Shown: positions 1 to 55,284 of the stretch, piece by piece | Position numbering within the stretch: the stretch's first letter is position 1 | How the letters are laid out: every line of letters begins with the position of its first letter | NCBI GenBank assembly: GCA_038063195.1 | Contig: JBBTVO010000003.1 | Location: 1 to 55,284 of the forward strand | Origin: Patescibacteria group bacterium | Lineage (GTDB): Bacteria > Patescibacteriota > Microgenomatia > Levybacterales > UBA12049 | Length of the DNA stretch: 55,284 bases | Direction: 5' to 3' | Translations under genes and position numbers: made by a program | The notes under the pieces: model-generated | The model's database searches: none | What the model saw: only the letters and a program-made list of their open reading frames with translations | What the model was told of the DNA's origin: nothing

Positions 1-64
1 TAAAAAAATCAAAAAGATTAATGCATTGAATTTGAAAAAGATATAAGTTAATATATGAGCGGAC

Positions 65-1480
65 ATGCTAAGAAAAAATTCCCCACGCGGTTTTCCTCTT
101 GCCGAACTTTCCTCAGTAACACCTCTTGACGGAAGATATAGAGAGAAAATAGAAGAACTTTCAGAGTTTACTTCAGAGTTTGGATTGATAAAAATCCGGG
201 TTGAAGTTGAAATAAAATATCTTATCGCGCTTTCCGAAGAAAAGATTGTAAGAAAAATTTCACCGAAGGAAAAAAGTTTATTACTAAATTTAATAAATAA
301 ACTCTCAATAGAAGACGCTGAAAAAGTTAAAGAAATTGAAAATGAGACACGACACGATGTAAAAGCTGTAGAAAGGTTTCTTAGGAATTTTTTGAAAAAC
401 ACAACGCTTAGGGATATTATCGAATTTATTCATTTCGGTTTGACGTCAGAGGATATAAATAATATTTCCTACAGATTAATTCTAAAAAGAGCAACTGGTA
501 GAATTATTATTCCAGTTCTTCTTGAGATTATTAATGAGCTTTGTGAAATTGCAGAAAAAAATAAGAAGGTGGTAATGCTTGCAAGAACTCATGGACAACC
601 GGCAGTCCCAACTACTCTTGGTAAAGAAATTGTAATTTTTGCCGATAGACTTAATAAGCAGTTTTTAAAACTTAAAGATCAAAATTTGACGGGAAAAATT
701 ACTGGAGCAGTAGGGAATTACAACTCGTTAAAACTTTCTTACCCCAAGACAGACTGGATAAAATTTTCTGAAAAGTTTGTCAACTCTCTCGGGCTTACTC
801 CAAATATTATTACTACGCAAATAAATCCTTACGATGATTTTGCGCAGTATTTCCAGACAATCGAGCGAATAAATAATATTCTTATAGATTTTTCACAGGA
901 TGCGTGGCGTTATATAAGCGATGGTTGGTTTACCCAAAAAGTTAAAAAGGGAGAAGTCGGGTCCTCTGCAATGCCGCAAAAAGTAAATCCAATTGATTTT
1001 GAAAACAGCGAGGGGAATCTAGGAATGGCAAATTCAATTCTTGAGTTTATGGCAAGAAAGCTTCCTGTTTCGCGACTTCAAAGAGATTTATCGGATAGTA
1101 CGGTGATAAGAAATATCGGGACTGCACTTGGGTTTAGTTTAATTGGCTACAAAAGTTTGTTGATAGGTCTATCAAGAATCACACCGAATATTGAAAAGAT
1201 TTCTGAAGATTTAAATAATGATTGGTCAATACTCGCAGAAGCGGCACAGACACTTCTTAGAAAAGAAGGAGTCACAGATCCATATTCCATGCTTCTTTCT
1301 TTGACGCGCGGAAAACATATTAAAAGTTCTGATTGGAAAAGTTTGATAAATAAACTGAAGGTTGATAAAAAAATAAAAGATGAATTAGTAAGTTTGACAC
1401 CTGAAAAATATATCGGTCTCTCCGTGGAGATTACAGAAAAAGCCATAAAAGAAATAAAGCAGGGGAAGAGTAGTGTGTAA
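65..1480 (+). CDS. purB: adenylosuccinate lyase
   Basis: 471-aa ORF with fumarate-lyase signature GSSAMPQKVNP; TTGAAT-17-TAATAT boxes at 26-54. Confidence 0.9.
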   Translation: MLRKNSPRGFPLAELSSVTPLDGRYREKIEELSEFTSEFGLIKIRVEVEIKYLIALSEEKIVRKISPKEKSLLLNLINKLSIEDAEKVKEIENETRHDVKAVERFLRNFLKNTTLRDIIEFIHFGLTSEDINNISYRLILKRATGRIIIPVLLEIINELCEIAEKNKKVVMLARTHGQPAVPTTLGKEIVIFADRLNKQFLKLKDQNLTGKITGAVGNYNSLKLSYPKTDWIKFSEKFVNSLGLTPNIITTQINPYDDFAQYFQTIERINNILIDFSQDAWRYISDGWFTQKVKKGEVGSSAMPQKVNPIDFENSEGNLGMANSILEFMARKLPVSRLQRDLSDSTVIRNIGTALGFSLIGYKSLLIGLSRITPNIEKISEDLNNDWSILAEAAQTLLRKEGVTDPYSMLLSLTRGKHIKSSDWKSLINKLKVDKKIKDELVSLTPEKYIGLSVEITEKAIKEIKQGKSSV

Positions 1481-1500
1481 ATTTGCTCAGCAATCATAAA

Positions 1501-2220
1501 ATGGCAAGAAGTAAAGAAAATTTGGTTTCTCTTGGTTCTGGAGGATCAACGTTTCTAAATCTTGGAGTGGGTATAAGTCGTGGATTTGTACCAAAGCTTA
1601 ATTTGAGTGGTCTTATTATCTCTGAAGAAAATGAGATTAATGTTCCCAATGCAAGAAGGTTGGGAGCTCCATGGAGAGTTGTAAATCAAGAATCTTTTAG
1701 AGGAGATGATGGTAAGGTTGATGAGTACGGATTTGGACAAGCATTGAATAAAGCTATAGCAGAGCTTGGAGGAACAGTTGTTTCTCAAAACGGCTGGTTA
1801 CAGAAAACCCCTAGGAATACAATAGAGCAATATTCTGGCGTAATTTATAATCAACATCCAGGGCCCAAGAGAGAAACTCGAGCGACTCATGGTAAACGAT
1901 CCCACGCAATAATGCTTGAGCTTGTTAGATTGACCGGAAGAAATGAGGGGACAGATGTAATAATTCACAGAATTGATGAGAAATGGGATCATGGGGAAAC
2001 CGTTGCGATAAGTCATGTTCCAATCTTTGAAGCGGACACTCCTGAAAGTCTACAAAGGGCTGCTTTGTATTTTGAATATATACTGCAATTAGATCATTGG
2101 AGAAGAGTAGTCGAGGATAAAGTTACAAACGTTTCTGAGCCGGTCTATATGAGACCTGGAGAGGAGCATCTACTTATAGAAGCACGAGACAGAGCAAAAG
2201 AAATTTATCCAAATGGGTAA
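1501..2220 (+). CDS. formyltransferase-fold protein, divergent PurN-like
   Basis: SLGSGGST, NQHPGP and HRIDEKWDHGETV resemble the PurN SGSGTN / NIHPSLLP / H..D.G motifs. Sits between purB and purM-like. ATG at 1501 preferred over the TTG at 1483. Confidence 0.55.
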   Translation: MARSKENLVSLGSGGSTFLNLGVGISRGFVPKLNLSGLIISEENEINVPNARRLGAPWRVVNQESFRGDDGKVDEYGFGQALNKAIAELGGTVVSQNGWLQKTPRNTIEQYSGVIYNQHPGPKRETRATHGKRSHAIMLELVRLTGRNEGTDVIIHRIDEKWDHGETVAISHVPIFEADTPESLQRAALYFEYILQLDHWRRVVEDKVTNVSEPVYMRPGEEHLLIEARDRAKEIYPNG

Positions 2221-2225
2221 AATAT

Positions 2226-3335
2226 ATGTCAAAAAATAAAAAGAAGATTACTTATTCACAATCTGGGGTGAATTATGAATCAATGGATCCTGTTAAAAAA
2301 TTGGCTCAATCTGCTGCTAAAGATACTGCTCGAAATTTGACCAAAAAAGGATTCCTAGAGGCTGAAGACTCACGGGGCGAGTCTGCTTATGTTTGGAAAC
2401 AAGGCAGTGTTTATATGGCCACGGTAATAGAAGGATTAGGCACCAAAAATTTGGTAGCAGACGAAATGAGAAAGGTTACAGGGAAAACTTACTACGATAA
2501 CATTGGACACGATGCAGTAAGCGCAATTATTAATGATCTGATTTCCGTTGGAGCGCGTCCGCTTACTATACATGCATATTGGGCAGTTGGAGATAGCTCA
2601 TGGCTTGAAGATTCGAAAAGAATGAAGGATTTGGTTAAAGGTTGGAAAAAGGCAAGTGATTTATCCGGGGCGTCTTGGGGCGGTGGAGAAACCCCAACTT
2701 ATAAAGGAATTATAAATCCAAAAACTATAGATTTGGGTGGATCGGCGGTTGGATTTATACCAAATAAAAGTCAACTCCTAACAGACAAGAGAATTAAAAT
2801 TGGAGACAGCATAATACTTCTAAAAAGTAGTGGAATCAACGTAAATGGCTTGTCCTTAGCTCGGGCGATTGCTGAAAAACTACCTAAAAAATATGCAACA
2901 AAAGTAAACGGAAAATTATATGGAGAAACACTTTTAGTTAGATCTCATATTTACGCAAAATTAATTGCAGATTTATTCGATGCCGGAATTGATATTCATT
3001 ACTTATCAAGCATCACAGGACATGGCCTTCGCAAAGTTATGAGAGGAAAGCCGAAATTTACTTACGTTATTGAAAAAATATTTAAACCCCAAGAGATTTT
3101 TGATTTCATACAAAAACACGCAAATCTTGATGATTACGAAATGTATCAGACTTACAATATGGGAATGGATTATGCGATTTTTGTACCAAAAAAAGATACT
3201 GCAAGAACTTTAAGAATTATTAAGAAAAATAAATTTCAGGGAATTGATGCTGGATATGTCGAAAAAGGTGAGAAGCAGGTGATTATAAAACCAAAAAATT
3301 TAGTTTTTAAAGGCGATACTCTAGATCTGCGTTAG
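2226..3335 (+). CDS. purM: AIR synthase family protein (phosphoribosylformylglycinamidine cyclo-ligase-like)
   Basis: EGLGTKN, INDLISVGARP and GGGETP motifs typical of the PurM/AIR synthase family; purine gene context. Confidence 0.7.
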   Translation: MSKNKKKITYSQSGVNYESMDPVKKLAQSAAKDTARNLTKKGFLEAEDSRGESAYVWKQGSVYMATVIEGLGTKNLVADEMRKVTGKTYYDNIGHDAVSAIINDLISVGARPLTIHAYWAVGDSSWLEDSKRMKDLVKGWKKASDLSGASWGGGETPTYKGIINPKTIDLGGSAVGFIPNKSQLLTDKRIKIGDSIILLKSSGINVNGLSLARAIAEKLPKKYATKVNGKLYGETLLVRSHIYAKLIADLFDAGIDIHYLSSITGHGLRKVMRGKPKFTYVIEKIFKPQEIFDFIQKHANLDDYEMYQTYNMGMDYAIFVPKKDTARTLRIIKKNKFQGIDAGYVEKGEKQVIIKPKNLVFKGDTLDLR

Positions 3336-3345
3336 CGCATAAAGG

Positions 3346-3420
3346 CTACAGAGTATTGTTAATAAGCTTATCGTAAAGAGAGAGATACGCCTTTGCGCTT
3401 TTATCCCACGAAAAATCCAT
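3346..3420 (-). pseudogene. decayed C-terminal fragment of a second glycogen-synthase-like gene
   Basis: Minus-strand reading MDFSWDKSAKAYLSLYDKLINNTL* parallels the glgA C-terminus KDVSWKKSARQYRTIYRKAIEK just upstream. The frame is closed by stops further 5'. Confidence 0.4.
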
Positions 3421-3539
3421 AGACAAGGCGGTGAAGCTTCATGTGTGACATCAGACGCTTTGCGCGCCGGGGGGCGCAAGTATTATCCATTTCCCTGAAT
3501 TTTTATCTTCTATGAACTTGAAATCCGCCATATTTTAGA

Positions 3540-5021
3540 TTACACATTATTTTTTAAGGATTGCCGCTTTTCAATAGCCTTTCTATAAATAGTTCTGTAC
3601 TGCCGAGCTGACTTCTTCCACGATACGTCCTTATGCATAGCATGAAGAATCATTCCGGCCCACTTACTTTCTCTTACCCTTCGTAACTTTCTTAAATTTT
3701 GATAATCAGAATACAAATTAACCGCACGAGCTATAGTAGAAAGAAGTGCTTCCTGGTTAAATTCTACAAAGCCAAATCCATTATATTCATCCCTGACAGC
3801 ATCCTTAAGACCTCCAACTAGATGAACAAGAGGCAATGTCCCATAACGCATGGCAATCATATCCGTGAGTCCGCATGGCTCAAATTTTGAAGGCATTAGG
3901 AGTATGTCGCTACCTGCGTAAATAAGCTTGCTAAGCGGATGTTCAAACGTAAATATTGCTTTCATTCTATCAGAATAGCGTTTGGCCATTTCTTTAAAGC
4001 TCTTTACATAGTCTAGTCTCCCTTGGCCCAATAAAAAAAATGTGACGTCCATCTCCATAAACTTCGGGAACGCTTCAAGAAGTAAATCTATACCTTTCTG
4101 ATCATCCAATCTCGTAATCATTGATATGACCGGTTGATCCATCCGATGCTGCAGCTTGAAGTGACGAAGAAGTTTTTCTTTATTCTTAGGTTTTATGTCG
4201 AAAACATTTGAAGTACCATACGAATGATACAAATCATTCTCTTTCCTCGGGTCATATTCATGGACGTCGATCCCGTTTAATATCCCGTAAAAATCCTTTT
4301 TTTTACTCTTGATAGTGTTTTCTAGCCCATAAGCATTCTGAGAGATAGAAAGTTCTCGTGCATATGTAGGGCTAACAGTTGTAAGCATGTCAGCATTTAA
4401 TATTTCTTGCTCCACCAGATTGATATCTCCCCCTTGATTTTTCCTGTATGTCGTAAGATCTTTTTTTGCTATTTCCGCAAAATCGAGAATTGAATCACTT
4501 ACTTGTCCTTGCGCCCGAATACTATGAATGGTCAAAATTGTCGCAATTTTCCCAATAACCGGATGGTCCTTATAGATTGTATTTCGAAACAAGGCAATCA
4601 GCCCTGTGTAAAAATCATGGGTATGGATGACGTCAGGCTGAAAATCCCATTGAGGAATAAGCTCGAGTACTGCTTTGGAAAAAAAAGCGTAGCGCGCCGC
4701 CTCAAGAAATCCATTAAAATCTCTGTACATGATCGGACTGTAAAAATACCGCCTGTTTTCCAAAATATATACCGGTACCACTCGAAGATAATCGGTTTTC
4801 CATACAGTAACATGTTCCTCTAATCCAGCCATTGAAACTGAATACTCAAGCTTTTTTTTCAACTGGTAGCGCTTGAAGTCTATAGACGTTGTAAAAGGTA
4901 TCACAATGCGAGTGGTTATGCCAAGAGTATGTAGTTGATTTGGAAGAGCGCTCACAACATCACCTAAACCGCCCAACTGTGAAATCTGAGCAACTTCCGA
5001 TGCGGCAAATAAGATATTCAT
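3540..5021 (-). CDS. glgA: glycogen/starch synthase
   Basis: N-terminal MNILFAASEVAQISQLGGLGDVVSALP (KTGGLGDV-type motif); GT5/GT1 C-terminal half. Confidence 0.85.
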   Translation of the reverse strand: MNILFAASEVAQISQLGGLGDVVSALPNQLHTLGITTRIVIPFTTSIDFKRYQLKKKLEYSVSMAGLEEHVTVWKTDYLRVVPVYILENRRYFYSPIMYRDFNGFLEAARYAFFSKAVLELIPQWDFQPDVIHTHDFYTGLIALFRNTIYKDHPVIGKIATILTIHSIRAQGQVSDSILDFAEIAKKDLTTYRKNQGGDINLVEQEILNADMLTTVSPTYARELSISQNAYGLENTIKSKKKDFYGILNGIDVHEYDPRKENDLYHSYGTSNVFDIKPKNKEKLLRHFKLQHRMDQPVISMITRLDDQKGIDLLLEAFPKFMEMDVTFFLLGQGRLDYVKSFKEMAKRYSDRMKAIFTFEHPLSKLIYAGSDILLMPSKFEPCGLTDMIAMRYGTLPLVHLVGGLKDAVRDEYNGFGFVEFNQEALLSTIARAVNLYSDYQNLRKLRRVRESKWAGMILHAMHKDVSWKKSARQYRTIYRKAIEKRQSLKNNV

Positions 5022-6070
5022 ATTTTATTGATAACTGTATCGTATATTTTTTCGTATCGATCAACCATTTTTTCTATAGTGAATTGATTTTCTACTTTCT
5101 GTCTGCAAGAAAATCTATCTATCTGATCTACTTTTTTTACTGCTCCCACAATCCCATCTATACCATCTTTTTCTTCAACGATAAAACCAGTTTTACCATC
5201 CTCAATAATCTCGGGTACTGAACCTCGTCTATAAGCAATCACAGGAGTTCCGCATGCAAGACTTTCTGCCATTACCAATCCAAACGGTTCTTCCCAATGA
5301 ATAGGCATAAGTGTACAATAAGCGTTTTGATAATACTTTATCGCTTCTTTTGGAGTGATATCACCCGTTAGTGTAATCAATTTATCATTAAGTAAAGGTT
5401 TGACCTCTGTTTCAAAAAATTCTTTATTACCCCCAATCAAATGACCAGCAAAAATCAATGGCATTTGAAGCTTCTTAGCAACTAATAACACATCCTTTGC
5501 GCCCTTTGAATTAGTAATCCTTCCCGTCCAAAATAGATAATTACCCCGTGATGATGAAAAAGAAAATTTTTGAGTATCAATACCGTTATAAACAGTATCA
5601 ATGAAATTCCATGGCAAACCCTGACGTTGATTATTGCTTATGCTAATCAATCTCTGATTTCTGTACTGGACATAAAACTGATATTCATCACTATCTTTAT
5701 CTTGAGACAATAAATTATGCAGTGTATGTACAGTCGGTACTGTTGTAAGACTAGCAAAGGGAAAACACCAATAATCAGCATGGCTATGTATGATATCAAA
5801 GTCACGTGCTCGCCTATAAGCTTCAGAGATATTAAAAATAGTATAGGAAGGATTTTCCCATGCAATTTTTCCAGCCATAGGACTTATCACTGAAGAAACC
5901 AATCTTGCTTGTGTTTTGGAACTGGAAGTAGCAAAAAGCGTAACTTCATGACCTCGCCTTACTAACTCTTCGGTGATTGAGCTAGCTACACGCTCTATTC
6001 CTCCATAATGCGCTGGGGGAACATCATTCCATATTGGTGCAATTTGGGCAATACGAAGTTTTTTAAGCAT
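5018..6070 (-). CDS. GT4-family glycosyltransferase
   Basis: EEPFGLVMAESLACGTPVIAYRRGSVPEIIEDGKTGF (E-x7-E GT4 motif); 4-nt overlap with the glgA start. Confidence 0.8.
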   Translation of the reverse strand: MLKKLRIAQIAPIWNDVPPAHYGGIERVASSITEELVRRGHEVTLFATSSSKTQARLVSSVISPMAGKIAWENPSYTIFNISEAYRRARDFDIIHSHADYWCFPFASLTTVPTVHTLHNLLSQDKDSDEYQFYVQYRNQRLISISNNQRQGLPWNFIDTVYNGIDTQKFSFSSSRGNYLFWTGRITNSKGAKDVLLVAKKLQMPLIFAGHLIGGNKEFFETEVKPLLNDKLITLTGDITPKEAIKYYQNAYCTLMPIHWEEPFGLVMAESLACGTPVIAYRRGSVPEIIEDGKTGFIVEEKDGIDGIVGAVKKVDQIDRFSCRQKVENQFTIEKMVDRYEKIYDTVINKI

Positions 6071-6313
6071 GAGACATTTTATTATACTGGTATCCTCAAA
6101 CCCAACACAAGAACTAAAGTGCTTTTCTTAGACAAGAATAGAAATGTCCTAGTAAGCACAATAGAAATGTCCGCTTTTCAAAAACGGATCAAGCTCCCAA
6201 ACGGTAAATAAAACTTTCATCACACTAATTATATCATTAAAAATGTCTTGCGGGAATCAAAGATTATCCCAAAGGTGGTTTTTCTTATAAAACATTGGAG
6301 GTATAATACTGGG

Positions 6314-6856
6314 GTGCAAAAGCAAGACATTGCAATTCTTCTGAAAGAGAAAATCGGGTTTATTATTTTCTTTGCTACACTTGTAAGCCTTACCCTTATC
6401 CATAATCAAATTAAAGCCTTTCATTCAGCTCAAATTTCAAACCAGAAGATTGCAAGCCCGCTTTCTAAGACGACTCCCACTCCAACTTCAACGCCGACAC
6501 CAAGCCCAACACCGACTCCGACAACAACGCCTACGCCAACTCTTAAGCCGAGACTAATTCCAACCAAAATTCCTCTGCCAACATCAACTCCGACTCCCGA
6601 TCCGAAGAGTCCGGACAATCCCGCCATCTGGGAAAGTATTGCTGACTGCGAGACACATAGTAACTGGAGTGCTGATACGGGCAACGGATATTTTGGAGGA
6701 CTCCAATTTTCCCAAGGCGCTTGGAATTCGGTGAATGGTGCCGGAAATCCCGCGCAAGCGTCAAAAGATGAGCAGATAACGCGGGGAAAAATGCTTAAGA
6801 ATTTGAGAGGTTGGGGAGTGTGGGGAGCCTGCGCCGCAAAGCTGGGATTAAATTGA
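6314..6856 (+). CDS. resuscitation-promoting-factor (Rpf) type transglycosylase-like protein with PT-rich linker
   Basis: C-terminus IWESIADCETHSNWSADTGNGYFGGLQFSQGAWNSVNG...ASKDEQI...GWGVWGACAAKLGL matches the Rpf domain. N-terminal TM segment and TPTPTSTPTPSPTP linker. GTG at 6314 lies 10 nt after GGAGGT. Confidence 0.85.
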   Translation: MQKQDIAILLKEKIGFIIFFATLVSLTLIHNQIKAFHSAQISNQKIASPLSKTTPTPTSTPTPSPTPTPTTTPTPTLKPRLIPTKIPLPTSTPTPDPKSPDNPAIWESIADCETHSNWSADTGNGYFGGLQFSQGAWNSVNGAGNPAQASKDEQITRGKMLKNLRGWGVWGACAAKLGLN

Positions 6857-6909
6857 TATTTTTATCTGTTATAATTATTTTGTAAAGGTGAAGCACAATT
6901 TTTTAAAAA

Positions 6910-7116
6910 ATGAAAGACAAAGTTGTAAACGACTTGCAAAATATCAGGATAAAGAAAAATATGACACAAGAGCAGCTTGCTTCTGAAATTGGTGTAACAC
7001 GGCAGACAATTATCGCAATTGAAAAAGGAAATTATACGCCTTCTGTTCTACTTGCTCTTAAGATTGCCAAATATTTTCATATGTCTGTTGAAAAAATTTT
7101 TAAAATAAAAAATTAA
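6910..7116 (+). CDS. XRE-family HTH transcriptional regulator
   Basis: [29 protein letters not shown] helix-turn-helix. Confidence 0.85.
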
Positions 7117-7117
7117 T

Positions 7118-7471
7118 ATGATTATCGAAACGATTAGCGCAATAGCAATACTGGGAATTGCAATTCTTTTTCTTAATCCGGGACATCTCAGTATGCCTGA
7201 GAGTATGCAATCAATGTTGATTGTAGGATTAATTGTGTCTTTCTTAACATTTGCAGCATTTATCTTTAGAGAAAAATCTTCTGATGAAAGAGAATCGATG
7301 CATATCCTCACTGCCGGAAGAATTTCCTATCTTGTTGGGGTTGGAGCATTAATCCTCGGAATTATTATGCAGGCGTTAAAGCATGAAATTGATCCATGGC
7401 TTGTAATTGCACTTTGTGCAATGGTATTTTCTAAACTTCTTTCAAGGATTTACTCTCATTTCAAAATGTAA
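7118..7471 (+). CDS. small multi-pass membrane protein
   Basis: Hydrophobic segments; starts 2 nt after the HTH gene. Confidence 0.5.
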   Translation: MIIETISAIAILGIAILFLNPGHLSMPESMQSMLIVGLIVSFLTFAAFIFREKSSDERESMHILTAGRISYLVGVGALILGIIMQALKHEIDPWLVIALCAMVFSKLLSRIYSHFKM

Positions 7472-7534
7472 AGCCTACTTGACATTTGTATTTTTATTTA
7501 TTACGATAATTAAGATGGGAGGTGAATCAAGTAA

Positions 7535-8023
7535 ATGAAAAATCCAATTATAATTTTTGTTCTAGTTACAATTGTTGCGGCTATAGGTATTGGCGCATAT
7601 ACTATTTCTCAAAAATCTTCTTCGCAGTCAGATTCCATGGCGAAAAAAGATGATGTATCCATCATACAAAAGGACGAAGGCACGATGGATAAAAGTGCCG
7701 GCTCCCGTTACGTTGAGTATTCAAGGGAGGCGTACGATCAAGCAGCAAGTAAACGTCGAGTGCTCTATTTTTACGCGACTTGGTGTCCATCGTGTAAACA
7801 GGCTAATGCAGATTTTACCGCAAACCCAAACAAAATCCCAGAAGATGTGGTAGTATTGCGGGTTAATTACAACGATCCTGATACAGATCAGGAAGAAAAA
7901 GATCTGGCTAAAAAGCATGGCATTATCTACCAACACACATTTGTTCAAATTGATATACAAGGAAATCAATTAACAAAGTGGAATGGCGGACAAACCGACG
8001 AACTTCTGGAAAATATTAAGTAA
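7535..8023 (+). CDS. membrane-anchored thioredoxin-like protein
   Basis: N-terminal TM segment, WCPSC redox motif; SD GGGAGGTGA upstream. Confidence 0.7.
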   Translation: MKNPIIIFVLVTIVAAIGIGAYTISQKSSSQSDSMAKKDDVSIIQKDEGTMDKSAGSRYVEYSREAYDQAASKRRVLYFYATWCPSCKQANADFTANPNKIPEDVVVLRVNYNDPDTDQEEKDLAKKHGIIYQHTFVQIDIQGNQLTKWNGGQTDELLENIK

Positions 8024-8026
8024 GTT

Positions 8027-9748
8027 ATGATTTTACTTGTCGTATTTGCATTTTTGGCGGGAGTAGTAACGATACTCTCGCCGTGTATATTGCCCGTTTT
8101 GCCAATAATCCTGTCTTCTTCTGTTGATACTACAGGAAAAAGACGGCCGCTCGGAGTGGTCGTAGGGTTTGTCTTAAGCTTTACCTTTTTTACCTTATTC
8201 CTTTCAATAATTGTAAGACTAAGCGGCATCCCTGCTGAATCCCTGCGTTTTGTATCTATCTTTATTTTGATTATCTTTGGTTTAAGTTTATTCGTTCCGA
8301 AAATTCAAGCATTGATGGAGAAAATGTTTAGTAATTTAAGCCGCTTTGCCCCAAGCGGGCAAACGAAGCATGGATTTTTTGGGGGATTAATTATTGGTCT
8401 TTCTCTTGGGCTGCTTTGGACTCCATGTGTCGGGCCAATACTTGCATCGGTTATATCTTTGGCAATTACGGGTACTGTAACATTTCAGGCTTTTATTATC
8501 ACTCTTTCTTACTCTTTGGGAACTTCTATTCCGATGTTTATTATTATGATTGGCGGTCAGAATATATTAAGACGCGTACCATGGATTTTGACTAATTCAG
8601 CAAAGATACAAAAAGCCTTCGGTGTCGTTATGATCATTACTGCTATTGGAATTTTCTTTAATCTTGACAGGAAATTTCAAACTTTTATTTTAAATACCTT
8701 CCCAAATTATGGAGTGGGATTGACTAAATTTGAAGACAACCAAATGGTCAAACAAAAACTTAAGGAAATAAATCAAAAACCAATGGAGGAAACAAACATC
8801 GGAAAGCCAATGTCAGAACTTATATTACCCAAGGGTCCAAGTGCTCCTGAAATTATTCCAGGCGGAGTTTGGTTCAATAGTAAACCGCTTAAGCTTTCAG
8901 AACTTCGAGGCAAGGTAGTAGTTATCGATTTTTGGACATACTCTTGCATAAATTGCCAGCGCACGATGCCTTATCTTCGAAGCTGGTGGGAGAAATACAA
9001 AGATAAGGGGTTGGTTATAATTGGGGTTCATTCGCCTGAGTTTGAATTTGAAAAAAATGAAAATAATGTAGCCCGTGCAATTTCTGATTTTAAACTTACT
9101 TATCCCATTGTTCAAGATAATGATTTTGCCACTTGGCAGGCTTACGACAATCATTACTGGCCGGCAAAATATTTTATTGATAAGGATGGAATAATTCGCT
9201 TCACGCATTTTGGAGAAGGCGCATATGATGAAAGCGAAGAAGTTATTCGAAAACTTCTTGCGGAAACCGGATCGGTTATCCCCACAGGATTCGTATCAAA
9301 TCCTCAATATGAAGTATATTCCAAAACTCCAGAAACTTATCTAGGGTATTTACGAACTCAGAATCTATCCTCACCCGAAAAAATCAATAAAGATGCTTCA
9401 GGGGTTTATACATCTCCTCAAAATTTACCCAATAATTATTTTGCCTACGAAGGTGTGTGGAATATTATGTCAGAGTACGCAAGCCCTGCCAAGAGTTCCA
9501 AATTGCATCTTAATTTTGAATCAAAAGAAGTCTTTCTGGTCGCCCGGTCCAAAGGCAAAACCTCAAGTTTTAAGGTTTATCTCGATGGGGAATTAAAATA
9601 TTTTGGAGAGGATAATCATAATGGGGTAGTGAATGTTGATTCAGACAGATTATACAAGCTTATTAATCTTCCGACTCCCGGACGCCATATCTTAAAAATC
9701 GAATTTGAAGACGGTAATGCAGAAGTTTACGCATTTACATTTGGGTAA
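8027..9748 (+). CDS. CcdA/DsbD-type thiol:disulfide transporter fused to a thioredoxin-like domain (DipZ-like)
   Basis: N-terminal multi-TM region with conserved Cys (LSPCILPV, WTPCVGP), then FWTYSCINCQRTMPYL redoxin domain and a C-terminal beta domain. Confidence 0.8.
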   Translation: MILLVVFAFLAGVVTILSPCILPVLPIILSSSVDTTGKRRPLGVVVGFVLSFTFFTLFLSIIVRLSGIPAESLRFVSIFILIIFGLSLFVPKIQALMEKMFSNLSRFAPSGQTKHGFFGGLIIGLSLGLLWTPCVGPILASVISLAITGTVTFQAFIITLSYSLGTSIPMFIIMIGGQNILRRVPWILTNSAKIQKAFGVVMIITAIGIFFNLDRKFQTFILNTFPNYGVGLTKFEDNQMVKQKLKEINQKPMEETNIGKPMSELILPKGPSAPEIIPGGVWFNSKPLKLSELRGKVVVIDFWTYSCINCQRTMPYLRSWWEKYKDKGLVIIGVHSPEFEFEKNENNVARAISDFKLTYPIVQDNDFATWQAYDNHYWPAKYFIDKDGIIRFTHFGEGAYDESEEVIRKLLAETGSVIPTGFVSNPQYEVYSKTPETYLGYLRTQNLSSPEKINKDASGVYTSPQNLPNNYFAYEGVWNIMSEYASPAKSSKLHLNFESKEVFLVARSKGKTSSFKVYLDGELKYFGEDNHNGVVNVDSDRLYKLINLPTPGRHILKIEFEDGNAEVYAFTFG

Positions 9749-9751
9749 ATG

Positions 9752-10000
9752 TTATTGATCTTTTATAATTTCAAAAAGTTTAACCCTTGATTTTTCGCCT
9801 GACAGAAGTCTTACGTAATTTCTTTTTACTTTAAAATATTCCGCAAGAGCTTCAATTACAGCTCTATTTGCCTTGCCTTCAAGCGGGGGTTGGCTGACAT
9901 AAACATGTAGGGTCTCCAATAAATCCTTTTCAACTCTTGCCTGCCTGCCGGCAGGCAGGGTCTTTTTCGAATTAGGATGCGCAATAACCGAAATCTTCAC
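9752..10000 (-). CDS. DUF167 (YggU-like) protein carrying an in-frame palindromic insert
   Basis: PPLEGKANRAVIEALAEYFKVKRNYVRLLSGEKSRVKLFEI. GTG at 10000 lies 6 nt after TGTATAAT. The longer track ORF (to 10069) reads through the promoter. Confidence 0.65.
   Translation of the reverse strand: MKISVIAHPNSKKTLPAGRQARVEKDLLETLHVYVSQPPLEGKANRAVIEALAEYFKVKRNYVRLLSGEKSRVKLFEIIKDQ
9940..9959. repeat. perfect 20-bp palindrome CCTGCCTGCCGGCAGGCAGG inside the DUF167 gene
   Basis: Encodes LPAGRQA in frame. Confidence 0.85.
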
Positions 10001-10006
10001 AATCCA

Positions 10007-10014
10007 ATTATACA
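10007..10014 (-). promoter_or_regulatory. extended -10 TGTATAAT, 6 nt before the GTG at 10000 (leaderless)
   Basis: Read directly. Confidence 0.45.
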
Positions 10015-10058
10015 AGATACGGGAAAGGCTTGATTTTCCACCAATCCTCTTGCTTCTT

Positions 10059-10086
10059 TTGCCACTCAATGTCTGTCTGGTATAAT
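10059..10086 (+). promoter_or_regulatory. TTGCCA-16-TATAAT promoter, 6 nt before the ATG at 10093 (leaderless)
   Basis: Read directly. Confidence 0.55.
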
Positions 10087-10092
10087 AGCTTC

Positions 10093-11244
10093 ATGAAATT
10101 GTCGAGGAAAATTCTTCTTCTGTTTGGGATAATAATTCTTGGCACACTTATCTTTTTGGTTTTCCAAAACAAAAAAGCAATAGCTCCGCCGAATATCATA
10201 AACAATCTTGCTAAAGTATCTCCTTCGGTTTCTCAGACTAAGACAGATATTCCAAAAGAAACAGTAATTGCTCAAAATCTCGATACTCCATGGGCAATTG
10301 CATTTCTTCCTGATGGGAGCCTGCTTGTTACAGAGCGTGCGGGAAGGATTCACCTGCTTAATAAAAACGGGGAAGTAAGATCCATAGAATTTTCTACCGC
10401 ACAAAGTGTAAAGGAAATAGGCGAAGGAGGACTGCTTGGGATAGTGCTTCATCCTGATTTTTCAAGCAATCATTATGTTTACATTTACTATACCTACAGC
10501 GGAGAAAATAACAACACTTTAAACCGCGTTTCAAGATTTACATTAAATGATACAAAAATGACTGATGAGAAGATAATTGTAGATCGTATCCCCGGGGCTT
10601 CCAATCACAACGGCGGCAGGATAAAGTTCGGACCTGATAAACTGCTTTATATAACTACGGGTGATTCGCAAGATCCATCACTTGCGCAGGATAGAAATTC
10701 TCTCGCGGGAAAAATTCTGCGTACAACTGATGAGGGAAAACCTGCATCCGGAAATCCGTTTGGAAATTTAACCTATTCATATGGGCACAGGAATCCGCAG
10801 GGGATTGCGTGGGATAAGAATGGCAATTTGTGGCAGACAGAGCATGGCAGGTCCGCTCCGACAGGTCTTGATGAAATTAATCTCATTGAATACGGAAAAA
10901 ATTATGGTTGGGATATTATTCAGGGAAATGAAACAAGATCTGGGATGATAACTCCAGTGCGTAATTCCGGTCCGAACACCACATGGGCTCCGGCCGGAGC
11001 AGCATTTGTAGGAGGTTCGTTATTCTTTGCAGGACTAAGAGGACAGTCTTTGTACGAGGCAGTTATAGAAAATAATCAAGTCAGAGAGCTTAAAGAACAT
11101 TTTGTAGGGCAGTACGGAAGACTGCGGGAAGTAATCTTAGGACATGATGGGGTGCTTTATATTACAACTAGCAACAGGGATGGAAGGGGAATTCCGAAAA
11201 GTGAAGATGATAGAATTATTAGAGTTAACCCCGCTAAATTATAA
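10093..11244 (+). CDS. PQQ-dependent sugar (glucose/sorbosone) dehydrogenase
   Basis: HNGGRIKFGPDKLLYITTGD and YGHRNPQGIAWD motifs; N-terminal TM/signal; ATG 6 nt after TATAAT. Confidence 0.8.
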   Translation: MKLSRKILLLFGIIILGTLIFLVFQNKKAIAPPNIINNLAKVSPSVSQTKTDIPKETVIAQNLDTPWAIAFLPDGSLLVTERAGRIHLLNKNGEVRSIEFSTAQSVKEIGEGGLLGIVLHPDFSSNHYVYIYYTYSGENNNTLNRVSRFTLNDTKMTDEKIIVDRIPGASNHNGGRIKFGPDKLLYITTGDSQDPSLAQDRNSLAGKILRTTDEGKPASGNPFGNLTYSYGHRNPQGIAWDKNGNLWQTEHGRSAPTGLDEINLIEYGKNYGWDIIQGNETRSGMITPVRNSGPNTTWAPAGAAFVGGSLFFAGLRGQSLYEAVIENNQVRELKEHFVGQYGRLREVILGHDGVLYITTSNRDGRGIPKSEDDRIIRVNPAKL

Positions 11245-11245
11245 T

Positions 11246-12349
11246 TTAAACTGATGCAAGCGCGACTTGAGCCTCTTTAAGATTGACATTGTAAAACACA
11301 GCCTTTTCAAATTCTAAGCGCGCTGCTTCCAAATCCCCCTGTTTCTGATAAATTTTTCCTCTTAATATATAAAGTTCTGAAAACGCGCGGTTATGGTTGT
11401 TCAGGATCCGGTTGGTAATTTCAAATACTCTGTCGTAGTTTTTCAGTTCAAAGTAGGCCTCGATTGGTTCAATCTGATACCAAAGAGTTCTGAAGGGGAG
11501 AAGACTTTCTACTTTCTCAAATTCTTCAGTAGACTGTTTATAATTTCCAACATTGGTGAGCGCGACGGACAAATTAAGCCTTGAGTAAATGTCACTGGGA
11601 TTTTCTGCAAGTTTGTTTTCAGAATAAACAACTGTATTTTCCCACGCGGTTTTCTCATCAGCATTAACGCCCAGGATTTGTTCTGCAATTTCTTTTTTAT
11701 CGTTAGAAACTAAAACTAAGAACTCGAAATTAAATTTTTCCCACAAAGCATTAAAGTCTTCATAAGAGTACCTTAAATTTTTTCCCTGAAGAGAATCATC
11801 CTGGATGACTTCCCGGCTTTCATCATCATAACCTTTAATCACTCGGTAATGTCCGATGTCTTCGTTTGGCTTGGTCCAAGTCCGTGCGACAATCGGAATA
11901 TCATAAGTTATAAAAAGCTTAATAAGCTCTATATTTCCCATTGGTCTATGATAGGGAATAAGACCGTATTCTTTCGACTTTTCTGAGAGTTCAACAAGAG
12001 TTACCGACTTATCATCATTGTCACCGGAAGAAATTTGGTAGGGTCTAAGATCTTGTCCGATTTCTTCCTGAGTTTTATTTATTCCATGGTAGGAAAGGAG
12101 CATGGAAAGACTTGCAGGCCCGCAATTATTGAATCTTTGAAAGATATGATAATTATTGTTCAACACTTTTCTGAGGGGAGGAGTTTGAAGCTGGGAAACA
12201 GTAGGAGTTGGAGTGGGTTTTTCTTCAAAAGATGTGGTAAGATTATTACTTACGGAATTGGGTGTATTCTTATTTATGACAAAAAATATTAAGCTTAAGA
12301 CAACAAGTGATACAGAAAAAATAAGCAAAAAGAGTTTCGGCCGAAACAT
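11246..12349 (-). CDS. C39-like cysteine peptidase domain protein with TPR repeats
   Basis: FNNCGPASLSMLLSYHG catalytic-Cys region, H-Y-R-V-I-K-G region, C-terminal TPR-like helices, N-terminal TM segment. Confidence 0.65.
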   Translation of the reverse strand: MFRPKLFLLIFSVSLVVLSLIFFVINKNTPNSVSNNLTTSFEEKPTPTPTVSQLQTPPLRKVLNNNYHIFQRFNNCGPASLSMLLSYHGINKTQEEIGQDLRPYQISSGDNDDKSVTLVELSEKSKEYGLIPYHRPMGNIELIKLFITYDIPIVARTWTKPNEDIGHYRVIKGYDDESREVIQDDSLQGKNLRYSYEDFNALWEKFNFEFLVLVSNDKKEIAEQILGVNADEKTAWENTVVYSENKLAENPSDIYSRLNLSVALTNVGNYKQSTEEFEKVESLLPFRTLWYQIEPIEAYFELKNYDRVFEITNRILNNHNRAFSELYILRGKIYQKQGDLEAARLEFEKAVFYNVNLKEAQVALASV

Positions 12350-12392
12350 AGCCTCTTATTTTATCACGAATAAAAAATTAATTCCTATTCTG

Positions 12393-12959
12393 ATGGTCAT
12401 TTTTTTGATAATTCCGCTGTTTAATATAATTAATCAGCTTTACAGTTTCCAAACAAAACCTATAATTGAAGCTCCGCAAGAGAAAAAATACTGGCTCATG
12501 CTTTTGAGAAAATCAAATATAGAAAAACTTTACCAAGGAATTCCGGGAGATGAAAACAAAAGCCAGCTTATCAAGACTTTTAAAGTCAAAACCGGAATTC
12601 CCGGAAAGCGGCCGACACCGCTGCCACAGCTTTTGGGAAGGCAGTATTGGATTATCACCGATAAATTTGATGCCAGCGAATATCCCGAAACCGCGCCGTA
12701 TTTTCTCAAACTTGATGTTCCCGTAACTGATGAATATCCATACGGACCGCAGCCTTATGAAGAATGTCTTGGAGGACAATGTAATTGGGAGCTCCCCGGA
12801 TATTTCGGCTTACACGGAATTAATAATGATATGACAAGATTGTCTCCTGAAAACGAAGGAAGCTCGGGCTGTATAAGGCATTCGGATGAGGATATCATAT
12901 ATCTTTACAACCTTATAAATCCGAAAGATAATGTAAGGTATTATATAAAAGACATATGA
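12393..12959 (+). CDS. L,D-transpeptidase (YkuD) domain protein
   Basis: GLHGINNDMTRLSPENEGSSGCIRHSDEDI (H..S.GC.R). The start was moved to the ATG at 12393 to remove overlap with the convergent 11246..12349 gene. Confidence 0.7.
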   Translation: MVIFLIIPLFNIINQLYSFQTKPIIEAPQEKKYWLMLLRKSNIEKLYQGIPGDENKSQLIKTFKVKTGIPGKRPTPLPQLLGRQYWIITDKFDASEYPETAPYFLKLDVPVTDEYPYGPQPYEECLGGQCNWELPGYFGLHGINNDMTRLSPENEGSSGCIRHSDEDIIYLYNLINPKDNVRYYIKDI

Positions 12960-14062
12960 CAGAGGAAAACATTAATCCTGAAATGTTATCGGATAAGCCA
13001 AAGAGAAAAAAGCAAATAATAATTGCTGTTATTGTTCTATTGTTAGTATTGATGGCTGGAGGCATGGTTTTAGTTTTGAGACAGGAAGAGAACAGTAAGC
13101 TAAGTTTGGTCAGCCCAAGTTTAGAAACTAAGAAAACCGCAAGCATAAGCCCGACTCCATTTCCTTTTGAAGAACTGACTATTCCATACCTAAGAAACAG
13201 AGAATATAAAAGTCATTTGGGAGATCTTAAGAAAGTTTCTGAGAATTCCAACTACACCTCTTATCTTGTAAGCTATAATTCAGACGGTCTGAAAATTAAT
13301 GGACAATTGACTATCCCATCGGGTACTCAGCCGATAGAAGGTTTCCCTGCGATTGTATTTGTCCACGGATATATTCCGCCAAGCCAATACCAGACTTTAG
13401 TAAATTACACTTCTTATGTTGATTATCTTGCGAGCAATGGTTTTGTAGTTTTCAAGATTGATCTGCGCGGTCATGATGATTCCGAGGGAGAATCGGGAGG
13501 GGCATATTATTCATCCGATTATATTATCGATACACTTAATGCATATTCTGCTTTGCAAAGTTCAGATTTTGTAAATCCCGATAAAGTCGGGCTTTGGGGG
13601 CACAGCATGGCAGGGAATGTCGTATCGCGTGCACTTGCCGGTAAACCCGAAATTCCTGCAATTGTTATATGGGCGGGAGCTGTCTATACATATGAAGATT
13701 TTGCGCAGTTTAGTATTGAGGATAATTCTTACCGCCCGCCTAGTCAGAGCTCTGAGGTCAGACGAAAACGAAATGAACTTTTCGCAAAATACGGGCAGTT
13801 TGATCCCAATTCAGATTTCTGGAAACAGGTACCGATGACAAATTATCTTACTGAAATAAAAGGCGCAATTCAGATAAATCATGCGGTTGATGACAATGTA
13901 GTTGATATAAAATACAGCAGGAATTTTACGAGTATTTTGGATAAGACAACGATTGTCCATGAGCTAAATGAGTATCCAAACGGCGGGCACAATTTATCAG
14001 GCGGTACTTTTAATCAGGCAATGCAAAACACAGTGGAATTTTTTGATAAATATTTAAAATAG
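12956..14062 (+). CDS. alpha/beta hydrolase, S9 prolyl-oligopeptidase/dienelactone-hydrolase-like
   Basis: GLWGHSMAGNV nucleophile elbow (GxSxG), N-terminal TM segment, C-terminal H in GGHNL. Confidence 0.7.
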   Translation: MTEENINPEMLSDKPKRKKQIIIAVIVLLLVLMAGGMVLVLRQEENSKLSLVSPSLETKKTASISPTPFPFEELTIPYLRNREYKSHLGDLKKVSENSNYTSYLVSYNSDGLKINGQLTIPSGTQPIEGFPAIVFVHGYIPPSQYQTLVNYTSYVDYLASNGFVVFKIDLRGHDDSEGESGGAYYSSDYIIDTLNAYSALQSSDFVNPDKVGLWGHSMAGNVVSRALAGKPEIPAIVIWAGAVYTYEDFAQFSIEDNSYRPPSQSSEVRRKRNELFAKYGQFDPNSDFWKQVPMTNYLTEIKGAIQINHAVDDNVVDIKYSRNFTSILDKTTIVHELNEYPNGGHNLSGGTFNQAMQNTVEFFDKYLK

Positions 14063-14086
14063 CTTCCGCTTGATTTCCCGTCCCAA
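14040..14086 (+). repeat. direct repeat copy A: hydrolase 3' end plus 19-bp junction motif
   Basis: TTTTTGATAAATATTTAAAATAGCTTCCGCTTGATTTCCCGTCCCAA, about 42/47 identical to 18592..18639. Confidence 0.75.
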
Positions 14087-14182
14087 CAAATTTATCCCAG
14101 ATCTAAGTACTAATTAATAGATGAGTGGAGTGGAGCAGTACGGAGCGATTTATTCCATCATTCGCGCGAACGATAGATCGAA

Positions 14183-14461
14183 TTATCTGAGTTGTTCCAG
14201 TTTTTTTAAGAATCTAAGAGTAGATGCTCCTTTATCCGATAACTTGTGGCGGACATTTTTATTCTGATTTCTCTTGAGAATAAGTCCTGCGATTGCCATG
14301 CGTCTTATGTGTTGGCTTGCGTTCTTAAGATCAATTTTAACCTTTTGCGCAATTTCACTGACTGAAAGTTCAGGTTCCTTCTCAAGAAGTTCCAATATTT
14401 GAATTCTTCTATGATTTGAGTACCCCTTAACAATTCTTTCTAAATGTCTGGTCTTTAGCAT
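14183..14461 (-). CDS. ArsR/SmtB-like winged-helix regulator
   Basis: HRRIQILELLEKEPELSVSEIAQKVKIDLKNASQHIRRMAIAGLI. Confidence 0.7.
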   Translation of the reverse strand: MLKTRHLERIVKGYSNHRRIQILELLEKEPELSVSEIAQKVKIDLKNASQHIRRMAIAGLILKRNQNKNVRHKLSDKGASTLRFLKKLEQLR

Positions 14462-14593
14462 AAATCTATAGTATCATATTCCATCATTCGATAGAATAAT
14501 GGAATGAAAATCTGAAATTGTTGGTTTGAATGATATGTTTTTTATTAAAAATTAAGAATATGATTGGAAAATTTGGTGGGAGGGAAGGGAAGT

Positions 14594-14612
14594 GCTTGAT
14601 TTTCCGCCCCAA
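14594..14612 (+). repeat. 19-bp junction motif GCTTGATTTTCCGCCCCAA
   Basis: Other same-orientation copies: 10028-10044 (variant), 14068-14086, 14990-15000 (partial), 18620-18639, 19058-19076, 19575-19593. Confidence 0.75.
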
Positions 14613-14632
14613 AATGATACAATCCACTCGCT

Positions 14633-14986
14633 ATGAAAGACAGAAAAAGATTCGATTATTCATCTCGTATTTTAAGCATGTATGGGATACCGGCGGACTC
14701 CGATGACGTACTTAGGAAAGTGATAGATGGAGAAATTAGATACGAAGACCTGCCTGTGGATGATGATACTGAAGGAAGAAAAGGATATTTTTTCGAAGAC
14801 CAAGCTAAATTTGTTGCTTCGCATGAAGGGCAAGAAATATTGTGTCAGGTTTTAGATAACGAACCGTGTCGTCAAGACAAATGTCCGATGTTTTTGCCAG
14901 TAGGAGCAACTAGGCCGATGGAAAATCGTTATGGCCAGCCACTTTGCGGAGAGTTCAGGTTTGTTTTTCAAAAAACTAAACAATAG
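14633..14986 (+). CDS. hypothetical protein
   Basis: 117-aa ORF with its own TGATACAAT promoter 9 nt upstream; no recognisable family. Confidence 0.45.
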   Translation: MKDRKRFDYSSRILSMYGIPADSDDVLRKVIDGEIRYEDLPVDDDTEGRKGYFFEDQAKFVASHEGQEILCQVLDNEPCRQDKCPMFLPVGATRPMENRYGQPLCGEFRFVFQKTKQ

Positions 14987-15027
14987 AGAGCTTGATTTAT
15001 TAAGAAAAACCGCGCATAATTAGCCTC

Positions 15028-15828
15028 ATGAATATTTCTAAAAAAATAGATTTTCCATTGGTCACTGCTTTGATTGCAATCTTGCCAATTTATGGCTATT
15101 TCATTGCATATGTATTTGAATCAACATATCTTGGACTTTTAGGAATTCCCTCGGATTTTGTTCAAATCAGGCTCAACTCCATATTCTTAATAAGTGTAAT
15201 CGTGATACTTTTATCGACTTTCATATTATATCTAGCGTTTTTTTTCAGACCACTTTTGAAGAAGCATAAAAATAACTTCCTGTTGTATCCAATAATATTT
15301 TATGGATTGCTATTATCGGTTATTGCGGGGATAACCTATATATTTATGCCTAATTTCATAAAAAATGTTACACCCGTCATCGCAATTTGCTCAGTTTTAT
15401 TTGTTCTTAACGAGTTTATGTACCCACTATTAAAATACAAGACGTTTAAAAATTATAAGGAGCATGTCATTGAATTGAGAAACACTAAAACGAATTCGGA
15501 CAAATCCCAGTTGAATTCGGATAATGCCTACTTGAATCTAGGCTTATTTTCACTTGTAATATTAGTTGCAACATATGGGATAGTTATTGCATTTGCTGGA
15601 GCATATATAGTAAATTTCAATACATATTTAACTTTTGAAAAAAATGGCATAAAGTATGCACTATTGAGAAATGAAAATAACGAAAAAATCGCAATTGAAT
15701 ATAAAAACGATCGTCTTATTCCTGGAAAAATCCTTATTTTTACTTCAGATTCATTAGGCTTAGTATCAAGAAAATTAAAATTGGAAGAAGTTAGCAGAAG
15801 GAAACTTTTTCCATTAATTAGAGATTAG
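15028..15828 (+). CDS. hypothetical multi-pass membrane protein
   Basis: Several hydrophobic helices; TTGATT-17-CATAAT 7 nt upstream of the ATG. Confidence 0.5.
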   Translation: MNISKKIDFPLVTALIAILPIYGYFIAYVFESTYLGLLGIPSDFVQIRLNSIFLISVIVILLSTFILYLAFFFRPLLKKHKNNFLLYPIIFYGLLLSVIAGITYIFMPNFIKNVTPVIAICSVLFVLNEFMYPLLKYKTFKNYKEHVIELRNTKTNSDKSQLNSDNAYLNLGLFSLVILVATYGIVIAFAGAYIVNFNTYLTFEKNGIKYALLRNENNEKIAIEYKNDRLIPGKILIFTSDSLGLVSRKLKLEEVSRRKLFPLIRD

Positions 15829-15832
15829 AATT

Positions 15833-15841
15833 TGTTATAAT
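15833..15841 (+). promoter_or_regulatory. extended -10 TGTTATAAT, 6 nt before the ATG at 15848
   Basis: Read directly. Confidence 0.55.
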
Positions 15842-15847
15842 TTCCTC

Positions 15848-16339
15848 ATGTTGCTAATTCTTACCGGACCTGCTGGGGCAGGAAAAAATACAATAGGCCA
15901 CATCATCGCACAGAAAAGAGAGAAGTGTGCGGTTATTGATGTTGATGACGTAAGACACATGGCGATAAAACCTCATATAGCTCCATGGTATGGAGAGGCA
16001 GGGCAAAAACAAGTTAGGCTTGGGGTTAAAAACGCATGTGCTCTTGCTCATAATTTTATAGAAGAGGGTTTTGATGTAATCATTCTTGACGTATTAACAG
16101 ATGAGACCGGTAGAGCTTATAGAGAGAGTTTAAAAGATTTTAATCCGAAAATTATTATGCTTCTTCCAACTCTTGAGAAAGTCAAGGAAAGAAATAGCTC
16201 CCGTTCTTATAATCTTGCGGAGGATCGTGTTATTAGTTTACACCAAGAACAGAGTGAATTTAAGGATTTTGATGAGAGAATAGATAATTCCAATATTTCG
16301 CCAGAAGAAACCGCAGAAAAAATCCTCCGCGTGGTATAA
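15848..16339 (+). CDS. P-loop kinase (AAA_33 / zeta-toxin-like fold)
   Basis: Walker A LTGPAGAGKNT, Walker-B-like VIILDV; TGTTATAAT 6 nt upstream of the ATG. Confidence 0.6.
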   Translation: MLLILTGPAGAGKNTIGHIIAQKREKCAVIDVDDVRHMAIKPHIAPWYGEAGQKQVRLGVKNACALAHNFIEEGFDVIILDVLTDETGRAYRESLKDFNPKIIMLLPTLEKVKERNSSRSYNLAEDRVISLHQEQSEFKDFDERIDNSNISPEETAEKILRVV

Positions 16340-16352
16340 TTTCCCGTCGTTT

Positions 16353-16862
16353 TTATTGAGCTGTTGATGGCTGTGGATTTGTTAACTGAGGTTTCCATCT
16401 TTCTGCCCATCTATTGATTTCAGTTGGATTATTTCTTATCATAGGAGGGCGAGAAAATAAATCATTTACAGCAAGTCTTATAGACCAAGCTCTATTTTCA
16501 GCACCTTGATAGTGTTCTTGAACAAATCCATCTATAGATCTTTCTAGAATATTAATATCAGTTCTTAATTTTGTTGTTTCAGGGGTATCGACTTTAGTTT
16601 TATAAGTTTCTTTAGTGTAAAGAAATTTTCCGTATTTTGTTTCTTTAGATTTATCCAACTCTATGTAAAATAATTTTAGTCCAAGTAGATGGTGAAGAAG
16701 TTTTACGTCATGCCCCCGAAGCGAAAGTAATTGATCAAACTTTCTTTTGATTGCATATTTTCGTCCTTTTTCTTGAGATTTTCTCATAAGTCTTTCCTCT
16801 TCAGAGACAGGCTCTCTTGCCTTATCGGATTTCCTTCTTAGTCCCTCAAAAATATTTCTCAT
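16353..16862 (-). CDS. hypothetical protein
   Basis: 169-aa ORF, no recognisable family. Confidence 0.4.
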   Translation of the reverse strand: MRNIFEGLRRKSDKAREPVSEEERLMRKSQEKGRKYAIKRKFDQLLSLRGHDVKLLHHLLGLKLFYIELDKSKETKYGKFLYTKETYKTKVDTPETTKLRTDINILERSIDGFVQEHYQGAENRAWSIRLAVNDLFSRPPMIRNNPTEINRWAERWKPQLTNPQPSTAQ

Positions 16863-16924
16863 AAGATGGAAGTATACTTTAAAAACTCAAAATTAACAAT
16901 CGGCGTGGTATAATTTCCTCGGCT

Positions 16925-17140
16925 TTAGACTGCCGGAAGGATTCTTTTATAATTCCCAGCTCCGTAGTTAAGGCGCATTTTTTTAGTATCTGTTTTGAGC
17001 CAACTTCTCTCTCTTTTCGATTTATATTCGTCCTCTCTTACATAACAATGACCTTGGAATTTAATCTTTCCATTCTTCTCTTCAAAATAAATCTCAGCAA
17101 GCCTGCTGTTAATAATTGCAAAACACCAGCTCATAAGCAA
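16925..17140 (-). CDS. hypothetical small protein
   Basis: 71-aa ORF only. Confidence 0.3.
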   Translation of the reverse strand: MLMSWCFAIINSRLAEIYFEEKNGKIKFQGHCYVREDEYKSKRERSWLKTDTKKMRLNYGAGNYKRILPAV

Positions 17141-17154
17141 GAATCTGCTTTGTA

Positions 17155-17163
17155 TGATATAAT
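17155..17163 (+). promoter_or_regulatory. extended -10 TGATATAAT, 6 nt before the ATG at 17170
   Basis: Read directly. Confidence 0.55.
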
Positions 17164-17169
17164 CATATC

Positions 17170-17391
17170 ATGAATAAAATAACTGTAGATCCGAAAATTT
17201 TGGCAGGAAAACCAGTAGTAGCAGGTACAAGAATTCCAGTCTATCTCATTTTAAATCTCTTAGCCAGCGGATATAATTTCGATAAAATTATAGAAGCTTA
17301 TCCCCGTTTAACCCGAGCAGATATAGAAACAGCGATTAGATACTCTGAAGACCGCATGAAAAGAGTAGAGGTGCGAAGCCTCAGTAAATAA
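17170..17391 (+). CDS. DUF433 antitoxin-like protein
   Basis: ITVDPKILAGKPVVAGTRIPVYLILNLLASG. Confidence 0.8.
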   Translation: MNKITVDPKILAGKPVVAGTRIPVYLILNLLASGYNFDKIIEAYPRLTRADIETAIRYSEDRMKRVEVRSLSK

Positions 17392-17393
17392 AA

Positions 17394-17765
17394 GTGCTTA
17401 AATTACTGCTTGACGCTAATCTTTCTCCCAAAACCCGCAAGTACCTAGAGAAAAAGTTTCACTTCAATGTCATTGATCTAGCTACCGAAAATAAACATGG
17501 AATGACTGATGAACAAGTAGTCAAACTTGCCAAGAAAGAAAAGAGAGTAATTATTACTTTTGATCTTGATTTTGGGGAGATATACTACTTTAGCGAAAGA
17601 GGAAAAGTGGGTATAATAGTTCTTCGGCTTGAAGATCAAAGAGTAGAGTCGGCAAATAAAGTTTTAAATAAATTCTTTCAAAACGAATCTAAGAATGTAG
17701 ATTTAGAAAAATCGCTCGTGGTAATTGATGAAAGCAGGATACGGATAGTGCCTAATATCAATTAA
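17394..17765 (+). CDS. DUF5615 (Mut7-C/PIN-like) toxin-like protein
   Basis: LLLDANLSPKT...VIITFDLDFGE; GTG start 2 nt after the DUF433 stop. Confidence 0.75.
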   Translation: MLKLLLDANLSPKTRKYLEKKFHFNVIDLATENKHGMTDEQVVKLAKKEKRVIITFDLDFGEIYYFSERGKVGIIVLRLEDQRVESANKVLNKFFQNESKNVDLEKSLVVIDESRIRIVPNIN

Positions 17766-17865
17766 TAAAACTTTGATATAATTTCCTCAACGATGAATCT
17801 ATCAATTGGGGTGGTGCGAACACAACCCGACATTCTCATCCTGAGTGGAGCCAGAGAATTGTAAC

Positions 17866-17894
17866 TTGACAAAACCATTATTTGTACTTACAAT
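17866..17894 (+). promoter_or_regulatory. TTGACA-17-TACAAT promoter of mazEF, 9 nt before the ATG
   Basis: Read directly. Confidence 0.6.
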
Positions 17895-17903
17895 GTAATT
17901 ACT

Positions 17904-18143
17904 ATGATAACCACACTAATTGCGATAGGGAATTCTCGCGGGATACGTATACCAAAGCCCTTGATTGCTGAAAGCGGTATTTCCGATCAAGTTGAATTGC
18001 AGGTAAAAAAGGGTGAGATACGAATTATTTCAGCGCCTACGAAGAATAGGTCTGCGTCTGCTGCATTACTCCTATCTGAAAAAACACTCGGTGCTGATTG
18101 GAATCGGCCGGAAGAGGAAACCGCATGGGCAAGTTTGCAGTAG
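17904..18143 (+). CDS. mazE: MazE/AbrB (SpoVT) type antitoxin
   Basis: IAIGNSRGIRIPKPLIAESG swapped-hairpin motif; TTGACA-17-TACAAT upstream. Confidence 0.75.
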   Translation: MITTLIAIGNSRGIRIPKPLIAESGISDQVELQVKKGEIRIISAPTKNRSASAALLLSEKTLGADWNRPEEETAWASLQ

Positions 18144-18460
18144 GCAGTATTGTTCTCGTTACATTTCCATTTTCAGATTTGAAAGGCCAGAAAGTACGAC
18201 CGGCGCTTGTTTTGGCAAACGTTGAATTTAATAACCTCATTCTGTGTCAAATTACTTCAAAGCCATATTCAAGCAAAATATCAATTCGTCTTACATCGAC
18301 TGATTTTGCAACAGGTGGTTTACCAATTGTCAGCTACGTACGGCCGGATAAGCTGTTTACGGCTGATACGACTATTATAAAAAAGACTGTTGGGAAGTTA
18401 TCTAGTAAAACTACAGATAAAGTTTTAAAAAATATCCGCGCACTATTTAAATCTTCATAA
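18125..18460 (+). CDS. mazF: MazF/PemK family endoribonuclease toxin
   Basis: GSIVLVTFPFSDLKGQKVRPALVLA; ATG at 18125 overlaps the mazE end. Confidence 0.8.
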   Translation: MGKFAVGSIVLVTFPFSDLKGQKVRPALVLANVEFNNLILCQITSKPYSSKISIRLTSTDFATGGLPIVSYVRPDKLFTADTTIIKKTVGKLSSKTTDKVLKNIRALFKSS

Positions 18461-18466
18461 AGTCAT

Positions 18467-18586
18467 TTACAGAGCGTACCCTCTTTCTGGCAGCTCCTCA
18501 TTTCCAATTTTTTTAGCCATTTCTTCTACGAGCCTAACCATAACTGGATAGCCAACTTGTCTATAATCTCCAAACCTCTCATTCAT
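18467..18586 (-). CDS. possible 39-aa small ORF (MNERFGDYRQVGYPVMVRLVEEMAKKIGNEELPERGYAL)
   Basis: Open frame below the track length cut-off, in otherwise unexplained DNA. Confidence 0.2.
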   Translation of the reverse strand: MNERFGDYRQVGYPVMVRLVEEMAKKIGNEELPERGYAL

Positions 18587-18591
18587 AATTC

Positions 18592-18639
18592 TTTTTGACA
18601 AATATTTAAAATAGCTTCTGTTTGATTTTCCGCCCCCAA
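18592..18639 (+). repeat. direct repeat copy B (non-coding relic of the hydrolase 3' end plus junction motif)
   Basis: TTTTTGACAAATATTTAAAATAGCTTCTGTTTGATTTTCCGCCCCCAA. Confidence 0.75.
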
Positions 18640-18693
18640 ATTAATCTTATAGTTTGACTTTAATCGGGATTTTTGGTATATTTTTAACTTACT

Positions 18694-19050
18694 ATGGAAT
18701 TTGAGTCCGATTCGGAAACCGGTAATTCAGAAAATGTAAATGACTATTCGCGATTGGGTGAACGGGAAGAAAACGCCGTAAGAATAGCGACAAGAGGTTT
18801 GGCAAAGTGGTTCTCTGAGGATGAAAAACCTCCGCCTATGAAAGTAGTAATTACACAGGAAAACCCGTTTGATTTTAGGTCATTCGTGGCCGTATTGCGC
18901 GAAGATGGGATAGATGTTATGGGATCTCTTAAGGAAGTCAGTGATGGTGTCTTGGTATTTCAGCCTAATTTATGTGATTCTGAGACGGAAGAATCAATAC
19001 TGGGTGAAACAATAGTAATCCCCGAGGGTCTTGAAAAATATTTCAAGTAA
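18694..19050 (+). CDS. hypothetical acidic protein
   Basis: 118-aa ORF with TTGACT-17-TATATT promoter. Confidence 0.45.
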   Translation: MEFESDSETGNSENVNDYSRLGEREENAVRIATRGLAKWFSEDEKPPPMKVVITQENPFDFRSFVAVLREDGIDVMGSLKEVSDGVLVFQPNLCDSETEESILGETIVIPEGLEKYFK

Positions 19051-19057
19051 TTTCATA

Positions 19058-19076
19058 GCTTGATTTCCCGCCTCAA
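19058..19076 (+). repeat. 19-bp junction motif copy (GCTTGATTTCCCGCCTCAA)
   Basis: Lies 8 nt after the stop of 18694..19050. Confidence 0.7.
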
Positions 19077-19124
19077 CCTTAGATTGTTGACTATTTATTT
19101 TTTATATTTTATAATCTGTCCACG

Positions 19125-19562
19125 ATGACTACTGAGACAAGACCTGAAGCAAATGTAACAGAAATTCCGTATGCCGATTTTGAAATAGGGATGATAAAAG
19201 ATTTAATGCCCGCTTGGGATGGTGCGTCTCAAGATTTAGGTAAAGGTTTGCAAAGTCACTTTTTCTACAAAGTCGGAGATGACGTTACGCGAATAACTCT
19301 AGATTTTTATCCTCATCAGAAAGATGCTTGGCTTAGAGAAAATCCCGTCATAGCTACAGGACAAAGAAGAGAAGTACTGGCTGAAGATTATCACCATCTT
19401 ACAGAAATTTCAACAGTGGTAATTTATGGAGACGAAGGTAGGGTTACTTTTTTCGCTAAGGATAAAAGAAGTTTTCTTGAGATTTCAAATGGAGGCAGAG
19501 CTTTAGTTTTACAACAGCATCGGAATAGAACTGATACTACTACAAGAATAAACCTTCCGTAA
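19125..19562 (+). CDS. hypothetical protein
   Basis: 145-aa ORF with TTGACT-17-TATAAT promoter 9 nt upstream. Confidence 0.45.
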   Translation: MTTETRPEANVTEIPYADFEIGMIKDLMPAWDGASQDLGKGLQSHFFYKVGDDVTRITLDFYPHQKDAWLRENPVIATGQRREVLAEDYHHLTEISTVVIYGDEGRVTFFAKDKRSFLEISNGGRALVLQQHRNRTDTTTRINLP

Positions 19563-19574
19563 ATCGAACAAACT

Positions 19575-19593
19575 CCTTGATTTTCCGCCCCAA
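19575..19593 (+). repeat. 19-bp junction motif copy (CCTTGATTTTCCGCCCCAA)
   Basis: Lies 13 nt after the stop of 19125..19562 and is followed by GTGATATAATTTCCTCATG. Confidence 0.7.
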
Positions 19594-19601
19594 CCAGCGC
19601 G

Positions 19602-19610
19602 TGATATAAT
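19602..19610 (+). promoter_or_regulatory. extended -10 TGATATAAT, 6 nt before the ATG at 19617
   Basis: Read directly. Confidence 0.55.
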
Positions 19611-19616
19611 TTCCTC

Positions 19617-19841
19617 ATGCCAGTTGTATTTTCGGATCATGCTAAATTTCAACTTAAAGAGCGTAATATATCTCAAAAAAGAATGCTTGAAGTAGTGATG
19701 AATCCAACCGAAACAAGTCAAAGTTTCAAGAATAGGCGATTGTGGAGAAAATCGTTTGGTGGTAAAATATTACAAGCAGTAACCATAACAGAAGGTTCGA
19801 AAATAACTGTCATCAGCGGTTATTACTTAAGAAAAAAATAA
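19617..19841 (+). CDS. DUF4258 toxin-like protein
   Basis: SDHAKFQLKERNISQKRMLEVV motif; paired with DUF2283. Confidence 0.65.
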   Translation: MPVVFSDHAKFQLKERNISQKRMLEVVMNPTETSQSFKNRRLWRKSFGGKILQAVTITEGSKITVISGYYLRKK

Positions 19842-19842
19842 T

Positions 19843-20049
19843 ATGAAAATACATTACGATCCAAAAATAGACGCTGTTTATTTTAAATTAGCAAAGGGTA
19901 AATACGACGCGAGTCGTGAGATATCCAGTTCTATTATAGTGGATGAAGACAAGAATGGTAAAGTTTTGGGAATTGAGATTTTGGATGCAACAAAAAATAT
20001 AAATGCCTTTAATCCAAAAAACCCAAGGTCTTCCTTAAGCACTTCTTAA
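19843..20049 (+). CDS. DUF2283 antitoxin-like protein
   Basis: MKIHYDPKIDAVYFKL...VLGIEILDA. Confidence 0.7.
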   Translation: MKIHYDPKIDAVYFKLAKGKYDASREISSSIIVDEDKNGKVLGIEILDATKNINAFNPKNPRSSLSTS

Positions 20050-20063
20050 TCTCCTTGCTTGTC

Positions 20064-20107
20064 CTGAGTTTACCGAAGGGCTTCTATTGCACTTCGGCTC
20101 CGCTCAG
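20064..20107. terminator. GC-rich compound hairpin CTGAG-TTTA-CCGAAG...CTTCGG-CTCCG-CTCAG between convergent genes
   Basis: Nested inverted repeats; may be a terminator or a REP-like element. Confidence 0.4.
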
Positions 20108-20125
20108 TACATGCCACCGTGGTTA

Positions 20126-20395
20126 TTACTTGAATTGTACGTGAAGAGATGTGCCGAGGGCATTTGCCATTTTTCTAAGAAATGAAAGAGAGGGGAGTGA
20201 TGATGCACTTTCAGCGCGCGATATTACCGATTGGCGGGTTTTAAGTTTTTTCGCAAGCTGAGCTTGTGTCAGGCCGCTCCTGATTCTTCCTCGAATAATC
20301 TCGCGTGCCACCTCATATTCCAGACGAGTTTCTTCCAAGGCTTTTCTAAATTCAGGGTCTTTCAGGAGAATTTTTTTGTGAGTTTCCCAATCCAT
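20126..20395 (-). CDS. XRE-family HTH (HigA-like) protein
   Basis: GLTQAQLAKKLKTRQSVISRAES. Confidence 0.75.
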   Translation of the reverse strand: MDWETHKKILLKDPEFRKALEETRLEYEVAREIIRGRIRSGLTQAQLAKKLKTRQSVISRAESASSLPSLSFLRKMANALGTSLHVQFK

Positions 20396-20419
20396 ATAAA
20401 ATAATTATATCACAATTTT

Positions 20420-21355
20420 GTGATAATGCAATCTTACTTCATAATTTCCTGCTTCTTTGCTATACTGAGTAAAGTGCAGAAAAATTCCCATTACCAGACT
20501 CTTAAAGAGAAGTGGTCGCAGAAGCACGAGGCGGCCCGGAAAAGATTCGAAGAAAAGCATAAGGAAACTCTCGCGTTTCTCATAGACCGAATTCCCGCTA
20601 AAGATAAGATTGCAAGTGGCGCGGCAAGCCTCATAATGCTTTCGACCAATCTTAACCCAGCGACTGCATTTGCTCAGGCAGCTACAAAAACACCACCGCT
20701 GGTTATTGAAGAAAATCGTGCAAGCAGAATTGAAAAATTACTTTCGGATTTAAAAACAGTAGTGCCTTCGGAGATGAGAAGTTTAACTCCTGAGGAAGAG
20801 GCGAGTACTTCGGCAATTCTTTCAAGAAATTTCAATATGGAAGTAGTTCCGGATATTAACGGACTGCGATTGAATCGAACTTACGGGATGATGGGGGCTG
20901 AACAGCACCTCATGCGCTATCCGGGAGACACAATGTACGGACATTTTGATAGTGAAAGTGAGAATTTTTATTCTTCGGGAATGGCTCCCGGACGCGGGGC
21001 GTGGGGATATTTCGCAAATTCGAAGGAGGAGTTGACGGTTGAGGATAGAGAGCGGGAGAAATGGTATATTGCGGTTCAGAGCTTTCTCGCAGTAGATTAC
21101 AACTCAAGGCCTTCTGAGTACAGGGATTTTTTCAAATATAGAAAAATGCTCGTTGTAAATCCTAAGACCGGGCAGGCAATAGTAAGTGATATTGCAGATG
21201 CGGGGCCTGCGGTCTGGACAGGAAAGCATCTGGGAGGCTCACCTGAAGTAATGTATTACTTGGGTATTCATCAGGGACCGCGCAAAGGCGGAGTTTTATA
21301 CTTTTTCATCAATGATCCCAATGATACAATTCCCTTAGGCCCTATCAATCTATGA
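20420..21355 (+). CDS. secreted RlpA/DPBB-like (double-psi beta-barrel) protein; start uncertain
   Basis: VNPKTGQAIVSDIADAGPAVWTGKHLGGSPEVMYYLG resembles the RlpA-type DPBB domain. An in-frame GTG at 20474 lies 7 nt after TATACT. Confidence 0.5.
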   Translation: MIMQSYFIISCFFAILSKVQKNSHYQTLKEKWSQKHEAARKRFEEKHKETLAFLIDRIPAKDKIASGAASLIMLSTNLNPATAFAQAATKTPPLVIEENRASRIEKLLSDLKTVVPSEMRSLTPEEEASTSAILSRNFNMEVVPDINGLRLNRTYGMMGAEQHLMRYPGDTMYGHFDSESENFYSSGMAPGRGAWGYFANSKEELTVEDREREKWYIAVQSFLAVDYNSRPSEYRDFFKYRKMLVVNPKTGQAIVSDIADAGPAVWTGKHLGGSPEVMYYLGIHQGPRKGGVLYFFINDPNDTIPLGPINL

Positions 21356-21690
21356 AAAAGAAATATTTCTACAGCCATCTGGTAAATATTAAAATATTAA
21401 TCATTGAGCTTGATAGTTTAAGTTTGTCATCTTCGGAGAAAGAGGAGCTTATCGAGCTTGCGCATAAAAATATTCACCATGAGGTTATGGACACAATAGC
21501 ATCGGATCTTGAAAATGAGGATAAGAAAAAGTTTCTGGAGCTTGTTGAAGAGGGGGAGCACGAGAAAGTCTGGCTTCATATTAAAGAGAAGACGAAGAAT
21601 GTTGAAGAAAAGATAAAACAGGCGGTTGATCAGATAAGGAAAGAACTAATCGAAGATATAAAGAAAATAAAAGAGCCAAAGACTAATTAA
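21352..21690 (+). CDS. acidic coiled-coil protein
   Basis: 112-aa ORF overlapping the upstream stop (ATGA). Confidence 0.4.
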   Translation: MKKKYFYSHLVNIKILIIELDSLSLSSSEKEELIELAHKNIHHEVMDTIASDLENEDKKKFLELVEEGEHEKVWLHIKEKTKNVEEKIKQAVDQIRKELIEDIKKIKEPKTN

Positions 21691-21697
21691 AACAGGA

Positions 21698-21725
21698 TTG
21701 ACTTTTTTATCTTTAAGAATATAAT
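21698..21725 (+). promoter_or_regulatory. TTGACT-16-TATAAT, 6 nt before the ATG at 21732
   Basis: Read directly. Confidence 0.6.
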
Positions 21726-21731
21726 ACTTTT

Positions 21732-23195
21732 ATGCTTAGAGACAGAGATAATCATCTTTCCTTAGGACGAAATGCCTTACTTAAGGGAACCACTCTTGCT
21801 GCAATAGTCATTGGAGGAGCGGGATGCGATATACTTGGAGGATCGGATAATCAACAAGGAAATGATGGTAGGCCTACAGCTTCAGCATCTCCTGAGGAGC
21901 TTCCGCATTCAGACGAAGCCTCACCAGAAAAGGTTTTGCAGCTTTACCAGGAATCACGAGACATAAATAACGAATATTTTAATTATAGAAGACAGGGTCT
22001 TTCACAAGAAGAGTTAAGAGTTATGTCTAACGGCTTGACCGTAGCTAAAGTGCGTGCGATGTGGGCGCATAGCTCTTTTCCGCAAGACCCTTTCGTCAAA
22101 AACGAGGGGCACACGATTATTTTTAACGGAGGAAGAAAGCTTAATCTTGAAAATCCAAATGATTTTGTCTTGGGTACAGCTTATGTCGACTATCTCTTTA
22201 ACAATACGTTTGAAGATGTGTTAGATACTGATACTACTGGATTTTGGTATTACAGACAGAAATTTAATTCTTTCGAAGGAATCGATGATATCTTCTGGCT
22301 TTCTGAAAATGTCAAATTAGAGATGGGAGATGTGCCCCCAATTGCAAGGACGAAAAGCTTAGAAGAATTGGCCAAAGGCCTTCAGTTTATACAGAAAGCA
22401 GATATGCCATTACCTACAAATGCAAGAATCGAATATATAAGTTGGGAGAATGAAAACCCTTACGAAAATACTGAAAAAGATACTTTGTTGTTGCAAGTTT
22501 ATTCTATTCCTGACGGAGATTTTAGAGTTGGGACATCTCTTACAGACTATTTAATTGCGCAAAACCCTCAAATTTTAGAAGACTATAAGGAAAAAGTTTC
22601 CGAACTTTTTGAACAATATGGAGAGAACATAACGGAATCGGCGCTGATTTCTTCTGATGATTTCTCATACGTTTATGATGATGAAACCGAGTTGTCAGTA
22701 ATTCTCTCAGACTACATTAATGATGGAGTCAGTTTTAGAAAAAAAATTGCCTATGCTCGCGCGACGGGTCATGAGGCTGAGGCCGCTATTATAGGCGCTA
22801 AGTATGATTACGCGAGACAGCTTTTCGGAGGCAATGAGACTGTAGTAGATGGTAGGGTTTATGAATCCGTTGATTATCAAGTGGGCGATGTTATCAGAAT
22901 TTCCGATTATGATGATTATGCAAGACCGGGAATTTTCTTAAGAGAAGAAGCTGATGCGGGAATTGATCCCGATCATCGGCCTGCTGTTTATGATGGATGG
23001 ACGCTACGCATAATAGCAGGCCCGGTTGTGACTCTGGATGACGTCAATCATGAAGCTACAATAATGTGGCAAGTAGAAGATGGGGATTTTGTTAGTAAGA
23101 GAGTTTTTATTGGAGATGAATCGAGGACTGGATGGGTATCAAGTGAATATCTTGGTGAGATTATATCAAATACTCAAGTTCCTTCTGAAAATTGA
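21732..23195 (+). CDS. putative lipoprotein with C-terminal SH3b-like domain
   Basis: Lipobox-like IGGAGC after the hydrophobic N-terminus; C-terminal YQVGDVIRIS...GWVSSEYL. Confidence 0.5.
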   Translation: MLRDRDNHLSLGRNALLKGTTLAAIVIGGAGCDILGGSDNQQGNDGRPTASASPEELPHSDEASPEKVLQLYQESRDINNEYFNYRRQGLSQEELRVMSNGLTVAKVRAMWAHSSFPQDPFVKNEGHTIIFNGGRKLNLENPNDFVLGTAYVDYLFNNTFEDVLDTDTTGFWYYRQKFNSFEGIDDIFWLSENVKLEMGDVPPIARTKSLEELAKGLQFIQKADMPLPTNARIEYISWENENPYENTEKDTLLLQVYSIPDGDFRVGTSLTDYLIAQNPQILEDYKEKVSELFEQYGENITESALISSDDFSYVYDDETELSVILSDYINDGVSFRKKIAYARATGHEAEAAIIGAKYDYARQLFGGNETVVDGRVYESVDYQVGDVIRISDYDDYARPGIFLREEADAGIDPDHRPAVYDGWTLRIIAGPVVTLDDVNHEATIMWQVEDGDFVSKRVFIGDESRTGWVSSEYLGEIISNTQVPSEN

Positions 23196-23237
23196 ACTAT
23201 CTAAGAATATCAAGCAACTTAAAAAGTCTTAAGTTGA

Positions 23238-23912
23238 TTAGTTTTTTTCTTTTGAAGGACGGGAAGTAGGGGATTCGAGTCTTTCTTTTGTTCGTCTCCA
23301 GACTTCTTGGATGCCTTCGCTTCCTTTGATTACAACAAGTCTTCCTTCTCTTGCAAGTTTGTGAAGCATGAGGCTTGTATTTTTTCTATATATTTCAAGC
23401 CTTTTCTCAACAGTTTCTGGAATGTCGTCAGGTCGCGGTTTTGTATTTTCCCTCAAGGCGCTTTCATATCTTCCTCCAGCTCTTTTTCTCGAGTGCTCAT
23501 CAAGTATTGCAATGCAAGCAAAACTTGTCTCTACGGCATGACGCTGTCGCAGGCTCTCCATGAGCTTATCCGTCGAATCAAGTTGAGGAATGGTTCTTGG
23601 GAACCCTGTAAATATAAAAGTAGTAATTCCTTTTTCTGCATTTTTCTCGATGACAGTTTCAACCATAGGGAATATAACCTCATCCGGTATAAGTGCACCT
23701 TGCTTATCAACTGCTTCAATATATGGCTCAATTCTAGAAAAAAATCCTGCGTACTCTCCTTGCTGTGATTTAGCTCCTCTATAAATGTCACCCGTAGAAA
23801 GTCTTATGGAGTTGGGAATTGTTTCAAGCAAAAGATTCGCCTGAGTATCTTTGCCTCCTGAGCCTTTGCCGTTGATGAAGATAAAATTAAGAGCAGGAGA
23901 ATCTGGTGTCAT
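23238..23912 (-). CDS. adk: adenylate kinase family nucleoside-monophosphate kinase
   Basis: GKGSGGKDTQANLL P-loop, LSTGDIYR, GFPRT. Confidence 0.6.
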   Translation of the reverse strand: MTPDSPALNFIFINGKGSGGKDTQANLLLETIPNSIRLSTGDIYRGAKSQQGEYAGFFSRIEPYIEAVDKQGALIPDEVIFPMVETVIEKNAEKGITTFIFTGFPRTIPQLDSTDKLMESLRQRHAVETSFACIAILDEHSRKRAGGRYESALRENTKPRPDDIPETVEKRLEIYRKNTSLMLHKLAREGRLVVIKGSEGIQEVWRRTKERLESPTSRPSKEKN

Positions 23913-23996
23913 AGAGAGAGAGCAGTTCTGAAATTATATTCTATTTATAATATAAGTCAAGAATTTCTTATTTCTTTTGGCACAATCTTCGTGCTC

Positions 23997-24005
23997 TGAT
24001 ATAAT
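23997..24005 (+). promoter_or_regulatory. extended -10 TGATATAAT, 6 nt before the ychF GTG at 24012
   Basis: Read directly. Confidence 0.55.
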
Positions 24006-24011
24006 CTACAT

Positions 24012-25118
24012 GTGAATCTTTCTATTGCGATTATCGGATTGCCAAATGTCGGCAAATCCACGCTTTTTAACGCGCTCCTTAAGAAACAGTCCACCTTCGC
24101 TGAAGCTTCGGCGGGACAAGCAGGCTCTGGGATTGCCCGAGTAGGGAATTACCCATTTACCACCATTGAACCAAATGTAGGGATTGTTCCTGTGCCCGAT
24201 GACAGACTCGAAAAGCTTGCGGAAATTACAAAAGAAGAAGAAGGAATGCAAAATTTGCCTCCCATAAAACCTGCAATTGTAAAATTTATCGATATTGCGG
24301 GGCTCGTAAAAGGCGCGTCTCAGGGCGAAGGCCTTGGAAATAAATTCTTATCACACATACGTGAAGCAGATATTATATGTCACGTCCAGAGATATTTTAA
24401 GGATCCCAACATAGTCCATGTTTCAGATGAGCCCAAGCCTCAAGATGATAAAATAACTATCAACACCGAACTTATTTTGGCAGATCTTGAGACTCTTATC
24501 AAGCAGCTTCCGCCAAGAAAAACCACAAAAGAGGATAGAATTCGCTGGCAGGTAATAGTAACTCTTCGGAACGAGCTTAATAACGGAATTTTGGCAAAAG
24601 ACGTAAAGCTTACAGAGGAAGAAAAGGAAATGGCAAAAAATCTCAATCTTATTACAGCAAAGCCCACTTTTTTCATCGCAAATGTAGGAGAAGAAGATCT
24701 TAAAAAAGATTTTGGAAAAGATACTATTGCGGTAAGTGCTAAGACCGAAGCAGAACTTGCGGAGCTATCTGCCGGTGAACAGAGAGAATACTTAAACAGT
24801 TTAGGATTAAAACAATCTGGACTCGAGAGAGTAATTGAGAAAGGTTATGAAATGCTTGGACTAATTTCATTCCTCACGGCAGGAGAGAAAGAAGTGCGGG
24901 CGTGGACCATAGAAAAGGATATGAATGCGGTCGATGCCGCGGGAGTAATTCATACTGATTTTTCCAAGAAATTTATAAAGGCGGAAATTGCGGCTTATCA
25001 CGAATTTGTCGAAAATAACGGATGGAGAGGAAGTAGGGCGAATGGTAAAACCCGCTTTGAAGGCCGCGATTACATCATGCACGACGGCGACGTGGTGGAG
25101 TTTAAAATAGGAAGCTAA
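24012..25118 (+). CDS. ychF: ribosome-binding ATPase YchF
   Basis: IIGLPNVGKSTLFNAL, NYPFTTIEPNVG, C-terminal TGS region HTDFSKKFIKAE; GTG 6 nt after TGATATAAT. Confidence 0.9.
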   Translation: MNLSIAIIGLPNVGKSTLFNALLKKQSTFAEASAGQAGSGIARVGNYPFTTIEPNVGIVPVPDDRLEKLAEITKEEEGMQNLPPIKPAIVKFIDIAGLVKGASQGEGLGNKFLSHIREADIICHVQRYFKDPNIVHVSDEPKPQDDKITINTELILADLETLIKQLPPRKTTKEDRIRWQVIVTLRNELNNGILAKDVKLTEEEKEMAKNLNLITAKPTFFIANVGEEDLKKDFGKDTIAVSAKTEAELAELSAGEQREYLNSLGLKQSGLERVIEKGYEMLGLISFLTAGEKEVRAWTIEKDMNAVDAAGVIHTDFSKKFIKAEIAAYHEFVENNGWRGSRANGKTRFEGRDYIMHDGDVVEFKIGS

Positions 25119-25765
25119 GCTTTATTGGGGTTCCTTGAAATTCTAGTAACTATGCTTAAAAGTTGAGGTGATAACGGGAATCTTTGCAATCTTAATCCTG
25201 CTTTTTCTCTTTCGGTCTCCCTTCTTACCAGCTCGCCCTTACGATAATTTTCAACAAATGTTGGTCTTGATTCTTCAAGAATTTCGTCTGACTTAAATAC
25301 CCAATCTATATCTACACCAGCTCTTTCGAAAAGATATTCAGCTCTTTTAAGATGAAAGCCGACAGTGAGTAATCCCATGTTTTTATAACCTTTGTCCTTC
25401 TGTATCCGTTTAAATTTACTTGCGTTCGTCCATGTATCCAATGATTCCTCCTCGAGTAGCACATCCTCATCAGGAATAGATGGGAAAATTCTAAGGAGTT
25501 GTCTTTTCATTGCTTCTGCCTCCGAAGGAACATTTTTGCCGGAAGTATGGCCGGTAGAAAATATAATTTTTCCAGTCAGGCCTGCTTTATAAATTATTCC
25601 AGCAGCAAGAACATTGATTCTTGAATGAGGACTTAGATTGAATCTTTGATTTCTCACTCTCTCCGGAGTCCAATCTACGCCTATATTTTTTCCAAGTACG
25701 ACAAGGGGATCCATTTTGCCTTGAAGTTCTGCCTCGAGTCGCGCTCGCGTTTCTGGCCTCATCAT
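25115..25765 (-). CDS. DUF218 (YdcF/SanA/ElyC family) protein
   Basis: VLAAGIIYKAGLTGKIIFSTGHTSG. The ATG at 25765 is preferred, 8 nt after TATAAT; the track GTG at 25771 is only 2 nt after it. Confidence 0.6.
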   Translation of the reverse strand: MMRPETRARLEAELQGKMDPLVVLGKNIGVDWTPERVRNQRFNLSPHSRINVLAAGIIYKAGLTGKIIFSTGHTSGKNVPSEAEAMKRQLLRIFPSIPDEDVLLEEESLDTWTNASKFKRIQKDKGYKNMGLLTVGFHLKRAEYLFERAGVDIDWVFKSDEILEESRPTFVENYRKGELVRRETEREKAGLRLQRFPLSPQLLSIVTRISRNPNKA

Positions 25766-25886
25766 AGGCACAGATTATATCCCGGATTATAAGATTTGTC
25801 AAATGATATATTGCAATTTTGAGGCTCAGATGGTAGGATTAGAAAACTCCCCGCCGCTGCGATTGCAGCTTTGAAGGAGCAAGCTT

Positions 25887-26318
25887 ATGCGAGCGTACGA
25901 ATTAATACTTATTCTGCGTCCAACTCTCAAGGACGAGGAGCGAAAAAAATTAGTCAGCACGGTTAAAGATTTTCTGGGAAAGCCGGAGGTTGTTAAAGAA
26001 GATGACTGGGGGCAGAAAACCCTTGCCTACATGATAAAGAAAGAAACCTCAGGTCATTACACCCGTCTTATGCTTGAGATGGAGACAGATATTCCGCAGG
26101 ATTTTGAGAAAAGGCTAATAACTCATGACGGTATTTTAAGACATTTATTTCTAAGGAGAGAAGAGAATGAGAAGAAGCCAAGTGTAAAAGCAGAAGCTCC
26201 AAAAGCTATGGCTTCAAAACCCTCCGCTTCCGCCAAGGTTCCAACGGACAAGGCCAAAAAAGCAGCATCAAAGCCCACAAAGCAAAAGCAAAAACCAATA
26301 AAACAAAAAAGTAACTAG
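25887..26318 (+). CDS. rpsF: 30S ribosomal protein S6 with K/A-rich C-terminal extension
   Basis: MRAYELILILRP...; rpsF-ssb-rpsR synteny; SD GAAGGAG. Confidence 0.85.
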   Translation: MRAYELILILRPTLKDEERKKLVSTVKDFLGKPEVVKEDDWGQKTLAYMIKKETSGHYTRLMLEMETDIPQDFEKRLITHDGILRHLFLRREENEKKPSVKAEAPKAMASKPSASAKVPTDKAKKAASKPTKQKQKPIKQKSN

Positions 26319-26350
26319 TCGCTAGTTGCTAATCGCTATTTTAACTATTT
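26316..26350. repeat. heptamer array TAGTCGC TAGTTGC TAATCGC TATTTTA ACTATTT
   Basis: Starts with the rpsF stop codon and fills the rpsF-ssb spacer. Confidence 0.8.
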
Positions 26351-26354
26351 TATT

Positions 26355-26903
26355 ATGGCAAGAAGTCTAAACAGAGTTCAAATTATCGGAAACCTTACGC
26401 GCGATCCCGAGCTTCGATATACTCCCAACGGCACAGCGGTATGCTCATTTTCAGTCGCGACCAATAGGAATTGGACGACAGACTCAGGCGAGAAAAAAGA
26501 AGACGTAGAATTCCACAGGGTGGTTGCGTGGAATAAGCTTGCCGAAATCTGCTCACAGTTTTTGTTAAAGGGAAGAAAAGTTTATATTGAAGGCCGGCTT
26601 TCCACAAGGTCATGGAACGCGCAGGACGGAACTCAGAAAAGTACGACTGAAATTATTATTACCGATATGATACTTCTTGATTCTAGAAGAACAGAGGAAG
26701 AAAAGATTGACGAAGGTGCTTCATCTGCCTCGCCGGAGGATATTAATGAGTCACAGAGAAAATCCGCCAAAGCAAAAGAAGTAAAAGAAAAGAAAGAAGA
26801 CCTGCCTGCTCGCCTCGATTCGGCGGAGCGGGCCGGCAAGGCAGGAAAAAAGGAAGAAGAAACGGCCGAGGAAGAGATTTCCCCCGATGATATTCCCTTT
26901 TAA
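26355..26903 (+). CDS. ssb: single-stranded DNA-binding protein
   Basis: LNRVQIIGNLTRDPELRYTPNG OB fold, acidic tail ending DDIPF. Confidence 0.9.
   Translation: MARSLNRVQIIGNLTRDPELRYTPNGTAVCSFSVATNRNWTTDSGEKKEDVEFHRVVAWNKLAEICSQFLLKGRKVYIEGRLSTRSWNAQDGTQKSTTEIIITDMILLDSRRTEEEKIDEGASSASPEDINESQRKSAKAKEVKEKKEDLPARLDSAERAGKAGKKEEETAEEEISPDDIPF
26801..26845. repeat. imperfect 45-bp palindrome CCTGCCT...AGGCAGG inside the ssb tail
   Basis: Outer 7-bp arms perfect, inner GCTCGCC/GGCGGAGC arms imperfect; encodes LPARLDSAERAGKAG. Confidence 0.6.
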
Positions 26904-26905
26904 AT

Positions 26906-26940
26906 TAGTAAATAGATACTAGTTAATAGATAATAGTTGT
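26906..26940. repeat. heptamer array TAGTAAA TAGATAC TAGTTAA TAGATAA TAGTTGT
   Basis: Begins 3 nt after the ssb stop. Confidence 0.8.
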
Positions 26941-26975
26941 AAAAACACCTACGAATTGGTAAAATGATGTCTTAC

Positions 26976-27010
26976 TGGTATCTAGTATCTAATTTCTATT
27001 ATCTATTTTT
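26976..27010. repeat. heptamer array TGGTATC TAGTATC TAATTTC TATTATC TATTTTT
   Basis: Ends 2 nt before the rpsR ATG; its words are reverse complements of those at 26906-26940. Confidence 0.75.
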
Positions 27011-27012
27011 TT

Positions 27013-27255
27013 ATGGCAAGAAAAAGGTCAAGAATAAAAGTTATCAGAGTAAAAGAAGCGTGCTACTTCTGTAAAAACGAAAAGAGCCCTTCGTACGGCG
27101 ACGTCTCAACGCTTAGGAGATTTTTGAGCGAAAGGAATAAAATCCTATCCCGGGCCCGAAGCGGTGTTTGCTCCAAGCATCAGCGTGATCTTTCAAAGAG
27201 TATTAAGCACGCAAGACATTTGGCACTTTTGCCTTTTACGGCAAATGAAATGTAA
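27013..27255 (+). CDS. rpsR: 30S ribosomal protein S18
   Basis: CYFCKN...FLSERNKILSRARSGVCSKHQRDLSKSIKHARHLALLPF. Confidence 0.85.
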   Translation: MARKRSRIKVIRVKEACYFCKNEKSPSYGDVSTLRRFLSERNKILSRARSGVCSKHQRDLSKSIKHARHLALLPFTANEM

Positions 27256-27258
27256 AAT

Positions 27259-27300
27259 TAACTTATAACTTATAACTAATAACTTATAACTAATAACTAC
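27259..27300. repeat. heptamer array TAACTTA x2, TAACTAA, TAACTTA, TAACTAA, TAACTAC
   Basis: Fills the spacer between rpsR and 27305. Confidence 0.85.
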
Positions 27301-27304
27301 ACTT

Positions 27305-28063
27305 ATGACTTCACTGTCCATAAAACTCGAAAATGGCTTTTCTCCAAAAGTAAAAGCAGGTGACAAAGTCGCAGTCGGACAGCTTTTGGCTGAAAAAAGC
27401 ATCAAAGGCACTGACCACGAGATTCATATTGCGAGACTTCTTGAAGTTCCTCCCCAAATTTCTTCAAAATTTGTTATCAAAAGACCCGGCGACCGTGTAG
27501 GACAGGGCGCTATAGTTGCTGTAAAAAAAGGTGCACTTGGAATGGGAGGCAAAAAAGCTGTAAGTCCTATTGAAGGGACTGTTTTTAAATTCGAAAACGA
27601 GACAGGAATTTTGACAATAAGGTCATCTACTGAGTCTCAAATAGAAAATTTATTCTCACCAGTTGATGGAGAAGTTGCGGTATGCGATAATGAGAAAATT
27701 ACTATAAAAACCCAGAAGGGAGTAATTGCCGCAAGTGTTGTTTTGGGTGTAGGCAGTTTTGAAGCAGAGCTGTATGTGGTAAAAGGTGATGAGGTAAGCT
27801 CGGCCGATTTGAAAAGTGACCTTAAAGGAAAAGTTGTCGTAGGCAAATCCCTGGACAGGGAGGTAATTGCCAAATCCCTGGGGCTTGGCGCAAAAGGTGT
27901 TATAGGAGGAAATATAAACGAGGAAGATATTGCCGATCTTAAAGCACGGATGACCAGGACTCCAATATTTGTAGTGAGTGATGAGGATATTGAAAAGATA
28001 ATAAAGTCAGATGGAAAGAAGATATATCTTGATACGGAAAAAAAGACTTTAATCTCACAATGA
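27305..28063 (+). CDS. hypothetical protein (N-terminal barrel-sandwich-hybrid-like segment)
   Basis: 252-aa ORF; KAGDKVAVGQLLAEK resembles lipoyl/hybrid-barrel motifs only loosely. Confidence 0.4.
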   Translation: MTSLSIKLENGFSPKVKAGDKVAVGQLLAEKSIKGTDHEIHIARLLEVPPQISSKFVIKRPGDRVGQGAIVAVKKGALGMGGKKAVSPIEGTVFKFENETGILTIRSSTESQIENLFSPVDGEVAVCDNEKITIKTQKGVIAASVVLGVGSFEAELYVVKGDEVSSADLKSDLKGKVVVGKSLDREVIAKSLGLGAKGVIGGNINEEDIADLKARMTRTPIFVVSDEDIEKIIKSDGKKIYLDTEKKTLISQ

Positions 28064-29328
28064 ACAAAACACGGAAACTTCAGTTCATAATATTAATTTT
28101 AATAACTTTTTTCCTTGGGTACTTTATAGGAACTTCAAAGATAAGCGTTGACTGGAAAAATTACAAACCCACTCTTTCTGTTACAAGCAAAGAGCCTCCG
28201 GCGGGAGTCAGTGCCGACTTTTCAAATTTCTGGGCAGTATGGCAGGGAGTAAATGATAAGTATTATGACAAGACAAAAGTCGATCCCCAAAAGATGCTCA
28301 ATGGCGCAATTTCGGGAATGCTCGGAGCGCTTGATGATCCATTCACGCTTTACCTTCCGCCTGTTTCAAATAATGATTTTAAGCAGGGAATGGCAGGTGA
28401 GTTCTCGGGAATAGGTGCTGAGCTTGGAACGCGCGATAACAAGATTGTTGTTATCTCGCCGCTCTCGGACAGTCCTGCAATCAAAGCGGGTGTGAAACCG
28501 GAAGACATGATCCTTAAAGTTGACGGAGCATCGACTCAGGGATGGACTCTTTCTCAAACTGTGAGTAAAATCAGGGGTCCTAAGGGAACTTCTGTCACGC
28601 TTAATATTCAGCACAAAGATTCTAAGACCGCAATCGATGTAAAAATAGTAAGAGGTGTGATTACAGTAAAAAGTATTGACGGATATGTAAAGAAAATAAA
28701 GGATGTTACAGGAATTAAAATGACTGATTCAATTAAAGCCGGCGGAGAAAAAGAAATTATGTATCTTAAGCTTTCCCAATTTGGTGATAAGACCAATTCA
28801 GACTGGGAGGCTCTAATAAACCAGCTGAATTTAAAAGTCCAGAATAATCCAAATTTCAAAGGAATTATTCTAGACCTTCGGAACAATCCCGGAGGTTATC
28901 TTACAGATGCCGCATTTATCACGTCAGAATTTATAGAGAAAGGTCAGCCTGTGGTAATGCAGGAAGAAAGCGGCGGAGGAAGGACTAAGCTCAATGCGGA
29001 CAGACGCGGACTTCTTCTTACCCAGCCGCTTGTAGTTCTTATAAATAAAGGAAGCGCTTCGGCAAGCGAGATAGTTTCAGGAGCGCTCCGTGACTACAAA
29101 AGAGCAAAGCTTGTGGGAGAGACATCTTTTGGAAAAGGTACTGTCCAGCAGGCACAGGATTTGGGCGGGGGTGCCGGAGTCCATATAACTATTGCCAAAT
29201 GGCTTACTCCAAAAGGTACATGGGTGAATGGCAAAGGTCTTGACCCTGACATAAAAGTTACACCCGACACTAAGGATCAGGCCCATGACCTACAGCTTGA
29301 AAAAGCCATAGAAGAACTGCTAGAATAA
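28060..29328 (+). CDS. ctpA: carboxy-terminal processing peptidase, family S41
   Basis: PDZ region, DLRNNPGGYL, GSASASEIVSGAL, FGKGTVQ. Confidence 0.85.
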   Translation: MNKTRKLQFIILILITFFLGYFIGTSKISVDWKNYKPTLSVTSKEPPAGVSADFSNFWAVWQGVNDKYYDKTKVDPQKMLNGAISGMLGALDDPFTLYLPPVSNNDFKQGMAGEFSGIGAELGTRDNKIVVISPLSDSPAIKAGVKPEDMILKVDGASTQGWTLSQTVSKIRGPKGTSVTLNIQHKDSKTAIDVKIVRGVITVKSIDGYVKKIKDVTGIKMTDSIKAGGEKEIMYLKLSQFGDKTNSDWEALINQLNLKVQNNPNFKGIILDLRNNPGGYLTDAAFITSEFIEKGQPVVMQEESGGGRTKLNADRRGLLLTQPLVVLINKGSASASEIVSGALRDYKRAKLVGETSFGKGTVQQAQDLGGGAGVHITIAKWLTPKGTWVNGKGLDPDIKVTPDTKDQAHDLQLEKAIEELLE

Positions 29329-29364
29329 CCCGCTCATTTCTTAAAATTTAAAATTATTTTGTTC

Positions 29365-29394
29365 AAATACTAATATACTAGTATATTAGTATTT
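29365..29394. repeat. perfect 30-bp AT-rich palindrome AAATACTAATATACT|AGTATATTAGTATTT centred on CTAG
   Basis: Read directly; lies between ctpA and the murB promoter. Confidence 0.85.
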
Positions 29395-29434
29395 ATAGCT
29401 TAGATTTTGGGATCGGTTTCTGTATGTTTTTTTG

Positions 29435-29464
29435 TTGGCTAAAACATTCTATTTTTAATATAAT
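29435..29464 (+). promoter_or_regulatory. TTGGCT-18-TATAAT, 6 nt before the murB ATG
   Basis: Read directly. Confidence 0.5.
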
Positions 29465-29470
29465 ACTAGG

Positions 29471-30514
29471 ATGATAAAGAAGAATGTTTTACTATCGGGT
29501 TTTTCAAGCTACAAGATTGGCGGTCCTGCGAAATATTTCGCAGAGATAGGAAACGAGAAAGATTTAATAGGAGTTTTTAAAAACCCCGAGGTGGCGAAGC
29601 TGTTCCACCTCCCAGGTGGTAAAGGCGTAGTTGTCTTGGGTGGCGGTACCAATGTTCTTATTGATGACAAAGGATATGATGGATTAGTCATCTTAAACAA
29701 AATTAAACACATAAAAAGAGACGGTTCAGATGTTATCGCCGGCTCAGGTGTTCAGATTGAAGATTTACTCAATTTTTGTATAGAAAATTCTCTGTCCGGC
29801 CTTGAGTGGGCAGGAGGACTGCCGGGAACTTTGGGCGGGGCAGTGCGGGGTAATGCCGGAGCATTCGGGGGAGAAATGAAAGACGTTGTAGTTAAAGTTA
29901 CGAGTTTAAGATTTGATTTTAAGCCTACAAGCGAACTTGCAAGGTCGGACCTTGTCAGCCGAATTGCAAGGTCGGACCTTGTCAGCCGAAATCCTGCAAC
30001 CTCGCAGGTTGGAAGAGAGATTCGGATAAGAAATAAAGACGAGTGCTCGTTTGGTTATAGAAATAGTGTTTTTAAATCACAGGTTTCCGATGAAATTATC
30101 ACAGAGGTGGTTTTAAATTTAAAAAAAGGCGATAGGGAAGCGATTAGGAAGCAAATTGAGGAAAAAATAAATTACAGGAAAGAAAGGCACCCCAGTCTTG
30201 TAAATGAGCCAAATGCAGGGAGCACCTTCAAAAATATTCCAATAGAAAATCTACCAAAAGCTGTGGCTGAAGAATTTAAAGATAAAATCAAGACTGATCC
30301 GTTTCCAGTACTTCCTGTAGTTAAGTTAATCGCAGGAGCGGGGATGACCGGACAAAGAGCGGGAAACATAGTAGTGTCTCCTATACACCCAAATTATTTA
30401 GTAAATATCGGAAAGGGAACTTCTCGGGATGTTTTAAGTTTAATAGATAGAATAAAAAAGGCGGTGAAAGAAAAATACGGGGTAGAATTAGAAGAAGAAA
30501 TAACATTAGTTTAA
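29471..30514 (+). CDS. murB: UDP-N-acetylenolpyruvoylglucosamine reductase with ~27-aa in-frame repeat insert
   Basis: GGGTNVLI, GLPGTLGGAVRGNAGAFGGE, FGYRNSVFK, AGSTFKN; ATG 6 nt after TATAAT. Confidence 0.85.
   Translation: MIKKNVLLSGFSSYKIGGPAKYFAEIGNEKDLIGVFKNPEVAKLFHLPGGKGVVVLGGGTNVLIDDKGYDGLVILNKIKHIKRDGSDVIAGSGVQIEDLLNFCIENSLSGLEWAGGLPGTLGGAVRGNAGAFGGEMKDVVVKVTSLRFDFKPTSELARSDLVSRIARSDLVSRNPATSQVGREIRIRNKDECSFGYRNSVFKSQVSDEIITEVVLNLKKGDREAIRKQIEEKINYRKERHPSLVNEPNAGSTFKNIPIENLPKAVAEEFKDKIKTDPFPVLPVVKLIAGAGMTGQRAGNIVVSPIHPNYLVNIGKGTSRDVLSLIDRIKKAVKEKYGVELEEEITLV
29937..30011 (+). repeat. in-frame repeat insert in murB: 2 x 27-bp tandem unit (each with palindrome CAAGGTCGGACCTTG) plus palindrome CAACCTCGCAGGTTG
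   Basis: Units at 29937-29963 and 29964-29990 are identical; encoded as LARSDLVSRIARSDLVSRNPATSQVG. Confidence 0.85.
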
Positions 30515-30545
30515 TTAACCTAATTAATCTAATTGACCTAATTTC
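30510..30545 (+). repeat. 9-mer array TTTAATTAA CCTAATTAA TCTAATTGA CCTAATTTC
   Basis: Between the murB stop and the four-helix-bundle gene. Confidence 0.75.
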
Positions 30546-30551
30546 TAAACA

Positions 30552-30911
30552 ATGACTAAAAAATCCAATACAAAATATGACCTCGAAGAAAGAACCGCAA
30601 AGTTGGGAGAAGATATTATTAAATTTTGTAAAAAAATTCCAAGAGGACCAGTAACGGATCCATTGATTAATCAATTGGTAAAATGCGGAACAAGCGTTGG
30701 TGCCAATTACTGCGAAGCGGATGATGCTGAGAGCAAACAGGATTTCAGGCATAAAATTGGTATTTGTAAAAAAGAATCTCGGGAAGCAAAGCATTTTCTC
30801 AGAATGATTGAGACTGCAGTGCCTGTACTAAAAGAAGAGATAAGGCCATTATGGCAGGAAGCAAAAGAATTAAACTTGATTTTTAATTCAATTTATATAA
30901 AAGTTAGATGA
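30552..30911 (+). CDS. four-helix-bundle protein (23S rRNA intervening-sequence protein / Avd-like family)
   Basis: NQLVKCGTSVGANYCEADDAESKQDFRHKIGICKKESREAKHFLRMI. Confidence 0.8.
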   Translation: MTKKSNTKYDLEERTAKLGEDIIKFCKKIPRGPVTDPLINQLVKCGTSVGANYCEADDAESKQDFRHKIGICKKESREAKHFLRMIETAVPVLKEEIRPLWQEAKELNLIFNSIYIKVR

Positions 30912-30922
30912 TTGGGACCTAT

Positions 30923-30958
30923 TTAGGTTAATTAGGGTAATTAGTGCAATTAGGTCAA
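30923..30958 (-). repeat. 9-mer array TTAGGTTAA TTAGGGTAA TTAGTGCAA TTAGGTCAA (complement of the left array units)
   Basis: TTAACCTAA and TTGACCTAA of the left array reappear here as reverse complements. Confidence 0.7.
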
Positions 30959-30989
30959 GTTGCTCCTTAAGCGAAGCTTAAGGAGCAAC
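30959..30989. terminator. perfect 14-bp stem hairpin GTTGCTCCTTAAGC-GAA-GCTTAAGGAGCAAC between convergent genes
   Basis: Overlaps the last four codons and the stop of the giant ORF; no clean U-tract. Confidence 0.5.
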
Positions 30990-33900
30990 TTCCTGATATA
31001 TCGTTTTTATTTGCTTAATACTCTCCGGAGCGTTGAGTACGAAGTCAGGCCGTTCCTTGATAGTAAATACCGGACAAAAAGCATTGTTTGTGCAAAGAGT
31101 TCTGTTGTTTATGAATTGACCGCCGGTTTTCCCCGCATTTACAATTACGGTCCCTGCCATATTAAGTCTGAAGTCTGGGGTTACGCAGCTATCATTGTTG
31201 TTGTCTATTATGAAATCGCTATCCGCAGAATAATATCCTTCAACCTGTGTCGCGGCCGAATTCCACGCAGTACCTATGCTTTTATCTATGTGTATATCAC
31301 CCCTGACGATAAACGTGAGAGTAGAGGTTTTGGGGACAAAAATTTTAGCGGCTATGGTAAGATTTCCATCAATCAGAATTATTACCTTTGTGCTTGCGGC
31401 AAGAGTATAATCACTGCTGTTTACAATTTTGACATCACTGCCAGCAGTATATACACCGCTTGCAAGCGCCGGTAATGTACAGCTCAGCAAAGTGCACGAT
31501 AAGTTTGTAGGAGTTATCCCTGATTGCCTAACTCTTCCCAATACATAAGCATACGAGGTGGTGTAAATTCCTTTTGACGGGGCATAAATGTCTTGATATT
31601 CTGCTGAGCCGACTTTCCAATTTGCAGGAGGTGCGGATGCAGAGCCTGCAGGACCAAAATATGCAGGTGAGTCTCCGGTAAAGATTATTCCCGGTGATCC
31701 GCCAGCGCCATTAACAGAAGTAAAGGCGTCGCCGAAAGGAGCAGTGCATACGCCGGGAGCAGCAGGAGGAACTTTAGCAGTGCTTGGTATTACATTGTCA
31801 AGTCCGCTGTCAAATCTTATATCAGTTCCGCCGGATTGAAACCATGCGGATGAAGTCTTAAATCCGAAATTAAGATTTGTAATATTTCCGTCTGCGTGGC
31901 ATGATGCTCCGGCAGATGTTCCTGTTGCTCCGGGGCTACAGCTTGGCCCGACAGTTACGATGTGTGTCAGAGAAGGAGGGAAAGATACCTGATAGCCTGA
32001 AGGAGGACTGCCGAGATAAGTTAACAAATATTTCCCCGCAGGGACACTGATACTTCCGGTTCCGGGATAATATCCTCCAACTGAAGCATTAACTACGCCG
32101 CTTATAGACACAGTTTCGTTTCTGTAGAAGACACTGTAAGACCCGCTCAGGTTGGGCTCTCCGACATCGTATTGGCCATTACTGTTGGCATCAGCCACTT
32201 GCTGTCCTGAGATGGTGTAGGGTGGCGAGAACACTACAGTGACTGTAGTAGGAGCATTTAAGATAACTGTGCATGTAGTACCTGCTCCGGAGCATCCGCC
32301 GCCTGACCAGGACTCAATAAGCGATCCGGGGTCTGGAGTTGCGGTAAGAGTTATCGATGTACCCGGACCATATGACTCTGAGCAATCAGCTCCGCAAGAA
32401 ATCCCGGGAGGACTGGATACAACAGTTCCTGTACCCGGACCGGGCTTGCTAATGGTAAGTGTGTACAGAGGGATGATACCAAAGTTTACTCCATATACGT
32501 CAGCAGTAGTTACCGCCACGGTTCTGGGATTTACATAATTGAGGTCTGTACCAGTATAACTATAGACATAGCCGGCGGGCGCAGTGATTTCGATAGTGTG
32601 ACTTTGATTACCGAGAAGATAGTTGTATGTGAAATCTCCGCCGGTTAGGGTTTTGTCGGAAAATGCAGCGCCATTAAGTGACATGCTAAGAGTGCTTCCT
32701 GTATAATTTGCTTCTGCCCCGTTTTTGATTCCGTCGCCGTTACTATCTAGATAAATTGCCCCAGAGATATTGTATGTAGGCCGTAATCCTATATCCCGCC
32801 TTACCGATGCATTTGTAATATTTATGGTCGCAGGCGTTTTCCAGCCGTAACTGATAGGAGAGCTTGGTTGAATATTGGTAAGAGCAAGCCAGTTAAGAGG
32901 GAAGGTATAATTAGCGAGAGAATTAGAATAAACAATGGAATAGTTGGTGCTTGCGCTTACACTTAGACTGTAATTTCCATTTGCATCTGGTGGAGTTCTT
33001 GCTATTACGCTACTGGAACTGGGAAATTGACAAGTTGAAGTACAAAGCCAAATAGCTGATCCAACCTCGGAGCCAGGTATAAAAGGCTCTCCCGTGTCTT
33101 TCGTTCCGTTTCCATTGTAATCAACAAATACAGTGCCATATATAGCAAGGGGTGGGGGTGTTGGGGTGGGGGTTAGGCCAGACACGTTAACATCCGTATC
33201 GGTTGCTCCAGACTCACAAGTGCGTCCGTCAGACAAATCTGCAGTTCCCCATACTGCTGTTGCGCCGCTTGCTACAGCCGTGACTGCCGTGGTATAAATC
33301 GAGGTTGTATCGGAAGCGGGATTAACAGTTGCTATAGAGGTATTATATGAACCAAAACGCATCCGTGTAATTGTTGCAGATCCAAGTCCTGAAGTCACGC
33401 TAGCTGTAACTGTTCCGGCAGCTCCTCCTACAGTTAGGTTAAGTACAGGCGGCGAAGTCGTTACCGCGCATGACCCGGCAGCAGGCGTGGGAGTAGGGGC
33501 GGGGATGGCGCAGGCGCCTGTTCCGGTATTACAAACTTGTCCGCTTGGGCATCCGCATTTAACGCAGTCATTAACTGGAGGATTGTCTTTTATTTTACAA
33601 TCCAGCGGCTGACCGCCGGCTACACAAAAGCCTACGGGAGTACGAGCAGGGTCCGTGCAAGTTCCGGGAGTAGTGGGGCAGGCGGGGAAGGTGGTGATTA
33701 TATTTTCCAGAAATTTTAAAATCCACTGAGCGTCTTTGGCTGTGACATCGCTTCCAGCAGATTGAACACTAGGGGAACCTCCCGGATCGACCACATCCGC
33801 TCTTTCTATCTGAGATGTGGTAAGAGTTCCGCCTCCGATATAATCTAGTATTTTGTAGGAGTCCAGCGTAGATATCTTTCCGTCGCCGTCCACATCTCCG

Positions 33901-35162
33901 TACTGGTAAGGCGCGCCCAGAGGGTTGGTGCCTGAGCCGGTGAGAGTTGAGGGGACAGGACATGAGGAAGTTTTGGGATCATAGACTGTAACTTGCATAC
34001 GACTGCTAGCTCCGCAATCCGTCCATGGAGAAGGGATTTGGAAAGGATTGCCAGTGCACTTGCTTCCGGAGTTGCTATGTGCATTGACAACCACCCAATA
34101 AGTACCGGGAGTACTGAACGCCTTTGAAGCAGAAAATGATTGAGACGACCCAAAAAGTGTGTAGGGAGAACCTGTAAATGCAGTCCAACTCTCACCTGAG
34201 GTTGGCGACGAATACATTTCTCCCTTTGATAGACTTTGAAAATTAGGATCATTTGCTGTGCCTGTAAAGCTTACCGTTTGACCAGTTGTTGCATAAGAGC
34301 GACCTGTTATTGACGCAGTAACAGGAGGAGGGGAAAGTCCAAAATCAGAAACTTTTGTGTTGCCGCCCGCGGTGACGTTTACGCTATAGGAAGTTGGTGT
34401 GGTATTTCCCCAGCCGCCCATCGTGGGCATATCTACCCTGACAGTGTAAGTCCCTACTGGAAGCTGCCCTGACTGATAGTAAGGGTTATTTGGATCACAA
34501 CTGTTAGCCCAGATACTTATATTGCCCGGATCAGCAATAGCCTGGACACCTGCTATATTATGTAGCCCCGAAGGACAGTTTTCGGTATTTTGCATGAATG
34601 GTTCACCCAATTGCCAGACGCTATCTTTGTTCTGATCATCAAAAATATAACCCCACAAACTTCCGGTTGACGGGGGAGGGATAGAAGGGCAACTATTACC
34701 AGTTGAATCAGTTGCGGGAACGTAGTTAACTCCAGTTCCCAAGTTATTTCCCGGATTGTAAGTTACTGTATCTCTCCAAGCTAATAGACCGAGCGCAGAA
34801 TTATTTATAAATGGATCAACTATAGGATCTATGCATTGCGTCCACCACAGCATTTGAGGTGGGCCTGTAAAATATTCATTAAGTTGATATGCAACCCCTA
34901 TGTCATTTCCTGAACAAGCAGAATTATTGAATACAGGACGGGTTATTTTACGCCTATATGCACCGCTTGAGCCGTCAGAGTAAAGCCATTTATAAGCAAC
35001 CTCCCAGTCAGTTCCCGTGTTGGTTTCACAAAACGTAACCTCAGTGTCATAGAATCCAGGATATGCTTCTGCGTGACCTACATCTAAAGTAAGATAAGCA
35101 CAGAAAAATAATATTAAAATTAACGAACTTAATATCGTATTTTTTATACGCCAAATAATCAT
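30978..35162 (-). CDS. giant secreted surface/adhesin-like protein (1394 aa)
   Basis: Signal-like N-terminus. Dockerin/EF-hand-like DVDGDGKISTLDSYKILDY. Repeated SdrD-B/Cna-B-like motifs (VFVDYNGNGTKDTGEP, IYLDSNGDGIKNGAE, DANSNGQYDVGEP). InlB-B-repeat-like GTGTVVSSPPGISCGADCSESY...TLTATPDPG. G/T/S/P-rich. Confidence 0.8.
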   Translation of the reverse strand: MIIWRIKNTILSSLILILFFCAYLTLDVGHAEAYPGFYDTEVTFCETNTGTDWEVAYKWLYSDGSSGAYRRKITRPVFNNSACSGNDIGVAYQLNEYFTGPPQMLWWTQCIDPIVDPFINNSALGLLAWRDTVTYNPGNNLGTGVNYVPATDSTGNSCPSIPPPSTGSLWGYIFDDQNKDSVWQLGEPFMQNTENCPSGLHNIAGVQAIADPGNISIWANSCDPNNPYYQSGQLPVGTYTVRVDMPTMGGWGNTTPTSYSVNVTAGGNTKVSDFGLSPPPVTASITGRSYATTGQTVSFTGTANDPNFQSLSKGEMYSSPTSGESWTAFTGSPYTLFGSSQSFSASKAFSTPGTYWVVVNAHSNSGSKCTGNPFQIPSPWTDCGASSRMQVTVYDPKTSSCPVPSTLTGSGTNPLGAPYQYGDVDGDGKISTLDSYKILDYIGGGTLTTSQIERADVVDPGGSPSVQSAGSDVTAKDAQWILKFLENIITTFPACPTTPGTCTDPARTPVGFCVAGGQPLDCKIKDNPPVNDCVKCGCPSGQVCNTGTGACAIPAPTPTPAAGSCAVTTSPPVLNLTVGGAAGTVTASVTSGLGSATITRMRFGSYNTSIATVNPASDTTSIYTTAVTAVASGATAVWGTADLSDGRTCESGATDTDVNVSGLTPTPTPPPLAIYGTVFVDYNGNGTKDTGEPFIPGSEVGSAIWLCTSTCQFPSSSSVIARTPPDANGNYSLSVSASTNYSIVYSNSLANYTFPLNWLALTNIQPSSPISYGWKTPATINITNASVRRDIGLRPTYNISGAIYLDSNGDGIKNGAEANYTGSTLSMSLNGAAFSDKTLTGGDFTYNYLLGNQSHTIEITAPAGYVYSYTGTDLNYVNPRTVAVTTADVYGVNFGIIPLYTLTISKPGPGTGTVVSSPPGISCGADCSESYGPGTSITLTATPDPGSLIESWSGGGCSGAGTTCTVILNAPTTVTVVFSPPYTISGQQVADANSNGQYDVGEPNLSGSYSVFYRNETVSISGVVNASVGGYYPGTGSISVPAGKYLLTYLGSPPSGYQVSFPPSLTHIVTVGPSCSPGATGTSAGASCHADGNITNLNFGFKTSSAWFQSGGTDIRFDSGLDNVIPSTAKVPPAAPGVCTAPFGDAFTSVNGAGGSPGIIFTGDSPAYFGPAGSASAPPANWKVGSAEYQDIYAPSKGIYTTSYAYVLGRVRQSGITPTNLSCTLLSCTLPALASGVYTAGSDVKIVNSSDYTLAASTKVIILIDGNLTIAAKIFVPKTSTLTFIVRGDIHIDKSIGTAWNSAATQVEGYYSADSDFIIDNNNDSCVTPDFRLNMAGTVIVNAGKTGGQFINNRTLCTNNAFCPVFTIKERPDFVLNAPESIKQIKTIYQEVAP

Positions 35163-35929
35163 TATCGATTGGGACTCGAGCCGGTATCTTTAGGCTTGTT
35201 AAGCTTCTCAGTTATGCCTGGTGTAATTTTTTCAAGATATTCCAACAGCCTGTTTTTAAATTCGCCCGCAGTAGAAGATCCCTTCTCTTCTTCTGTTTTC
35301 AAAATATCGTAAGCAAATAACAAATTGTCGTTTTTGCGATTTTTCTCAGCTTCAGTATTCTGACTTGAAACTATCGAAGCATCATAAAGAGCATCAAGAA
35401 TAGTTTTTTTGTTAGTGCCAAGGTTGGATTTCTCTATTCCGTCTTTTAGCTCATTCAATTGAGGATCATACTCAAGCTTGCCACATTTTTCATCAGAACA
35501 TAACACAACAAAATCATTCTGCTTATATTGACTTGGAATATTGACTTTCGCATATTCTCCTATCTCGCTAATTAATTCCCTGAGTTTCGGATTGTGGGTC
35601 TTGGAATATTCAAGAGAAATTCCTTGTACAATATTGTATATTTTTTTGTAGTCCTCTTTATCAACCCCGTCCAATAATATAGCATCTTTCAAATTACCTT
35701 GATAAGTTGATATAAATTCAGCATTTGCACCAGAGTCTTTCAGTTGTGAAGGTAGGTTCTTTACTGAAGTGGAAGCCGGCTGTTTGTTGTTCTTAGTTAG
35801 GAGTACTGATAGTGGTATAATTGTCAGTACAATAAGGAATAACGCTAAGCCAAGTAGCAATTTAGCTTTCGGGGTAAAAGAAAAAGGGAGAATATAGCCC
35901 TGAAGGGAATCTTGGTTTTTTTCTTCCAT
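35162..35929 (-). CDS. membrane-anchored hypothetical protein
   Basis: One TM helix; its stop overlaps the giant ORF start (TAATG), so the two are likely co-transcribed. Confidence 0.5.
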   Translation of the reverse strand: MEEKNQDSLQGYILPFSFTPKAKLLLGLALFLIVLTIIPLSVLLTKNNKQPASTSVKNLPSQLKDSGANAEFISTYQGNLKDAILLDGVDKEDYKKIYNIVQGISLEYSKTHNPKLRELISEIGEYAKVNIPSQYKQNDFVVLCSDEKCGKLEYDPQLNELKDGIEKSNLGTNKKTILDALYDASIVSSQNTEAEKNRKNDNLLFAYDILKTEEEKGSSTAGEFKNRLLEYLEKITPGITEKLNKPKDTGSSPNR

Positions 35930-36000
35930 AGGTTAAGGCCAGATAAACTTTCCTCTATAATAAAGAATATAGGGAGTGACGCCCTGATGTCAAGGAGAAA

Positions 36001-36636
36001 TTATTGTACGTTTCTATCTACGAGTGCGAGGTCAAATTTTTCCTGTTTTTCTGGATAATTGCTAATAAAATAATTTCGAACATCTCGTGCTATTTGGAAA
36101 AATTCTTGTATTTCATTCTCAGCATACAGATTATACATATTTGATACTACGAATAAACAGCCCGCCTCTCTTAAGACATCTACGAGAGATGGGTCGCTCA
36201 AATCTCCATGCTCGCAATTATTTAAGTTATTGTCTAGATACTCCTTCGGGAAAATTGATCCATCGACAAGCTTCATGTCATTTGCCTCTGGGTGAGCTTC
36301 ATAGAAGGCATTCGCAAAGGATTTTATGGTATTTATATCAGCTGGTGTGATAGGTTGATTAAAAATTGATTCGGGACTAAATTCTATTGCGACTGATGTG
36401 GGCTCAGGTGTGGGCGCTAAGGTAGGTTCAAGTGTGGGAGCTAATGTTGGTGAAGGAGTAATTCTGGGGTCTGTTTGGGAAGGCATAGGACTATCAGTCA
36501 GTCTAGCTATCGGAGTTGGGCTTTTTATATCATCAGGAGTAGGGCCTTCGGCGTTTCCACCACCACAAGCAATAGCTCCTCCTGCAATCGTTAAAGTTCC
36601 TGCAACTCCCAAGCCTATGTATTTTTCTGTTGCCAT
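36001..36636 (-). CDS. secreted/lipoprotein-like protein with PT-rich linker
   Basis: N-terminal GGAIACGGG, then PSPTLAPTLEPTLAPTPEPT linker. Confidence 0.45.
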   Translation of the reverse strand: MATEKYIGLGVAGTLTIAGGAIACGGGNAEGPTPDDIKSPTPIARLTDSPMPSQTDPRITPSPTLAPTLEPTLAPTPEPTSVAIEFSPESIFNQPITPADINTIKSFANAFYEAHPEANDMKLVDGSIFPKEYLDNNLNNCEHGDLSDPSLVDVLREAGCLFVVSNMYNLYAENEIQEFFQIARDVRNYFISNYPEKQEKFDLALVDRNVQ

Positions 36637-36651
36637 ATTGCTAGTATTCTA

Positions 36652-36675
36652 TTATATCTTATAGTTATTGTCAAG
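36652..36675 (+). repeat. junction repeat type R1 (TTATATCTTATAGTTATTGTCAAG, variant)
   Basis: Shares the TATAGT-TTGTCAAG core with 8 other copies. Confidence 0.7.
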
Positions 36676-36717
36676 TGGCTTTTTTGATGGATCGGATTAT
36701 AGCACTTGTATTTATCC

Positions 36718-36746
36718 TTGTCAAGGATAAAGGCTTCTGGTATGAT
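36718..36746 (+). promoter_or_regulatory. TTGTCA-17-TATGAT, 6 nt before the hicB ATG (duplicated at 38400-38428)
   Basis: Read directly. Confidence 0.6.
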
Positions 36747-36752
36747 ACATTC

Positions 36753-37007
36753 ATGGAGAAGAAAATCTTAAATTATAGAGTGGTTATTACACCAGATGAA
36801 AGGACCGGCAGGGGAAAGCCCTGTTACACTGCGTATGTGCCTCTCTTAGGTATTGCAACAGACGGAGATACGATTGAGGAGGCATTGATGAATGTGCAAG
36901 ATGCAATACTGGTTTATGTTAGGTCATTAAGAGAAGATGGGCAAGAGATTCCCCTAGAGTCAATTAATGGAGAATTTATTACAACCGCAAGCGTAGAATT
37001 ATCATAA
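36753..37007 (+). CDS. hicB: HicB-family antitoxin (copy 1)
   Basis: LNYRVVITPDERTGRGKPCYTAYVPLLGIATDGDTIEEAL; ATG 6 nt after TATGAT. Confidence 0.8.
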   Translation: MEKKILNYRVVITPDERTGRGKPCYTAYVPLLGIATDGDTIEEALMNVQDAILVYVRSLREDGQEIPLESINGEFITTASVELS

Positions 37008-37027
37008 AGAAAACACCTTAAGGCTAT

Positions 37028-37261
37028 ATGCCTAAATTGCCACAAATAAAAACAAAGATAATTTTGCGTGTGCTTCAAAAAGAAGGATTTATGAAAAGAC
37101 CAGGCAAAGGGAGCCATATTGTGCTTGCGCATTCAGATGGAAGAAGAACAGTTGTTCCCTTTCATAATAAACCACTTGCAAAGGGGACACTTCGGGCGAT
37201 TCTTAGACAGGCAAATATTTCCTTAGAGGAATTTCTACATCTCTTAAAAGAAAAGAGTTGA
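37028..37261 (+). CDS. hicA: HicA-family mRNA interferase toxin (copy 1)
   Basis: ILRVLQKEGFMKRPGKGSHIVLAHSDGRRTVVPFHNKPLAKGTLRAILRQ. Confidence 0.85.
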   Translation: MPKLPQIKTKIILRVLQKEGFMKRPGKGSHIVLAHSDGRRTVVPFHNKPLAKGTLRAILRQANISLEEFLHLLKEKS

Positions 37262-37287
37262 GCCAATTGCTAGAAGAGGCAGAACAG

Positions 37288-37311
37288 TTATATCTTATAG
37301 TCTTTGTCAAG
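37288..37311 (+). repeat. junction repeat type R1 (TTATATCTTATAGTCTTTGTCAAG)
   Basis: Exact core. Confidence 0.8.
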
Positions 37312-37370
37312 TGGTTTTTTTTGGGCTCCGACCCCGCGGGTCGAGCCGTAGAAAAAACATCAAGCAGGTT

Positions 37371-37793
37371 TTATCGGTAATCTTTTAAAGAAATTACTTG
37401 AATTCGCTTTGATTTCCCTTGATGCTTAATATTTTCAGTGACCAAAATAGCATTATATTGTTCTGCAATTGATAAAAATGAAGCATCATAATATGTAATC
37501 TTTAATGTTTGTGCTAGGCTATATGTAGTATTCGCAATGTCTTGGCTCATTGTAATAAAAGAAATGGGCAAAGAATAGAAGATTTTCATTAATGCTCCAA
37601 TATCTTCATGATCAATCTTTTTTCCAAAAAGAAGAGCATTACCAATCTCATATTTTAGAAGTTCCGGACAAAGAAGTTCAACTTGTTTTTCTCTTACATT
37701 TTCCAGGATTAGGTTCGCTTTATCAATATCATCTTCATTGTCTTGATTGAGCCATTTTATAGCAACAGAGGTGTCGATTACTAAAGAGGTCAT
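37371..37793 (-). CDS. vapC: PIN-domain toxin VapC
   Basis: MTSLVIDTSVAIKWL..., YDASFL acidic residues; start set at the internal ATG adjoining the vapB stop. Confidence 0.8.
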   Translation of the reverse strand: MTSLVIDTSVAIKWLNQDNEDDIDKANLILENVREKQVELLCPELLKYEIGNALLFGKKIDHEDIGALMKIFYSLPISFITMSQDIANTTYSLAQTLKITYYDASFLSIAEQYNAILVTENIKHQGKSKRIQVISLKDYR

Positions 37794-37794
37794 G

Positions 37795-38061
37795 TTAATG
37801 AGATAAGCGATCTTGTTGAATAAATTCTGAAGCACTTTTACTTCCTTTCCCATGAATAGATCGTGCTTTTCGTATACCTTCCCAAATCTGTTTCCAGTCA
37901 ACTTGTTTCTGATGAGGCTTGATTATGATTTCGTCAGGTTTAATCACAGAAATTGAAACTGCTGATGAAGGAGTAACCCAATTCACCAACTTACGGATTG
38001 AGTCGGGGATAGTTAATTGTCCTCTTTCTCTTATTATTGCTGTTCCTTGCGTGTTTATCAT
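37795..38061 (-). CDS. vapB: AbrB/SpoVT-type antitoxin VapB
   Basis: IRERGQLTIPDSIRKLVNW; TTGACA-17-TATTCT-6-ATG. Confidence 0.75.
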   Translation of the reverse strand: MINTQGTAIIRERGQLTIPDSIRKLVNWVTPSSAVSISVIKPDEIIIKPHQKQVDWKQIWEGIRKARSIHGKGSKSASEFIQQDRLSH

Positions 38062-38067
38062 AGAATC

Positions 38068-38096
38068 AGAATATCAGAAATTCAGAAAGTTGTCAA
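38068..38096 (-). promoter_or_regulatory. TTGACA-17-TATTCT, 6 nt before the vapB ATG
   Basis: Read directly. Confidence 0.6.
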
Positions 38097-38104
38097 TAGT
38101 ATTC

Positions 38105-38152
38105 GGAAGTCCACCTCCGAGGTGGGATTAGGGCTGCTATAGTCTTTGTCAA
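38105..38152 (+). repeat. junction repeat type R2 (GGAAGTCCACCTCCGAGGTGGGATTAGGGCTGCTATAGTCTTTGTCAA)
   Basis: Palindrome CCACCTC-C-GAGGTGG plus the core. Confidence 0.8.
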
Positions 38153-38213
38153 CCCCTTTTTTCGTAGCATTTTCCCCAGGTGCCGCTACAAATCCACCGT
38201 TCGGCTGAGCTCA

Positions 38214-38239
38214 CGGCCGAAGCCTCCCGGGTGGATCGG
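38214..38239 (+). repeat. 26-bp GC-rich element CGGCCGAAGCCTCCCGGGTGGATCGG (copy 1)
   Basis: Identical to 41711..41736; abuts a toxin gene remnant. Confidence 0.75.
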
Positions 38240-38245
38240 GGTGAG

Positions 38246-38290
38246 ATCGTGAGGACCAATAGTAATAACATAAATTTCCGCTTGATGCAA
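38246..38290 (-). pseudogene. remnant of a RelE/ParE-like toxin 3' end
   Basis: Minus-strand AEIYVITIGPHD matches the EIYILTIGPHD end of 41751..42008. DNA atcgtgaggaccaatagtaa is shared. No N-terminal part remains. Confidence 0.45.
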
Positions 38291-38354
38291 GATTTTTCTT
38301 AACGTTCCATGGGGGGGGATTGGTTTTGGATAGATTGGGCTTATTCAACAGCAC

Positions 38355-38375
38355 TTTCGAGGTTGAACCTCGAAA
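38355..38375. repeat. palindrome TTTCGAGGTT-G-AACCTCGAAA
   Basis: 10-bp perfect arms; same AACCTCG word as the other elements. Confidence 0.7.
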
Positions 38376-38434
38376 ATCCGAAAGCACTTGTATTTACCCT
38401 TGTCAAGGATAAAGGCTTCTGGTATGATACATTC

Positions 38435-38689
38435 ATGGAGAAGAAAATCTTAAATTATAGAGTGGTTATTACACCAGATGAAAGGACCGGCAGGGGAAAG
38501 CCCTGTTACACTGCGTATGTGCCTCTCTTAGGTATTGCAACAGACGGAGATACGATTGAGGAGGCATTGATGAATGTGCAAGATGCAATACTGGTTTATG
38601 TTAGGTCATTAAGAGAAGATGGGCAAGAGATTCCCCTAGAGTCAATTAATGGAGAATTTATTACAACCGCAAGCGTAGAATTATCATAA
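38435..38689 (+). CDS. hicB: HicB-family antitoxin (copy 2, identical protein)
   Basis: Same translation as copy 1. Confidence 0.8.
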   Translation: MEKKILNYRVVITPDERTGRGKPCYTAYVPLLGIATDGDTIEEALMNVQDAILVYVRSLREDGQEIPLESINGEFITTASVELS

Positions 38690-38709
38690 AGAAAACACCT
38701 TAAGGCTAT

Positions 38710-38943
38710 ATGCCTAAATTGCCACAAATAAAAACAAAGATAATTTTGCGTGTGCTTCAAAAAGAAGGATTTATGAAAAGACCAGGCAAAGGGAGCCATA
38801 TTGTGCTTGCGCATTCAGATGGAAGAAGAACAGTTGTTCCCTTTCATAATAAACCACTTGCAAAGGGGACACTTCGGGCGATTCTTAGACAGGCAAATAT
38901 TTCCTTAGAGGAATTTCTACATCTCTTAAAAGAAAAGAGTTGA
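38710..38943 (+). CDS. hicA: HicA-family toxin (copy 2, identical protein)
   Basis: Same translation as copy 1. Confidence 0.85.
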   Translation: MPKLPQIKTKIILRVLQKEGFMKRPGKGSHIVLAHSDGRRTVVPFHNKPLAKGTLRAILRQANISLEEFLHLLKEKS

Positions 38944-38969
38944 GCCAATTGCTAGAAGAGGCAGAACAG

Positions 38970-38993
38970 TTATATCTTATAGTCTTTGTCAAG
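38970..38993 (+). repeat. junction repeat type R1
   Basis: Exact core; part of the 612-bp duplication. Confidence 0.8.
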
Positions 38994-39040
38994 TAGTTTT
39001 TTAAAATTTACAGTTAAAATTTACTCACATCTGCCAACGT

Positions 39041-39078
39041 CAACCTACGAGGTTGCAGGCTCACAACCTCGTAGGTTG
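39041..39078. repeat. double-palindrome element CAACCTACGAGGTTG-N8-CAACCTCGTAGGTTG
   Basis: Perfect 15-bp inverted arms, each arm itself near-palindromic. Confidence 0.8.
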
Positions 39079-39097
39079 GGAAATCGGTATTTGGATT

Positions 39098-39146
39098 GGA
39101 AGTCCACCTCGGAGGTGGGATTAGAGCTGCTATAGTCTTTGTCAGG
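39098..39146 (+). repeat. junction repeat type R2
   Basis: GGAAGTCCACCTCGGAGGTGGGATTAGAGCTGCTATAGTCTTTGTCAGG. Confidence 0.8.
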
Positions 39147-39158
39147 CCCCACCGCCTT

Positions 39159-39827
39159 TTAGTTGAGTAGTGCCTTTTTTTTTAATTTTCTTGCTTCTTC
39201 AAGCCAGAAATTTTGCCAGACTGAAGGAGCGGTTTTATGAAGCATACGTGGATAATCTTTTAGTTCTGTTACTTGCAAAAGCTGCTGACCCAACTGTAAC
39301 GGGTCAATATGTGTATCAAATTTTATTCTGGCTTTTTGAAGCAAATTATCAAACTTCCATTGTTTTTTTTGCAGGATTAAGTATAGGTCGATAAAGTCGC
39401 GACTGCGAGGGTTCTGGTAAATCGTGAATGTTTTATTTACAGCAATATCAATTAGGCTCTCGACGATTACGTGATCAACTGCATGAGGTTTTTCTATCTC
39501 CGAGAAGGGAAAGTAGGTGAATTCTGTTTTTATAACTTCGTTTTCAAAATGAAGAAAAAATAAATTACGATTATAACTTTGTTGAAAGTCTATTTTTTTT
39601 ATTTTTAATATTGGTATTAATTTCTTTAATATAATCTGAATAGTAAAAGGATCTACTTCCATTTCGCTAAAAAGATCAAGGTCTTCCGAATATCTGTGAT
39701 GTAAGTAATATTCTGAAAGAGCAGTACCGCCGGTTAAGTAGAAATGAGAGAATATATCAGTCTGTAAAAAAAGCTGTTTAAGAAGACTTGTTTGCTTCGT
39801 AGTTAAGATTGTTTTGACCATAGCCAA
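39159..39827 (-). CDS. nucleotidyltransferase AbiEii/AbiGii-family toxin-like protein
   Basis: YLTGGTALSEYYLHHRYSEDLDLFS. Confidence 0.75.
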   Translation of the reverse strand: MAMVKTILTTKQTSLLKQLFLQTDIFSHFYLTGGTALSEYYLHHRYSEDLDLFSEMEVDPFTIQIILKKLIPILKIKKIDFQQSYNRNLFFLHFENEVIKTEFTYFPFSEIEKPHAVDHVIVESLIDIAVNKTFTIYQNPRSRDFIDLYLILQKKQWKFDNLLQKARIKFDTHIDPLQLGQQLLQVTELKDYPRMLHKTAPSVWQNFWLEEARKLKKKALLN

Positions 39828-40006
39828 AAGGATAAAAGCTTTCGCCTTTTTGGGTCAATCTTAAGTTCCTTCCAGTACTTAATAAGTTGGCTTGTGTTTA
39901 ATTTCTCGTCATTTAATCCAAAATTAATCAATTGCTCAAGCTTCCAGATTTCATAAGCCCTTTTGTCTTTTTTAAGAAACGATGTGTTCACGCTCCAGTT
40001 ATACAT
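39803..40006 (-). CDS. small partner protein of the AbiEii-like NTase (DUF6922-like)
   Basis: 67 aa. Pattern W..n...L..d...I.KLEQLINFG...L..YW resembles its paralog 43040..43264. TTGATA-17-TATAAT-9-ATG. Confidence 0.5.
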   Translation of the reverse strand: MYNWSVNTSFLKKDKRAYEIWKLEQLINFGLNDEKLNTSQLIKYWKELKIDPKRRKLLSFWLWSKQS

Positions 40007-40071
40007 AATAAGAATATTATATACGGATTTTGGCAGCTTATCAAGAGTACCGTGGCTATCAAAGCGTCCCA

Positions 40072-40095
40072 GTTTATCTTATAGTCTTTGTCAAG
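40072..40095 (+). repeat. junction repeat type R1 (GTTTATCTTATAGTCTTTGTCAAG)
   Basis: Exact core. Confidence 0.8.
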
Positions 40096-40161
40096 CCCCT
40101 CTTCACGGGTTCTCCTACCCAGTTGGTAAAGTATGCAGTGTGCTTCGCAAGTAAAGAGTTG

Positions 40162-40270
40162 CCCACCTTAGAGGTGGGATTAGTGCGAACTTAGACCTAT
40201 AGATTTAGACCTACGAGGTTCCAGCTTGCCAACCTCGTAGGTCGGAAGCTGCGCTGTAATCTTTGTCAAG
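40162..40270 (+). repeat. junction repeat type R2 interrupted by a ~60-bp palindromic element
   Basis: CCCACCTTAGAGGTGGGATTAGTGCG ... GCTGCGCTGTAATCTTTGTCAAG, with the insert at about 40188-40247. Confidence 0.7.
40188..40247. mobile_element. candidate miniature palindromic insertion (GACCTACGAGGTT-N10-AACCTCGTAGGTC with TTAGACCTA direct repeats)
   Basis: Splits an otherwise conserved R2 repeat; TGCG / GCTGCG flank both sides. Confidence 0.45.
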
Positions 40271-40289
40271 CCCCGTTTTAAGGCTGGAT

Positions 40290-40664
40290 TTAGCTATGCT
40301 CATGAAACTTTCCTTTAAAAACTTCATATTTATCTTGATTTAGGATAACTAGTGTATCTTTAAGGGTTTTGTTTCTCCAATGCCTGACAAATTTACTAAA
40401 AACATTTAATAGACGTTGAGACACATTTCCGCTATATCGAATTAGAATTAAGCCAAACCTTGTTGCATCTTCATAAGAAGTGATTCTTATTAATCCCAGA
40501 TCGCGAGTAACAAGCGTACGTCTTAAGGTGTTGGATTTTTTGACAATTTCCTGATCGGGGGCTTGCGTAAGTTGAAGTTCATAAACAGTTTTTAGATCGA
40601 TGTGGAGCGATCTGAAGTGATCGATGATAATTTTTGGAACGTTTTCATCGAAAAATAATTTCAT
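40290..40664 (-). CDS. DUF5615 (Mut7-C/PIN-like) toxin-like protein
   Basis: MKLFFDENVPKIIIDHF...LVTRDLG. Confidence 0.75.
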   Translation of the reverse strand: MKLFFDENVPKIIIDHFRSLHIDLKTVYELQLTQAPDQEIVKKSNTLRRTLVTRDLGLIRITSYEDATRFGLILIRYSGNVSQRLLNVFSKFVRHWRNKTLKDTLVILNQDKYEVFKGKFHEHS

Positions 40665-40921
40665 TCAAGAGAGGCAATATGAATTTTATCTCTTTTCGTA
40701 TCCAAGAAGTGAATCTCTTCTCCCGCAACGGTTTTGGCGGCATATTTTACTGCAGCTAGAATAGCGTCTTTTGTGATTTGAGGGTAGTAATCTTTAAGAA
40801 TTTTCTTTTCACTAGCGCCCGTTGCCAGAAGTTCTAAGATCATATATACAGGAATACGAGTACCAGAAATTACGGGCTTGCCCCCTAAAATTTTTGGATC
40901 AACAACAATTTTCTGTTTCAT
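40661..40921 (-). CDS. DUF433 antitoxin-like protein
   Basis: KIVVDPKILGGKPVISGTRIPVYMILELLATG; the ATG at 40921 overlaps the upstream stop (ATGA). Confidence 0.8.
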   Translation of the reverse strand: MKQKIVVDPKILGGKPVISGTRIPVYMILELLATGASEKKILKDYYPQITKDAILAAVKYAAKTVAGEEIHFLDTKRDKIHIASLE

Positions 40922-41115
40922 ATGGCTTGCTCCTGTGGTGGCAATATATTGTCTTTTAGTAATCCTTCCAAGTGGCATTGAATTGCTTCATCCAGATTTT
41001 TTCTTGTTTCCTCAATTGTCTTACCAATAGTATGAACACCCCTGAGAAGAGGAGCGAATCCATGATATCCTTTTTCGTCTGGTTCAATGATGGTTCTAAA
41101 TGTATAAGTTTTCAT
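40918..41115 (-). CDS. HicB-like (UPF0150) small protein
   Basis: YTFRTIIEPDEKGYHGFAPLLRGVHTIGKTIEETRKNLDEAI; TTGACT-16-TAAAAT-6-ATG. Confidence 0.65.
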   Translation of the reverse strand: MKTYTFRTIIEPDEKGYHGFAPLLRGVHTIGKTIEETRKNLDEAIQCHLEGLLKDNILPPQEQAI

Positions 41116-41121
41116 ATTTCT

Positions 41122-41149
41122 ATTTTAGCATCTTAGTTTTTTAAGTCAA
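41122..41149 (-). promoter_or_regulatory. TTGACT-16-TAAAAT, 6 nt before the ATG at 41115
   Basis: Read directly. Confidence 0.55.
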
Positions 41150-41175
41150 GGCTTCTTAAACCAATTGCTAAATTT

Positions 41176-41499
41176 TTAAGACGCGGGCTGGATTTGTTCG
41201 AGGGTTTTAATTCTTCCTTCGTGGTCGTCGACTTGATCTTTAAGTTCTGAATATTGATGCGTTTCAAGATCTCGCTCATCTCTTCTGGTTTCCAGTTCGC
41301 TCATCACGCCGTCTAGTTTGGTGAGTATTTGATCCCGATATTTTTTCGCATTTTCATCAATTTCCTCTTTAAATCCTTCCAGTTTAAAATCAATCCCTCT
41401 TCCTAAAGATCCTAGTTCATCTTTGGTTGCCAACCTTGCTAGCCTTTTTTTTAAATACTCTTTAGTTATGGCCTCTGAGGAACTTATTTTGCTTTTCAT
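41176..41499 (-). CDS. coiled-coil small protein (paralog A)
   Basis: MKSKISSSEAITKEYLKKRLARLATKDEL...DHEGRIKTLEQIQPAS. The N-terminal part of the track ORF is read-through of the repeat. Confidence 0.5.
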   Translation of the reverse strand: MKSKISSSEAITKEYLKKRLARLATKDELGSLGRGIDFKLEGFKEEIDENAKKYRDQILTKLDGVMSELETRRDERDLETHQYSELKDQVDDHEGRIKTLEQIQPAS

Positions 41500-41556
41500 A
41501 GTGAATACTAGTATAGCATTGGTGTAACAATATCTGTCAAGGCATCGAAAGAAAGC

Positions 41557-41608
41557 GAAGCTGTCCCACCTCGGAGGTGGGATTAGAGTTGCTATAGTCT
41601 TTGTCAAG
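41557..41608 (+). repeat. junction repeat type R2
   Basis: GAAGCTGTCCCACCTCGGAGGTGGGATTAGAGTTGCTATAGTCTTTGTCAAG. Confidence 0.8.
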
Positions 41609-41615
41609 TATCTTT

Positions 41616-41711
41616 TTAGATTATCTTTTTTCTATCTATTCCAATACGAATATATCCGTTCTTCTTAAAACATTCATCAAACCCAAAAATATCTTTAGTA
41701 TCGAAATGATC
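41616..41711 (-). pseudogene. C-terminal remnant of a PIN-domain toxin
   Basis: Minus-strand DHFDTKDIFGFDECFKKNGYIRIGIDRKKII* resembles a VapC C-terminus. It is truncated at the 26-bp GC-rich element. Confidence 0.35.
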
Positions 41712-41736
41712 GGCCGAAGCCTCCCGGGTGGATCGG
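41711..41736 (+). repeat. 26-bp GC-rich element (copy 2)
   Basis: Identical to 38214..38239; abuts the PIN remnant. Confidence 0.75.
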
Positions 41737-41750
41737 ATAAGATTAAGACT

Positions 41751-42008
41751 TCACTTTTTTCCTAGGCCCTCATCGTGAGGACCAATAGTAAGAATATAAA
41801 TTTCATCTTTTTCAACTTGAAAAGTAAAACGGTAGTGAATATCTATCCTTGCTTCAAACACTTCGCCACCACCCATTTTTCTTGTCCGAAGAGATGGATG
41901 GCGGTAATTTACGAGAAGAAAATCGAATTGACGTTTTGCCTTCGCCTGGATGCTTTTCGGATGCTTAGAGAGTTGCTTTCGAACACGCGGAGAGATAACA
42001 AGGTTCAT
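41751..42008 (-). CDS. RelE/ParE-superfamily toxin
   Basis: 85 aa, ...FEARIDIHYRFTFQVEKDEIYILTIGPHD; 4-nt overlap with the upstream antitoxin gene. Confidence 0.7.
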   Translation of the reverse strand: MNLVISPRVRKQLSKHPKSIQAKAKRQFDFLLVNYRHPSLRTRKMGGGEVFEARIDIHYRFTFQVEKDEIYILTIGPHDEGLGKK

Positions 42009-42241
42009 AAACTCTTAAAGAATGCGTCGAGCTCCTTCTTGTTAGTTATTTTAATTCCTTTTCCAGCTTTAATCTCTTTTAAGGCTTTTTCATCAGACCA
42101 TTCCCACCAAGCATCACTTCCATAATGAGGCTCTTTTTCAAAAAGTTTTGTTTTAATAACTTTTATTTCTCTAGTAAGCTTGTCAAGGCGAGCAAGAATT
42201 TCTTCTATTGTTTTTGGAGAAACGGTAATTGCCTGATTCAT
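42005..42241 (-). CDS. putative antitoxin of the RelE-like toxin
   Basis: 78-aa ORF translationally coupled to the toxin. Confidence 0.5.
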   Translation of the reverse strand: MNQAITVSPKTIEEILARLDKLTREIKVIKTKLFEKEPHYGSDAWWEWSDEKALKEIKAGKGIKITNKKELDAFFKSL

Positions 42242-42310
42242 ACTGATATCTATTTTATAACAGTTTAAAACTCTCTGTCAACACTTCTTGTGCCCAAATA
42301 ATACAGGGTA

Positions 42311-42355
42311 TCCCACCTCGGAGGTGGGATTAGGATTGCTATAGTCTTTGTCAAG
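42311..42355 (+). repeat. junction repeat type R2
   Basis: TCCCACCTCGGAGGTGGGATTAGGATTGCTATAGTCTTTGTCAAG. Confidence 0.8.
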
Positions 42356-42415
42356 TATTATTCAGACGCAGAGTTGGCGTTGAAGCTCAGCGTTAAGAAG
42401 GCCTGAGTACGGATT

Positions 42416-43030
42416 TTATCCTAAATTTTTCACTTCACCTAAAAACCACTTTTTTATTTCTTCCCAGTCTGTTTCGATTAGCATTTGGGGCATCTCATCC
42501 CCATCCGCTTCTTCAAAAAAAACAAGAGATTTTCGTATCATAATTTCTTTCTCTTCCAAATTACCGTACTTTTTCTGATAAAAAGAGAACATCTCTTTTA
42601 AAGAAAATTTTTGTGAAAGAAAGTAAATATCTATGAAATCCCTTTTGGTTCCCCTTGCGATTATCGTATCAAGTTTCATTGCGCAAAGATCAGGAGCAGA
42701 TGCCACTGGTAACTCCAGGAAGTATTCAAAAGCGGCAATTTGCTTATATTTATATGAAAATAGGGAAAACTTAATTCCATTTACAGTTCCAATTAGAGTC
42801 TGCCAGTCTCTTTTTATCAGCTTAAGGCTGAGGTCTTTTTTTAATTTCTCCTCCCATTGTCTTTCTGCAAACTCATAAGGCGTAAAAAAATCCAGATCTA
42901 TAGACTTTCGGTGCCCCAAATGGAGGGCAACTGCTGTTCCTCCGGCCAGATATGATTTTTCTGGTAAATTACCCGGTTTTAATTTTTCAAGAAGATTCTT
43001 TGTTTGAAGAAGTAAAATATTTTCAAACAT
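42416..43030 (-). CDS. nucleotidyltransferase AbiEii/AbiGii-family toxin-like protein (second copy)
   Basis: YLAGGTAVALHLGHRKSIDLDFFTP. Confidence 0.75.
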   Translation of the reverse strand: MFENILLLQTKNLLEKLKPGNLPEKSYLAGGTAVALHLGHRKSIDLDFFTPYEFAERQWEEKLKKDLSLKLIKRDWQTLIGTVNGIKFSLFSYKYKQIAAFEYFLELPVASAPDLCAMKLDTIIARGTKRDFIDIYFLSQKFSLKEMFSFYQKKYGNLEEKEIMIRKSLVFFEEADGDEMPQMLIETDWEEIKKWFLGEVKNLG

Positions 43031-43039
43031 TTATTATGT

Positions 43040-43264
43040 TTAAAGACTTATCTTCCAATAGTTCTTAGATTTAGGGGAAAGACGATTTTTCGAAACAACC
43101 TGTTTGATTTTCTTTTTGCCAAAAACCGTTTTTAACCAGAAAATAGATTTTTTATCTCCAAGCTCCAATATGCGCTTAATATAGTATTCAGGATGACTCC
43201 TTGGCGATGCTTTTTTAGGATCTATATCCCAAAAGTATTTTTGAATATATGAAGCAATCGGCAT
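43040..43264 (-). CDS. small partner protein of the AbiEii-like NTase (DUF6922-like)
   Basis: YFWDIDPKK...YYIKRILELGDKKSIFWL...LSPKSKNYW; TGATATAAT-6-ATG. Confidence 0.55.
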   Translation of the reverse strand: MPIASYIQKYFWDIDPKKASPRSHPEYYIKRILELGDKKSIFWLKTVFGKKKIKQVVSKNRLSPKSKNYWKISL

Positions 43265-43270
43265 TTTTTA

Positions 43271-43279
43271 ATTATATCA
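43271..43279 (-). promoter_or_regulatory. extended -10 TGATATAAT, 6 nt before the ATG at 43264
   Basis: Read directly. Confidence 0.55.
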
Positions 43280-43310
43280 GATTATCTAGGTTTATGGGTT
43301 ATGAAAATTG

Positions 43311-43658
43311 TTAAGACGCTGGTCGGGGTTGTTCAAGGGTCTTGATTCTTCCTTCGTGATCACTGACTTGACTTCTAAGCCGTGCGGTTTGGTCAGACGC
43401 GAGCTCTCTGTCTTGCTTTCTTTGCTCAAGCTCTGCAAGTAGGGGATCAATTGCAGTAATAATAGAATCCCTGAATTTAGTTAATTTTTGCTCCATTTTA
43501 AGTTCCAATCTGTCCTCTGACATAAATATTGAGAGTCTGGTGTCAGACTTAAGAGACTTTTCGGTTGTTTCAAGGTCTTTTTTTGTAGCAAATTTAGCCA
43601 GCTCTTTCTTCAAATATGTTTTTGTGACTGTCTGGGAGGAAATAGTTTTCTTTTTCAT
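43311..43658 (-). CDS. coiled-coil small protein (paralog B)
   Basis: MKKKTISSQTVTKTYLKKELAKFATKKDL...DHEGRIKTLEQPRPAS. Confidence 0.5.
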   Translation of the reverse strand: MKKKTISSQTVTKTYLKKELAKFATKKDLETTEKSLKSDTRLSIFMSEDRLELKMEQKLTKFRDSIITAIDPLLAELEQRKQDRELASDQTARLRSQVSDHEGRIKTLEQPRPAS

Positions 43659-43736
43659 GGAGAATAAGTATATCACCTGAGAAGAAACTCTTGTCAATAA
43701 TACAAAAATGGTACAAAATAGCTCAAAACTAATGAC

Positions 43737-43764
43737 TAGTTGCTAGCCGCTAGTTGCTAACTTA
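43737..43764. repeat. heptamer array TAGTTGC TAGCCGC TAGTTGC TAACTTA
   Basis: Abuts the stop of 43762..44454. Confidence 0.75.
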
Positions 43765-44454
43765 ATAGCCGGGGAAGGAGTCGAGTTTTATATTTTCTTT
43801 TGATACGCCTTGGGATTTTGCTATATCGCGGAGGGCGCGGACAAAAGGAGCAGGACCGGAGATATAGAAAATTGAAGAATTGCTAAATTGTTCTATTGTT
43901 AAATTGTCTATGTGGTTTGGAGAAATGACATATTCGATCTTAAGGCTTGGATTGTCTTTTCTAAATGATTCGAGCTCACTTTTGAATACGAAATCTTCGT
44001 CTCGGTTACCATACAGGAGTTTTACGTTTAATTTTTGTCCATCATGATCAGCTTGTTTAAGAATAGAGCGGAAGGGAGTTATGCCAATTCCTCCTGAAAT
44101 GAAGACAAAATTTCTCTTTGGATCCTCAACTCCGATTAAATCGGAGTCAATTACGAATTGTCCGTCAGGACCGCTTGCTTCTATTTCATCTCCGGACTTA
44201 AGCTTCATCAATGATTTTTTAAAAGTACTGGGCTTATCAAAAATTCTCGTAGTAATTGCGACATGTCCTTCAAATGGAGCAGAGGAGATAGTAAAGTATC
44301 GGGTCACACCTCTATTATCTGGATTATTGTTTGGGATTGTGTAAAATAAGTACTGTCCCGCTTTCCATACAAGGTCGGACCTCGTTTTGGGTTTAAAAAT
44401 AAAGGAGTAGGTGTCTCCTTCAGCTTTGTGTTTTTCCTGAAAAATTAGCTTCAT
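43762..44454 (-). CDS. ferredoxin-NADP reductase-like FAD/NAD(P)-binding oxidoreductase
   Basis: RYFTISS (RxYS FAD motif), GGIGITPF NAD(P) motif; start set at MKLIFQEK. Confidence 0.7.
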   Translation of the reverse strand: MKLIFQEKHKAEGDTYSFIFKPKTRSDLVWKAGQYLFYTIPNNNPDNRGVTRYFTISSAPFEGHVAITTRIFDKPSTFKKSLMKLKSGDEIEASGPDGQFVIDSDLIGVEDPKRNFVFISGGIGITPFRSILKQADHDGQKLNVKLLYGNRDEDFVFKSELESFRKDNPSLKIEYVISPNHIDNLTIEQFSNSSIFYISGPAPFVRALRDIAKSQGVSKENIKLDSFPGY

Positions 44455-44652
44455 ATTTCTTTTTCTTCTCTTTTTCCGAAAAGAGAAGCAGAAACTCTTC
44501 GCCAAGCGGTGCTCGTGCTTTCAAATCTCACTCTCTTAACGGGCCCCTTTCCCGTTAGGGTATTCTCCCTGTTGCACTTATTCAATTCTCATGCACTGCG
44601 CTCCAAAAGGCGAATAAAAAAAAACACTCGATACCGGATTGGCAAATAAAAA

Positions 44653-45534
44653 TTATTTACTATCTAATTCCTTAACCTCTTCTAGGATCTCTCCTAAATT
44701 TCCGTCCATTATTCCTTCTAAGTTGTGCCAGGATTTATTTATGCGATGATCCGTAAGTCTGTCCTGCGGGAAATTATATGTGCGGATTTTTTCAGCGCGC
44801 ATTCCTTTGCCCACCTGAGTGGATTTAAGTTCCGAAGCTATTTTGTTTTGCTTTTCAACTTCAAGCTCCCAAAGTTTGGCACGAAGCATTCCCATGGCAT
44901 TTTCCCTGTTTTGTCCTTGAGAGCGTTCAGTTCTGCAAGTGACCACAATTCCACTTGGAACGTGTTTTATCCTTACGGCGGTTGAAACTTTATTAACATT
45001 CTGTCCTCCGTGGCCGCCGGCTCTAAATGCTTCAAATTCTATATCTCCCGGATTTATATGAAGGTCAATATCTTCGAGCTGGGGAAGTACGGAGACAACT
45101 GCGGTAGATGTATGAACGCGTCCGCGTTTTTCCGTAGCTGGAGTTCTCTGGACTCTATGGACACCCGCTTCATATTTGAAAAAACCGAAAGCATTTTCTC
45201 CGGATAACTTTATCGCACTTTCATCGACCTGCTCGACCTTAAAATTATTTACTTCTGCAAATTTAATATACATTCTTATAAGTTCTTCCCCCCATATTTT
45301 GGCCTCGTCTCCGCCTGCGGCACCCTTAACTTCGATAATTACATTTCTATAATCCAGATCCTCGGAATCATTTGAGTTCTGAGAAAGTTCTTCCTCAAGT
45401 GCCTGTTTTTGCGCCTCCAGTTCTTTTACTTCCTCAGACGCCAAGTCTGCCATAGAAGGGTCGCTTAGGAGAAATTTGGTTTCTTCTATTTTGCGGGTGA
45501 GTTCTTCGAGTTGTACTTTTCTGTAATCATCCAT
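44653..45534 (-). CDS. prfA: peptide chain release factor 1 (compact, 293 aa)
   Basis: RTPATE (PxT) tripeptide motif, GGHGGQNVNKV (GGQ). Confidence 0.9.
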   Translation of the reverse strand: MDDYRKVQLEELTRKIEETKFLLSDPSMADLASEEVKELEAQKQALEEELSQNSNDSEDLDYRNVIIEVKGAAGGDEAKIWGEELIRMYIKFAEVNNFKVEQVDESAIKLSGENAFGFFKYEAGVHRVQRTPATEKRGRVHTSTAVVSVLPQLEDIDLHINPGDIEFEAFRAGGHGGQNVNKVSTAVRIKHVPSGIVVTCRTERSQGQNRENAMGMLRAKLWELEVEKQNKIASELKSTQVGKGMRAEKIRTYNFPQDRLTDHRINKSWHNLEGIMDGNLGEILEEVKELDSK

Positions 45535-45538
45535 AATC

Positions 45539-45580
45539 TAGTGGCTAGCGACTAGCAACTAGTGGCTAGTGGTTATTTTA
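45539..45580. repeat. heptamer array TAGTGGC TAGCGAC TAGCAAC TAGTGGC TAGTGGT TATTTTA
   Basis: Spans the whole rpmE-prfA spacer; CTAG gives TAG on both strands. Confidence 0.85.
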
Positions 45581-45869
45581 TTGACATTAGCATCTCACGG
45601 AGAGTCTTGGGGCCTTGATCCTGCTTTTTCTTTTCTTCAGTCTTTTTGGCTTTCTTTACGACATATTGCTGTGCTGTTTTTTGCTTGTCCTGAAACTTTT
45701 GAATCCGTGAAGCCGAGTCTACAAATCTTTGCTCGCCAGTATAAAAAGGATGGCATTTATAGCAAAGCTCTACGTGAATGGACTCTTTGGTCGAGCCCAC
45801 AGTAAATTTATTGCCGCAGGCGCATACAACCTGTGCATCAAAATATTGCGGATGAATTGCTGTTTTCAT
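45573..45869 (-). CDS. rpmE: 50S ribosomal protein L31 with K-rich C-terminal extension
   Basis: MKTAIHPQY..., CxC...CxxC, HPFYTG. Confidence 0.85.
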
Positions 45870-45914
45870 GTGGTATAATTATAGCCTGTTTTTACTCTTA
45901 AGGCAAGAATTAAT

Positions 45915-46589
45915 ATGATAGAAGCGGAGCAAAGGATAAAATTACTTTTTCAAAGAGGTGCAAATACGCATGAGATAGTCGATCTTACGGGATATTCTTT
46001 CGATCTGGTTAATAGAATAATTAGAGAAATTGATGAAGTATTTAAGGAGCCGGTAGGAGTAAAAACTTTGGCTTTTCCAGAGGCAAATGGCAATCATGCT
46101 GAAGAGTACAGGAAAAGCATAAGAATTGTACAAAAGTTGGTAGAAGAAGGTTTTATAACTGATGATCTCGAGAACTGGAATGCGATGGTTGGGATTTACG
46201 AAAAGCAGAAAAGAGGTCTTCCAAAAAGATTTCCAGATAGATTAAGACTTGAGGTTTTCTTGAAGAGCTTAAGACTGGCAAAAACGGGAGATCATAGTCT
46301 CCTTACGAAATATATGGTTGCAGAAACCTTGGGCCCAAATCTTATTAGTGATAGATTTTTCGAGAATGAGCAGAATTTTGTGGGAGAAAATTCAGCAGAT
46401 AATCCTGAGGGACTAGATGTAGATAGAATCGGATATTACCGAAGTGACGAAGATGGTGATAAATGGAGACAGCCTATGGGTTTTGGACAATATGGAGGAA
46501 TGGTGGTGGATTCTCCGAATGAGGCTTTACACAGGCAACTTGCAAGGAATATTCAAGTAAAAACAGCTCCTTCTAAGGAAAAGGAGTAG
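45915..46589 (+). CDS. hypothetical protein
   Basis: 224-aa ORF, no recognisable family. Confidence 0.45.
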   Translation: MIEAEQRIKLLFQRGANTHEIVDLTGYSFDLVNRIIREIDEVFKEPVGVKTLAFPEANGNHAEEYRKSIRIVQKLVEEGFITDDLENWNAMVGIYEKQKRGLPKRFPDRLRLEVFLKSLRLAKTGDHSLLTKYMVAETLGPNLISDRFFENEQNFVGENSADNPEGLDVDRIGYYRSDEDGDKWRQPMGFGQYGGMVVDSPNEALHRQLARNIQVKTAPSKEKE

Positions 46590-46590
46590 G

Positions 46591-47814
46591 CTATTTCAGT
46601 TTCTTAATTATTTCTTCAATGTCTAGGTTTTCTTGTTCTCGCTTTTCCATATCTTTTAAGGCAATATTGCTTCCATCAACTATTATAGAGTAGGGGATAT
46701 TTTTCCTGTCAGCGTATTTGAGCTGTTTTTCGAGCTTATCCTCTTCATTTAAATACAGTTCGCAGGGAATATTTTCATTTCTCAGTTTTTTATAAACTTC
46801 AAGAGATTTATTTTTATCGCCGGAAATTGTAACCAAAGCTTTCACAGAAAATAAGTTTTTTGGGAAAAGATCGAATTGTTCTAATGCTTCCATGAGCCTG
46901 TCAAACCCGAATGCAAAGCCAACGGCTGGAACCTGTCTGCCGGCAAACATTCCGATTAGATTGTCATACCTTCCGCCGCCTGCAACAGATCCGGCGTCAT
47001 ATCCTTCAATCTCCATTTCAAAGATCAAACCAGTATAATAATCCAGTCCTCTGGCCAGCGTTGGTAAAAAAACAATTTTTTCCTCATCTATTCCAATATT
47101 CTTAAGAATTTGAGAACAGTTTTCTATGTAAGCTGGTGGTTTTGTATTTTTGACAGACTGCAGGATGTTTGTAGCTTTTTCTTGTGTAAAACCGTTTGAG
47201 ATTAATTCTTCTAATACTTTTTCTTCACCAATTTTTTTCAGTTTGTCAATTGCCCTTGTGATTATTATTAAATCTTTTCCAGATAGTGAATTAGAGTCGG
47301 CAAGATTCATGAAGACAGAACGATCATTAATTAAAATTTTGAAATTCCTAAATCCTAGTTTATCTAGAGATTTTGTAGCTACTGCGAGAATTTCCGCATC
47401 AGAAAGGAGAGAGGACGAGCCAACTACATCAGTATCCATTTGAAGGAATTCTCTGAAGCGGCCTTTTTGTGTATTTTCCGCACGCCAAACATTTGAAATT
47501 TGATATCTCTTAAATGGCATCGGAAGCTCGTTTTGATATTGGGCGACAACCCTTGCAAGGGGAACTGTCTGGTCATAGCGGAGCGCCACTTTTCTTTTGC
47601 CGTTGTCTTCAAAACGGTACATAAGCTTATCGCCTTCATCGCCGTATTTGCCGAGCAAAACTTCTTCGTATTCAAGAGCGGGAGTTTCAAGAGGTTCAAA
47701 GCCATAGGACTCAAACACTTTTTTCAAAGTATCTATCAGCCATTGTCTTTTCTTGGCTTTTTCGGGCAGAAAATCCCGAAACCCTTTAAGCAACTTCGGT
47801 TGAACCTTAGTCAT
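46591..47814 (-). CDS. hisS: histidine--tRNA ligase
   Basis: KGFRDFLP, YRFEDNG...ALRYDQTVPLAR, FREFLQMD, GGGRYDNL. Confidence 0.9.
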   Translation of the reverse strand: MTKVQPKLLKGFRDFLPEKAKKRQWLIDTLKKVFESYGFEPLETPALEYEEVLLGKYGDEGDKLMYRFEDNGKRKVALRYDQTVPLARVVAQYQNELPMPFKRYQISNVWRAENTQKGRFREFLQMDTDVVGSSSLLSDAEILAVATKSLDKLGFRNFKILINDRSVFMNLADSNSLSGKDLIIITRAIDKLKKIGEEKVLEELISNGFTQEKATNILQSVKNTKPPAYIENCSQILKNIGIDEEKIVFLPTLARGLDYYTGLIFEMEIEGYDAGSVAGGGRYDNLIGMFAGRQVPAVGFAFGFDRLMEALEQFDLFPKNLFSVKALVTISGDKNKSLEVYKKLRNENIPCELYLNEEDKLEKQLKYADRKNIPYSIIVDGSNIALKDMEKREQENLDIEEIIKKLK

Positions 47815-47837
47815 AATATATGTATGTTATCATAAAT

Positions 47838-48245
47838 TTATTTTCCGCAATATGGACATTTTGATTCACTGCCAAATCTTTGTTCGCGCGTTATGCCTGC
47901 GGTTAATGGATCATCAAAACATGTCCATGTATTTCTGTGACAAACCGGTCCCAATGGATCGACATAAATAGCCAATATGTCATCTTCACATCCTTTTTTG
48001 ATATTATCTACGATTAATCTATTTCCAGATGTTTCTCCTTTTAACCACAATTTTTTTTCAGTTCTTGACCAAAATACTACTTCATTCCTATCTAAAGTTA
48101 GACGATAGGCTTCCGCATTCATATATCCAGTCATTAAATATTGGTTAGTTTTGGCATCAAGAATTGATGCGGGGACAATACCCCGTAGTTTTGCATAATT
48201 TAGCTCATAGAACGGTGAGCTTTTTTCTTTATTATTTTTTTCCAT
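47838..48245 (-). CDS. hisI: phosphoribosyl-AMP cyclohydrolase-like protein
   Basis: LMTGYMNAEAYRLTLDRNEVVFWSRTEKKLWLKGETSGN...DPLGPVCHRNTWTCF; SD GGAGGTGA. Confidence 0.8.
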   Translation of the reverse strand: MEKNNKEKSSPFYELNYAKLRGIVPASILDAKTNQYLMTGYMNAEAYRLTLDRNEVVFWSRTEKKLWLKGETSGNRLIVDNIKKGCEDDILAIYVDPLGPVCHRNTWTCFDDPLTAGITREQRFGSESKCPYCGK

Positions 48246-48266
48246 CTTCTTTCACCTCCTTTCCAC

Positions 48267-48290
48267 AAAAAAACCGCCTCAAAGGCGGTC
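48267..48290 (-). terminator. intrinsic terminator GACCGCCTTTGAGGCGGTTTTTTT
   Basis: 6-8 bp GC stem followed by 7 T; lies 21 nt upstream of the hisI ATG. Confidence 0.7.
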
Positions 48291-48332
48291 GACGAACACA
48301 ACAATCCCGCCTTCTTAGAAAGCGGAATGATG
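48267..48332 (-). promoter_or_regulatory. leader-peptide transcription attenuator (segments 1-4)
   Basis: Segment 1 CCGCTTTC (48325-48318), segment 2 GAAGGCGG (48314-48307), segment 3 CCGCCTT (48288-48282), segment 4 AGGCGG (48279-48274) plus T7. Pairings 1:2, 2:3 and 3:4 are all complementary. Confidence 0.6.
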
Positions 48333-48362
48333 TACGGTAATCTTAAAAGAAAGTATGCTCAT
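48315..48362 (-). CDS. candidate 15-aa leader peptide MSILSFKITVHHSAF with tandem His codons
   Basis: The ATG lies 9 nt after TATACT. CAT CAT at 48327-48332 sits 3 nt before attenuator segment 1. The stop lies in the 1:2 loop. Confidence 0.45.
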   Translation of the reverse strand: MSILSFKITVHHSAF

Positions 48363-48371
48363 ATTATGAGT

Positions 48372-48400
48372 AGTATAGCAGAGCTTACATTGATAATCAA
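48372..48400 (-). promoter_or_regulatory. promoter TTGATT-17-TATACT of the his leader transcript
   Basis: -35 at 48400-48395 (overlaps the pepP stop), -10 at 48377-48372. Confidence 0.55.
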
Positions 48401-49503
48401 ATTTCAATAAGATTTTTTGGGGAATGGGTGAGGAGACGGAAGCCTCTATTTTCTAAAACTGCCAAGTCTTCGATGCGGACGCCGCCGTAGCCGGGAATAT
48501 AAATCCCAGGCTCTATTGAGAAAACCATTCCCGGTTTTAGAATATCTTTACTTTTTGGTGAAAGACTTGGTGCTTCGTGGACTTCAATTCCAATTCCGTG
48601 TCCCAGAGAATGGGGAATTGTCGGATAACCTTGTCCGACAACATAGTTACGGGCGATATTATCAATACTAGAAGCTTTAATTGTATTATATATCGATATA
48701 TGATACAACGATTCGATTGCTTTTTGTTGGGATTCTAGAACGATATTGTAAATTTTTTTAAATTTATCATCAGCCTTTCCGAAAAAGACAGTCCGAGTCA
48801 TATCCGAACAATAGTTTTCAAATTTAACTCCAAAGTCCAACAGAACAATGTTATTAGTTATTAGTTTTTCGTTATTCGATTTATGGTGAGGCATTGAAGA
48901 GTTTTTTCCGAAAGCAACTATGGGAGGGAAAGAAATATCAGCTCCTGACTTTTTGATAAACATTTCGAGCTCACGTGCGACTTCTTTTTCTGTAACGCCT
49001 ACTTTTAGTTTCTTTAAAATAAATTCAAACGCTTTATCTCCTAACTCACATGCTCTCTCTATTTTTGAAATTTCATCTTTACTTTTTATAATTCTTAAAT
49101 TTCGCAAATCCTTCAAAGGCTTAACTCTGAAATATTTCTTCAGTTTTTTGTATTCTGCAAGGCTTATGTCAGTCTCTTCAGCTCCAATACTTTTGATTTC
49201 CGCAGATAGATTTTTGAGGATATTCTCAAAGGAATTATCTGATGAGATTTCTAGAAGTTTGAAATGAGGAATACTGGAGACCGCTTCTGAATACCTTCCA
49301 TCGGTTAAGATATATCCATAAACCCCAGGGGTTTTGTGCTTCAACCCCTGGGGTTGAGCCAAGACCAGCAGAAATGCTTCGCGCTCCAGATACGAAAACC
49401 CATTGTAATTTGTAAGATAAACAATATCAGAGACTGAGGAAATAAGTACGGCATCAAGTTTGTTCTCTGAAATAATTTCACGAACTTTCCTTAGCTTGTC
49501 CAT
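48397..49503 (-). CDS. pepP: Xaa-Pro aminopeptidase, family M24B, with in-frame palindromic insert
   Basis: DMTRT, HSLGHGIGIEVHE, GGVRIED metal-ligand motifs. Confidence 0.85.
   Translation of the reverse strand: MDKLRKVREIISENKLDAVLISSVSDIVYLTNYNGFSYLEREAFLLVLAQPQGLKHKTPGVYGYILTDGRYSEAVSSIPHFKLLEISSDNSFENILKNLSAEIKSIGAEETDISLAEYKKLKKYFRVKPLKDLRNLRIIKSKDEISKIERACELGDKAFEFILKKLKVGVTEKEVARELEMFIKKSGADISFPPIVAFGKNSSMPHHKSNNEKLITNNIVLLDFGVKFENYCSDMTRTVFFGKADDKFKKIYNIVLESQQKAIESLYHISIYNTIKASSIDNIARNYVVGQGYPTIPHSLGHGIGIEVHEAPSLSPKSKDILKPGMVFSIEPGIYIPGYGGVRIEDLAVLENRGFRLLTHSPKNLIEI
49321..49355. repeat. in-frame double palindrome in pepP: AACCCCAGGGGTT-N9-AACCCCTGGGGTT
   Basis: Perfect 13-bp inverted arms; encodes QPQGLKHKTPGV on the minus strand. 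Confidence 0.85.
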
Positions 49504-50303
49504 TATTGCCCAGGGGATTTGGTAGTTTTAACTTTTGAAGTGGGAGTAGGTGTTCCAGTTGTTGCCTCAACTTTTATATTTGAAGTAACATCGGGAAGCG
49601 CAATTATACGGGATGCCTCAAAAAGACCTGCCTGACCGGCAGGCAGGCCTGAATTATTTTTGCCCGGATATCCTACAATTACAATTGTTTGTCCTATTTC
49701 AAGTTTTGAGAACCCTGATTTTACGAGCTCTTTTTTATCCCGATCATATGAAAATGTTCTCGTCGATGATTCCACGTTGACGTCGTGGGTTTTATTATCC
49801 AAATCCGTCAGGACAAGAGTAAAATTTTTGGTATCCATTTTTGAAACTACTCCATGCATAACCTGAGGAAGATCAATTTCATCGATAAACCTTGCGAGAA
49901 TTCTTCGTGACTCTTTGTTATAAAGGCCAAGTACGCCGATTTTATCACCCTTTTTTATATCTGATATGCCAAAAGATTTTGTCTGTGGGGAGCTGAACTG
50001 CGTAAACTCATCAACATCAATAAATTTAGTATTTTCATGAATATCACTGAGCGTAATCTGCGTATTTGAAACATTTACAACCTCTCCCATGATTCCCTTT
50101 TTCTCTACAAGCTTTAACTGTGCCACGCGGGATGCGATCTTACTTGAAAGGGAGTTGATCTGTTTCTGTATAAGACTGGGTGATGGAGTAGATGTAACTC
50201 TTGGTGTGGTTTTGGGCGTGGGGGATATAGCATAGGAAGAAGACATAGAGAAGCTATTAAGATATAAAGATATTATGAGTAAAAGTATTGGAATTCTTTT
50301 CAT
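49503..50303 (-). CDS. secreted hypothetical protein
   Basis: Signal-like N-terminus; contains the GLPAGQAGL palindrome-encoded segment. Confidence 0.5.
   Translation of the reverse strand: MKRIPILLLIISLYLNSFSMSSSYAISPTPKTTPRVTSTPSPSLIQKQINSLSSKIASRVAQLKLVEKKGIMGEVVNVSNTQITLSDIHENTKFIDVDEFTQFSSPQTKSFGISDIKKGDKIGVLGLYNKESRRILARFIDEIDLPQVMHGVVSKMDTKNFTLVLTDLDNKTHDVNVESSTRTFSYDRDKKELVKSGFSKLEIGQTIVIVGYPGKNNSGLPAGQAGLFEASRIIALPDVTSNIKVEATTGTPTPTSKVKTTKSPGQ
49627..49647. repeat. palindrome CCTGCCTG-ACCGG-CAGGCAGG inside 49503..50303
   Basis: 8-bp perfect arms; encodes GLPAGQAGL. Confidence 0.8.
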
Positions 50304-50304
50304 T

Positions 50305-50730
50305 TTAAAAATCTTCGCTTGAAAAAGTCACTGTTCTTGTCATTTTGGTCTCCTCACCGCTTGGGGAAATCGCTGTTATTTCGACAAAATTTTCTCCATC
50401 GTCAATATTTACAGTAGTTGAGAAATTTCCGCTTGATGCTGGTGTTAAGACTTCCTGATCTACGGGCGTAACTATTACAATAGTTGCGTCTTTCTCGGTA
50501 GTCCCCTCAACCGATATAACTTTTTTTGAAAAAACTCCTTCGTCTGTTGGGTTCTTTATGCTAAGTTGGACGCTTTGCGACGGCGTAGGGATTGGATCTG
50601 ATATTATTATTGTCTTTGTTTTTTGTTCGGGAGATTTTCTAGTCCCCTGATATAAATAAAATGCCGAGCCGGTTACAAGAATTCCTACAAGCACAGCAAT
50701 AAAGGATAAGATGACTCTTTCAGTCTTCAT
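50305..50730 (-). CDS. membrane-anchored Ig-like hypothetical protein
   Basis: Start set at MKTERV downstream of TTGACA-17-TATTAT; one TM helix. Confidence 0.45.
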   Translation of the reverse strand: MKTERVILSFIAVLVGILVTGSAFYLYQGTRKSPEQKTKTIIISDPIPTPSQSVQLSIKNPTDEGVFSKKVISVEGTTEKDATIVIVTPVDQEVLTPASSGNFSTTVNIDDGENFVEITAISPSGEETKMTRTVTFSSEDF

Positions 50731-50793
50731 TTTGGATACAGGCATAATAAGACAAAAAGAACCACTTGTCAAGAAATTTATATCTATGATAGG

Positions 50794-51327
50794 ATGAGTT
50801 ACATGGAAATTTCAGTGGTAGACAGAAGTACAATAAGGATTAAAGGAAAGAATGTCAGTTTTATAGTTGATCCAACATCTTCCATGCCAAAAACTCCTGC
50901 GGACGCGGTTTTGTTCATAAAAGATAGCCAAGATTCAGATTCTCAAGTTTCTAAAGTTGTGGAAGCTCGGGTAATAATAAAAGGAAAGGGAAGCTATGAA
51001 GTCGGCGGAGCAAGAATTACATCTGTAAAAGTAAACGGAACTTTCTTTTACTCCCTAAATATAGATGGGCTCAATATTTTCCTGACCAATACCAAAGGGG
51101 CTGAAAAAGAGCAGGATATGGGGTCATGCAATATTTTAGTCCTTAACGTAGACGGGGAGTTTAAAGAGTCTTTGGTTTCATCTTTTGAACCGAGCGTAAG
51201 TGTATTGTACGGCGAGAAATCCGAAGGCGCAGTAAAGCTTCTGGGTAAAGAGCATCAGACAGTTTCTAAGTTTTCTCAGACAGCAGATAAATTGCCGGCA
51301 GACCCCCAAGTGGTTTTATTAAAATAA
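50794..51327 (+). CDS. hypothetical protein
   Basis: 177-aa ORF immediately upstream of dnaB. Confidence 0.4.
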   Translation: MSYMEISVVDRSTIRIKGKNVSFIVDPTSSMPKTPADAVLFIKDSQDSDSQVSKVVEARVIIKGKGSYEVGGARITSVKVNGTFFYSLNIDGLNIFLTNTKGAEKEQDMGSCNILVLNVDGEFKESLVSSFEPSVSVLYGEKSEGAVKLLGKEHQTVSKFSQTADKLPADPQVVLLK

Positions 51328-51336
51328 GTTATTTAT

Positions 51337-52656
51337 ATGGCAGGAGTAAAAGTTCCTCCGCACAACGAAGAGGCTGAGCAGAGCGCATTGGGTTCAATAT
51401 TAATAGATAAGAACGCGATTGGAGTCGTGTCTGAAATCGTATCATCCTCTGATTTTTACAATACTACAAACGAAATAGTCTATTTGGCAATGCTTGCGCT
51501 TTATGAGAAAAGACAGCCAATTGACCTCCTGACTTTAAAATCCGAGCTAAAGGCAAATAAGACTAAGGATAAAATTGATACGTCATACTTAACGGATTTA
51601 GTCGAAACAGTTCCCACAGCCGCCAACGTAGAGCATTACGCAAAAATTATAAAAGAAAATGCGGTGAAGAGGTCTCTAATTACACTTGGTGGGCAGATTA
51701 CTGAGATGGGTTTTATGGAAGACAAGGAGTCAGAAGAGCTTCTTGATAAAGCAGAGTCTGTAATATTTTCAATTTCGCAGGGAAGCGGTGTCAAGGGATT
51801 TGTGCCTCTTAAAGAAATGCTTGCGGAGAGCTTCGACAGAATAGATGAGCTTCATAAGGGTGGGGTAGGAATGCGCGGAGTTAAAACGGGATTTGTAGAT
51901 CTTGACAATATTCTTTCAGGAATGCAGAAGTCAAACATGATTGTTCTTGCGGCGCGTCCGGGGCAGGGAAAAACAGCAATGATTGCAAATATTGCTCAGT
52001 TTGTTTCAGTCACAGAAAAAATCCCTGTGGGGATTTTTTCCTTGGAAATGAGTCAGGAGGAGATAGTTGACAGACTTCTGGTCGGACAGGCGGATGTAGA
52101 TGCATGGAGATTAAAAACAGGCAAATTATCAGAATCGGATTTTAACAAACTCTCAGAAGCAATGGGGATTTTGGCCGATGCACCTATATATATAGATGAT
52201 ACGCCCGGAGCATCTGTGTCTGAGATACGGACCCGTGCGAGACGCCTTCAGCTTGAGCGCCAAGTCGGACTTATAATCGTTGACTATCTTCAGCTGGTAG
52301 ACCCCGGAAGGCGTTATGACAATAGGGTTCAGGAAGTTTCTATTGTTTCACAGTCTCTAAAAAATTTAGCAAGAGAACTTAAGATTCCTGTAATTGCGGT
52401 TTCCCAGTTGTCACGTGCAGTTGAGCATAGAGGAGAGAAGAAGCCTCAGCTTGCGGATCTAAGGGAAAGCGGAGCAATCGAACAGGACGCAGATGTTGTC
52501 ATGTTTTTATACCGTATGGAAGAAGCCATGGGAAACGTAATTCCTACAAAACTTCTTATTGCAAAGCATAGAAACGGACCAACAGGGGAGATAGATTTAC
52601 TTTTCAAAGGAGATAGGATAAGATTTTATAATACGGAAAGAAAGAGAGAAGAATAA
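51337..52656 (+). CDS. dnaB: replicative DNA helicase
   Basis: PPHNEEAEQSALGSIL, ARPGQGKT Walker A, IIVDYLQL, SQLSR, ESGAIEQDAD. Confidence 0.9.
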   Translation: MAGVKVPPHNEEAEQSALGSILIDKNAIGVVSEIVSSSDFYNTTNEIVYLAMLALYEKRQPIDLLTLKSELKANKTKDKIDTSYLTDLVETVPTAANVEHYAKIIKENAVKRSLITLGGQITEMGFMEDKESEELLDKAESVIFSISQGSGVKGFVPLKEMLAESFDRIDELHKGGVGMRGVKTGFVDLDNILSGMQKSNMIVLAARPGQGKTAMIANIAQFVSVTEKIPVGIFSLEMSQEEIVDRLLVGQADVDAWRLKTGKLSESDFNKLSEAMGILADAPIYIDDTPGASVSEIRTRARRLQLERQVGLIIVDYLQLVDPGRRYDNRVQEVSIVSQSLKNLARELKIPVIAVSQLSRAVEHRGEKKPQLADLRESGAIEQDADVVMFLYRMEEAMGNVIPTKLLIAKHRNGPTGEIDLLFKGDRIRFYNTERKREE

Positions 52657-52658
52657 AG

Positions 52659-52750
52659 TAGCCATTAGCAACTAGCAATTAGCGATTAGGAATTAGTAGA
52701 ATACATTTCAAAACTAGTGGCTAGTTACTAAATATCTAGTTGCTATTTTT
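52659..52750. repeat. two heptamer arrays (TAGCCAT TAGCAAC TAGCAAT TAGCGAT TAGGAAT TAGTAGA ... TAGTGGC TAGTTAC TAAATAT / TAGTTGC TATTTTT)
   Basis: Begins 2 nt after the dnaB stop. Confidence 0.8.
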
Positions 52751-52771
52751 TCGAAAGGGGGTGAATAATTA

Positions 52772-52999
52772 ATGGATCCAAATCAAAATCAAGGCGGAGC
52801 AGGCGGAGGAGGTGATCAGAATCAAAATCCAAATCCAATGCCGCCACCAGCAGAACCGACTACGCCAATGGGCGGAGATCAAAGTCAGAATCCAAACCCA
52901 GCGCCATCAGAGCCAACAAATCCAGTGCCGGCCGATGATCAAAGCTCCGGAAACGGAGGAGGCAATATGGGCGGCGGAACAGGAGCACCAGGAGTGTAA
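52772..52999 (+). CDS. low-complexity G/N/Q/P-rich small protein
   Basis: 75 aa with internal repeat GGDQ(N/S)QNPNP; strong SD GGGGGTGA 9 nt upstream. Confidence 0.45.
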   Translation: MDPNQNQGGAGGGGDQNQNPNPMPPPAEPTTPMGGDQSQNPNPAPSEPTNPVPADDQSSGNGGGNMGGGTGAPGV

Positions 53000-53022
53000 T
53001 TTTACTAGTAAAATTAAATAAC

Positions 53023-53048
53023 AGAGGACCTTATTCGTAAGGTTCTTT
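53023..53048. terminator. hairpin AGAGGACCTTA-TTCG-TAAGGTTCTTT between convergent genes
   Basis: 11-bp stem including two G-U pairs, T-rich 3' flank. Confidence 0.55.
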
Positions 53049-53052
53049 GTTA

Positions 53053-53292
53053 TTATTGGCTGGATGAAGGCGGAAGCTTAATAGTTTTTCTTGCAAATGC
53101 GATATTTAATGCTGCTTCTGCAAGATTTTCACTTCCGTCAACGGATTGAGCTACTTTGTTAGCATGATCTCTTCTTCTCTGAATTTCTGCTAAAGGAGCA
53201 GTGAAAGCCTGATCATCAATGTTCGGTCCATGTTTTTCTACCATAAGAGCAATTATCTTAAATATTAGAGAAATTGTCCAGCAGTATTTCAA
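53053..53292 (-). CDS. hypothetical small protein
   Basis: ORF only; the true start may be the internal MVEKHG. Confidence 0.3.
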   Translation of the reverse strand: MKYCWTISLIFKIIALMVEKHGPNIDDQAFTAPLAEIQRRRDHANKVAQSVDGSENLAEAALNIAFARKTIKLPPSSSQ

Positions 53293-53306
53293 GTTTAGAC
53301 ACGATA

Positions 53307-53858
53307 TTATGGAGTAATCGTTGGTTGAGGAGTAGGAGAAGTAGAAGATTCTCCTTGATAAACAAAATTTCTTGTAAGTGTATCCGTATCTTGGGAAACT
53401 GTGCTTTGCACGCGGAGTTCAAATTTTACGTTTCCGTTGGGCAGATTATAAAGACTTGGAGAATTGCTATTGTATTCAGACCACGAACCTCCATTTATTC
53501 TATATGACCAGACAACCGAGCAATATTCAGGATTGTTATATTTAATAGTTATGTAAACAGGATTGCTATCAACTATTTCTCCTTCTTTGGGATTTGTAAT
53601 AGAAATTGGCCCAATCTCTTTTTTGCAAGTAGTACTTGTGGGCTGAGCTTGCGGAGTTGACTCACTATTATTCTGCGGGACTACTATAACTTTTTCTGCT
53701 GGTGATGGCGCAGGCTGGTTTTTCTTCTGAGAATTGAGATTGCTCAAATTTAAAATAATTACTGTCAAGAGCACGGGAATAGAAAGGGCGCCTGCGACCC
53801 AATCAAGATGCTTTTTCCCAACTTTAAGCTTTTTGATATTTCTCTTAATAACTTCCAT
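53307..53858 (-). CDS. membrane-anchored hypothetical protein
   Basis: One TM helix followed by a beta-rich domain. Confidence 0.45.
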   Translation of the reverse strand: MEVIKRNIKKLKVGKKHLDWVAGALSIPVLLTVIILNLSNLNSQKKNQPAPSPAEKVIVVPQNNSESTPQAQPTSTTCKKEIGPISITNPKEGEIVDSNPVYITIKYNNPEYCSVVWSYRINGGSWSEYNSNSPSLYNLPNGNVKFELRVQSTVSQDTDTLTRNFVYQGESSTSPTPQPTITP

Positions 53859-53908
53859 GGAGACTCTATATTTTACCAGAAATCAGCCTAAATTTCACTG
53901 AACGCAGC

Positions 53909-55063
53909 TTAAAGTGTCTTCATAGACTCGGCGATTTTTATAAGCTCCTCTTCAGACAATATGCAAGCACTTTCTACTTGAGGTTGATTGCCTACTATAA
54001 TTTGTAAGCTATGTGTTTCCCAGATTAATTGACGCGCTGTAAGCCTAAATTCTTGATTGTGTTTTAGAACAGAAGCTTTTGAAGCTTCATAGAAATCTGA
54101 GGTTCCCAGCCAAGATTCTGGTGGGCCATTGTACATTTCAATGATCAAAGCAGGATTTCCAAGAACCTCAACTTTATCAACGACTTTGACCCAATTATCC
54201 CATTGACCCCCAGTAAACTGAAAGGGATCTTTAAATAGTCCATTTTTGTATATTATCTTTTTTTCAACTGGGATTTGAAGAATTTCAAAAGCTCCGTCCT
54301 CAGGAGTCGTTGGTCCACAAAAATAAAATTTTTCTAGACTACTATTTTTAAAATGCTCTTCTAGAGTTTTCGGTAAAACATTGCGCGGAAGATAGGTGGG
54401 AGATAGCGGATTATATTTGGCTTTAAAATCGGACAGTATTGTTGCATTTACTGACTGAACTCTTTTATATTCTTGTGATTCCAGGCGCAGTTTATTACCA
54501 AGCGGAAAAAAACTTACAGAACCTAAAATAAAAGTTATAACTAAGATTATTAAACCAGGAATGAGGCTCTTTGAAAAGATGGATCTGAAATAGAAATCTT
54601 TGTTTTTAATTCGGACCCACGCCAGAGGCAAAACCGATATAGACAATAAAGTAGGTAAGCCATGCTCGAGCATCAGGACGAGACATCCTACGCCAAAACA
54701 GGGTTTGCCGATCGAAAAGAAACTTTGAATGTACAAGATTACAGCCAAGATTGGATATAAAATTATAATAATTTTGGCGACAGGTCTTAAAAAAAATTGC
54801 ATTAAATTCAAAACAAGAGCAACTATAATTAAAGGAATGAAGATTTGATTAATTAATATTAATTTCCCAAAGTTTTCGATTACTGTATTACCAGCTACAA
54901 TTAGAGGGGTATTATATATAACTAGATTGGCAATAATAGATAGGGTAAACCAAAAAAGCGTAGTTAAGAAAATCTCTAAAATCATTGAAGATTTTTTTGG
55001 CGAAATGGGTTGAGCGGGGACTTCTTGATTTACTTGAGGAGCGTTATTTGTTTCTGGATCCAC
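53909..55063 (-). CDS. multi-pass membrane protein with extracytoplasmic C-terminal domain
   Basis: About six hydrophobic helices, then a soluble domain. Confidence 0.5.
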   Translation of the reverse strand: MDPETNNAPQVNQEVPAQPISPKKSSMILEIFLTTLFWFTLSIIANLVIYNTPLIVAGNTVIENFGKLILINQIFIPLIIVALVLNLMQFFLRPVAKIIIILYPILAVILYIQSFFSIGKPCFGVGCLVLMLEHGLPTLLSISVLPLAWVRIKNKDFYFRSIFSKSLIPGLIILVITFILGSVSFFPLGNKLRLESQEYKRVQSVNATILSDFKAKYNPLSPTYLPRNVLPKTLEEHFKNSSLEKFYFCGPTTPEDGAFEILQIPVEKKIIYKNGLFKDPFQFTGGQWDNWVKVVDKVEVLGNPALIIEMYNGPPESWLGTSDFYEASKASVLKHNQEFRLTARQLIWETHSLQIIVGNQPQVESACILSEEELIKIAESMKTL

Positions 55064-55113
55064 TAAGTACAGTTTATTTGCATTTATATTCGCAAGTCAA
55101 GTTATAAAATTTG

Positions 55114-55196
55114 TGGGCAAAGAGGGAGTCGAACCCTCATGGCCTTGCGACCAGTAGTTTTTGAGACTACCGCGTATACCGTTCCGCCACTTGCCC
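55114..55196 (-). tRNA. tRNA-Leu (anticodon CAA), type II with long variable arm, no encoded CCA
   Basis: Minus strand GGGCAAG-TG-GCG..CGC-G-GTAGT-CTCAAAA-ACTAC-TGGTCGCAAGGCCATG-GAGGG-TTCGACT-CCCTC-TTTGCCC-A folds as a cloverleaf. Confidence 0.85.
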
Positions 55197-55284
55197 ATAG
55201 GCAACTTGTATTATATACTCTCAGCTATATCTAGGCAAGAAATATGAAGAAAAAAGCTACTAATGTCAGGCTTGAAAAACACGT

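Follow-up and report, generated by a model that had tools for sequence, protein, structure and literature searches.

A hypervariable island of accessory genes with two short boxes at its module junctions in Candidatus Levybacteria

Results and discussion

An accessory-gene island between two core genes

The stretch of DNA analyzed here (the window, 55,284 bases) comes from a member of Candidatus Levybacteria (CPR) from Hainich groundwater, and comparison with related sequences indicates that its positions 14063-20455 (6.4 kb, from the stop codon of a core alpha/beta-hydrolase gene to the -10 box of the next core gene) form a hypervariable island of accessory genes, the content of which differs between strains and between species. 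Judging from the same alignments, two short boxes, a 19-bp L-box and an R-box, appear to join the modules and to be specific to one Levybacteria group. We give an even chance to the reading that the L-box is a joint at which modules are inserted or exchanged, and that it sometimes doubles as a -35 element.

The modules are small and autonomous (toxin-antitoxin pairs, small regulators, a kinase, orphan genes), each having its own leaderless-type promoter (TATAAT, 6-9 nt, ATG), which is the general promoter type of the host genome. The features referred to below are as follows (numbers such as L009 denote comparison loci):

10028-10046, plus strand: L-box variant (14/19) in the PF1765-like/GSDH intergenic region
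12956-14062, plus strand: alpha/beta-hydrolase gene, conserved as part of the core and anchoring the island on its left side (Pfam Hydrolase_4/Abhydrolase_1/Peptidase_S9)
14040-14086, plus strand: copy 1 of a 47-nt repeat, in which the final 23 nt of the hydrolase gene are followed by a linker of 5 nt and then by L-box 1 (14068-14086)
14147-14508, minus strand: ArsR module, gene 14183-14461 with flanking TTCCATCATTCG repeats (14153, 14479); Pfam HTH_24/HTH_5, NCBIfam ArsR/SmtB
14594-14612, plus strand: L-box 2, with -35 TTGATT, 16 nt, TACAAT, 9 nt and the ATG of ORF 14633-14986
14611-17840: strain-variable 3.2-kb block (117-aa ORF, 266-aa membrane protein, P-loop kinase, two reversed ORFs, DUF433/DUF5615)
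14990-15027, plus strand: promoter module with half L-box GCTTGATTT; TTGATT-17 nt-CATAAT, 7 nt, ATG
16329-16346, plus strand: R-box GCGTGGTATAATTTCCCG, containing the kinase stop codon
16903-16920, plus strand: R-box GCGTGGTATAATTTCCTC, with no plus-strand gene behind it
17904-18460, plus strand: MazE/MazF (PemK) toxin-antitoxin pair with its own TTGACA-17-TACAAT promoter (Pfam)
18592-18639, plus strand: second copy of this repeat, with L-box 3 (18620-18638) behind hydrolase 3'-end sequence that is non-coding here
18694-19076, plus strand: orphan 118-aa gene and L-box 4 (19058-19076), 7 nt after its stop codon
19125-19593, plus strand: orphan 145-aa gene and L-box 5 (19575-19593), 12 nt after its stop codon
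19575-19619, plus strand: complete junction of L-box, CCAGCGC, R-box (GCGTGATATAATTTCCTC) and ATG of DUF4258
19617-20049, plus strand: DUF4258/DUF2283 pair (Pfam; homologues in the arrays of L009, L055 and L099)
20057-20114: stable hairpin (-24.4 kcal/mol, z -2.5) lying between convergent genes where the array ends on the right
20126-20395, minus strand: HTH_3 (XRE-type) regulator, the last island unit (Pfam)
20440-20468, plus strand: remnant of an R-box, CATAATTTCC-TGCTTCTTTGC, that adjoins the TATACT -10 of the next core gene and forms the island's right border

Pfam confirmed the alpha/beta hydrolase, ArsR/MarR-type wHTH, P-loop kinase, DUF433/DUF5615, MazE/PemK, DUF4258/DUF2283 and terminal HTH_3 assignments, and with them the gene calls of an earlier first-pass annotation. 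That annotation counted two reversed units; the minus strand carries the ArsR gene and the ORFs 16353-16862, 16925-17140 and 18467-18601. The hydrolase has 2,513 homologues at E <= 1e-20, and those with names among the best 120 belong mainly to Levybacteria and other Microgenomates.

A sharply bounded box, its orientation and its distribution

With at most 3 mismatches allowed, the L-box GCTTGATTTYCCGYCYCAA (consensus GCTTGATTTTCCRCCCCAA) matches the window at 14068, 14594, 18620, 19058 and 19575, always on the plus strand, and nowhere else in the 55,284 bases. The expectation from shuffles was 0.09, and 5 copies were reached in 0 of 100 shuffles, so the same-orientation array proposed in the first-pass annotation is real. 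Two additional copies proposed there shrink to the first 9 nt of the box (14990) and to a 14/19 match (10028). The box begins 3-12 nt after the preceding stop codon, closer than the 8-20 nt first given, and its placement between units holds at some junctions only: it is missing at about half of the unit boundaries in the island, those between 15829 and 17900 carrying an R-box instead.

Aligning 23 instances from 10 loci (8 different arrays, the strain allele of L006 and the 10028 variant) gave an information content of 0.6-2.0 bits per position (mostly at least 1.2) over exactly 19 nt, with flanks mostly at or below 0.5 bits. On this alignment the L-box is a discrete, sharply bounded site, conserved far beyond a -35 hexamer. 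Copies are homogeneous within arrays: all five main copies of the window and both copies of L169 have G at position 13, and A stands there in L009, L099, L023, L049, L175, L282 and the 10028 variant. All copies in one array share an orientation, which follows the array and not the neighbouring gene. The box shows no dyad symmetry and no fold or hairpin, and no Rfam family was found for it; in lacking symmetry and fold it is unlike most recombinase core sites, which argues against reading it as a recombination joint.

A scan of 185,579 species genomes returned 101 L-box stretches, nearly all single matches in unrelated phyla; by our own estimate, about 70 chance matches are expected in such a scan. 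In each of four Levybacteria reference genomes there is a single stretch, holding 1-4 co-oriented copies if mismatches are tolerated; the box is restricted to islands there, and does not recur through the genome as a general promoter element would. Such recurrence is what the first-pass annotation had named as speaking against its own reading. Matches from the metagenome scan that share the window's flanks or duplicate known Levybacteria loci are L127, L144, L148, L184, L197, L169, L175 and L180. The box is absent from the phage and plasmid collections.

A second box and the promoter reading

The R-box GCGTGRTATAATTTCC (consensus GCGTGRTATAATTTCCTC) occurs at 16329, 16903 and 19599, and in weaker form at 15830 and 17771. 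In the full form of a junction, the L-box is followed by CCAGCGC and the R-box (GTGGTATAATTTCCTC-ATG), and this composite is also present in L009, L055 (twice) and L099. From its layout, the contiguous L-box, CCAGCGC, R-box and ATG would make up one sigma-70-type leaderless promoter. The first-pass annotation had overlooked both the second box and the part that the L-box plays as the -35/spacer half of such a promoter.

A rival reading is that the L-box is purely regulatory, that is, the -35 and operator-bearing spacer of a portable leaderless promoter ("mobile promoter"). RNA polymerase and an unlinked repressor or activator would bind it and co-regulate the island genes, modules would be shuffled by ordinary homologous or illegitimate recombination, and boxes facing reversed genes would be young relics. 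The consensus GCTTGATTTTCCRCCCCAA-CCAGCG-CATAAT-TTCCCTC-ATG reads as TTGATT, 17 nt, CATAAT, 7 nt, ATG; this perfect spacing, together with the 14990 copy, in which -35, spacing and -10 are preserved and the spacer sequence is not, points to promoter selection. A promoter scanner called promoters at 14596 and 14992, the -10-to-ATG arrangement is that of the host genome at large, and there is a documented precedent for near-identical promoters being reused in front of unrelated genes (PMC3575422). The earlier claim that the motif lies upstream of each unit's own promoter fails at 14594 and 14990, where the box itself is the -35 (TTGATT, 16-17 nt, TACAAT/CATAAT), but holds at 18620 and 19058, where separate full promoters follow (TTGACT, 17 nt, TATATT/TATAAT), and these latter copies count against a purely regulatory box. 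So do the 19 sharp-edged nucleotides, which are conserved far more than the associated -10, and an orientation set by the array. A usable -10 at 16-18 nt is found for only 7-8 of 19 examined L-boxes (missing in 11-12), and about 8 of the 19 face reversed genes; 5 of these lie between convergent genes and are nonetheless conserved across species. L-box 1, lying between the convergent hydrolase (plus) and ArsR (minus) genes, thus has no promoter to serve, and this ArsR-side copy is kept in the window, L009 and L282 although its surroundings carry indels. Since so many boxes face reversed or convergent genes and so few have a usable -10, promoter function alone is insufficient, and we consider a purely regulatory box possible but rather unlikely.

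Variation between strains and species breaks at the boxes

A 99%-identical strain (L006/L007) is without the 3.2-kb block, and in a global alignment the left breakpoint coincides with the 3' edge of the L-box at 14594: identity runs to 14610 and is picked up again at 17841, L006 having 29 nt in between that are unrelated or weakly related. The right end of this indel, the only one at strain level, has no L-box. Hainich contigs show only two alleles here (present or absent). A variant contig of run X7 joins 14508 directly to 14987-15028, followed by a different ORF.

In L009, a related species, a homologue of the downstream core gene (o311) lies 27 nt after the hydrolase gene, with only "aacacctcatttgt" before an identical TATACT-N7-GTG; this junction is a box-free empty site for the whole island. 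The place matching 10028 holds an L-box variant in L009 too, with an island of 6.5 kb behind it, and the L099 array likewise lies upstream of GSDH; the variant at 10028 looks like an unoccupied site.

Homologues of the ArsR, kinase, o118, o169r and DUF4258/DUF2283 modules lie at other chromosomal sites in relatives, with co-oriented L-boxes between them. Across species, module sites are found between the hydrolase gene and o311, between PF1765 and GSDH, after o112, and between PNPase and Lon, and module orientation relative to the boxes is constant. The ArsR module, which has a palindromic putative operator over its own promoter, shares 87% nucleotide identity over exactly these 362 nt with L009 and L169, whose core genes have 57-80% protein identity. 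The window and L282 have an identical L-box and next 19 nt, and their ArsR proteins are 97% identical; yet the gene to the left of the ArsR-side box is the hydrolase gene in the window and a YafQ-like toxin gene in L282. Each of two left contexts (hydrolase 3' end, YafQ-type toxin) is found with each of two right contexts (ArsR module, o118 module), and the four pairings (window 14068, window 18620, L009/L282, L099) have only the box in common.

Gene content thus differs among relatives, with breakpoints at the box, and blocks of homology between arrays begin and end at L- or R-boxes. The kinase block shared with L099 spans R-box to R-box (15833-16344), and DUF4258/DUF2283 homology with L009, L055 and L099 begins exactly at the R-box at 19599. 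The 118-aa orphan has a homologue in L099 (49% aa) with L-boxes on both sides (homology blocks 18607-18699 and 18993-19078). The reversed ORF 16353-16862, flanked by the R-boxes 16329-16346 and 16903-16920, has a homologue in L169 flanked by L-boxes and not R-boxes. Array-end sequence immediately follows the box in L023 and L049, as at an empty site; there the CGAAGGGCTTCTnTTG part of the hairpin comes directly after the L-box, and in L099 it precedes R-boxes. An 88%-identical fragment of the HTH_3 regulator adjoins an L-box in L023. Most of these comparisons are between species, where non-functional intergenic DNA is randomised, so homology may stop at a box because a functional site is conserved there and not because a crossover took place.

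If the L-box is a joint, modules would enter, be lost and be swapped at a site lying a few nucleotides past a module's end and pointing in one direction throughout the array. New DNA would enter at the 3' edge of the L-box, between the L and R halves, and incoming modules would bring a further L-box, and the array would therefore grow as anchor-L-module-L-module...R-gene. The box would double as a -35 element where it falls 16-18 nt before a -10 hexamer. We infer recombination at the L-box, the direction of events (insertion versus deletion) and any enzyme; the exchange would probably be the work of a recombinase whose gene lies in another part of the genome, or of recombination acting on the short conserved boxes themselves. 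The directly scanned window ORFs gave no recombinase domain, nor did precomputed Pfam lists for called genes at about 3-27 kb and 31-50 kb, in agreement with the first-pass report of no integrase. In the lists of called genes for several arrays a single exception turned up, an IS200-like Y1 transposase adjoining the box in L023. This scarcity of recombinases, the missing L-box at the right end of the strain indel and the lack of box-to-box junctions or alternative cassette orders in the contigs (below) weigh against the L-box as a joint.

A duplicated hydrolase gene end

The duplication of the hydrolase 3' end plus motif, first noted from the sequence alone, was borne out: 14040-14084 and 18592-18636, 4.5 kb apart, are 89% identical (40/45) without gaps. 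The ..KYLK-stop ending is native, since hydrolase homologues in L008 and L009 end likewise, and 18595-18618 is therefore a true non-coding copy of the gene end. A third, weaker copy (19031-19054, 79%) is the real 3' end of ORF 18694-19050 (..KYFK-stop).

On the first-pass reading, 14087-18591 would be one integrated element, a cis-mobilisable remnant without integrase at the hydrolase 3' end. Site-specific recombination over a segment of about 47 bp of identity would have regenerated the gene end, leaving attL at 14040-14086 and attR at 18592-18639, and the other boxes would be scars that similar integrations had left before. This reading shares ground with that of the L-box as a joint and does not exclude it. 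The repeat includes 23-24 nt of genuine hydrolase coding sequence, which box-only exchange is unable to produce; these 24 nt accordingly count against simple box-by-box exchange. The cargo, too, is typical of islands (an ArsR module that moves between genomes; MazEF). Nevertheless, there is no integrase inside the element or nearby, and the ArsR module moves without any hydrolase fragment in L009, L169 and L282. The empty-site check succeeded for the whole island (L009) but not for the bracketed 4.5 kb: an allele running from the hydrolase gene through the box to 18640 onward and o118 is absent from all contigs encoding ArsR or o118 proteins. While the repeat is real, the strain indel is a different sub-block of 3.2 kb whose right end lacks a box. 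No excision joint, box-to-box junction or alternative cassette order appeared in eight runs (contigs, which hide rare variants), and the assemblies of the four runs of study P1 hold the array as a single, unvarying contig of about 29.6 kb. Five mismatches between the repeats point to an old event, and a tandem duplication with a later deletion between boxes would leave an identical pattern. Integration as a single element therefore seems doubtful to us, and the earlier interpretation as a whole is partly supported.

The box might instead act at 3' ends, in the transcript or on the elongating polymerase (terminator, insulator or processing signal), separating modules transcriptionally, either as a Rho entry site, rich in C and poor in G, or as a site for a roadblock protein. 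In 14-15 of 23 cases it lies 3-29 nt (mostly at most 18) after the stop codon of a co-oriented gene, convergent cases included; its orientation is that of array transcription; its 3' half, TTTTCCRCCCCAACC, is C-rich and G-poor; and the island has no excess of intrinsic terminators (5 versus 4.4 expected, 0 at plus-strand gene ends). However, eight boxes lie past the start of a reversed gene and not past its end, sequence conservation of this degree is not a property of Rho entry sites, the box has neither structure nor Rfam family, and indel breakpoints at the box are left unexplained, making this quite improbable. That a chimeric metagenome array was stitched at a short repeat is scarcely credible: many Logan and ENA contigs do break inside the array, but ENA, NCBI and Logan contigs independently reproduce the same order in at least 10 samples and three studies, including uninterrupted contigs of about 29.6 kb at 20-44x word depth.

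Comparison with known systems

Chromosomal integron arrays, CALINs (attC clusters lacking an integrase) among them, resemble the island in their arrays of small, unrelated, often toxin-antitoxin genes, in a short conserved co-oriented site at each unit's 3' end that is homogeneous within a genome, and in strain-dependent content with the same cassettes in different arrays. Unlike them, the island has no IntI nearby, the L-box is 19 nt, non-palindromic and unfolded (folded attC sites are 57-141 nt), units have their own promoters and several are reversed, the site is not at every junction, and a second, promoter-type box also marks junctions.

Islands of the tRNA/tmRNA type, tycheposon arrays and cis-mobilisable elements lacking integrase target a gene's 3' end and regenerate it. 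As here, the insert stands between direct repeats that contain the 3' end of the target gene; repeated insertion into one site can produce arrays, and integrase-less remnants exist. In our case, however, the target is the end of a protein-coding gene plus a box also found at unrelated loci, no integrase or excision product was detected, and units are single genes of 0.4-1 kb rather than multi-kb islands.

Phage morons are autonomous single-gene transcription units inserted between genes. They share with the island a module of one gene or gene pair with its own promoter that leaves its neighbours undisturbed; the island differs in being chromosomal without phage context, in its shared junction sequence and in having no flanking terminators. 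The sfx sites of the plasmid R64 shufflon are 19-bp asymmetric sites used by the tyrosine recombinase Rci; they are inverted and drive inversion of pilV segments, and rci is adjacent. They set a precedent in that a site of only 19 bp, asymmetric and placed at the 3' ends of gene segments, serves in recombination, whereas L-boxes are direct repeats with no linked recombinase and no sequence similarity to sfx.

Finally, putative mobile promoters (PMC3575422) are matched by the occurrence of one leaderless promoter (L-box plus R-box) before non-homologous genes, both inside one genome and across species. The L-box departs from them in that the L half is often uncoupled from any -10 or gene, is conserved beyond what a promoter needs, and has an orientation tied to the array.

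A conserved 19-bp box found in one stretch in each of four Levybacteria reference genomes

The interval between the stop codon of the hydrolase gene and the next core gene, o311 (14063-20455), is very probably an island of autonomous, leaderless mini-modules that varies between strains and species, its units being joined by conserved boxes that are specific to one group of Levybacteria. The first-pass annotation had reported repeated copies of a 19-mer, GCTTGATTTYCCGCCYCAA (the L-box), and these are real: five matches with at most 2 mismatches occur in the window (14068, 14594, 18620, 19058 and 19575), all on the plus strand, where shuffles of the window predict 0.09 by chance. Of its two extra copies, the one at 14990 is reduced to the first 9 nt and the one at 10028 to a variant matching 14 of 19 positions; relaxed searches of the 55 kb added only these two and no further convincing copy. 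In a scan of one genome for each of 185,579 species, the L-box was found in 101 stretches, nearly all of them single matches in unrelated phyla, and we estimate that approximately 70 are expected by chance. Levybacteria account for four, one per genome (contigs L023, L049, L055 and L099), each with 1-4 co-oriented copies once mismatches are allowed. Metagenome-scan matches that either have the flanking context of the window or duplicate known Levybacteria loci came from eight further contigs (L127, L144, L148, L184, L197, L169, L175 and L180), while the scan of viral contigs returned unrelated matches only. The 19-mer thus does not recur upstream of core genes throughout the genome, and its confinement to one stretch per Levybacteria reference genome, with no other copies in the 55 kb, rules out a genome-wide promoter or uptake-type signal.

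For comparison, we assembled 23 instances from 10 loci, comprising 8 different arrays, the allele of the closely related strain L006 and the 10028 variant. Across exactly 19 nt, each position carries 0.6-2.0 bits of information (mostly at least 1.2), whereas flanking positions mostly hold no more than 0.5 bits. Orientation is uniform inside every array. At position 13, L169 and the five main window copies have G, and six other arrays and the 10028 variant have A. The window copies are spaced 526, 4026, 438 and 517 nt apart with genes in the intervals, and regular repeats with 25-50-nt spacers are absent, which excludes a CRISPR array.

The island is a hotspot that differs between strains and species

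Pfam confirmed the gene calls of the first-pass annotation, whose layout needed correction: four units lie reversed on the minus strand, the gap from stop codon to box is 3-12 nt, and a box is present at only about half of the unit junctions. The units carry their own predicted TATAAT-N6-9-ATG promoters. Throughout the window, TATAAT-N6-9-ATG/GTG precedes core and island genes alike, a sequence pattern which suggests that leaderless mRNAs may be the rule in the host organism. Proteins identical to those encoded here occur on contigs from Hainich groundwater 0.1-µm metagenomes, and the named homologues of the hydrolase are mainly from Candidatus Levybacteria and other Microgenomates.

Features of the island and examples of its promoter type
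10081, 17158, 21720, 29459 and, on the minus strand, 25779: examples of TATAAT-N6-9-start, before core and island genes
17795-17866: at the right-hand border of the strain indel, 23-codon mini-ORF with REP-like CATCCTGAGTGGAGCCAGAGAAT
20057-20114: stable hairpin at the array end (-24.4 kcal/mol, z -2.5)

Part of this hairpin, CGAAGGGCTTCTnTTG, recurs beside L- and R-boxes (the R-box being the second junction box, described below) in L023, L049 and L099.

In a 99%-identical strain (L006/L007), the gene order runs from the hydrolase to ArsR (minus strand), MazEF and onward. Global alignment of the window with L006 shows identity up to 14610 that resumes at 17841, with 29 other nt between in L006, placing the left breakpoint at the 3' edge of the L-box at 14594. 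The right breakpoint carries a TATAATTTCCTC promoter and REP-like CCTGAGTGGAG, and no L-box. Only these two alleles were found among all contigs encoding the ArsR protein or o118, an orphan 118-aa module; the one strain-level difference found among them is a 3.2-kb indel with its left boundary, and not its right, at an L-box. In the more distant L009, whose hydrolase is 80% identical, the o311 homologue begins 27 nt after the hydrolase stop, and this gap holds no box, only the homologue's own TATACT-N7-GTG. The same interval contains unrelated cargo in L008. With one species empty and another differently loaded, the hydrolase-o311 interval is a hotspot. The window island itself begins with an L-box 5 nt after the hydrolase stop and ends with an R-box remnant abutting the -10 of o311. 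Logan contigs contained no box-to-box joint or excision; two short-sided joints (14508 to 14987 and 15028 to 16902) and many loose ends among them indicate that related variants are present.

Modules shared between loci end at boxes

BLASTN of the island against the other arrays returned four blocks.

Blocks shared between the island and other arrays
14147-14508: ArsR module, 87% identity
15833-16344: kinase, from R-box to R-box
18607-19078: o118, from L-box to L-box
From 19599: DUF4258/DUF2283, starting at an R-box

These modules occupy different chromosomal sites: after the hydrolase gene in the window, between the PF1765-like and GSDH genes in L009, and after gene o112 in L169. The L099 array likewise lies upstream of GSDH, and a YafQ-type toxin-antitoxin pair with an L-box sits between PNPase and Lon in L023, L049 and L175. 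In the window, the PF1765-GSDH spacer holds the 10028 box variant and TGGTATAAT-N6-ATG, and is likely an unoccupied site; at that spot in L009, 6.5 kb of modules follow a box variant. Between these loci, two contexts on the left (the hydrolase end and the YafQ toxin end) and two on the right (the ArsR and o118 modules) are found in every pairing, with the box alone in common. The window and L282 have an identical box followed by 19 identical nt, and their ArsR proteins are 97% identical; the switch to another left neighbour at the box's 5' edge therefore marks a genuine breakpoint and not just decay. Defence-type cargo also lies between such boxes elsewhere, as AbiV/HEPN (L099, 6728-7471) and a nucleoside 2-deoxyribosyltransferase-like protein (L055, 5161-6105).

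The 362-nt ArsR module (window 14147-14508; L009 2839-3200; L169 2802-3163; also L282) behaves as a mobile unit in its own right. Its nucleotide identity is 87% between genomes that share only 57-80% identity in their core proteins; direct TTCCATCATTCG repeats border it, and a palindrome lies over its own promoter. Its 341 CPR homologues are mostly on very short contigs. ArsR is unlikely to be the protein that binds the L-box, as the palindrome over the module's promoter (TTCCATCATTCGATAGAATAATGGAA) is its own, relatives occur without any box in more distant CPR (L272-L281 and L283-L284), and boxes are present at loci in which an ArsR gene was not observed (L023, L049 and L175).

Junction anatomy and the role of the box

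The fullest junction, GCTTGATTTTCCRCCCCAA-CCAGCG-CATAAT-TTCCCTC-ATG, is found in L099, L055, L049 and at window 19575. It reads as a putative leaderless sigma-70 promoter (TTGATT, 17 nt, CATAAT, 7 nt, ATG). Its right half, GCGTGRTATAATTTCCTC (the R-box), is also found alone and recurs repeatedly in L099, L169 and L282.

R-boxes in the window
16329, 16903 and 19599: R-box
15830 and 17771: weaker R-box
16329-16346 (in L099, about 6166-6190): kinase gene end inside an R-box

At the last of these, in both genomes, the next R-box (GCG TGG TAT AA) supplies the final codons and stop of the kinase gene (..V V *), so that a promoter box doubles as a coding end.

This anatomy invites the explanation that the L-box is purely regulatory, a promoter or operator. 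A promoter scanner made calls at 14596 and 14992, and -35/-10 pairs 16-18 nt apart precede a co-oriented start at 14594, at 14990 and at the consensus junctions of L099, L055, L049 and L006. The 14990 copy retains the -35, the spacing and the -10 without the spacer sequence, which points to promoter selection there. The same geometry is missing at 14068, 18620 and 19058 and at boxes facing reversed genes; a usable -10 at 16-18 nt is present in only 7-8 of 19 examined boxes, and about 8 of the 19 are followed by a reversed gene. Five boxes lie between convergent genes (window 14068, L009 2800, L023, L049 and L055 1663), and separate full promoters follow the copies at 18620 and 19058. The box beside the ArsR module is kept in the window, L009 and L282 although its surroundings have indels. 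Box positions that lack a -10 or face reversed or convergent genes do not fit a promoter, nor does this conservation, and we consider a purely regulatory box rather unlikely.

We give about an even chance to the interpretation that the L-box is a joint for module insertion or exchange, with entry at its 3' edge, that doubles as a -35 where the geometry allows. Modules would enter where a promoter is split into its L and R halves, and the box would serve additionally as a -35 at those positions where a -10 stands at the right distance. Such a joint explains all the copies, including their shared orientation and sharp edges, the breakpoints at one edge or the other, the occurrence of all four combinations and the boxes that look "empty". 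Against it stand the lack of a recombinase in the window ORFs scanned or the annotated array contigs, a site without dyad, one indel end without a box and the lack of an excision signal in assembled contigs; the cross-species "breakpoints" may also partly reflect conservation of a functional site.

The duplicated end of the hydrolase gene

A repeat finder bore out the proposed duplication of the hydrolase gene end: 14040-14084 and 18592-18636 form a 45-nt direct repeat with 89% identity. The hydrolase ends ..KYLK-stop, as do its homologues in L008 and L009; this ending is therefore native, and 18595-18618 is a real non-coding copy of the gene end. Direct repeats that include the 3' end of the target thus surround an insert containing ArsR, orphan ORFs, the kinase, DUF433/DUF5615 and MazEF, as in an attL/attR pair. 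Some such bracket is needed for the copied 24 nt of hydrolase sequence, and it would be compatible with the L-box as a joint. However, Pfam scanning of its ORFs found no integrase or recombinase encoded inside the bracketed element, and assembled contigs showed no excision joints. An empty site does exist across species for the whole island (L009), but an allele lacking just the bracketed part (hydrolase-box-o118) was not found among all contigs encoding ArsR or o118 proteins. We therefore regard the att-type bracket proposed in the first-pass annotation as doubtful.

Ends of the KY[LF]K-stop type, with AAATATTT palindrome
14043-14062: window
18595-18618: window
19031-19050: window
About 7545-7525: L099

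This ending, KY[LF]K-stop with its palindrome, is shared by the hydrolase and the o118 family, which are unrelated, and lies approximately 20 nt before an L-box; the coincidence could be chance or a target preference.

Searches for a recombinase, a fold or a known element

The claim that no integrase is present was upheld in the scanned ORFs of the island and window, and in the called-gene lists of the annotated array contigs, none of which contained a recombinase domain. Pfam, NCBIfam and PADLOC gave nothing for a recombinase among the orphan ORFs, and no orphan gene is common to all arrays. The only transposase seen near any box is an IS200-like Y1 (HUH) enzyme in L023 (3695-4372), where it lies 200 nt from the genome's one L-box.

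When 101-nt segments around the five L-box copies were folded on both strands, 8 of 10 had z-scores between -0.24 and +0.84; the two exceptional folds, around 19058, stem from a hairpin in the preceding coding end rather than from the box. With 19 nt, no dyad and no fold, attC-like or REP-like folding of the box is ruled out. No palindromic stem-loop lies at the box and terminators are not in excess, which excludes REP/BIME repeats and intrinsic terminators. That the box is a terminator or insulator element of gene 3' ends is improbable. A tRNA or tmRNA fragment or known RNA family was not matched either: Rfam returned no family at gathering score and two sub-threshold matches, neither overlapping a box. 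The whole island had no BLAST match in phage and plasmid collections, arguing against such an origin. Misassembly is a negligible prospect, since independent assemblies, and contigs of approximately 29.6 kb, show the same order.

A second island in the window

36660-42355, minus strand: second island, with its own junction repeat CTTGACAAAGACTATA
30978-35162, minus strand: gene for a 1394-aa repeat-rich surface-type protein (Flg_new_2, SdrD_B)

The second island contains nine CTTGACAAAGACTATA copies, five of them followed by ..CTAATCCCACCTCCGAGGTGG, which sit between small toxin-antitoxin and defence genes (AbiEii, HicAB, DUF433/DUF5615 and PIN). One of the contigs L202 and L203 has an extra HicAB and PIN unit, showing that this island is strain-variable as well. 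The surface-type protein gene has a GC content of 0.45-0.51, compared with approximately 0.38 in the rest of the window.

Implications and relation to known systems

CPR (Patescibacteria) genomes are small and streamlined, and to our knowledge the gain and loss of accessory and defence genes in these bacteria is poorly understood. The locus is a defined, sequence-marked hotspot whose single-gene modules differ between co-occurring strains and are met again in other species at other positions on the chromosome. Should the box prove to be a recombination site, the array would amount to a cassette system that resembles integrons but has another type of site and lacks a linked integrase, and L-box plus R-box would offer a simple search key for the flexible gene pool of the lineage. 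If it is only regulatory, the box is still a clear case, from nature, of one promoter module serving unrelated genes, and provides a ready-made leaderless expression signal for not-yet-cultured organisms. In the literature, we found no description of the L-box motif or of cassette arrays in Levybacteria. Tentatively, then, we may be looking at an undescribed Levybacteria cassette platform, perhaps present in other CPR bacteria too, in which a 19-bp non-palindromic double-strand L-box takes the role of attC/attI and the recombinase is encoded elsewhere in the genome. Each cassette would bring its own leaderless promoter and so be expressed wherever it lands. The 36.6-42.4-kb island, with its different junction repeat, would then be a sister system, which would point to island-specific junction sites as a general means by which these tiny genomes keep and trade toxin-antitoxin and defence genes.

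Among known systems, chromosomal integron arrays and CALINs come closest to the island in the way they work, yet it lacks the recombinase, the folding site and the cassette build that define integrons. An integron has an IntI-type tyrosine recombinase beside its array and a CALIN at least 2 attC sites, whereas neither was found in the window island and the box is unlike attC. An attC site is an imperfect inverted repeat of approximately 57-141 nt with R''-L''/L'-R' boxes that folds as a single strand, while the L-box has 19 nt and no dyad. Integron cassettes are mostly promoterless, co-oriented and expressed from Pc; the island units have their own predicted promoters, and four are reversed. 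Integron content also varies between close strains, with boundaries at the sites; in the island, one 3.2-kb indel between two alleles has a box at its left end only. Islands that regenerate gene 3' ends, mobile promoters (PMC3575422) and phage morons also have some features in common with the locus, which we rate as a cassette island at a hotspot whose junction site is unusual.

Follow-up and report, generated by a model that had tools for sequence, protein, structure and literature searches.

A probable nested cluster of REP-type palindromes lying in frame in a surface loop of MurB in a Patescibacteria bacterium

The window analysed here, the whole stretch of 55,284 nucleotides from a Patescibacteria group bacterium (Levybacterales), carries an intact murB gene with an expanded loop region (Table 1). 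The gene product matched the PDB entries 4pyt, 1hsk and 3tx1 with E-values of 5e-34 to 5e-30. It shows the FAD_binding_4 plus MurB_C fold, both Pfam domains being found on homologues of the window MurB, and it retains in invariant alignment columns the residues R197, S251 and E342, which we take to be the catalytic Arg, Ser and Glu by correspondence to E. coli MurB R159, S229 and E325. An AlphaFold2 model of the protein reached a mean pLDDT of 83. Outside the expanded tract, this model superposed on 3tx1, 4pyt and 1hsk (Foldseek) with TM-scores of 0.75-0.79 by query length, and by target length the closest MurB type gave up to 0.87-0.88.

Table 1. Coordinates of the murB features and of related palindromes in the window
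Feature	Position	Strand	Remarks
murB CDS	29471..30514	+	347 aa, intact; Arg197, Ser251 and Glu342 in invariant columns
Second REP-like tract in murB, GAGGTGGCGAAGCTGTTCCACCTCCCAGGTGG	29588..29619	+	read 'EVAKLFHLPGG'; CCACCTnnnAGGTGG family
Expanded beta-hairpin turn R147-E183	29909..30019	+	37 residues vs 6 in insert-free relatives
Probable decayed left arm of old AACCTnnnAGGTT doublet	29927..29938	+	from alignment of relatives
27-bp unit, copy 1 (TTGCAAGGTCGGACCTTGTCAGCCGAA)	29937..29963	+	TRF; L001/L002 lack 27 bp that match this copy or the next
REP palindrome CAAGGTCGGACCTTG, 6-bp stem, CGG loop	29940..29954	+	read 'RSDL' within ARSDLVS
27-bp unit, copy 2	29964..29990	+	identical to copy 1
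Second CAAGGTCGGACCTTG copy	29967..29981	+	can pair with first copy
Old-doublet spacer and right arm, ATCCTGCAACCTCGCAGGTTGGA	29991..30013	+	hairpin 29997-30011; match to relatives
Intergenic inverted doublet CAACCTACGAGGTTG-N8-CAACCTCGTAGGTTG	39041..39078		second copy 40209-40245
Variant CAAGGTCGGACCTCG within FNR-like oxidoreductase ORF (43762-44505, -)	44370..44384	-	read 'TRSDLV'

In about 60 CPR MurBs, the motifs RGNAGAF and FxYRxS are separated by 30 residues, rarely by 29, 31 or 32. The spacing was 61 residues in the window and 52, 42, 40 and 36 residues in the relatives L001, L003, L005 and L031, respectively. Relatives lacking the insert (P0002, P0003 and P0008, ~60% identity) have a turn of six residues, which bears out the proposal of the initial annotation that murB carries an in-frame insert. 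Its size had been put at ~80 bp and has to be corrected, since the expansion over the 30-residue base state comprises 31 codons (93 bp). Extra codons number 6, 10, 12, 22 or 31 in the MurBs of the window and its relatives. Every insert thus has a length divisible by three (21 and 27 nt in the window), and none contains a stop. In the structural model, residues 151-180 have a pLDDT below 50 and lie between the strands 140-147 and 183-188. The extra residues occupy the turn of a beta-hairpin, which the model shows as disordered, consistent with the earlier suggestion of a tolerated loop.

Within the expanded turn, the 27-bp tandem duplication is exact. Tandem Repeats Finder (TRF) reported a period of 27 bp with 2.1 copies and a score of 111 over 29932-29990. 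A repeat search located the CAAGGTCGGACCTTG hairpin in each unit, and an imperfect inverted repeat (29992-30016) around the third annotated hairpin, the palindrome CAACCTCGCAGGTTG that follows the units. As single-stranded DNA, the 96-nt tract was predicted to fold with -21.9 kcal/mol (z = -4.2), and the two CAAGGTCGGACCTTG copies are able to pair with each other, giving an extended 14-bp stem interrupted by a single mismatch. The tract had also been described as visibly GC-rich. This holds to a modest degree, with a GC content of 0.525 compared to the window mean of 0.39, whereas the Gly-rich core of murB itself reaches 0.64. Searching the window with Rfam gave nothing at the insert region, the sole match at gathering score being a tRNA. 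A programmed translational bypass element (byps) was considered as a candidate and ruled against, because the inserts neither break the frame nor carry stops. A second REP-like tract in murB, missing from the initial annotation, is homologous to positions 41555-41580 of the window and to the 'KVARLFHLSGGEAG' site in the murB of L198.

The number of 27-bp units differs between strains. A Hainich groundwater assembly encodes a 97% identical MurB of 338 aa (P0001), and its DNA (loci L001, L002 and L106), which shares ~97.5% identity with the window across 12.4 kb, has exactly one 27-bp unit fewer. This indel is the largest of the 12 between the two strains, the others being small repeat changes. 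The two-unit form was recovered with 0 differences and 0 gaps in contigs from four runs (X1, X3, X5 and X9), which represent four samples and at least two studies; these contigs span 29700-30300, or only 29906-30137 for X9. With two units reproduced in four independent run assemblies and one unit in a closely related strain, the difference reflects variation between strains rather than an assembly error, and the two copies first noticed in the window are real. In the runs X1, X5 and X6 no contig showed the one-unit form, assembled contigs being prone to drop rare variants.

The same murB site was compared in further relatives. It reads TTAACCTGCGAGGTTGATGATCCTGCAACCTCGCAGGTTGGAGG in L198, TCAACCTGCGAGGTTGGCGATCCTGCAACCTCGCAGGTTGGAGG in L197 and TTAACCTACGAGGTTACAGAATCACCAACCTCGCAGGTTGGAAG in L003, that is, an inverted AACCT doublet translated as (S/L)T(C/Y)EV...TSQVG. 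This doublet has the same architecture as the two intergenic doublets of the window. At the position of its left arm, the window has ACA AGC GAA CTT ('TSEL') where the relatives have ACC TGC GAG GTT ('TCEV'). The 27-bp units stand between this position and the spacer and right arm of the doublet, which are intact: ATCCTGCAACCTCGCAGGTTGGA (23 nt) is the longest exact match between the window murB and those of L197 and L198 (70-71% DNA identity), and a 20-nt part of it is the only match of at least 12 nt with the L003 murB (64.7% DNA identity). In L031, the AACCTnnnAGGTT hairpin is found at a different site of murB as well. In a neighbour-joining tree of the MurBs, which is rough, doublet-bearing and empty sites were interleaved, and this pattern suggests repeated gain or loss at the site.

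The palindromes are not confined to murB. With a 6-bp stem, a 3-nt loop and a GC content of at least 50% as criteria, 20 hairpins were counted in the window, four of them in murB, compared to 4.9 ± 2.2 in order-2 Markov simulations. The kinship of the third murB hairpin with intergenic palindromes, claimed in the initial annotation, is borne out by one-mismatch relatives of CAACCTCGCAGGTTG in the first intergenic doublet and by a two-mismatch relative at 40230. A hairpin pair at 49320-49357 lies in an M24 peptidase gene, whose alignment to 1wn1 gave no clear length change. Scanning metagenomes with CAAGGTCSGACCTTGTCA yielded 114 stretches. Most of these contain the palindrome TGACAAGGTCSGACCTTGTCA in its complete 21-nt form and lie on contigs of low GC content, and many were sampled in the same aquifer; matches on contigs with a GC content above 0.5 resemble chance hits or homologous genes of no relation and were left out of the counts. 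Copies of CAAGGTCSGACCTTG numbered 3 in the window, 4 in the locus L188 and 145 in the 114 metagenome stretches. Among 1.25 Mb of CPR loci, AACCTnnnAGGTT and CACCTnnnAGGTG were limited to the window and the relatives closest to it. Inverted doublets of the AACCTnnnAGGTT hairpin stand at the murB insert site in scattered relatives, and the hairpin also occurs at other murB sites and in the intergenic DNA of the window. REPIN-like doublets, two inverted REPs with a short spacer, are present in the window and in the murB of L197, L198 and L003; doublets of the CAAGGT family were found in L092, L096, L111, L129 and L137, and those of the GAGGTC family in L201. Neither a GTAG/CGTC tag nor another conserved tetranucleotide was seen beside the 21-nt palindrome in 98 oriented copies, in which conservation ends with the palindrome itself.

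A large share of the copies lies inside genes. By a crude ORF test (at least 60 nt within an ORF of at least 120 aa, on contigs with a GC content of at most 0.5), 44 of 102 non-redundant TGACAAGGTCSGACCTTGTCA-type copies (~43%) were located in ORFs, compared to 73% for random positions. Nine of ten such ORFs tested were recognisable housekeeping genes. Copies were in frame in the genes for Obg, endonuclease III (Nth), a transketolase-like protein, an FAD oxidase, a GT4 glycosyltransferase, TsaD, a glycerate-kinase-like protein and topoisomerase I (TopA). The frame read as RSDL was used by 28 of the in-gene copies and the other two frames by 8 each. In the frame in which the outer TGA would be a stop, the copies always show GGA, AGA, ATA or CGA, an observation that is partly circular, as the coding class is defined by an open frame, and that carries little weight. 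In Obg and Nth, six palindrome-encoded residues fill a native loop and add no length, as judged against the loop lengths of the E. coli and B. subtilis proteins. Simple insertion does not explain these length-neutral copies.

In 13 loci, an ORF for a RAYT-like protein was found within tens of bases of the TGACAAGGTCSGACCTTGTCA palindrome. These proteins of ~216-245 aa carry the motifs YHxYNRG, MPNHFHL (the HUH motif; NHFH), GxYK and YIHxNP and match Pfam Y1_Tnp with 38.6-43.4 bits (cutoff 23). The best and only NCBIfam match was NF047646 (REP_Tyr_transpos) with 42.9 bits, below the curated cutoff of 80, and the transposase looks like a divergent clade. A search of solved structures gave a marginal match to the ISDra2 TnpA (E 0.08); no structure of a REP-associated transposase was hit. 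At E-values of 1e-10 or below, the transposase has more than 7000 matches among database proteins; where these bear a name, it is no more specific than "transposase", "putative transposase" or "hypothetical protein", and they come from MAGs of Patescibacteria, Levybacteria, Microgenomates and Curtissbacteria.

In the usual layout, the transposase gene is closely bracketed by two palindromes in inverted orientation, and a third lies inside the gene and reads TRSDLV. For example, L200 has a copy with a CCG loop 19 nt upstream, a copy with a CGG loop 9 nt downstream and one within the gene, and in L003 CCACCTCTAAGGTGG and CCACCTTAGAGGTGG stand on opposite sides of the gene. The palindrome differs from one transposase lineage to the next: L200 (Levybacteria), whose protein is 65% identical, carries CAAGGTCSGACCTTG, L201 (Microgenomates, 57% identical) has its gene flanked by a different palindrome, GAGGTCSAACCTC, present as doublets, and L003, where the transposase gene is directly upstream of murB, carries CCACCTnnnAGGTGG. 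For the AACCT family (AACCTSNSAGGTT doublets), no linked RAYT was found. In L188, L200 and L201, whose transposases share 57-65% protein identity, the gene is located between prepilin peptidase and pilin genes, and this conserved slot across genomes suggests vertical inheritance.

The window itself encodes no RAYT gene. However, in three Logan runs the transposase contig that corresponds to L188 tracked the murB contig in sequencing depth (45.3/43.8, 21.9/19.8 and 4.0/4.77), one Hainich H41 assembly holds both L188 (coverage 12) and the one-copy murB contig (coverage 11), and L188 also bears the hairpin types CCCACCTCCGAGGTGGG and CGACCCCGCGGGTCG of the window. On these grounds the genome of the window very probably encodes a RAYT-like transposase, the assignment to the same genome being made by co-abundance.

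It seems likely that the murB insert is a nested cluster of REP-type palindromes that lies in frame in a surface beta-hairpin turn and is translated and tolerated. The first and oldest layer would be an inverted AACCTnnnAGGTT-family doublet, of which the left arm has decayed while the spacer and the right arm ATCCTGCAACCTCGCAGGTTGGA have stayed intact. As a second layer, a TGACAAGGTCSGACCTTGTCA-family palindrome (21 nt, 7 codons) would have entered the spacer of this doublet, in common with the sister strain L001. In the third, the 27-bp unit holding the palindrome (9 codons) was presumably duplicated in this strain only, most likely by replication slippage or hairpin-assisted misalignment. 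The order of doublet, CAAGGT palindrome and duplication is derived from the alignment of the window layers with the doublet of the relatives and from the palindrome being shared with L001. The RAYT-like transposase would copy the palindromes as single-stranded hairpins, and selection would retain only frame-preserving, stop-free copies in permissive loops. The tract is probably translated, giving a disordered loop of ~31 residues that MurB would tolerate.

Alternatively, the palindromes could be signals of the host at the DNA or RNA level that are under selection and are spread or homogenised by recombination, and that murB merely tolerates. Candidates are DNA-uptake sequences for a competence pilus, protein-binding sites and mRNA structure elements. 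The hairpin is the most conserved murB DNA between genomes of 65-71% identity, though it encodes a disordered loop, and a transposase-like gene within the type IV pilus cluster of three genomes would fit a pilus-related signal, as would the palindrome that replaces a loop in Obg and Nth with no gain in length. Additionally, the uptake sequences of Haemophilus and Neisseria likewise occur in coding DNA and also as inverted pairs. On the other hand, the density of about one copy per 10-20 kb (window and L188) is far below that of known uptake sequences, and several unrelated palindrome families exist within one genome. Moreover, the copies are depleted in ORFs, and inverted palindromes that lie on either side of a Y1 transposase gene and change along with its lineage are the signature of REP/RAYT systems. 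We regard host signals of this kind as improbable.

We consider it very improbable that a native, lineage-specific MurB loop has grown by local slippage alone, with palindromes that are coincidental and belong to no repeat family. The 27-bp duplication is indeed of the slippage type, the other indels between the strains are small repeat changes, and loop length varies among MurBs. However, the same 15-21-nt sequences recur at sites that are not homologous, between genes as well as within many unrelated ones, and beside transposase genes, the hairpin number exceeds the simulated expectation about fourfold, and a coincidence would not account for exact identity over 20-23 nt across genes that are 65-71% identical. 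The least probable explanation, that the duplication is an assembly artefact or that the insert is bypassed or excised and so not translated, could draw on the two units being known from assembled contigs, on murB being found in none of the RNA runs in which it was sought and on the bypass of GC-rich palindromic inserts in AT-rich genes by the ribosomes of Magnusiomyces mitochondria, but an artefact is at odds with the identical contigs from four runs and with a 54-bp repeat that is shorter than a read, and a bypassed or excised element would have no need of inserts that are all multiples of three and stop-free.

The nested REP-type cluster in murB may be part of a wider pattern. As a tentative reading, to which we give rather less than even weight, the transposases would form a large, divergent RAYT-like clade that is vertically inherited in Microgenomates-type Patescibacteria within a type IV pilus cluster. 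Its palindromes would routinely serve as intragenic loop modules (such as TRSDLV, QGRTLS, DKVGPC or TSQVG), some of them overwriting native loops at unchanged length and being more conserved than the surrounding codons. If this is true, it would represent a REP lifestyle fitted to genomes with almost no intergenic space, and it could supply loop variation in essential enzymes or a function at the nucleic-acid level. In theory, mobile repeats cannot persist in gene-dense genomes, as most insertions kill genes. Ultrasmall bacteria nevertheless appear to host REP families with about four in ten copies in frame in housekeeping genes, and in murB the repeats are nested and their copy number is still changing between strains that are 97.5% identical. 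The locus therefore offers a natural system for studying how repeats and essential proteins coexist. It also shows where spurious "lineage-specific insertions" in alignments and predicted structures of CPR proteins can come from, and accounts for some assembly breaks near transposase genes in CPR MAGs. In the literature searched, the coverage of which is incomplete, we found no account of REP/RAYT systems or of in-frame palindromes in Patescibacteria.

Compared to known systems, the elements described here are genomic parasites of a familiar type, in a host lineage and at a frequency inside genes for which the literature searched has no earlier description. With IS200/IS605 elements (TnpA, e.g. 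ISDra2, PDB 2xm3), the transposase shares the Pfam domain Y1_Tnp, the HUH motif and subterminal hairpins. Unlike in those elements, the gene occupies a fixed syntenic slot between pilus genes in three genomes and is not scattered, and its hairpins also occur as stand-alone repeats far from the gene. The likeness is closer to REP/REPIN-RAYT systems, which combine repetitive extragenic palindromes with a REP-associated tyrosine transposase (Nunvar 2010, PMC2817692; Bertels & Rainey 2011, PMC3116915): both have short dispersed palindromes, inverted doublets with a short spacer, a Y1/HUH gene flanked by inverted palindromes that co-vary with the transposase lineage, and a transposase in a conserved chromosomal slot. 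REPINs are, however, described as almost exclusively extragenic (bioRxiv 10.1101/2021.07.10.451892), whereas ~43% of the non-redundant copies lie inside long ORFs here. Furthermore, the doublets measure ~38 nt compared to ~100 nt, the palindromes come without a GTAG/CGTC tag, the transposase of 216-245 aa scores under the NCBI RAYT cutoff, and the host belongs to a Patescibacteria lineage.

Intragenic REPs as such are already known, for instance from Rickettsia and Opitutus; what differs here is the new lineage, the share of ~43% in genes and the missing tag. GTAG/CGTC REPs have been documented in frame in known genes as monomers, dimers and clusters in Opitutus, Rickettsia, Thauera and others, where dimers encode 20-30 residues and clusters 43-82; most REPs in that survey were intergenic, and genes of DNA replication and repair were prominent among the hosts (Di Nocera et al. 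2013, PMC3733652). In both cases the elements are in frame and some genes are hit twice, as is murB here. In contrast to the surveyed elements, those described here are untagged, have a high intragenic share, form nested layers and show copy-number polymorphism at strain level. The initial annotation had likened the insert to Rickettsia palindromic elements (Ogata et al. 2000, as cited in PMC3733652 and PMC3184786), and the analogy stands for in-frame insertion but not for the family, since the units are REP-type palindromes of 15-21 nt linked to a RAYT-like transposase. Common to both are palindromic repeats that lie in frame in housekeeping genes of a bacterium with a small genome and that the proteins seem to tolerate. 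RPE-1 elements measure ~100-150 bp and are not known to have a cognate transposase. With short units, doublets of ~38 nt and a candidate RAYT, the elements in the window differ from these in build, and the likeness between the two is one of features.

The in-frame palindromes of murB are accompanied by a second REP-like tract in the same gene. A homologue of this tract lies elsewhere in the window (41555-41580), and another, 'KVARLFHLSGGEAG', is carried by the murB of the relative's locus L198. At the site of the tract, longer inserts are present in several MurB relatives. The synteny of murB with the '23S rRNA intervening sequence protein' gene that follows it is kept in two relatives' loci, L001 and L197. 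One gene of this kind was also observed in the pilus cluster of L201.

Palindromes and GC-rich hairpins were also found within other ORFs of the window. The M24 Xaa-Pro peptidase that carries a hairpin pair showed no clear length change compared to PDB 1wn1. Among metagenome ORFs, TRSDLV is the most frequent reading of the CAAGGTCGGACCTCG-type palindrome. Between the cassettes of the toxin-antitoxin island, a 52-nt repeat, GGAAGTCCACCTCSGAGGTGGGATTAGRGCTGCTATAGTCTTTGTCAA, occurs at 38105, 39098, 41560 and 42307, together with seven copies of TATAGTCTTTGTCAAG. The island additionally contains an exact 300-nt duplicate (37000-37299 and 38682-38981).

In L003 (H52-bin033_1), the closest species-level genome to the window, the murB downstream of a RAYT-like gene carries its own hairpins from two families. 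Three genomes share the position of their RAYT-like gene, with the prepilin peptidase on one side and a pilin gene on the other, and the transposases found there are 57-65% identical.

Coordinates of repeat-bearing and neighbouring features
Feature	Position	Detail
Second REP-like in-frame murB tract, GAGGTGGCGAAGCTGTTCCACCTCCCAGGTGG	window 29588-29619	read as 'EVAKLFHLPGG'
Four-helix-bundle '23S rRNA intervening sequence protein' gene	window 30552-30911	next after murB
Inverted hairpin pair AAACCCCAGGGGTTT/TCAACCCCTGGGGTTGA	window 49320-49357	inside M24 Xaa-Pro peptidase ORF ('AQPQGLKHKTPGV')
GC-rich CCTGCC...GGCAGG hairpins	window 9938-9959, 49627-49647	within DUF167 gene and an unassigned ORF
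CAAGGTCGGACCTCG	window 44370-44384	within FNR-like oxidoreductase ORF 43762-44505 (-); read TRSDLV
Toxin-antitoxin island	window 36675-43030	HicB/HicA x2, PIN, AbiEii x2, DUF433/DUF5615 pair
RAYT-like gene with inverted CCACCTCTAAGGTGG and CCACCTTAGAGGTGG flanks	L003 7583-8396	directly upstream of murB
RAYT-like gene, type IV pilus cluster	L188 48-6582; L200 5139-7557; L201 4994-7558	
Palindrome-encoded TRSDLV in Obg GTPase, endonuclease III	L121 2999-3016; L112 675-692; L162 1887-1904	

The TRSDLV that the palindrome encodes in Obg GTPase and endonuclease III takes the place of a loop that is native in other bacteria and equally long or longer there. Sequence is replaced and none is added.

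Follow-up and report, generated by a model that had tools for sequence, protein, structure and literature searches.

How is an operon made of a hisI-like gene and hisS, the gene for histidyl-tRNA synthetase, regulated in a member of the Candidate Phyla Radiation (CPR)? The question is raised by a short region (positions 48,267 to 48,400, minus strand) of a 55,284-nucleotide stretch of DNA from a Patescibacteria group bacterium, which we call the window. An initial annotation of the region had proposed that it works by the same logic as the his and trp attenuators of Enterobacteria. As we detail below, the elements of the region, their conservation and their folding argue that it very probably acts as a ribosome-mediated (leader-peptide) transcription attenuator, which would sense charged tRNA-His and control the hisI-like-hisS operon of this Levybacteria-like CPR bacterium.

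Architecture of the leader region

Every feature named in the initial annotation was found on the minus strand where it had been placed: promoter, leader open reading frame (ORF), CAT CAT codons, segments 1 to 4, T7 run, Shine-Dalgarno sequence, hisI-like gene and hisS. Unless marked otherwise, coordinates below refer to this strand. The M24 peptidase gene that lies upstream has its TGA stop codon (48399-48397) inside the -35-like hexamer TTGATT (48395..48400). Between this hexamer and the -10 hexamer TATACT (48377-48372) lie 17 nt, of which the last three are TGC; together, TGC and TATACT form an extended -10 element (48372..48380) located 9 nt before the leader ATG. TTGATT with a 17-nt spacer is also found at three related loci (L007, L008 and L015).

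The leader ORF, MSILSFKITVHHSAF* (48315..48362), comprises 15 codons and a TAA stop, with its ATG at 48362-48360. Codons 11 and 12 are the tandem His codons CAT CAT (48327..48332), the putative regulatory codons. Because no Shine-Dalgarno sequence precedes it, the ORF is probably leaderless or preceded by a 5' untranslated region of 0-3 nt. The arrangement is a shared one: in all ten leaders that we compare below, TGn and a -10-like hexamer lie 6-9 nt before a leader ATG that lacks a Shine-Dalgarno sequence, in agreement with the earlier description of the ORF as apparently leaderless, and an ATG so placed is consistent with leaderless initiation. As a background, TGnTAnnnT occurs 6-9 nt upstream of 1.6% of the ATG triplets in the window. 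It is solely from such promoter-like motifs that a leaderless start is deduced. Among the short ATG-initiated ORFs of the window, in which His makes up 1.4% of residues, 6 of 509 (1.2%) contain HH. Another HH-containing ORF of this kind, at 41257 (+), has a T run as well; it was put down to chance, since it lies within a gene of the opposite strand and has no hairpin.

Segment 1 (ATTCCGCTTTC, 48318..48328), whose first base falls within the second His codon, forms an 11-bp helix with segment 2 (GAAGGCGGGAT, 48304..48314); the loop of this helix is the TAA stop codon of the leader ORF. Segment 2 has an alternative partner in segment 3 (GACCGCCT, 48283..48290): its part GAAGGCGG forms an 8-bp helix with CCGCCTTT (48288-48281), a stretch that overlaps segment 3. 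Segment 3 is also the 5' arm of a predicted intrinsic terminator, of which segment 4 (AGGCGGTT, 48272..48279) is the 3' arm; the whole reads GACCGCCT-TTG-AGGCGGTT followed by T7 (48290-48267), and the T7 run (48267..48273) is invariant in all leaders. These pairings suggest a role for the 1:2 helix as anti-antiterminator or pause hairpin and for the 2:3 helix as antiterminator. Directly 3' of the 1:2 hairpin, a U/G-rich tract (TGTTGTGTTC, 48294..48303), flagged as terminator-like, is a candidate pause site for RNA polymerase.

The computed energies are -13.7 kcal/mol for 1:2, -12.2 for 3:4, -12.1 for 2:3 and -25.9 for 1:2 and 3:4 combined. The 2:3 helix is thus competitive with the terminator, as the proposed attenuator would have it. 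Since this antiterminator is no more stable than the terminator, the switch must, on the modeled energies, be kinetic. The complete three-helix architecture arises in 1-3% of dinucleotide shuffles. The CCGCC..GGCGG-T-run terminator occurs once in the 55-kb window, and we therefore rejected the idea of a generic repeated element.

The Shine-Dalgarno sequence of the hisI-like gene (GGAGGTGA, 48252..48259) lies 8-15 nt past the U run. The gene itself (47838..48245, ATG at 48245) encodes a 135-aa PRA-CH protein with a C-terminal CPYCGK tail, which matches Pfam PF01502 (E 1.8e-25, 89 bits) and PDB 6j2l (E 7.5e-25). It scores below the equivalog cut-off of NCBIfam NF000768 (102.8 bits versus 126), has G-C-E-D-D in place of D-C-D-x-D and retains Cys and His residues aligned with the CxD...CH...C positions of HisIE. 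The subfamily consists of 13 clusters. In line with the initial annotation, which had called the gene an orphan, a Pfam scan of 48 window ORFs turned up no other his gene; given the score below cut-off and the lack of histidine-pathway context, we rejected its assignment as a functional HisI phosphoribosyl-AMP cyclohydrolase equivalog. The hisS gene (46591..47814, 407 aa) starts 23 nt after the hisI-like stop codon, and its position suggests that it is most likely carried on the same transcript.

Conservation among related leaders

We assembled ten distinct leaders: that of the window and nine others (L001, L003, L005, L007, L008, L010, L011, L012 and L015) from Levybacteria-like groundwater and metagenome contigs. 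A scan of genome contigs gave one locus and a scan of metagenomes five; most relatives were reached through exact-protein look-ups. A further locus, L002, carries the window sequence at the leader position. The proteins encoded downstream are 64-87% (HisI-like) and 74% (HisS) identical to those of the window. The leaders come from a narrow clade and do not amount to ten independent observations.

Conservation of the His codons, on which the proposed attenuation depends, is borne out: nine leaders have HH or HQH at codons 10-13, in peptides that otherwise differ from one another (MSILSFKITVHHSAF, MKSGIKSVVSHHSA, MTNVNLIKAKHQHITLAGGVIFCV, MKNNKTNSNHHNTRNTCGVL and six others). The exception, L011, has a single His codon amid three Tyr codons (WYHYY). 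The His codons differ synonymously from one leader to another (CAT CAT, CAT CAC, CAT CAG CAC), and each of the ten leaders has an in-frame ATG 9-12 codons before them with no intervening stop.

The RNA elements are conserved as well. The GGCGG core of segment 2 is found in nine leaders and is shortened to GCGG in L010. An ACCGCC-loop-GGCGG-U7 terminator follows segment 2 across the set, with a U run of 7-8 in every leader; it is present in all ten and in the partial locus L013. Measured from the first base of the final His codon, segment 1 begins 1-10 nt downstream in nine leaders and, as folded, 2 nt upstream in L007. In the short class of leaders the stop codon falls exactly within the 1:2 loop. 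Both leader classes keep the RNA sequence of the U/G-rich tract, which is part of the ORF in class B and lies outside it in class A.

Folding was performed sequence by sequence to judge the helices, as MAFFT mis-registers the stems across the two leader classes. All three helices are available in all ten leaders, with energies of -12 to -22 kcal/mol for 1:2, -12 to -19 for 2:3 and -11 to -13 for 3:4. Compensatory covariation is absent from the 2:3 and 3:4 stems, which are practically invariant; only the 1:2 stem of the long class varies, in a small number of sequences. There, segment 1 differs between loci, as does the 3' extension of segment 2, with pairing kept, for example AUCAUAC:GUGUGAU, UAGCG:UGCUG, AUUAC:GUAAU and AACAC:GUGUU.

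We then folded the leaders with a ribosome mask of about 28 nt, a footprint size assumed from established ribosome-footprint data. When the mask is placed at the His codons, the 2:3 helix forms before segment 4 exists; when it is placed at the stop codon in short-class leaders, segment 2 is removed and the terminator remains. In several leaders, the minimum-energy fold of the full-length RNA retains the terminator even when the ribosome is stalled at the His codons, and for this reason the attenuator model relies on co-transcriptional kinetics. Taken together, the conserved His codons and alternative pairings in orthologous leaders support the initial proposal of his/trp-type attenuation, as far as sequence can tell.

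Genomic context and competing explanations

Sequence elements, pairing potential, conservation and linkage to hisS operons are all directly observed. The leader accompanies the downstream operon and not the upstream gene: it always precedes a hisI-like or hisS operon, and the genes upstream of it vary (M24 peptidase, integrase-like, YerC-like and others). At L015 it stands before an aspartoacylase-like gene and hisS, the former replacing the hisI-like gene. The syntenic relative L016 has no leader whatever; like the single His codon of L011 and the small number of regulatory codons (two), this speaks against the model. At three syntenic sister loci (L018, L017 and L009), the leader position holds a divergent T-box with a GUCACGA loop, where CAC reads as His, and a UGGG bulge; the one in L018 scores 30.9 bits (E 2.6e-5). 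The T-box motif GGNTGGNACCGCG / GGNUGGNACCGCG is present at these three loci and absent from all leader loci, L002 included. Judging from sequence, the leader peptide (L015) and the T-box (L018) are thus swapped in place at syntenic loci, and the predicted T-boxes supply independent support for control by tRNA-His charging. No tRNA-His gene was found in the loci that would give a discriminator base for comparison with the UGGG bulge.

The window element itself is not a T-box: no match to RF00230 was obtained in the window region at E <= 10, and T-box signatures are lacking. Neither did Rfam His_leader (RF00514) match between 47500 and 49000 at E <= 10. At the gathering score, Rfam detects only a tRNA in the whole window, and no Rfam family matches the relatives of the leader. 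Sub-threshold matches to Hrs13, P9 and Phe_leader (17.9 bits) were dismissed as noise; the Phe_leader alignment reflects the mere shape of a hairpin plus terminator.

Could the same hairpins form a switch that operates independently of translation? An unrecognised riboswitch, a tRNA-binding element using CAU/CAC as specifier or an antiterminator bound by an RNA-binding protein would each have CAUCAU serve as a motif in the RNA and not as two codons. CAUCAU indeed overlaps or abuts segment 1, and its conservation could partly reflect RNA pairing; the sister loci use a tRNA-sensing T-box, and a YerC/TrpR-like gene lies just upstream of the leader in L003 and L010. We nevertheless hold such a switch to be unlikely, in view of the negative Rfam and T-box searches, of a length of about 95 nt, too short for a known T-box, and of several features that point to a translated ORF: the ten in-frame ATG codons with no stop and an extended -10 box 6-9 nt before them, the synonymous CAT/CAC variation, and the exact placement of the short-class stop codon in the 1:2 loop. 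A different possibility is that the ORF is translated and stalling matters, with an output that is mainly translational or exerted on mRNA stability, for instance if the terminator hairpin occluded the downstream start. In L003 and L011, where the hisI-like ATG is only 2-5 nt past the U run and has no clear Shine-Dalgarno sequence, the 3:4 helix would sit on the initiation region. Every leader, however, has the GC-rich hairpin and U7-U8 that are the signature of intrinsic termination, and the Shine-Dalgarno sequence of the window is free in the predicted folds, all of which makes a mainly translational output very improbable.

Finally, the hairpins might do no more than terminate transcription of the M24 peptidase gene. 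The HH ORF would then be a coincidence, as would the complementarity between the hairpins, and constitutive expression of the hisI-like and hisS genes would come from read-through or a different promoter. The two hairpins do score as terminator-like and directly follow the peptidase gene in the window, but the promoter-like element lies upstream and not downstream of them, and in L001, L003, L008, L010 and L012 the module follows unrelated genes. Intrinsic terminators are not common in the window either (18 found against 14.9 expected in 1-20 kb). With a terminator sequence that is unique there and conserved His codons besides, we regard this explanation as extremely unlikely.

Proposed mechanism and relation to known systems

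We thus return to the leader-peptide attenuator, in which the transcription start, translation of the ORF, pausing, the geometry of the ribosome footprint and the response to histidine are the parts that we infer. The transcript would start at the leader AUG or no more than about 3 nt away from it, and a ribosome would therefore load on the leaderless 15-codon ORF. Polymerase would make the 1:2 hairpin and probably pause at the U/G-rich tract that follows. When His-tRNA is plentiful, the ribosome would reach the UAA stop inside the 1:2 loop and either cover segment 2 or let 1:2 re-form behind it; 3:4 would then pair and transcription would stop at the U7 run, releasing an RNA of about 95 nt. 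When His-tRNA is scarce, the ribosome would stall with CAU CAU in the A site, covering segment 1 and leaving segment 2 free. The 2:3 helix would form once segment 3 emerges, no terminator would arise, and polymerase would read through into the hisI-like gene and hisS.

One close model is the enterobacterial hisL (RF00514), in which a His-codon leader peptide, alternative 1:2, 2:3 and 3:4 pairings and an intrinsic terminator sense charged tRNA-His through ribosome stalling. The window leader likewise combines a His-codon peptide, four segments and a terminator before the first structural gene. It differs in having no sequence or structure homology with hisL, two His codons instead of seven consecutive ones, an ORF with no Shine-Dalgarno sequence that is probably leaderless, a CPR host, and hisS with an orphan hisI-like gene in place of a biosynthetic operon. 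In E. coli trpL, two tandem regulatory codons are used, a ribosome that has finished translation covers segment 2, and the 1:2 hairpin doubles as a pause signal. The tandem codons and the placement of the stop codon are alike in the window, where pausing at 1:2 is only presumed; the amino acid differs, the sequences are unrelated and the trpL ORF depends on a Shine-Dalgarno sequence. As to leaderless sensors, Canestrari and colleagues reportedly described in 2020 mycobacterial poly-Cys short ORFs that are leaderless and attenuate cys genes; these are said to lack an obvious intrinsic terminator and to exert their effect on downstream translation or on expression of the operon. In both cases the amino-acid sensor would be a short leaderless ORF containing cognate codons; the amino acid and the phylum differ. 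The T-box (RF00230) also reads tRNA charging and places a terminator before synthetase genes, as at the sister loci, but it binds the tRNA directly and needs no translation, and the window element has none of its signatures.

The initial annotation was right about the two His codons before a synthetase gene, but not in considering synthetase control by a leader peptide unusual: such control is known or predicted for pheST in gamma-proteobacteria and for trpS and leuS in Streptomyces (PMC1262725). These attenuators share with ours a synthetase gene and cognate codons in the leader (PMC1262725); they concern different amino acids and phyla, and are not reported to be leaderless. In bacilli, a His leader peptide precedes a hisS paralogue and hisZ and alternates with hisS T-boxes (Naville and Gautheret 2010; PMC2965389). 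That leader resembles ours in its short His-codon ORF and terminator before a hisS-family gene and in the exchange with T-boxes (PMC2965389), a likeness in the described organisation; it belongs to Firmicutes and has a stretch of His codons, whereas the window leader would control a true hisS and accessory genes. The mechanism is therefore classical, and Firmicutes already offer a published case of switching between T-box and His leader within the hisS family (PMC2965389). What is of interest here is that the element occurs in CPR, that its leader ORF is apparently leaderless and that it would control unusual genes. To our knowledge, cis-regulatory RNA is almost unexplored in the Candidate Phyla Radiation, and we know of the leaderless leader ORF design from actinobacteria only.

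A broader reading, which we put forward tentatively and consider possible rather than probable, is that CPR bacteria presumably unable to make histidine have a histidine-starvation regulon, marked jointly by the attenuator and by the T-box that stands in for it in sister lineages. Its members (hisS, the diverged Cys-tailed orphan PRA-CH protein, an aspartoacylase-like deacylase, a histidine-racemase-like protein and a nucleoside hydrolase) might then be histidine-scavenging or other new histidine-linked enzymes, the HisI-like protein having a function other than biosynthesis, and the system might provide the first evidence of coupled transcription and translation in CPR with leaderless leader ORFs as amino-acid sensors.

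A conserved classical attenuator would imply that transcription and translation are coupled in these reduced, probably host-dependent bacteria, and that they monitor the charging of tRNA-His. The apparently leaderless leader ORF would extend the leaderless design beyond actinobacteria, and the in-place swap between a leader peptide and a short-stem T-box would make a clean natural experiment on sensor exchange. Shared control may also give a functional handle on the orphan HisI-like, aspartoacylase-like and His-racemase-like proteins in an auxotroph.

A putative histidine attenuator upstream of hisI-like and hisS

On the minus strand of the window, a 151-nt intergenic region separates an M24 (Xaa-Pro-type) peptidase gene (ending at 48397) from a gene encoding a 135-aa PRA-CH (HisI-like) protein (48245-47838); hisS (47814-46591) starts 23 nt further on. 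This region holds each element described in the initial annotation. A promoter-like sequence (TTGATT, 17-nt spacer, TGC-TATACT) lies 9 nt before the ATG of a 15-codon ORF encoding MSILSFKITVHHSAF*, which contains tandem CAT CAT His codons (48332-48327). There follow an 11-bp hairpin (1:2; 48328-48304) with the TAA stop of this ORF as its 3-nt loop, a U/G-rich tract, a terminator made of an 8-bp GC-rich hairpin (48290-48272) and T7, and a Shine-Dalgarno (SD) sequence, GGAGGTGA. Complementarity also links the 3' arm of 1:2, GAAGGCGG, to the 5' arm of the terminator hairpin, CCGCCTTT. The evaluated folding energies are -13.7 (1:2), -12.1 (2:3), -12.2 (3:4) and -25.9 kcal/mol (1:2+3:4), and the whole leader region is more stable than its shuffles (z = -2.45). 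Histidine is rare in this organism (1.4% of residues), CAT being the commoner codon (67 vs 34 CAC). An Rfam search of the leader region returned no family match, and the leader shows no homology to the Rfam His_leader. From sequence comparison, we consider it very likely that this element is a His-sensing leader-peptide attenuator of the hisS operon, as initially interpreted.

Conservation across ten leaders

We collected the loci encoding the nearest HisI-like and HisS relatives and obtained ten distinct leaders, window included. A Hainich groundwater metagenome contig (L002) has almost the same sequence as the window, whose sole named-genome relative is a Candidatus Levybacteria MAG, and the HisS relatives carry Patescibacteria or Levybacteria annotations; the host is therefore a member of the CPR, of Microgenomates type. 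The peptides (MKRVSLEIVVHHSAF in L007, MKTLSFKIVAHHSAF in L008, MKKLSFKMVAHHSAS in L015, MKSGIKSVVSHHSA in L012, MTNVNLIKAKHQHITLAGGVIFCV in L001, MNRKNVNGNINHHTRLFLGGVIFCV in L003, MKINKLVKNINHHSATFKGGADFCV in L005, MKNNKTNSNHHNTRNTCGVL in L010 and MENIKLAKIAWYHYYTTSNGGVILCA in L011) have little in common with one another or with that of the window except His codons, either CAT or CAC, at positions 10-13. The L011 variant (L011:1041-1169) has one His and three Tyr codons at the HH site of the others; its segment 2 is altered (GCGUAAU) such that pairing to the stretch of Tyr codons is retained. Either a specificity shift or a decaying sensor could explain this variant.

The leaders fall into two classes. 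In the short class (window, L007, L008, L012, L015), the stop codon lies within the 1:2 loop; in the long class (L001, L003, L005, L010, L011), the ORF crosses segment 2 and the U-rich tract and ends in ...GGVIFCV*. Both classes conserve GGCGGU..UUUUGUGU at the nucleotide level, though it is translated only in the long one; hence the RNA, and not the peptide, is under constraint. Segment 2 is GGCGG in nine leaders (GCGG in L010), and the terminator ACCGCC-loop-GGCGG-U7 is present in all ten; this sequence occurs once in the 55-kb window, where terminator-like sites overall are hardly enriched. Being invariant, the 2:3 and 3:4 stems yield no covariation. Long-class loci do vary in segment 1 and in the 3' extension of segment 2, with pairing preserved. 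In some long-class leaders (L003:2974-2977; L011:1169-1175), the hisI-like ATG lies 2-5 nt past the U run and lacks an SD, so that the terminator hairpin would also overlap the translation start region.

All ten ORFs start with an ATG lacking any SD-like sequence, 6-9 nt downstream of a TGn and -10-like hexamer, a motif that just 1.6% of the window's ATG triplets carry. This is consistent with a leaderless leader ORF, as suggested earlier, or a nearly leaderless one.

The element might simply terminate transcription of the upstream gene. That gene differs between loci, however, being a peptidase, an integrase-like gene (L008), a YerC/TrpR-like gene (L003, L010) or others, while the leader always stands 5' of hisI-like or hisS genes in the loci examined. 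L015 is a syntenic contig from Hainich, its HisS sharing 74% identity with that of the window; here the leader precedes an aspartoacylase-like (AstE/AspA family) gene and then hisS, with no hisI-like gene. The element is thus more than a terminator for the upstream gene.

The YerC/YecD TrpR-related gene immediately precedes the leader (L003, about 2800-2920; L010:1052-1339), whose ATG overlaps the end of this gene in L010; a regulatory tie between the two is possible. Tyrosine-recombinase/integrase-like genes stand between the peptidase and the hisS region in L008 (1474-2310) and L016 (1690-2454), replacing leader and first gene together in the latter. The peptidase-hisS locus looks like a rearrangement hot spot.

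Alternative pairing and known attenuators

As initially predicted for the window, all three helices can form, and they can do so in each of the ten leaders, at -12 to -22 (1:2), -12 to -19 (2:3) and -11 to -13 kcal/mol (3:4). Measured from the first base of the last His codon, segment 1 starts 1-10 nt downstream in nine leaders, and its folded span opens 2 nt upstream in L007. We simulated ribosome occupancy by blocking an assumed 28-nt ribosome footprint at three positions. With the A site at the His codon and the transcript folded up to segment 3, the 2:3 antiterminator forms in all ten leaders. When the stop codon occupies the A site, segment 2 is lost in the short class and the terminator alone forms; in the long class the ribosome traverses segment 2, and once it has passed, 1:2 can form again. 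When the terminator was kept and the upstream part shuffled, the full architecture was recovered in only 1-3% of shuffles per leader. A weakness is that, under stalling, the full-length minimum-energy fold often retains the terminator, and in the window 2:3 and 3:4 are equal in stability. The outcome must then be set kinetically, as it is in the E. coli trp leader: 2:3 has to form ahead of the synthesis of segment 4.

The comparison demonstrates the elements, that they are conserved and that they can pair; for the mechanism we propose classical ribosome-mediated attenuation. Transcription would start at the AUG, the ORF would be translated and pausing would occur at the 1:2 hairpin and U/G tract; the histidine response and the ribosome geometry are likewise part of the proposed model. 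The logic is that of the enterobacterial his and trp leaders, and the number of regulatory codons, two, is that of E. coli trpL. Leaderless short ORFs with cognate codons occur in mycobacteria for cysteine. Among synthetase genes, pheST is an established case of attenuator control, and Streptomyces trpS and leuS are predicted ones (PMC1262725). In bacilli, a hisS paralogue and hisZ lie downstream of a histidine leader peptide described by Naville and Gautheret, who stressed T-box/leader-peptide switching across the hisS family (PMC2965389). Against these cases, the CPR lineage, the conserved and apparently leaderless design, and the controlled gene set appear to be new.

Predicted target genes, and T-boxes in sister operons

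The HisI-like subfamily (P0001-P0013) comprises only 13 clusters in a 5.8-billion-protein database. Its members have an N-terminal extension and an invariant C-terminal CPYCGK tail, and carry G-C-E-D-D in place of D-C-D-x-D. The window protein retains the Cys/His aligned with the HisIE CxD...CH...C positions and scores under the NCBIfam equivalog cut-off. The hisI-like gene does appear orphaned, as first noted: no other his gene was found among 48 scanned ORFs of the window, and the host probably cannot make histidine. An adenylosuccinate lyase gene (65-1480, plus strand) and an AIR-synthase-related gene (2226-3335, plus strand) indicate some purine-pathway genes in this reduced genome, which may be relevant to the substrate of the PRA-CH-like enzyme. 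Within a few kb of the operon there are also two homologues of AbiEii-type nucleotidyltransferase toxins and a PIN-domain gene (39159-39827, 42416-43030, 37371-37901; minus strand). A 1394-aa ORF (30978-35162, minus strand) with weak repeat-domain matches (InlB B-repeat-like, SdrD B-like) probably encodes a surface protein.

In relatives, hisI-like would be under common control not only with hisS but also with accessory genes (L015:1707-2459; L018:391-1137; L009:101-775; L010:1881-2513; L017:4001-4684; L009:1398-2324) that encode an aspartoacylase/AstE-like deacylase, histidine-racemase-like (CntK_N) proteins and a RihC-like nucleoside hydrolase. This hints at a histidine-scavenging gene set, a reading that is speculative.

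Sister lineages lend independent support: upstream of their hisS-containing operons, the position of the leader peptide is taken by a divergent T-box whose Stem I is very short. L018, with a HisS 68% identical to that of the window, the peptidase upstream and the aspartoacylase-like first gene of L015, has a T-box instead of the leader (L018:126-378; RF00230, 30.9 bits, E 2.6e-5, full model aligned). In L017 (3699-4003; 17.9 bits) and the truncated L009 (1-100; 16.1 bits), it precedes a histidine-racemase-like gene, a PRA-CH gene and hisS. All three scores are below the Rfam gathering score; the elements align well with one another and share a T-box sequence GGAUGGGACCGCGGGAGG with a UGGG bulge, as well as a short hairpin with a CAC (His) specifier in its 7-nt loop, GUCACGA. 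The UGGG bulge would match a tRNA ending in CCCA, and the discriminator of bacterial tRNA-His is C73; no tRNA-His gene was found in the loci. The GGNTGGNACCGCG motif occurs only in L009 and L017 among 17 loci (L018 excluded), and neither leader nor T-box was found in the syntenic relative L016. Leader and T-box alternate in syntenic operons; two different sensors thus appear to place the orthologous operons of this clade under the control of tRNA-His charging.
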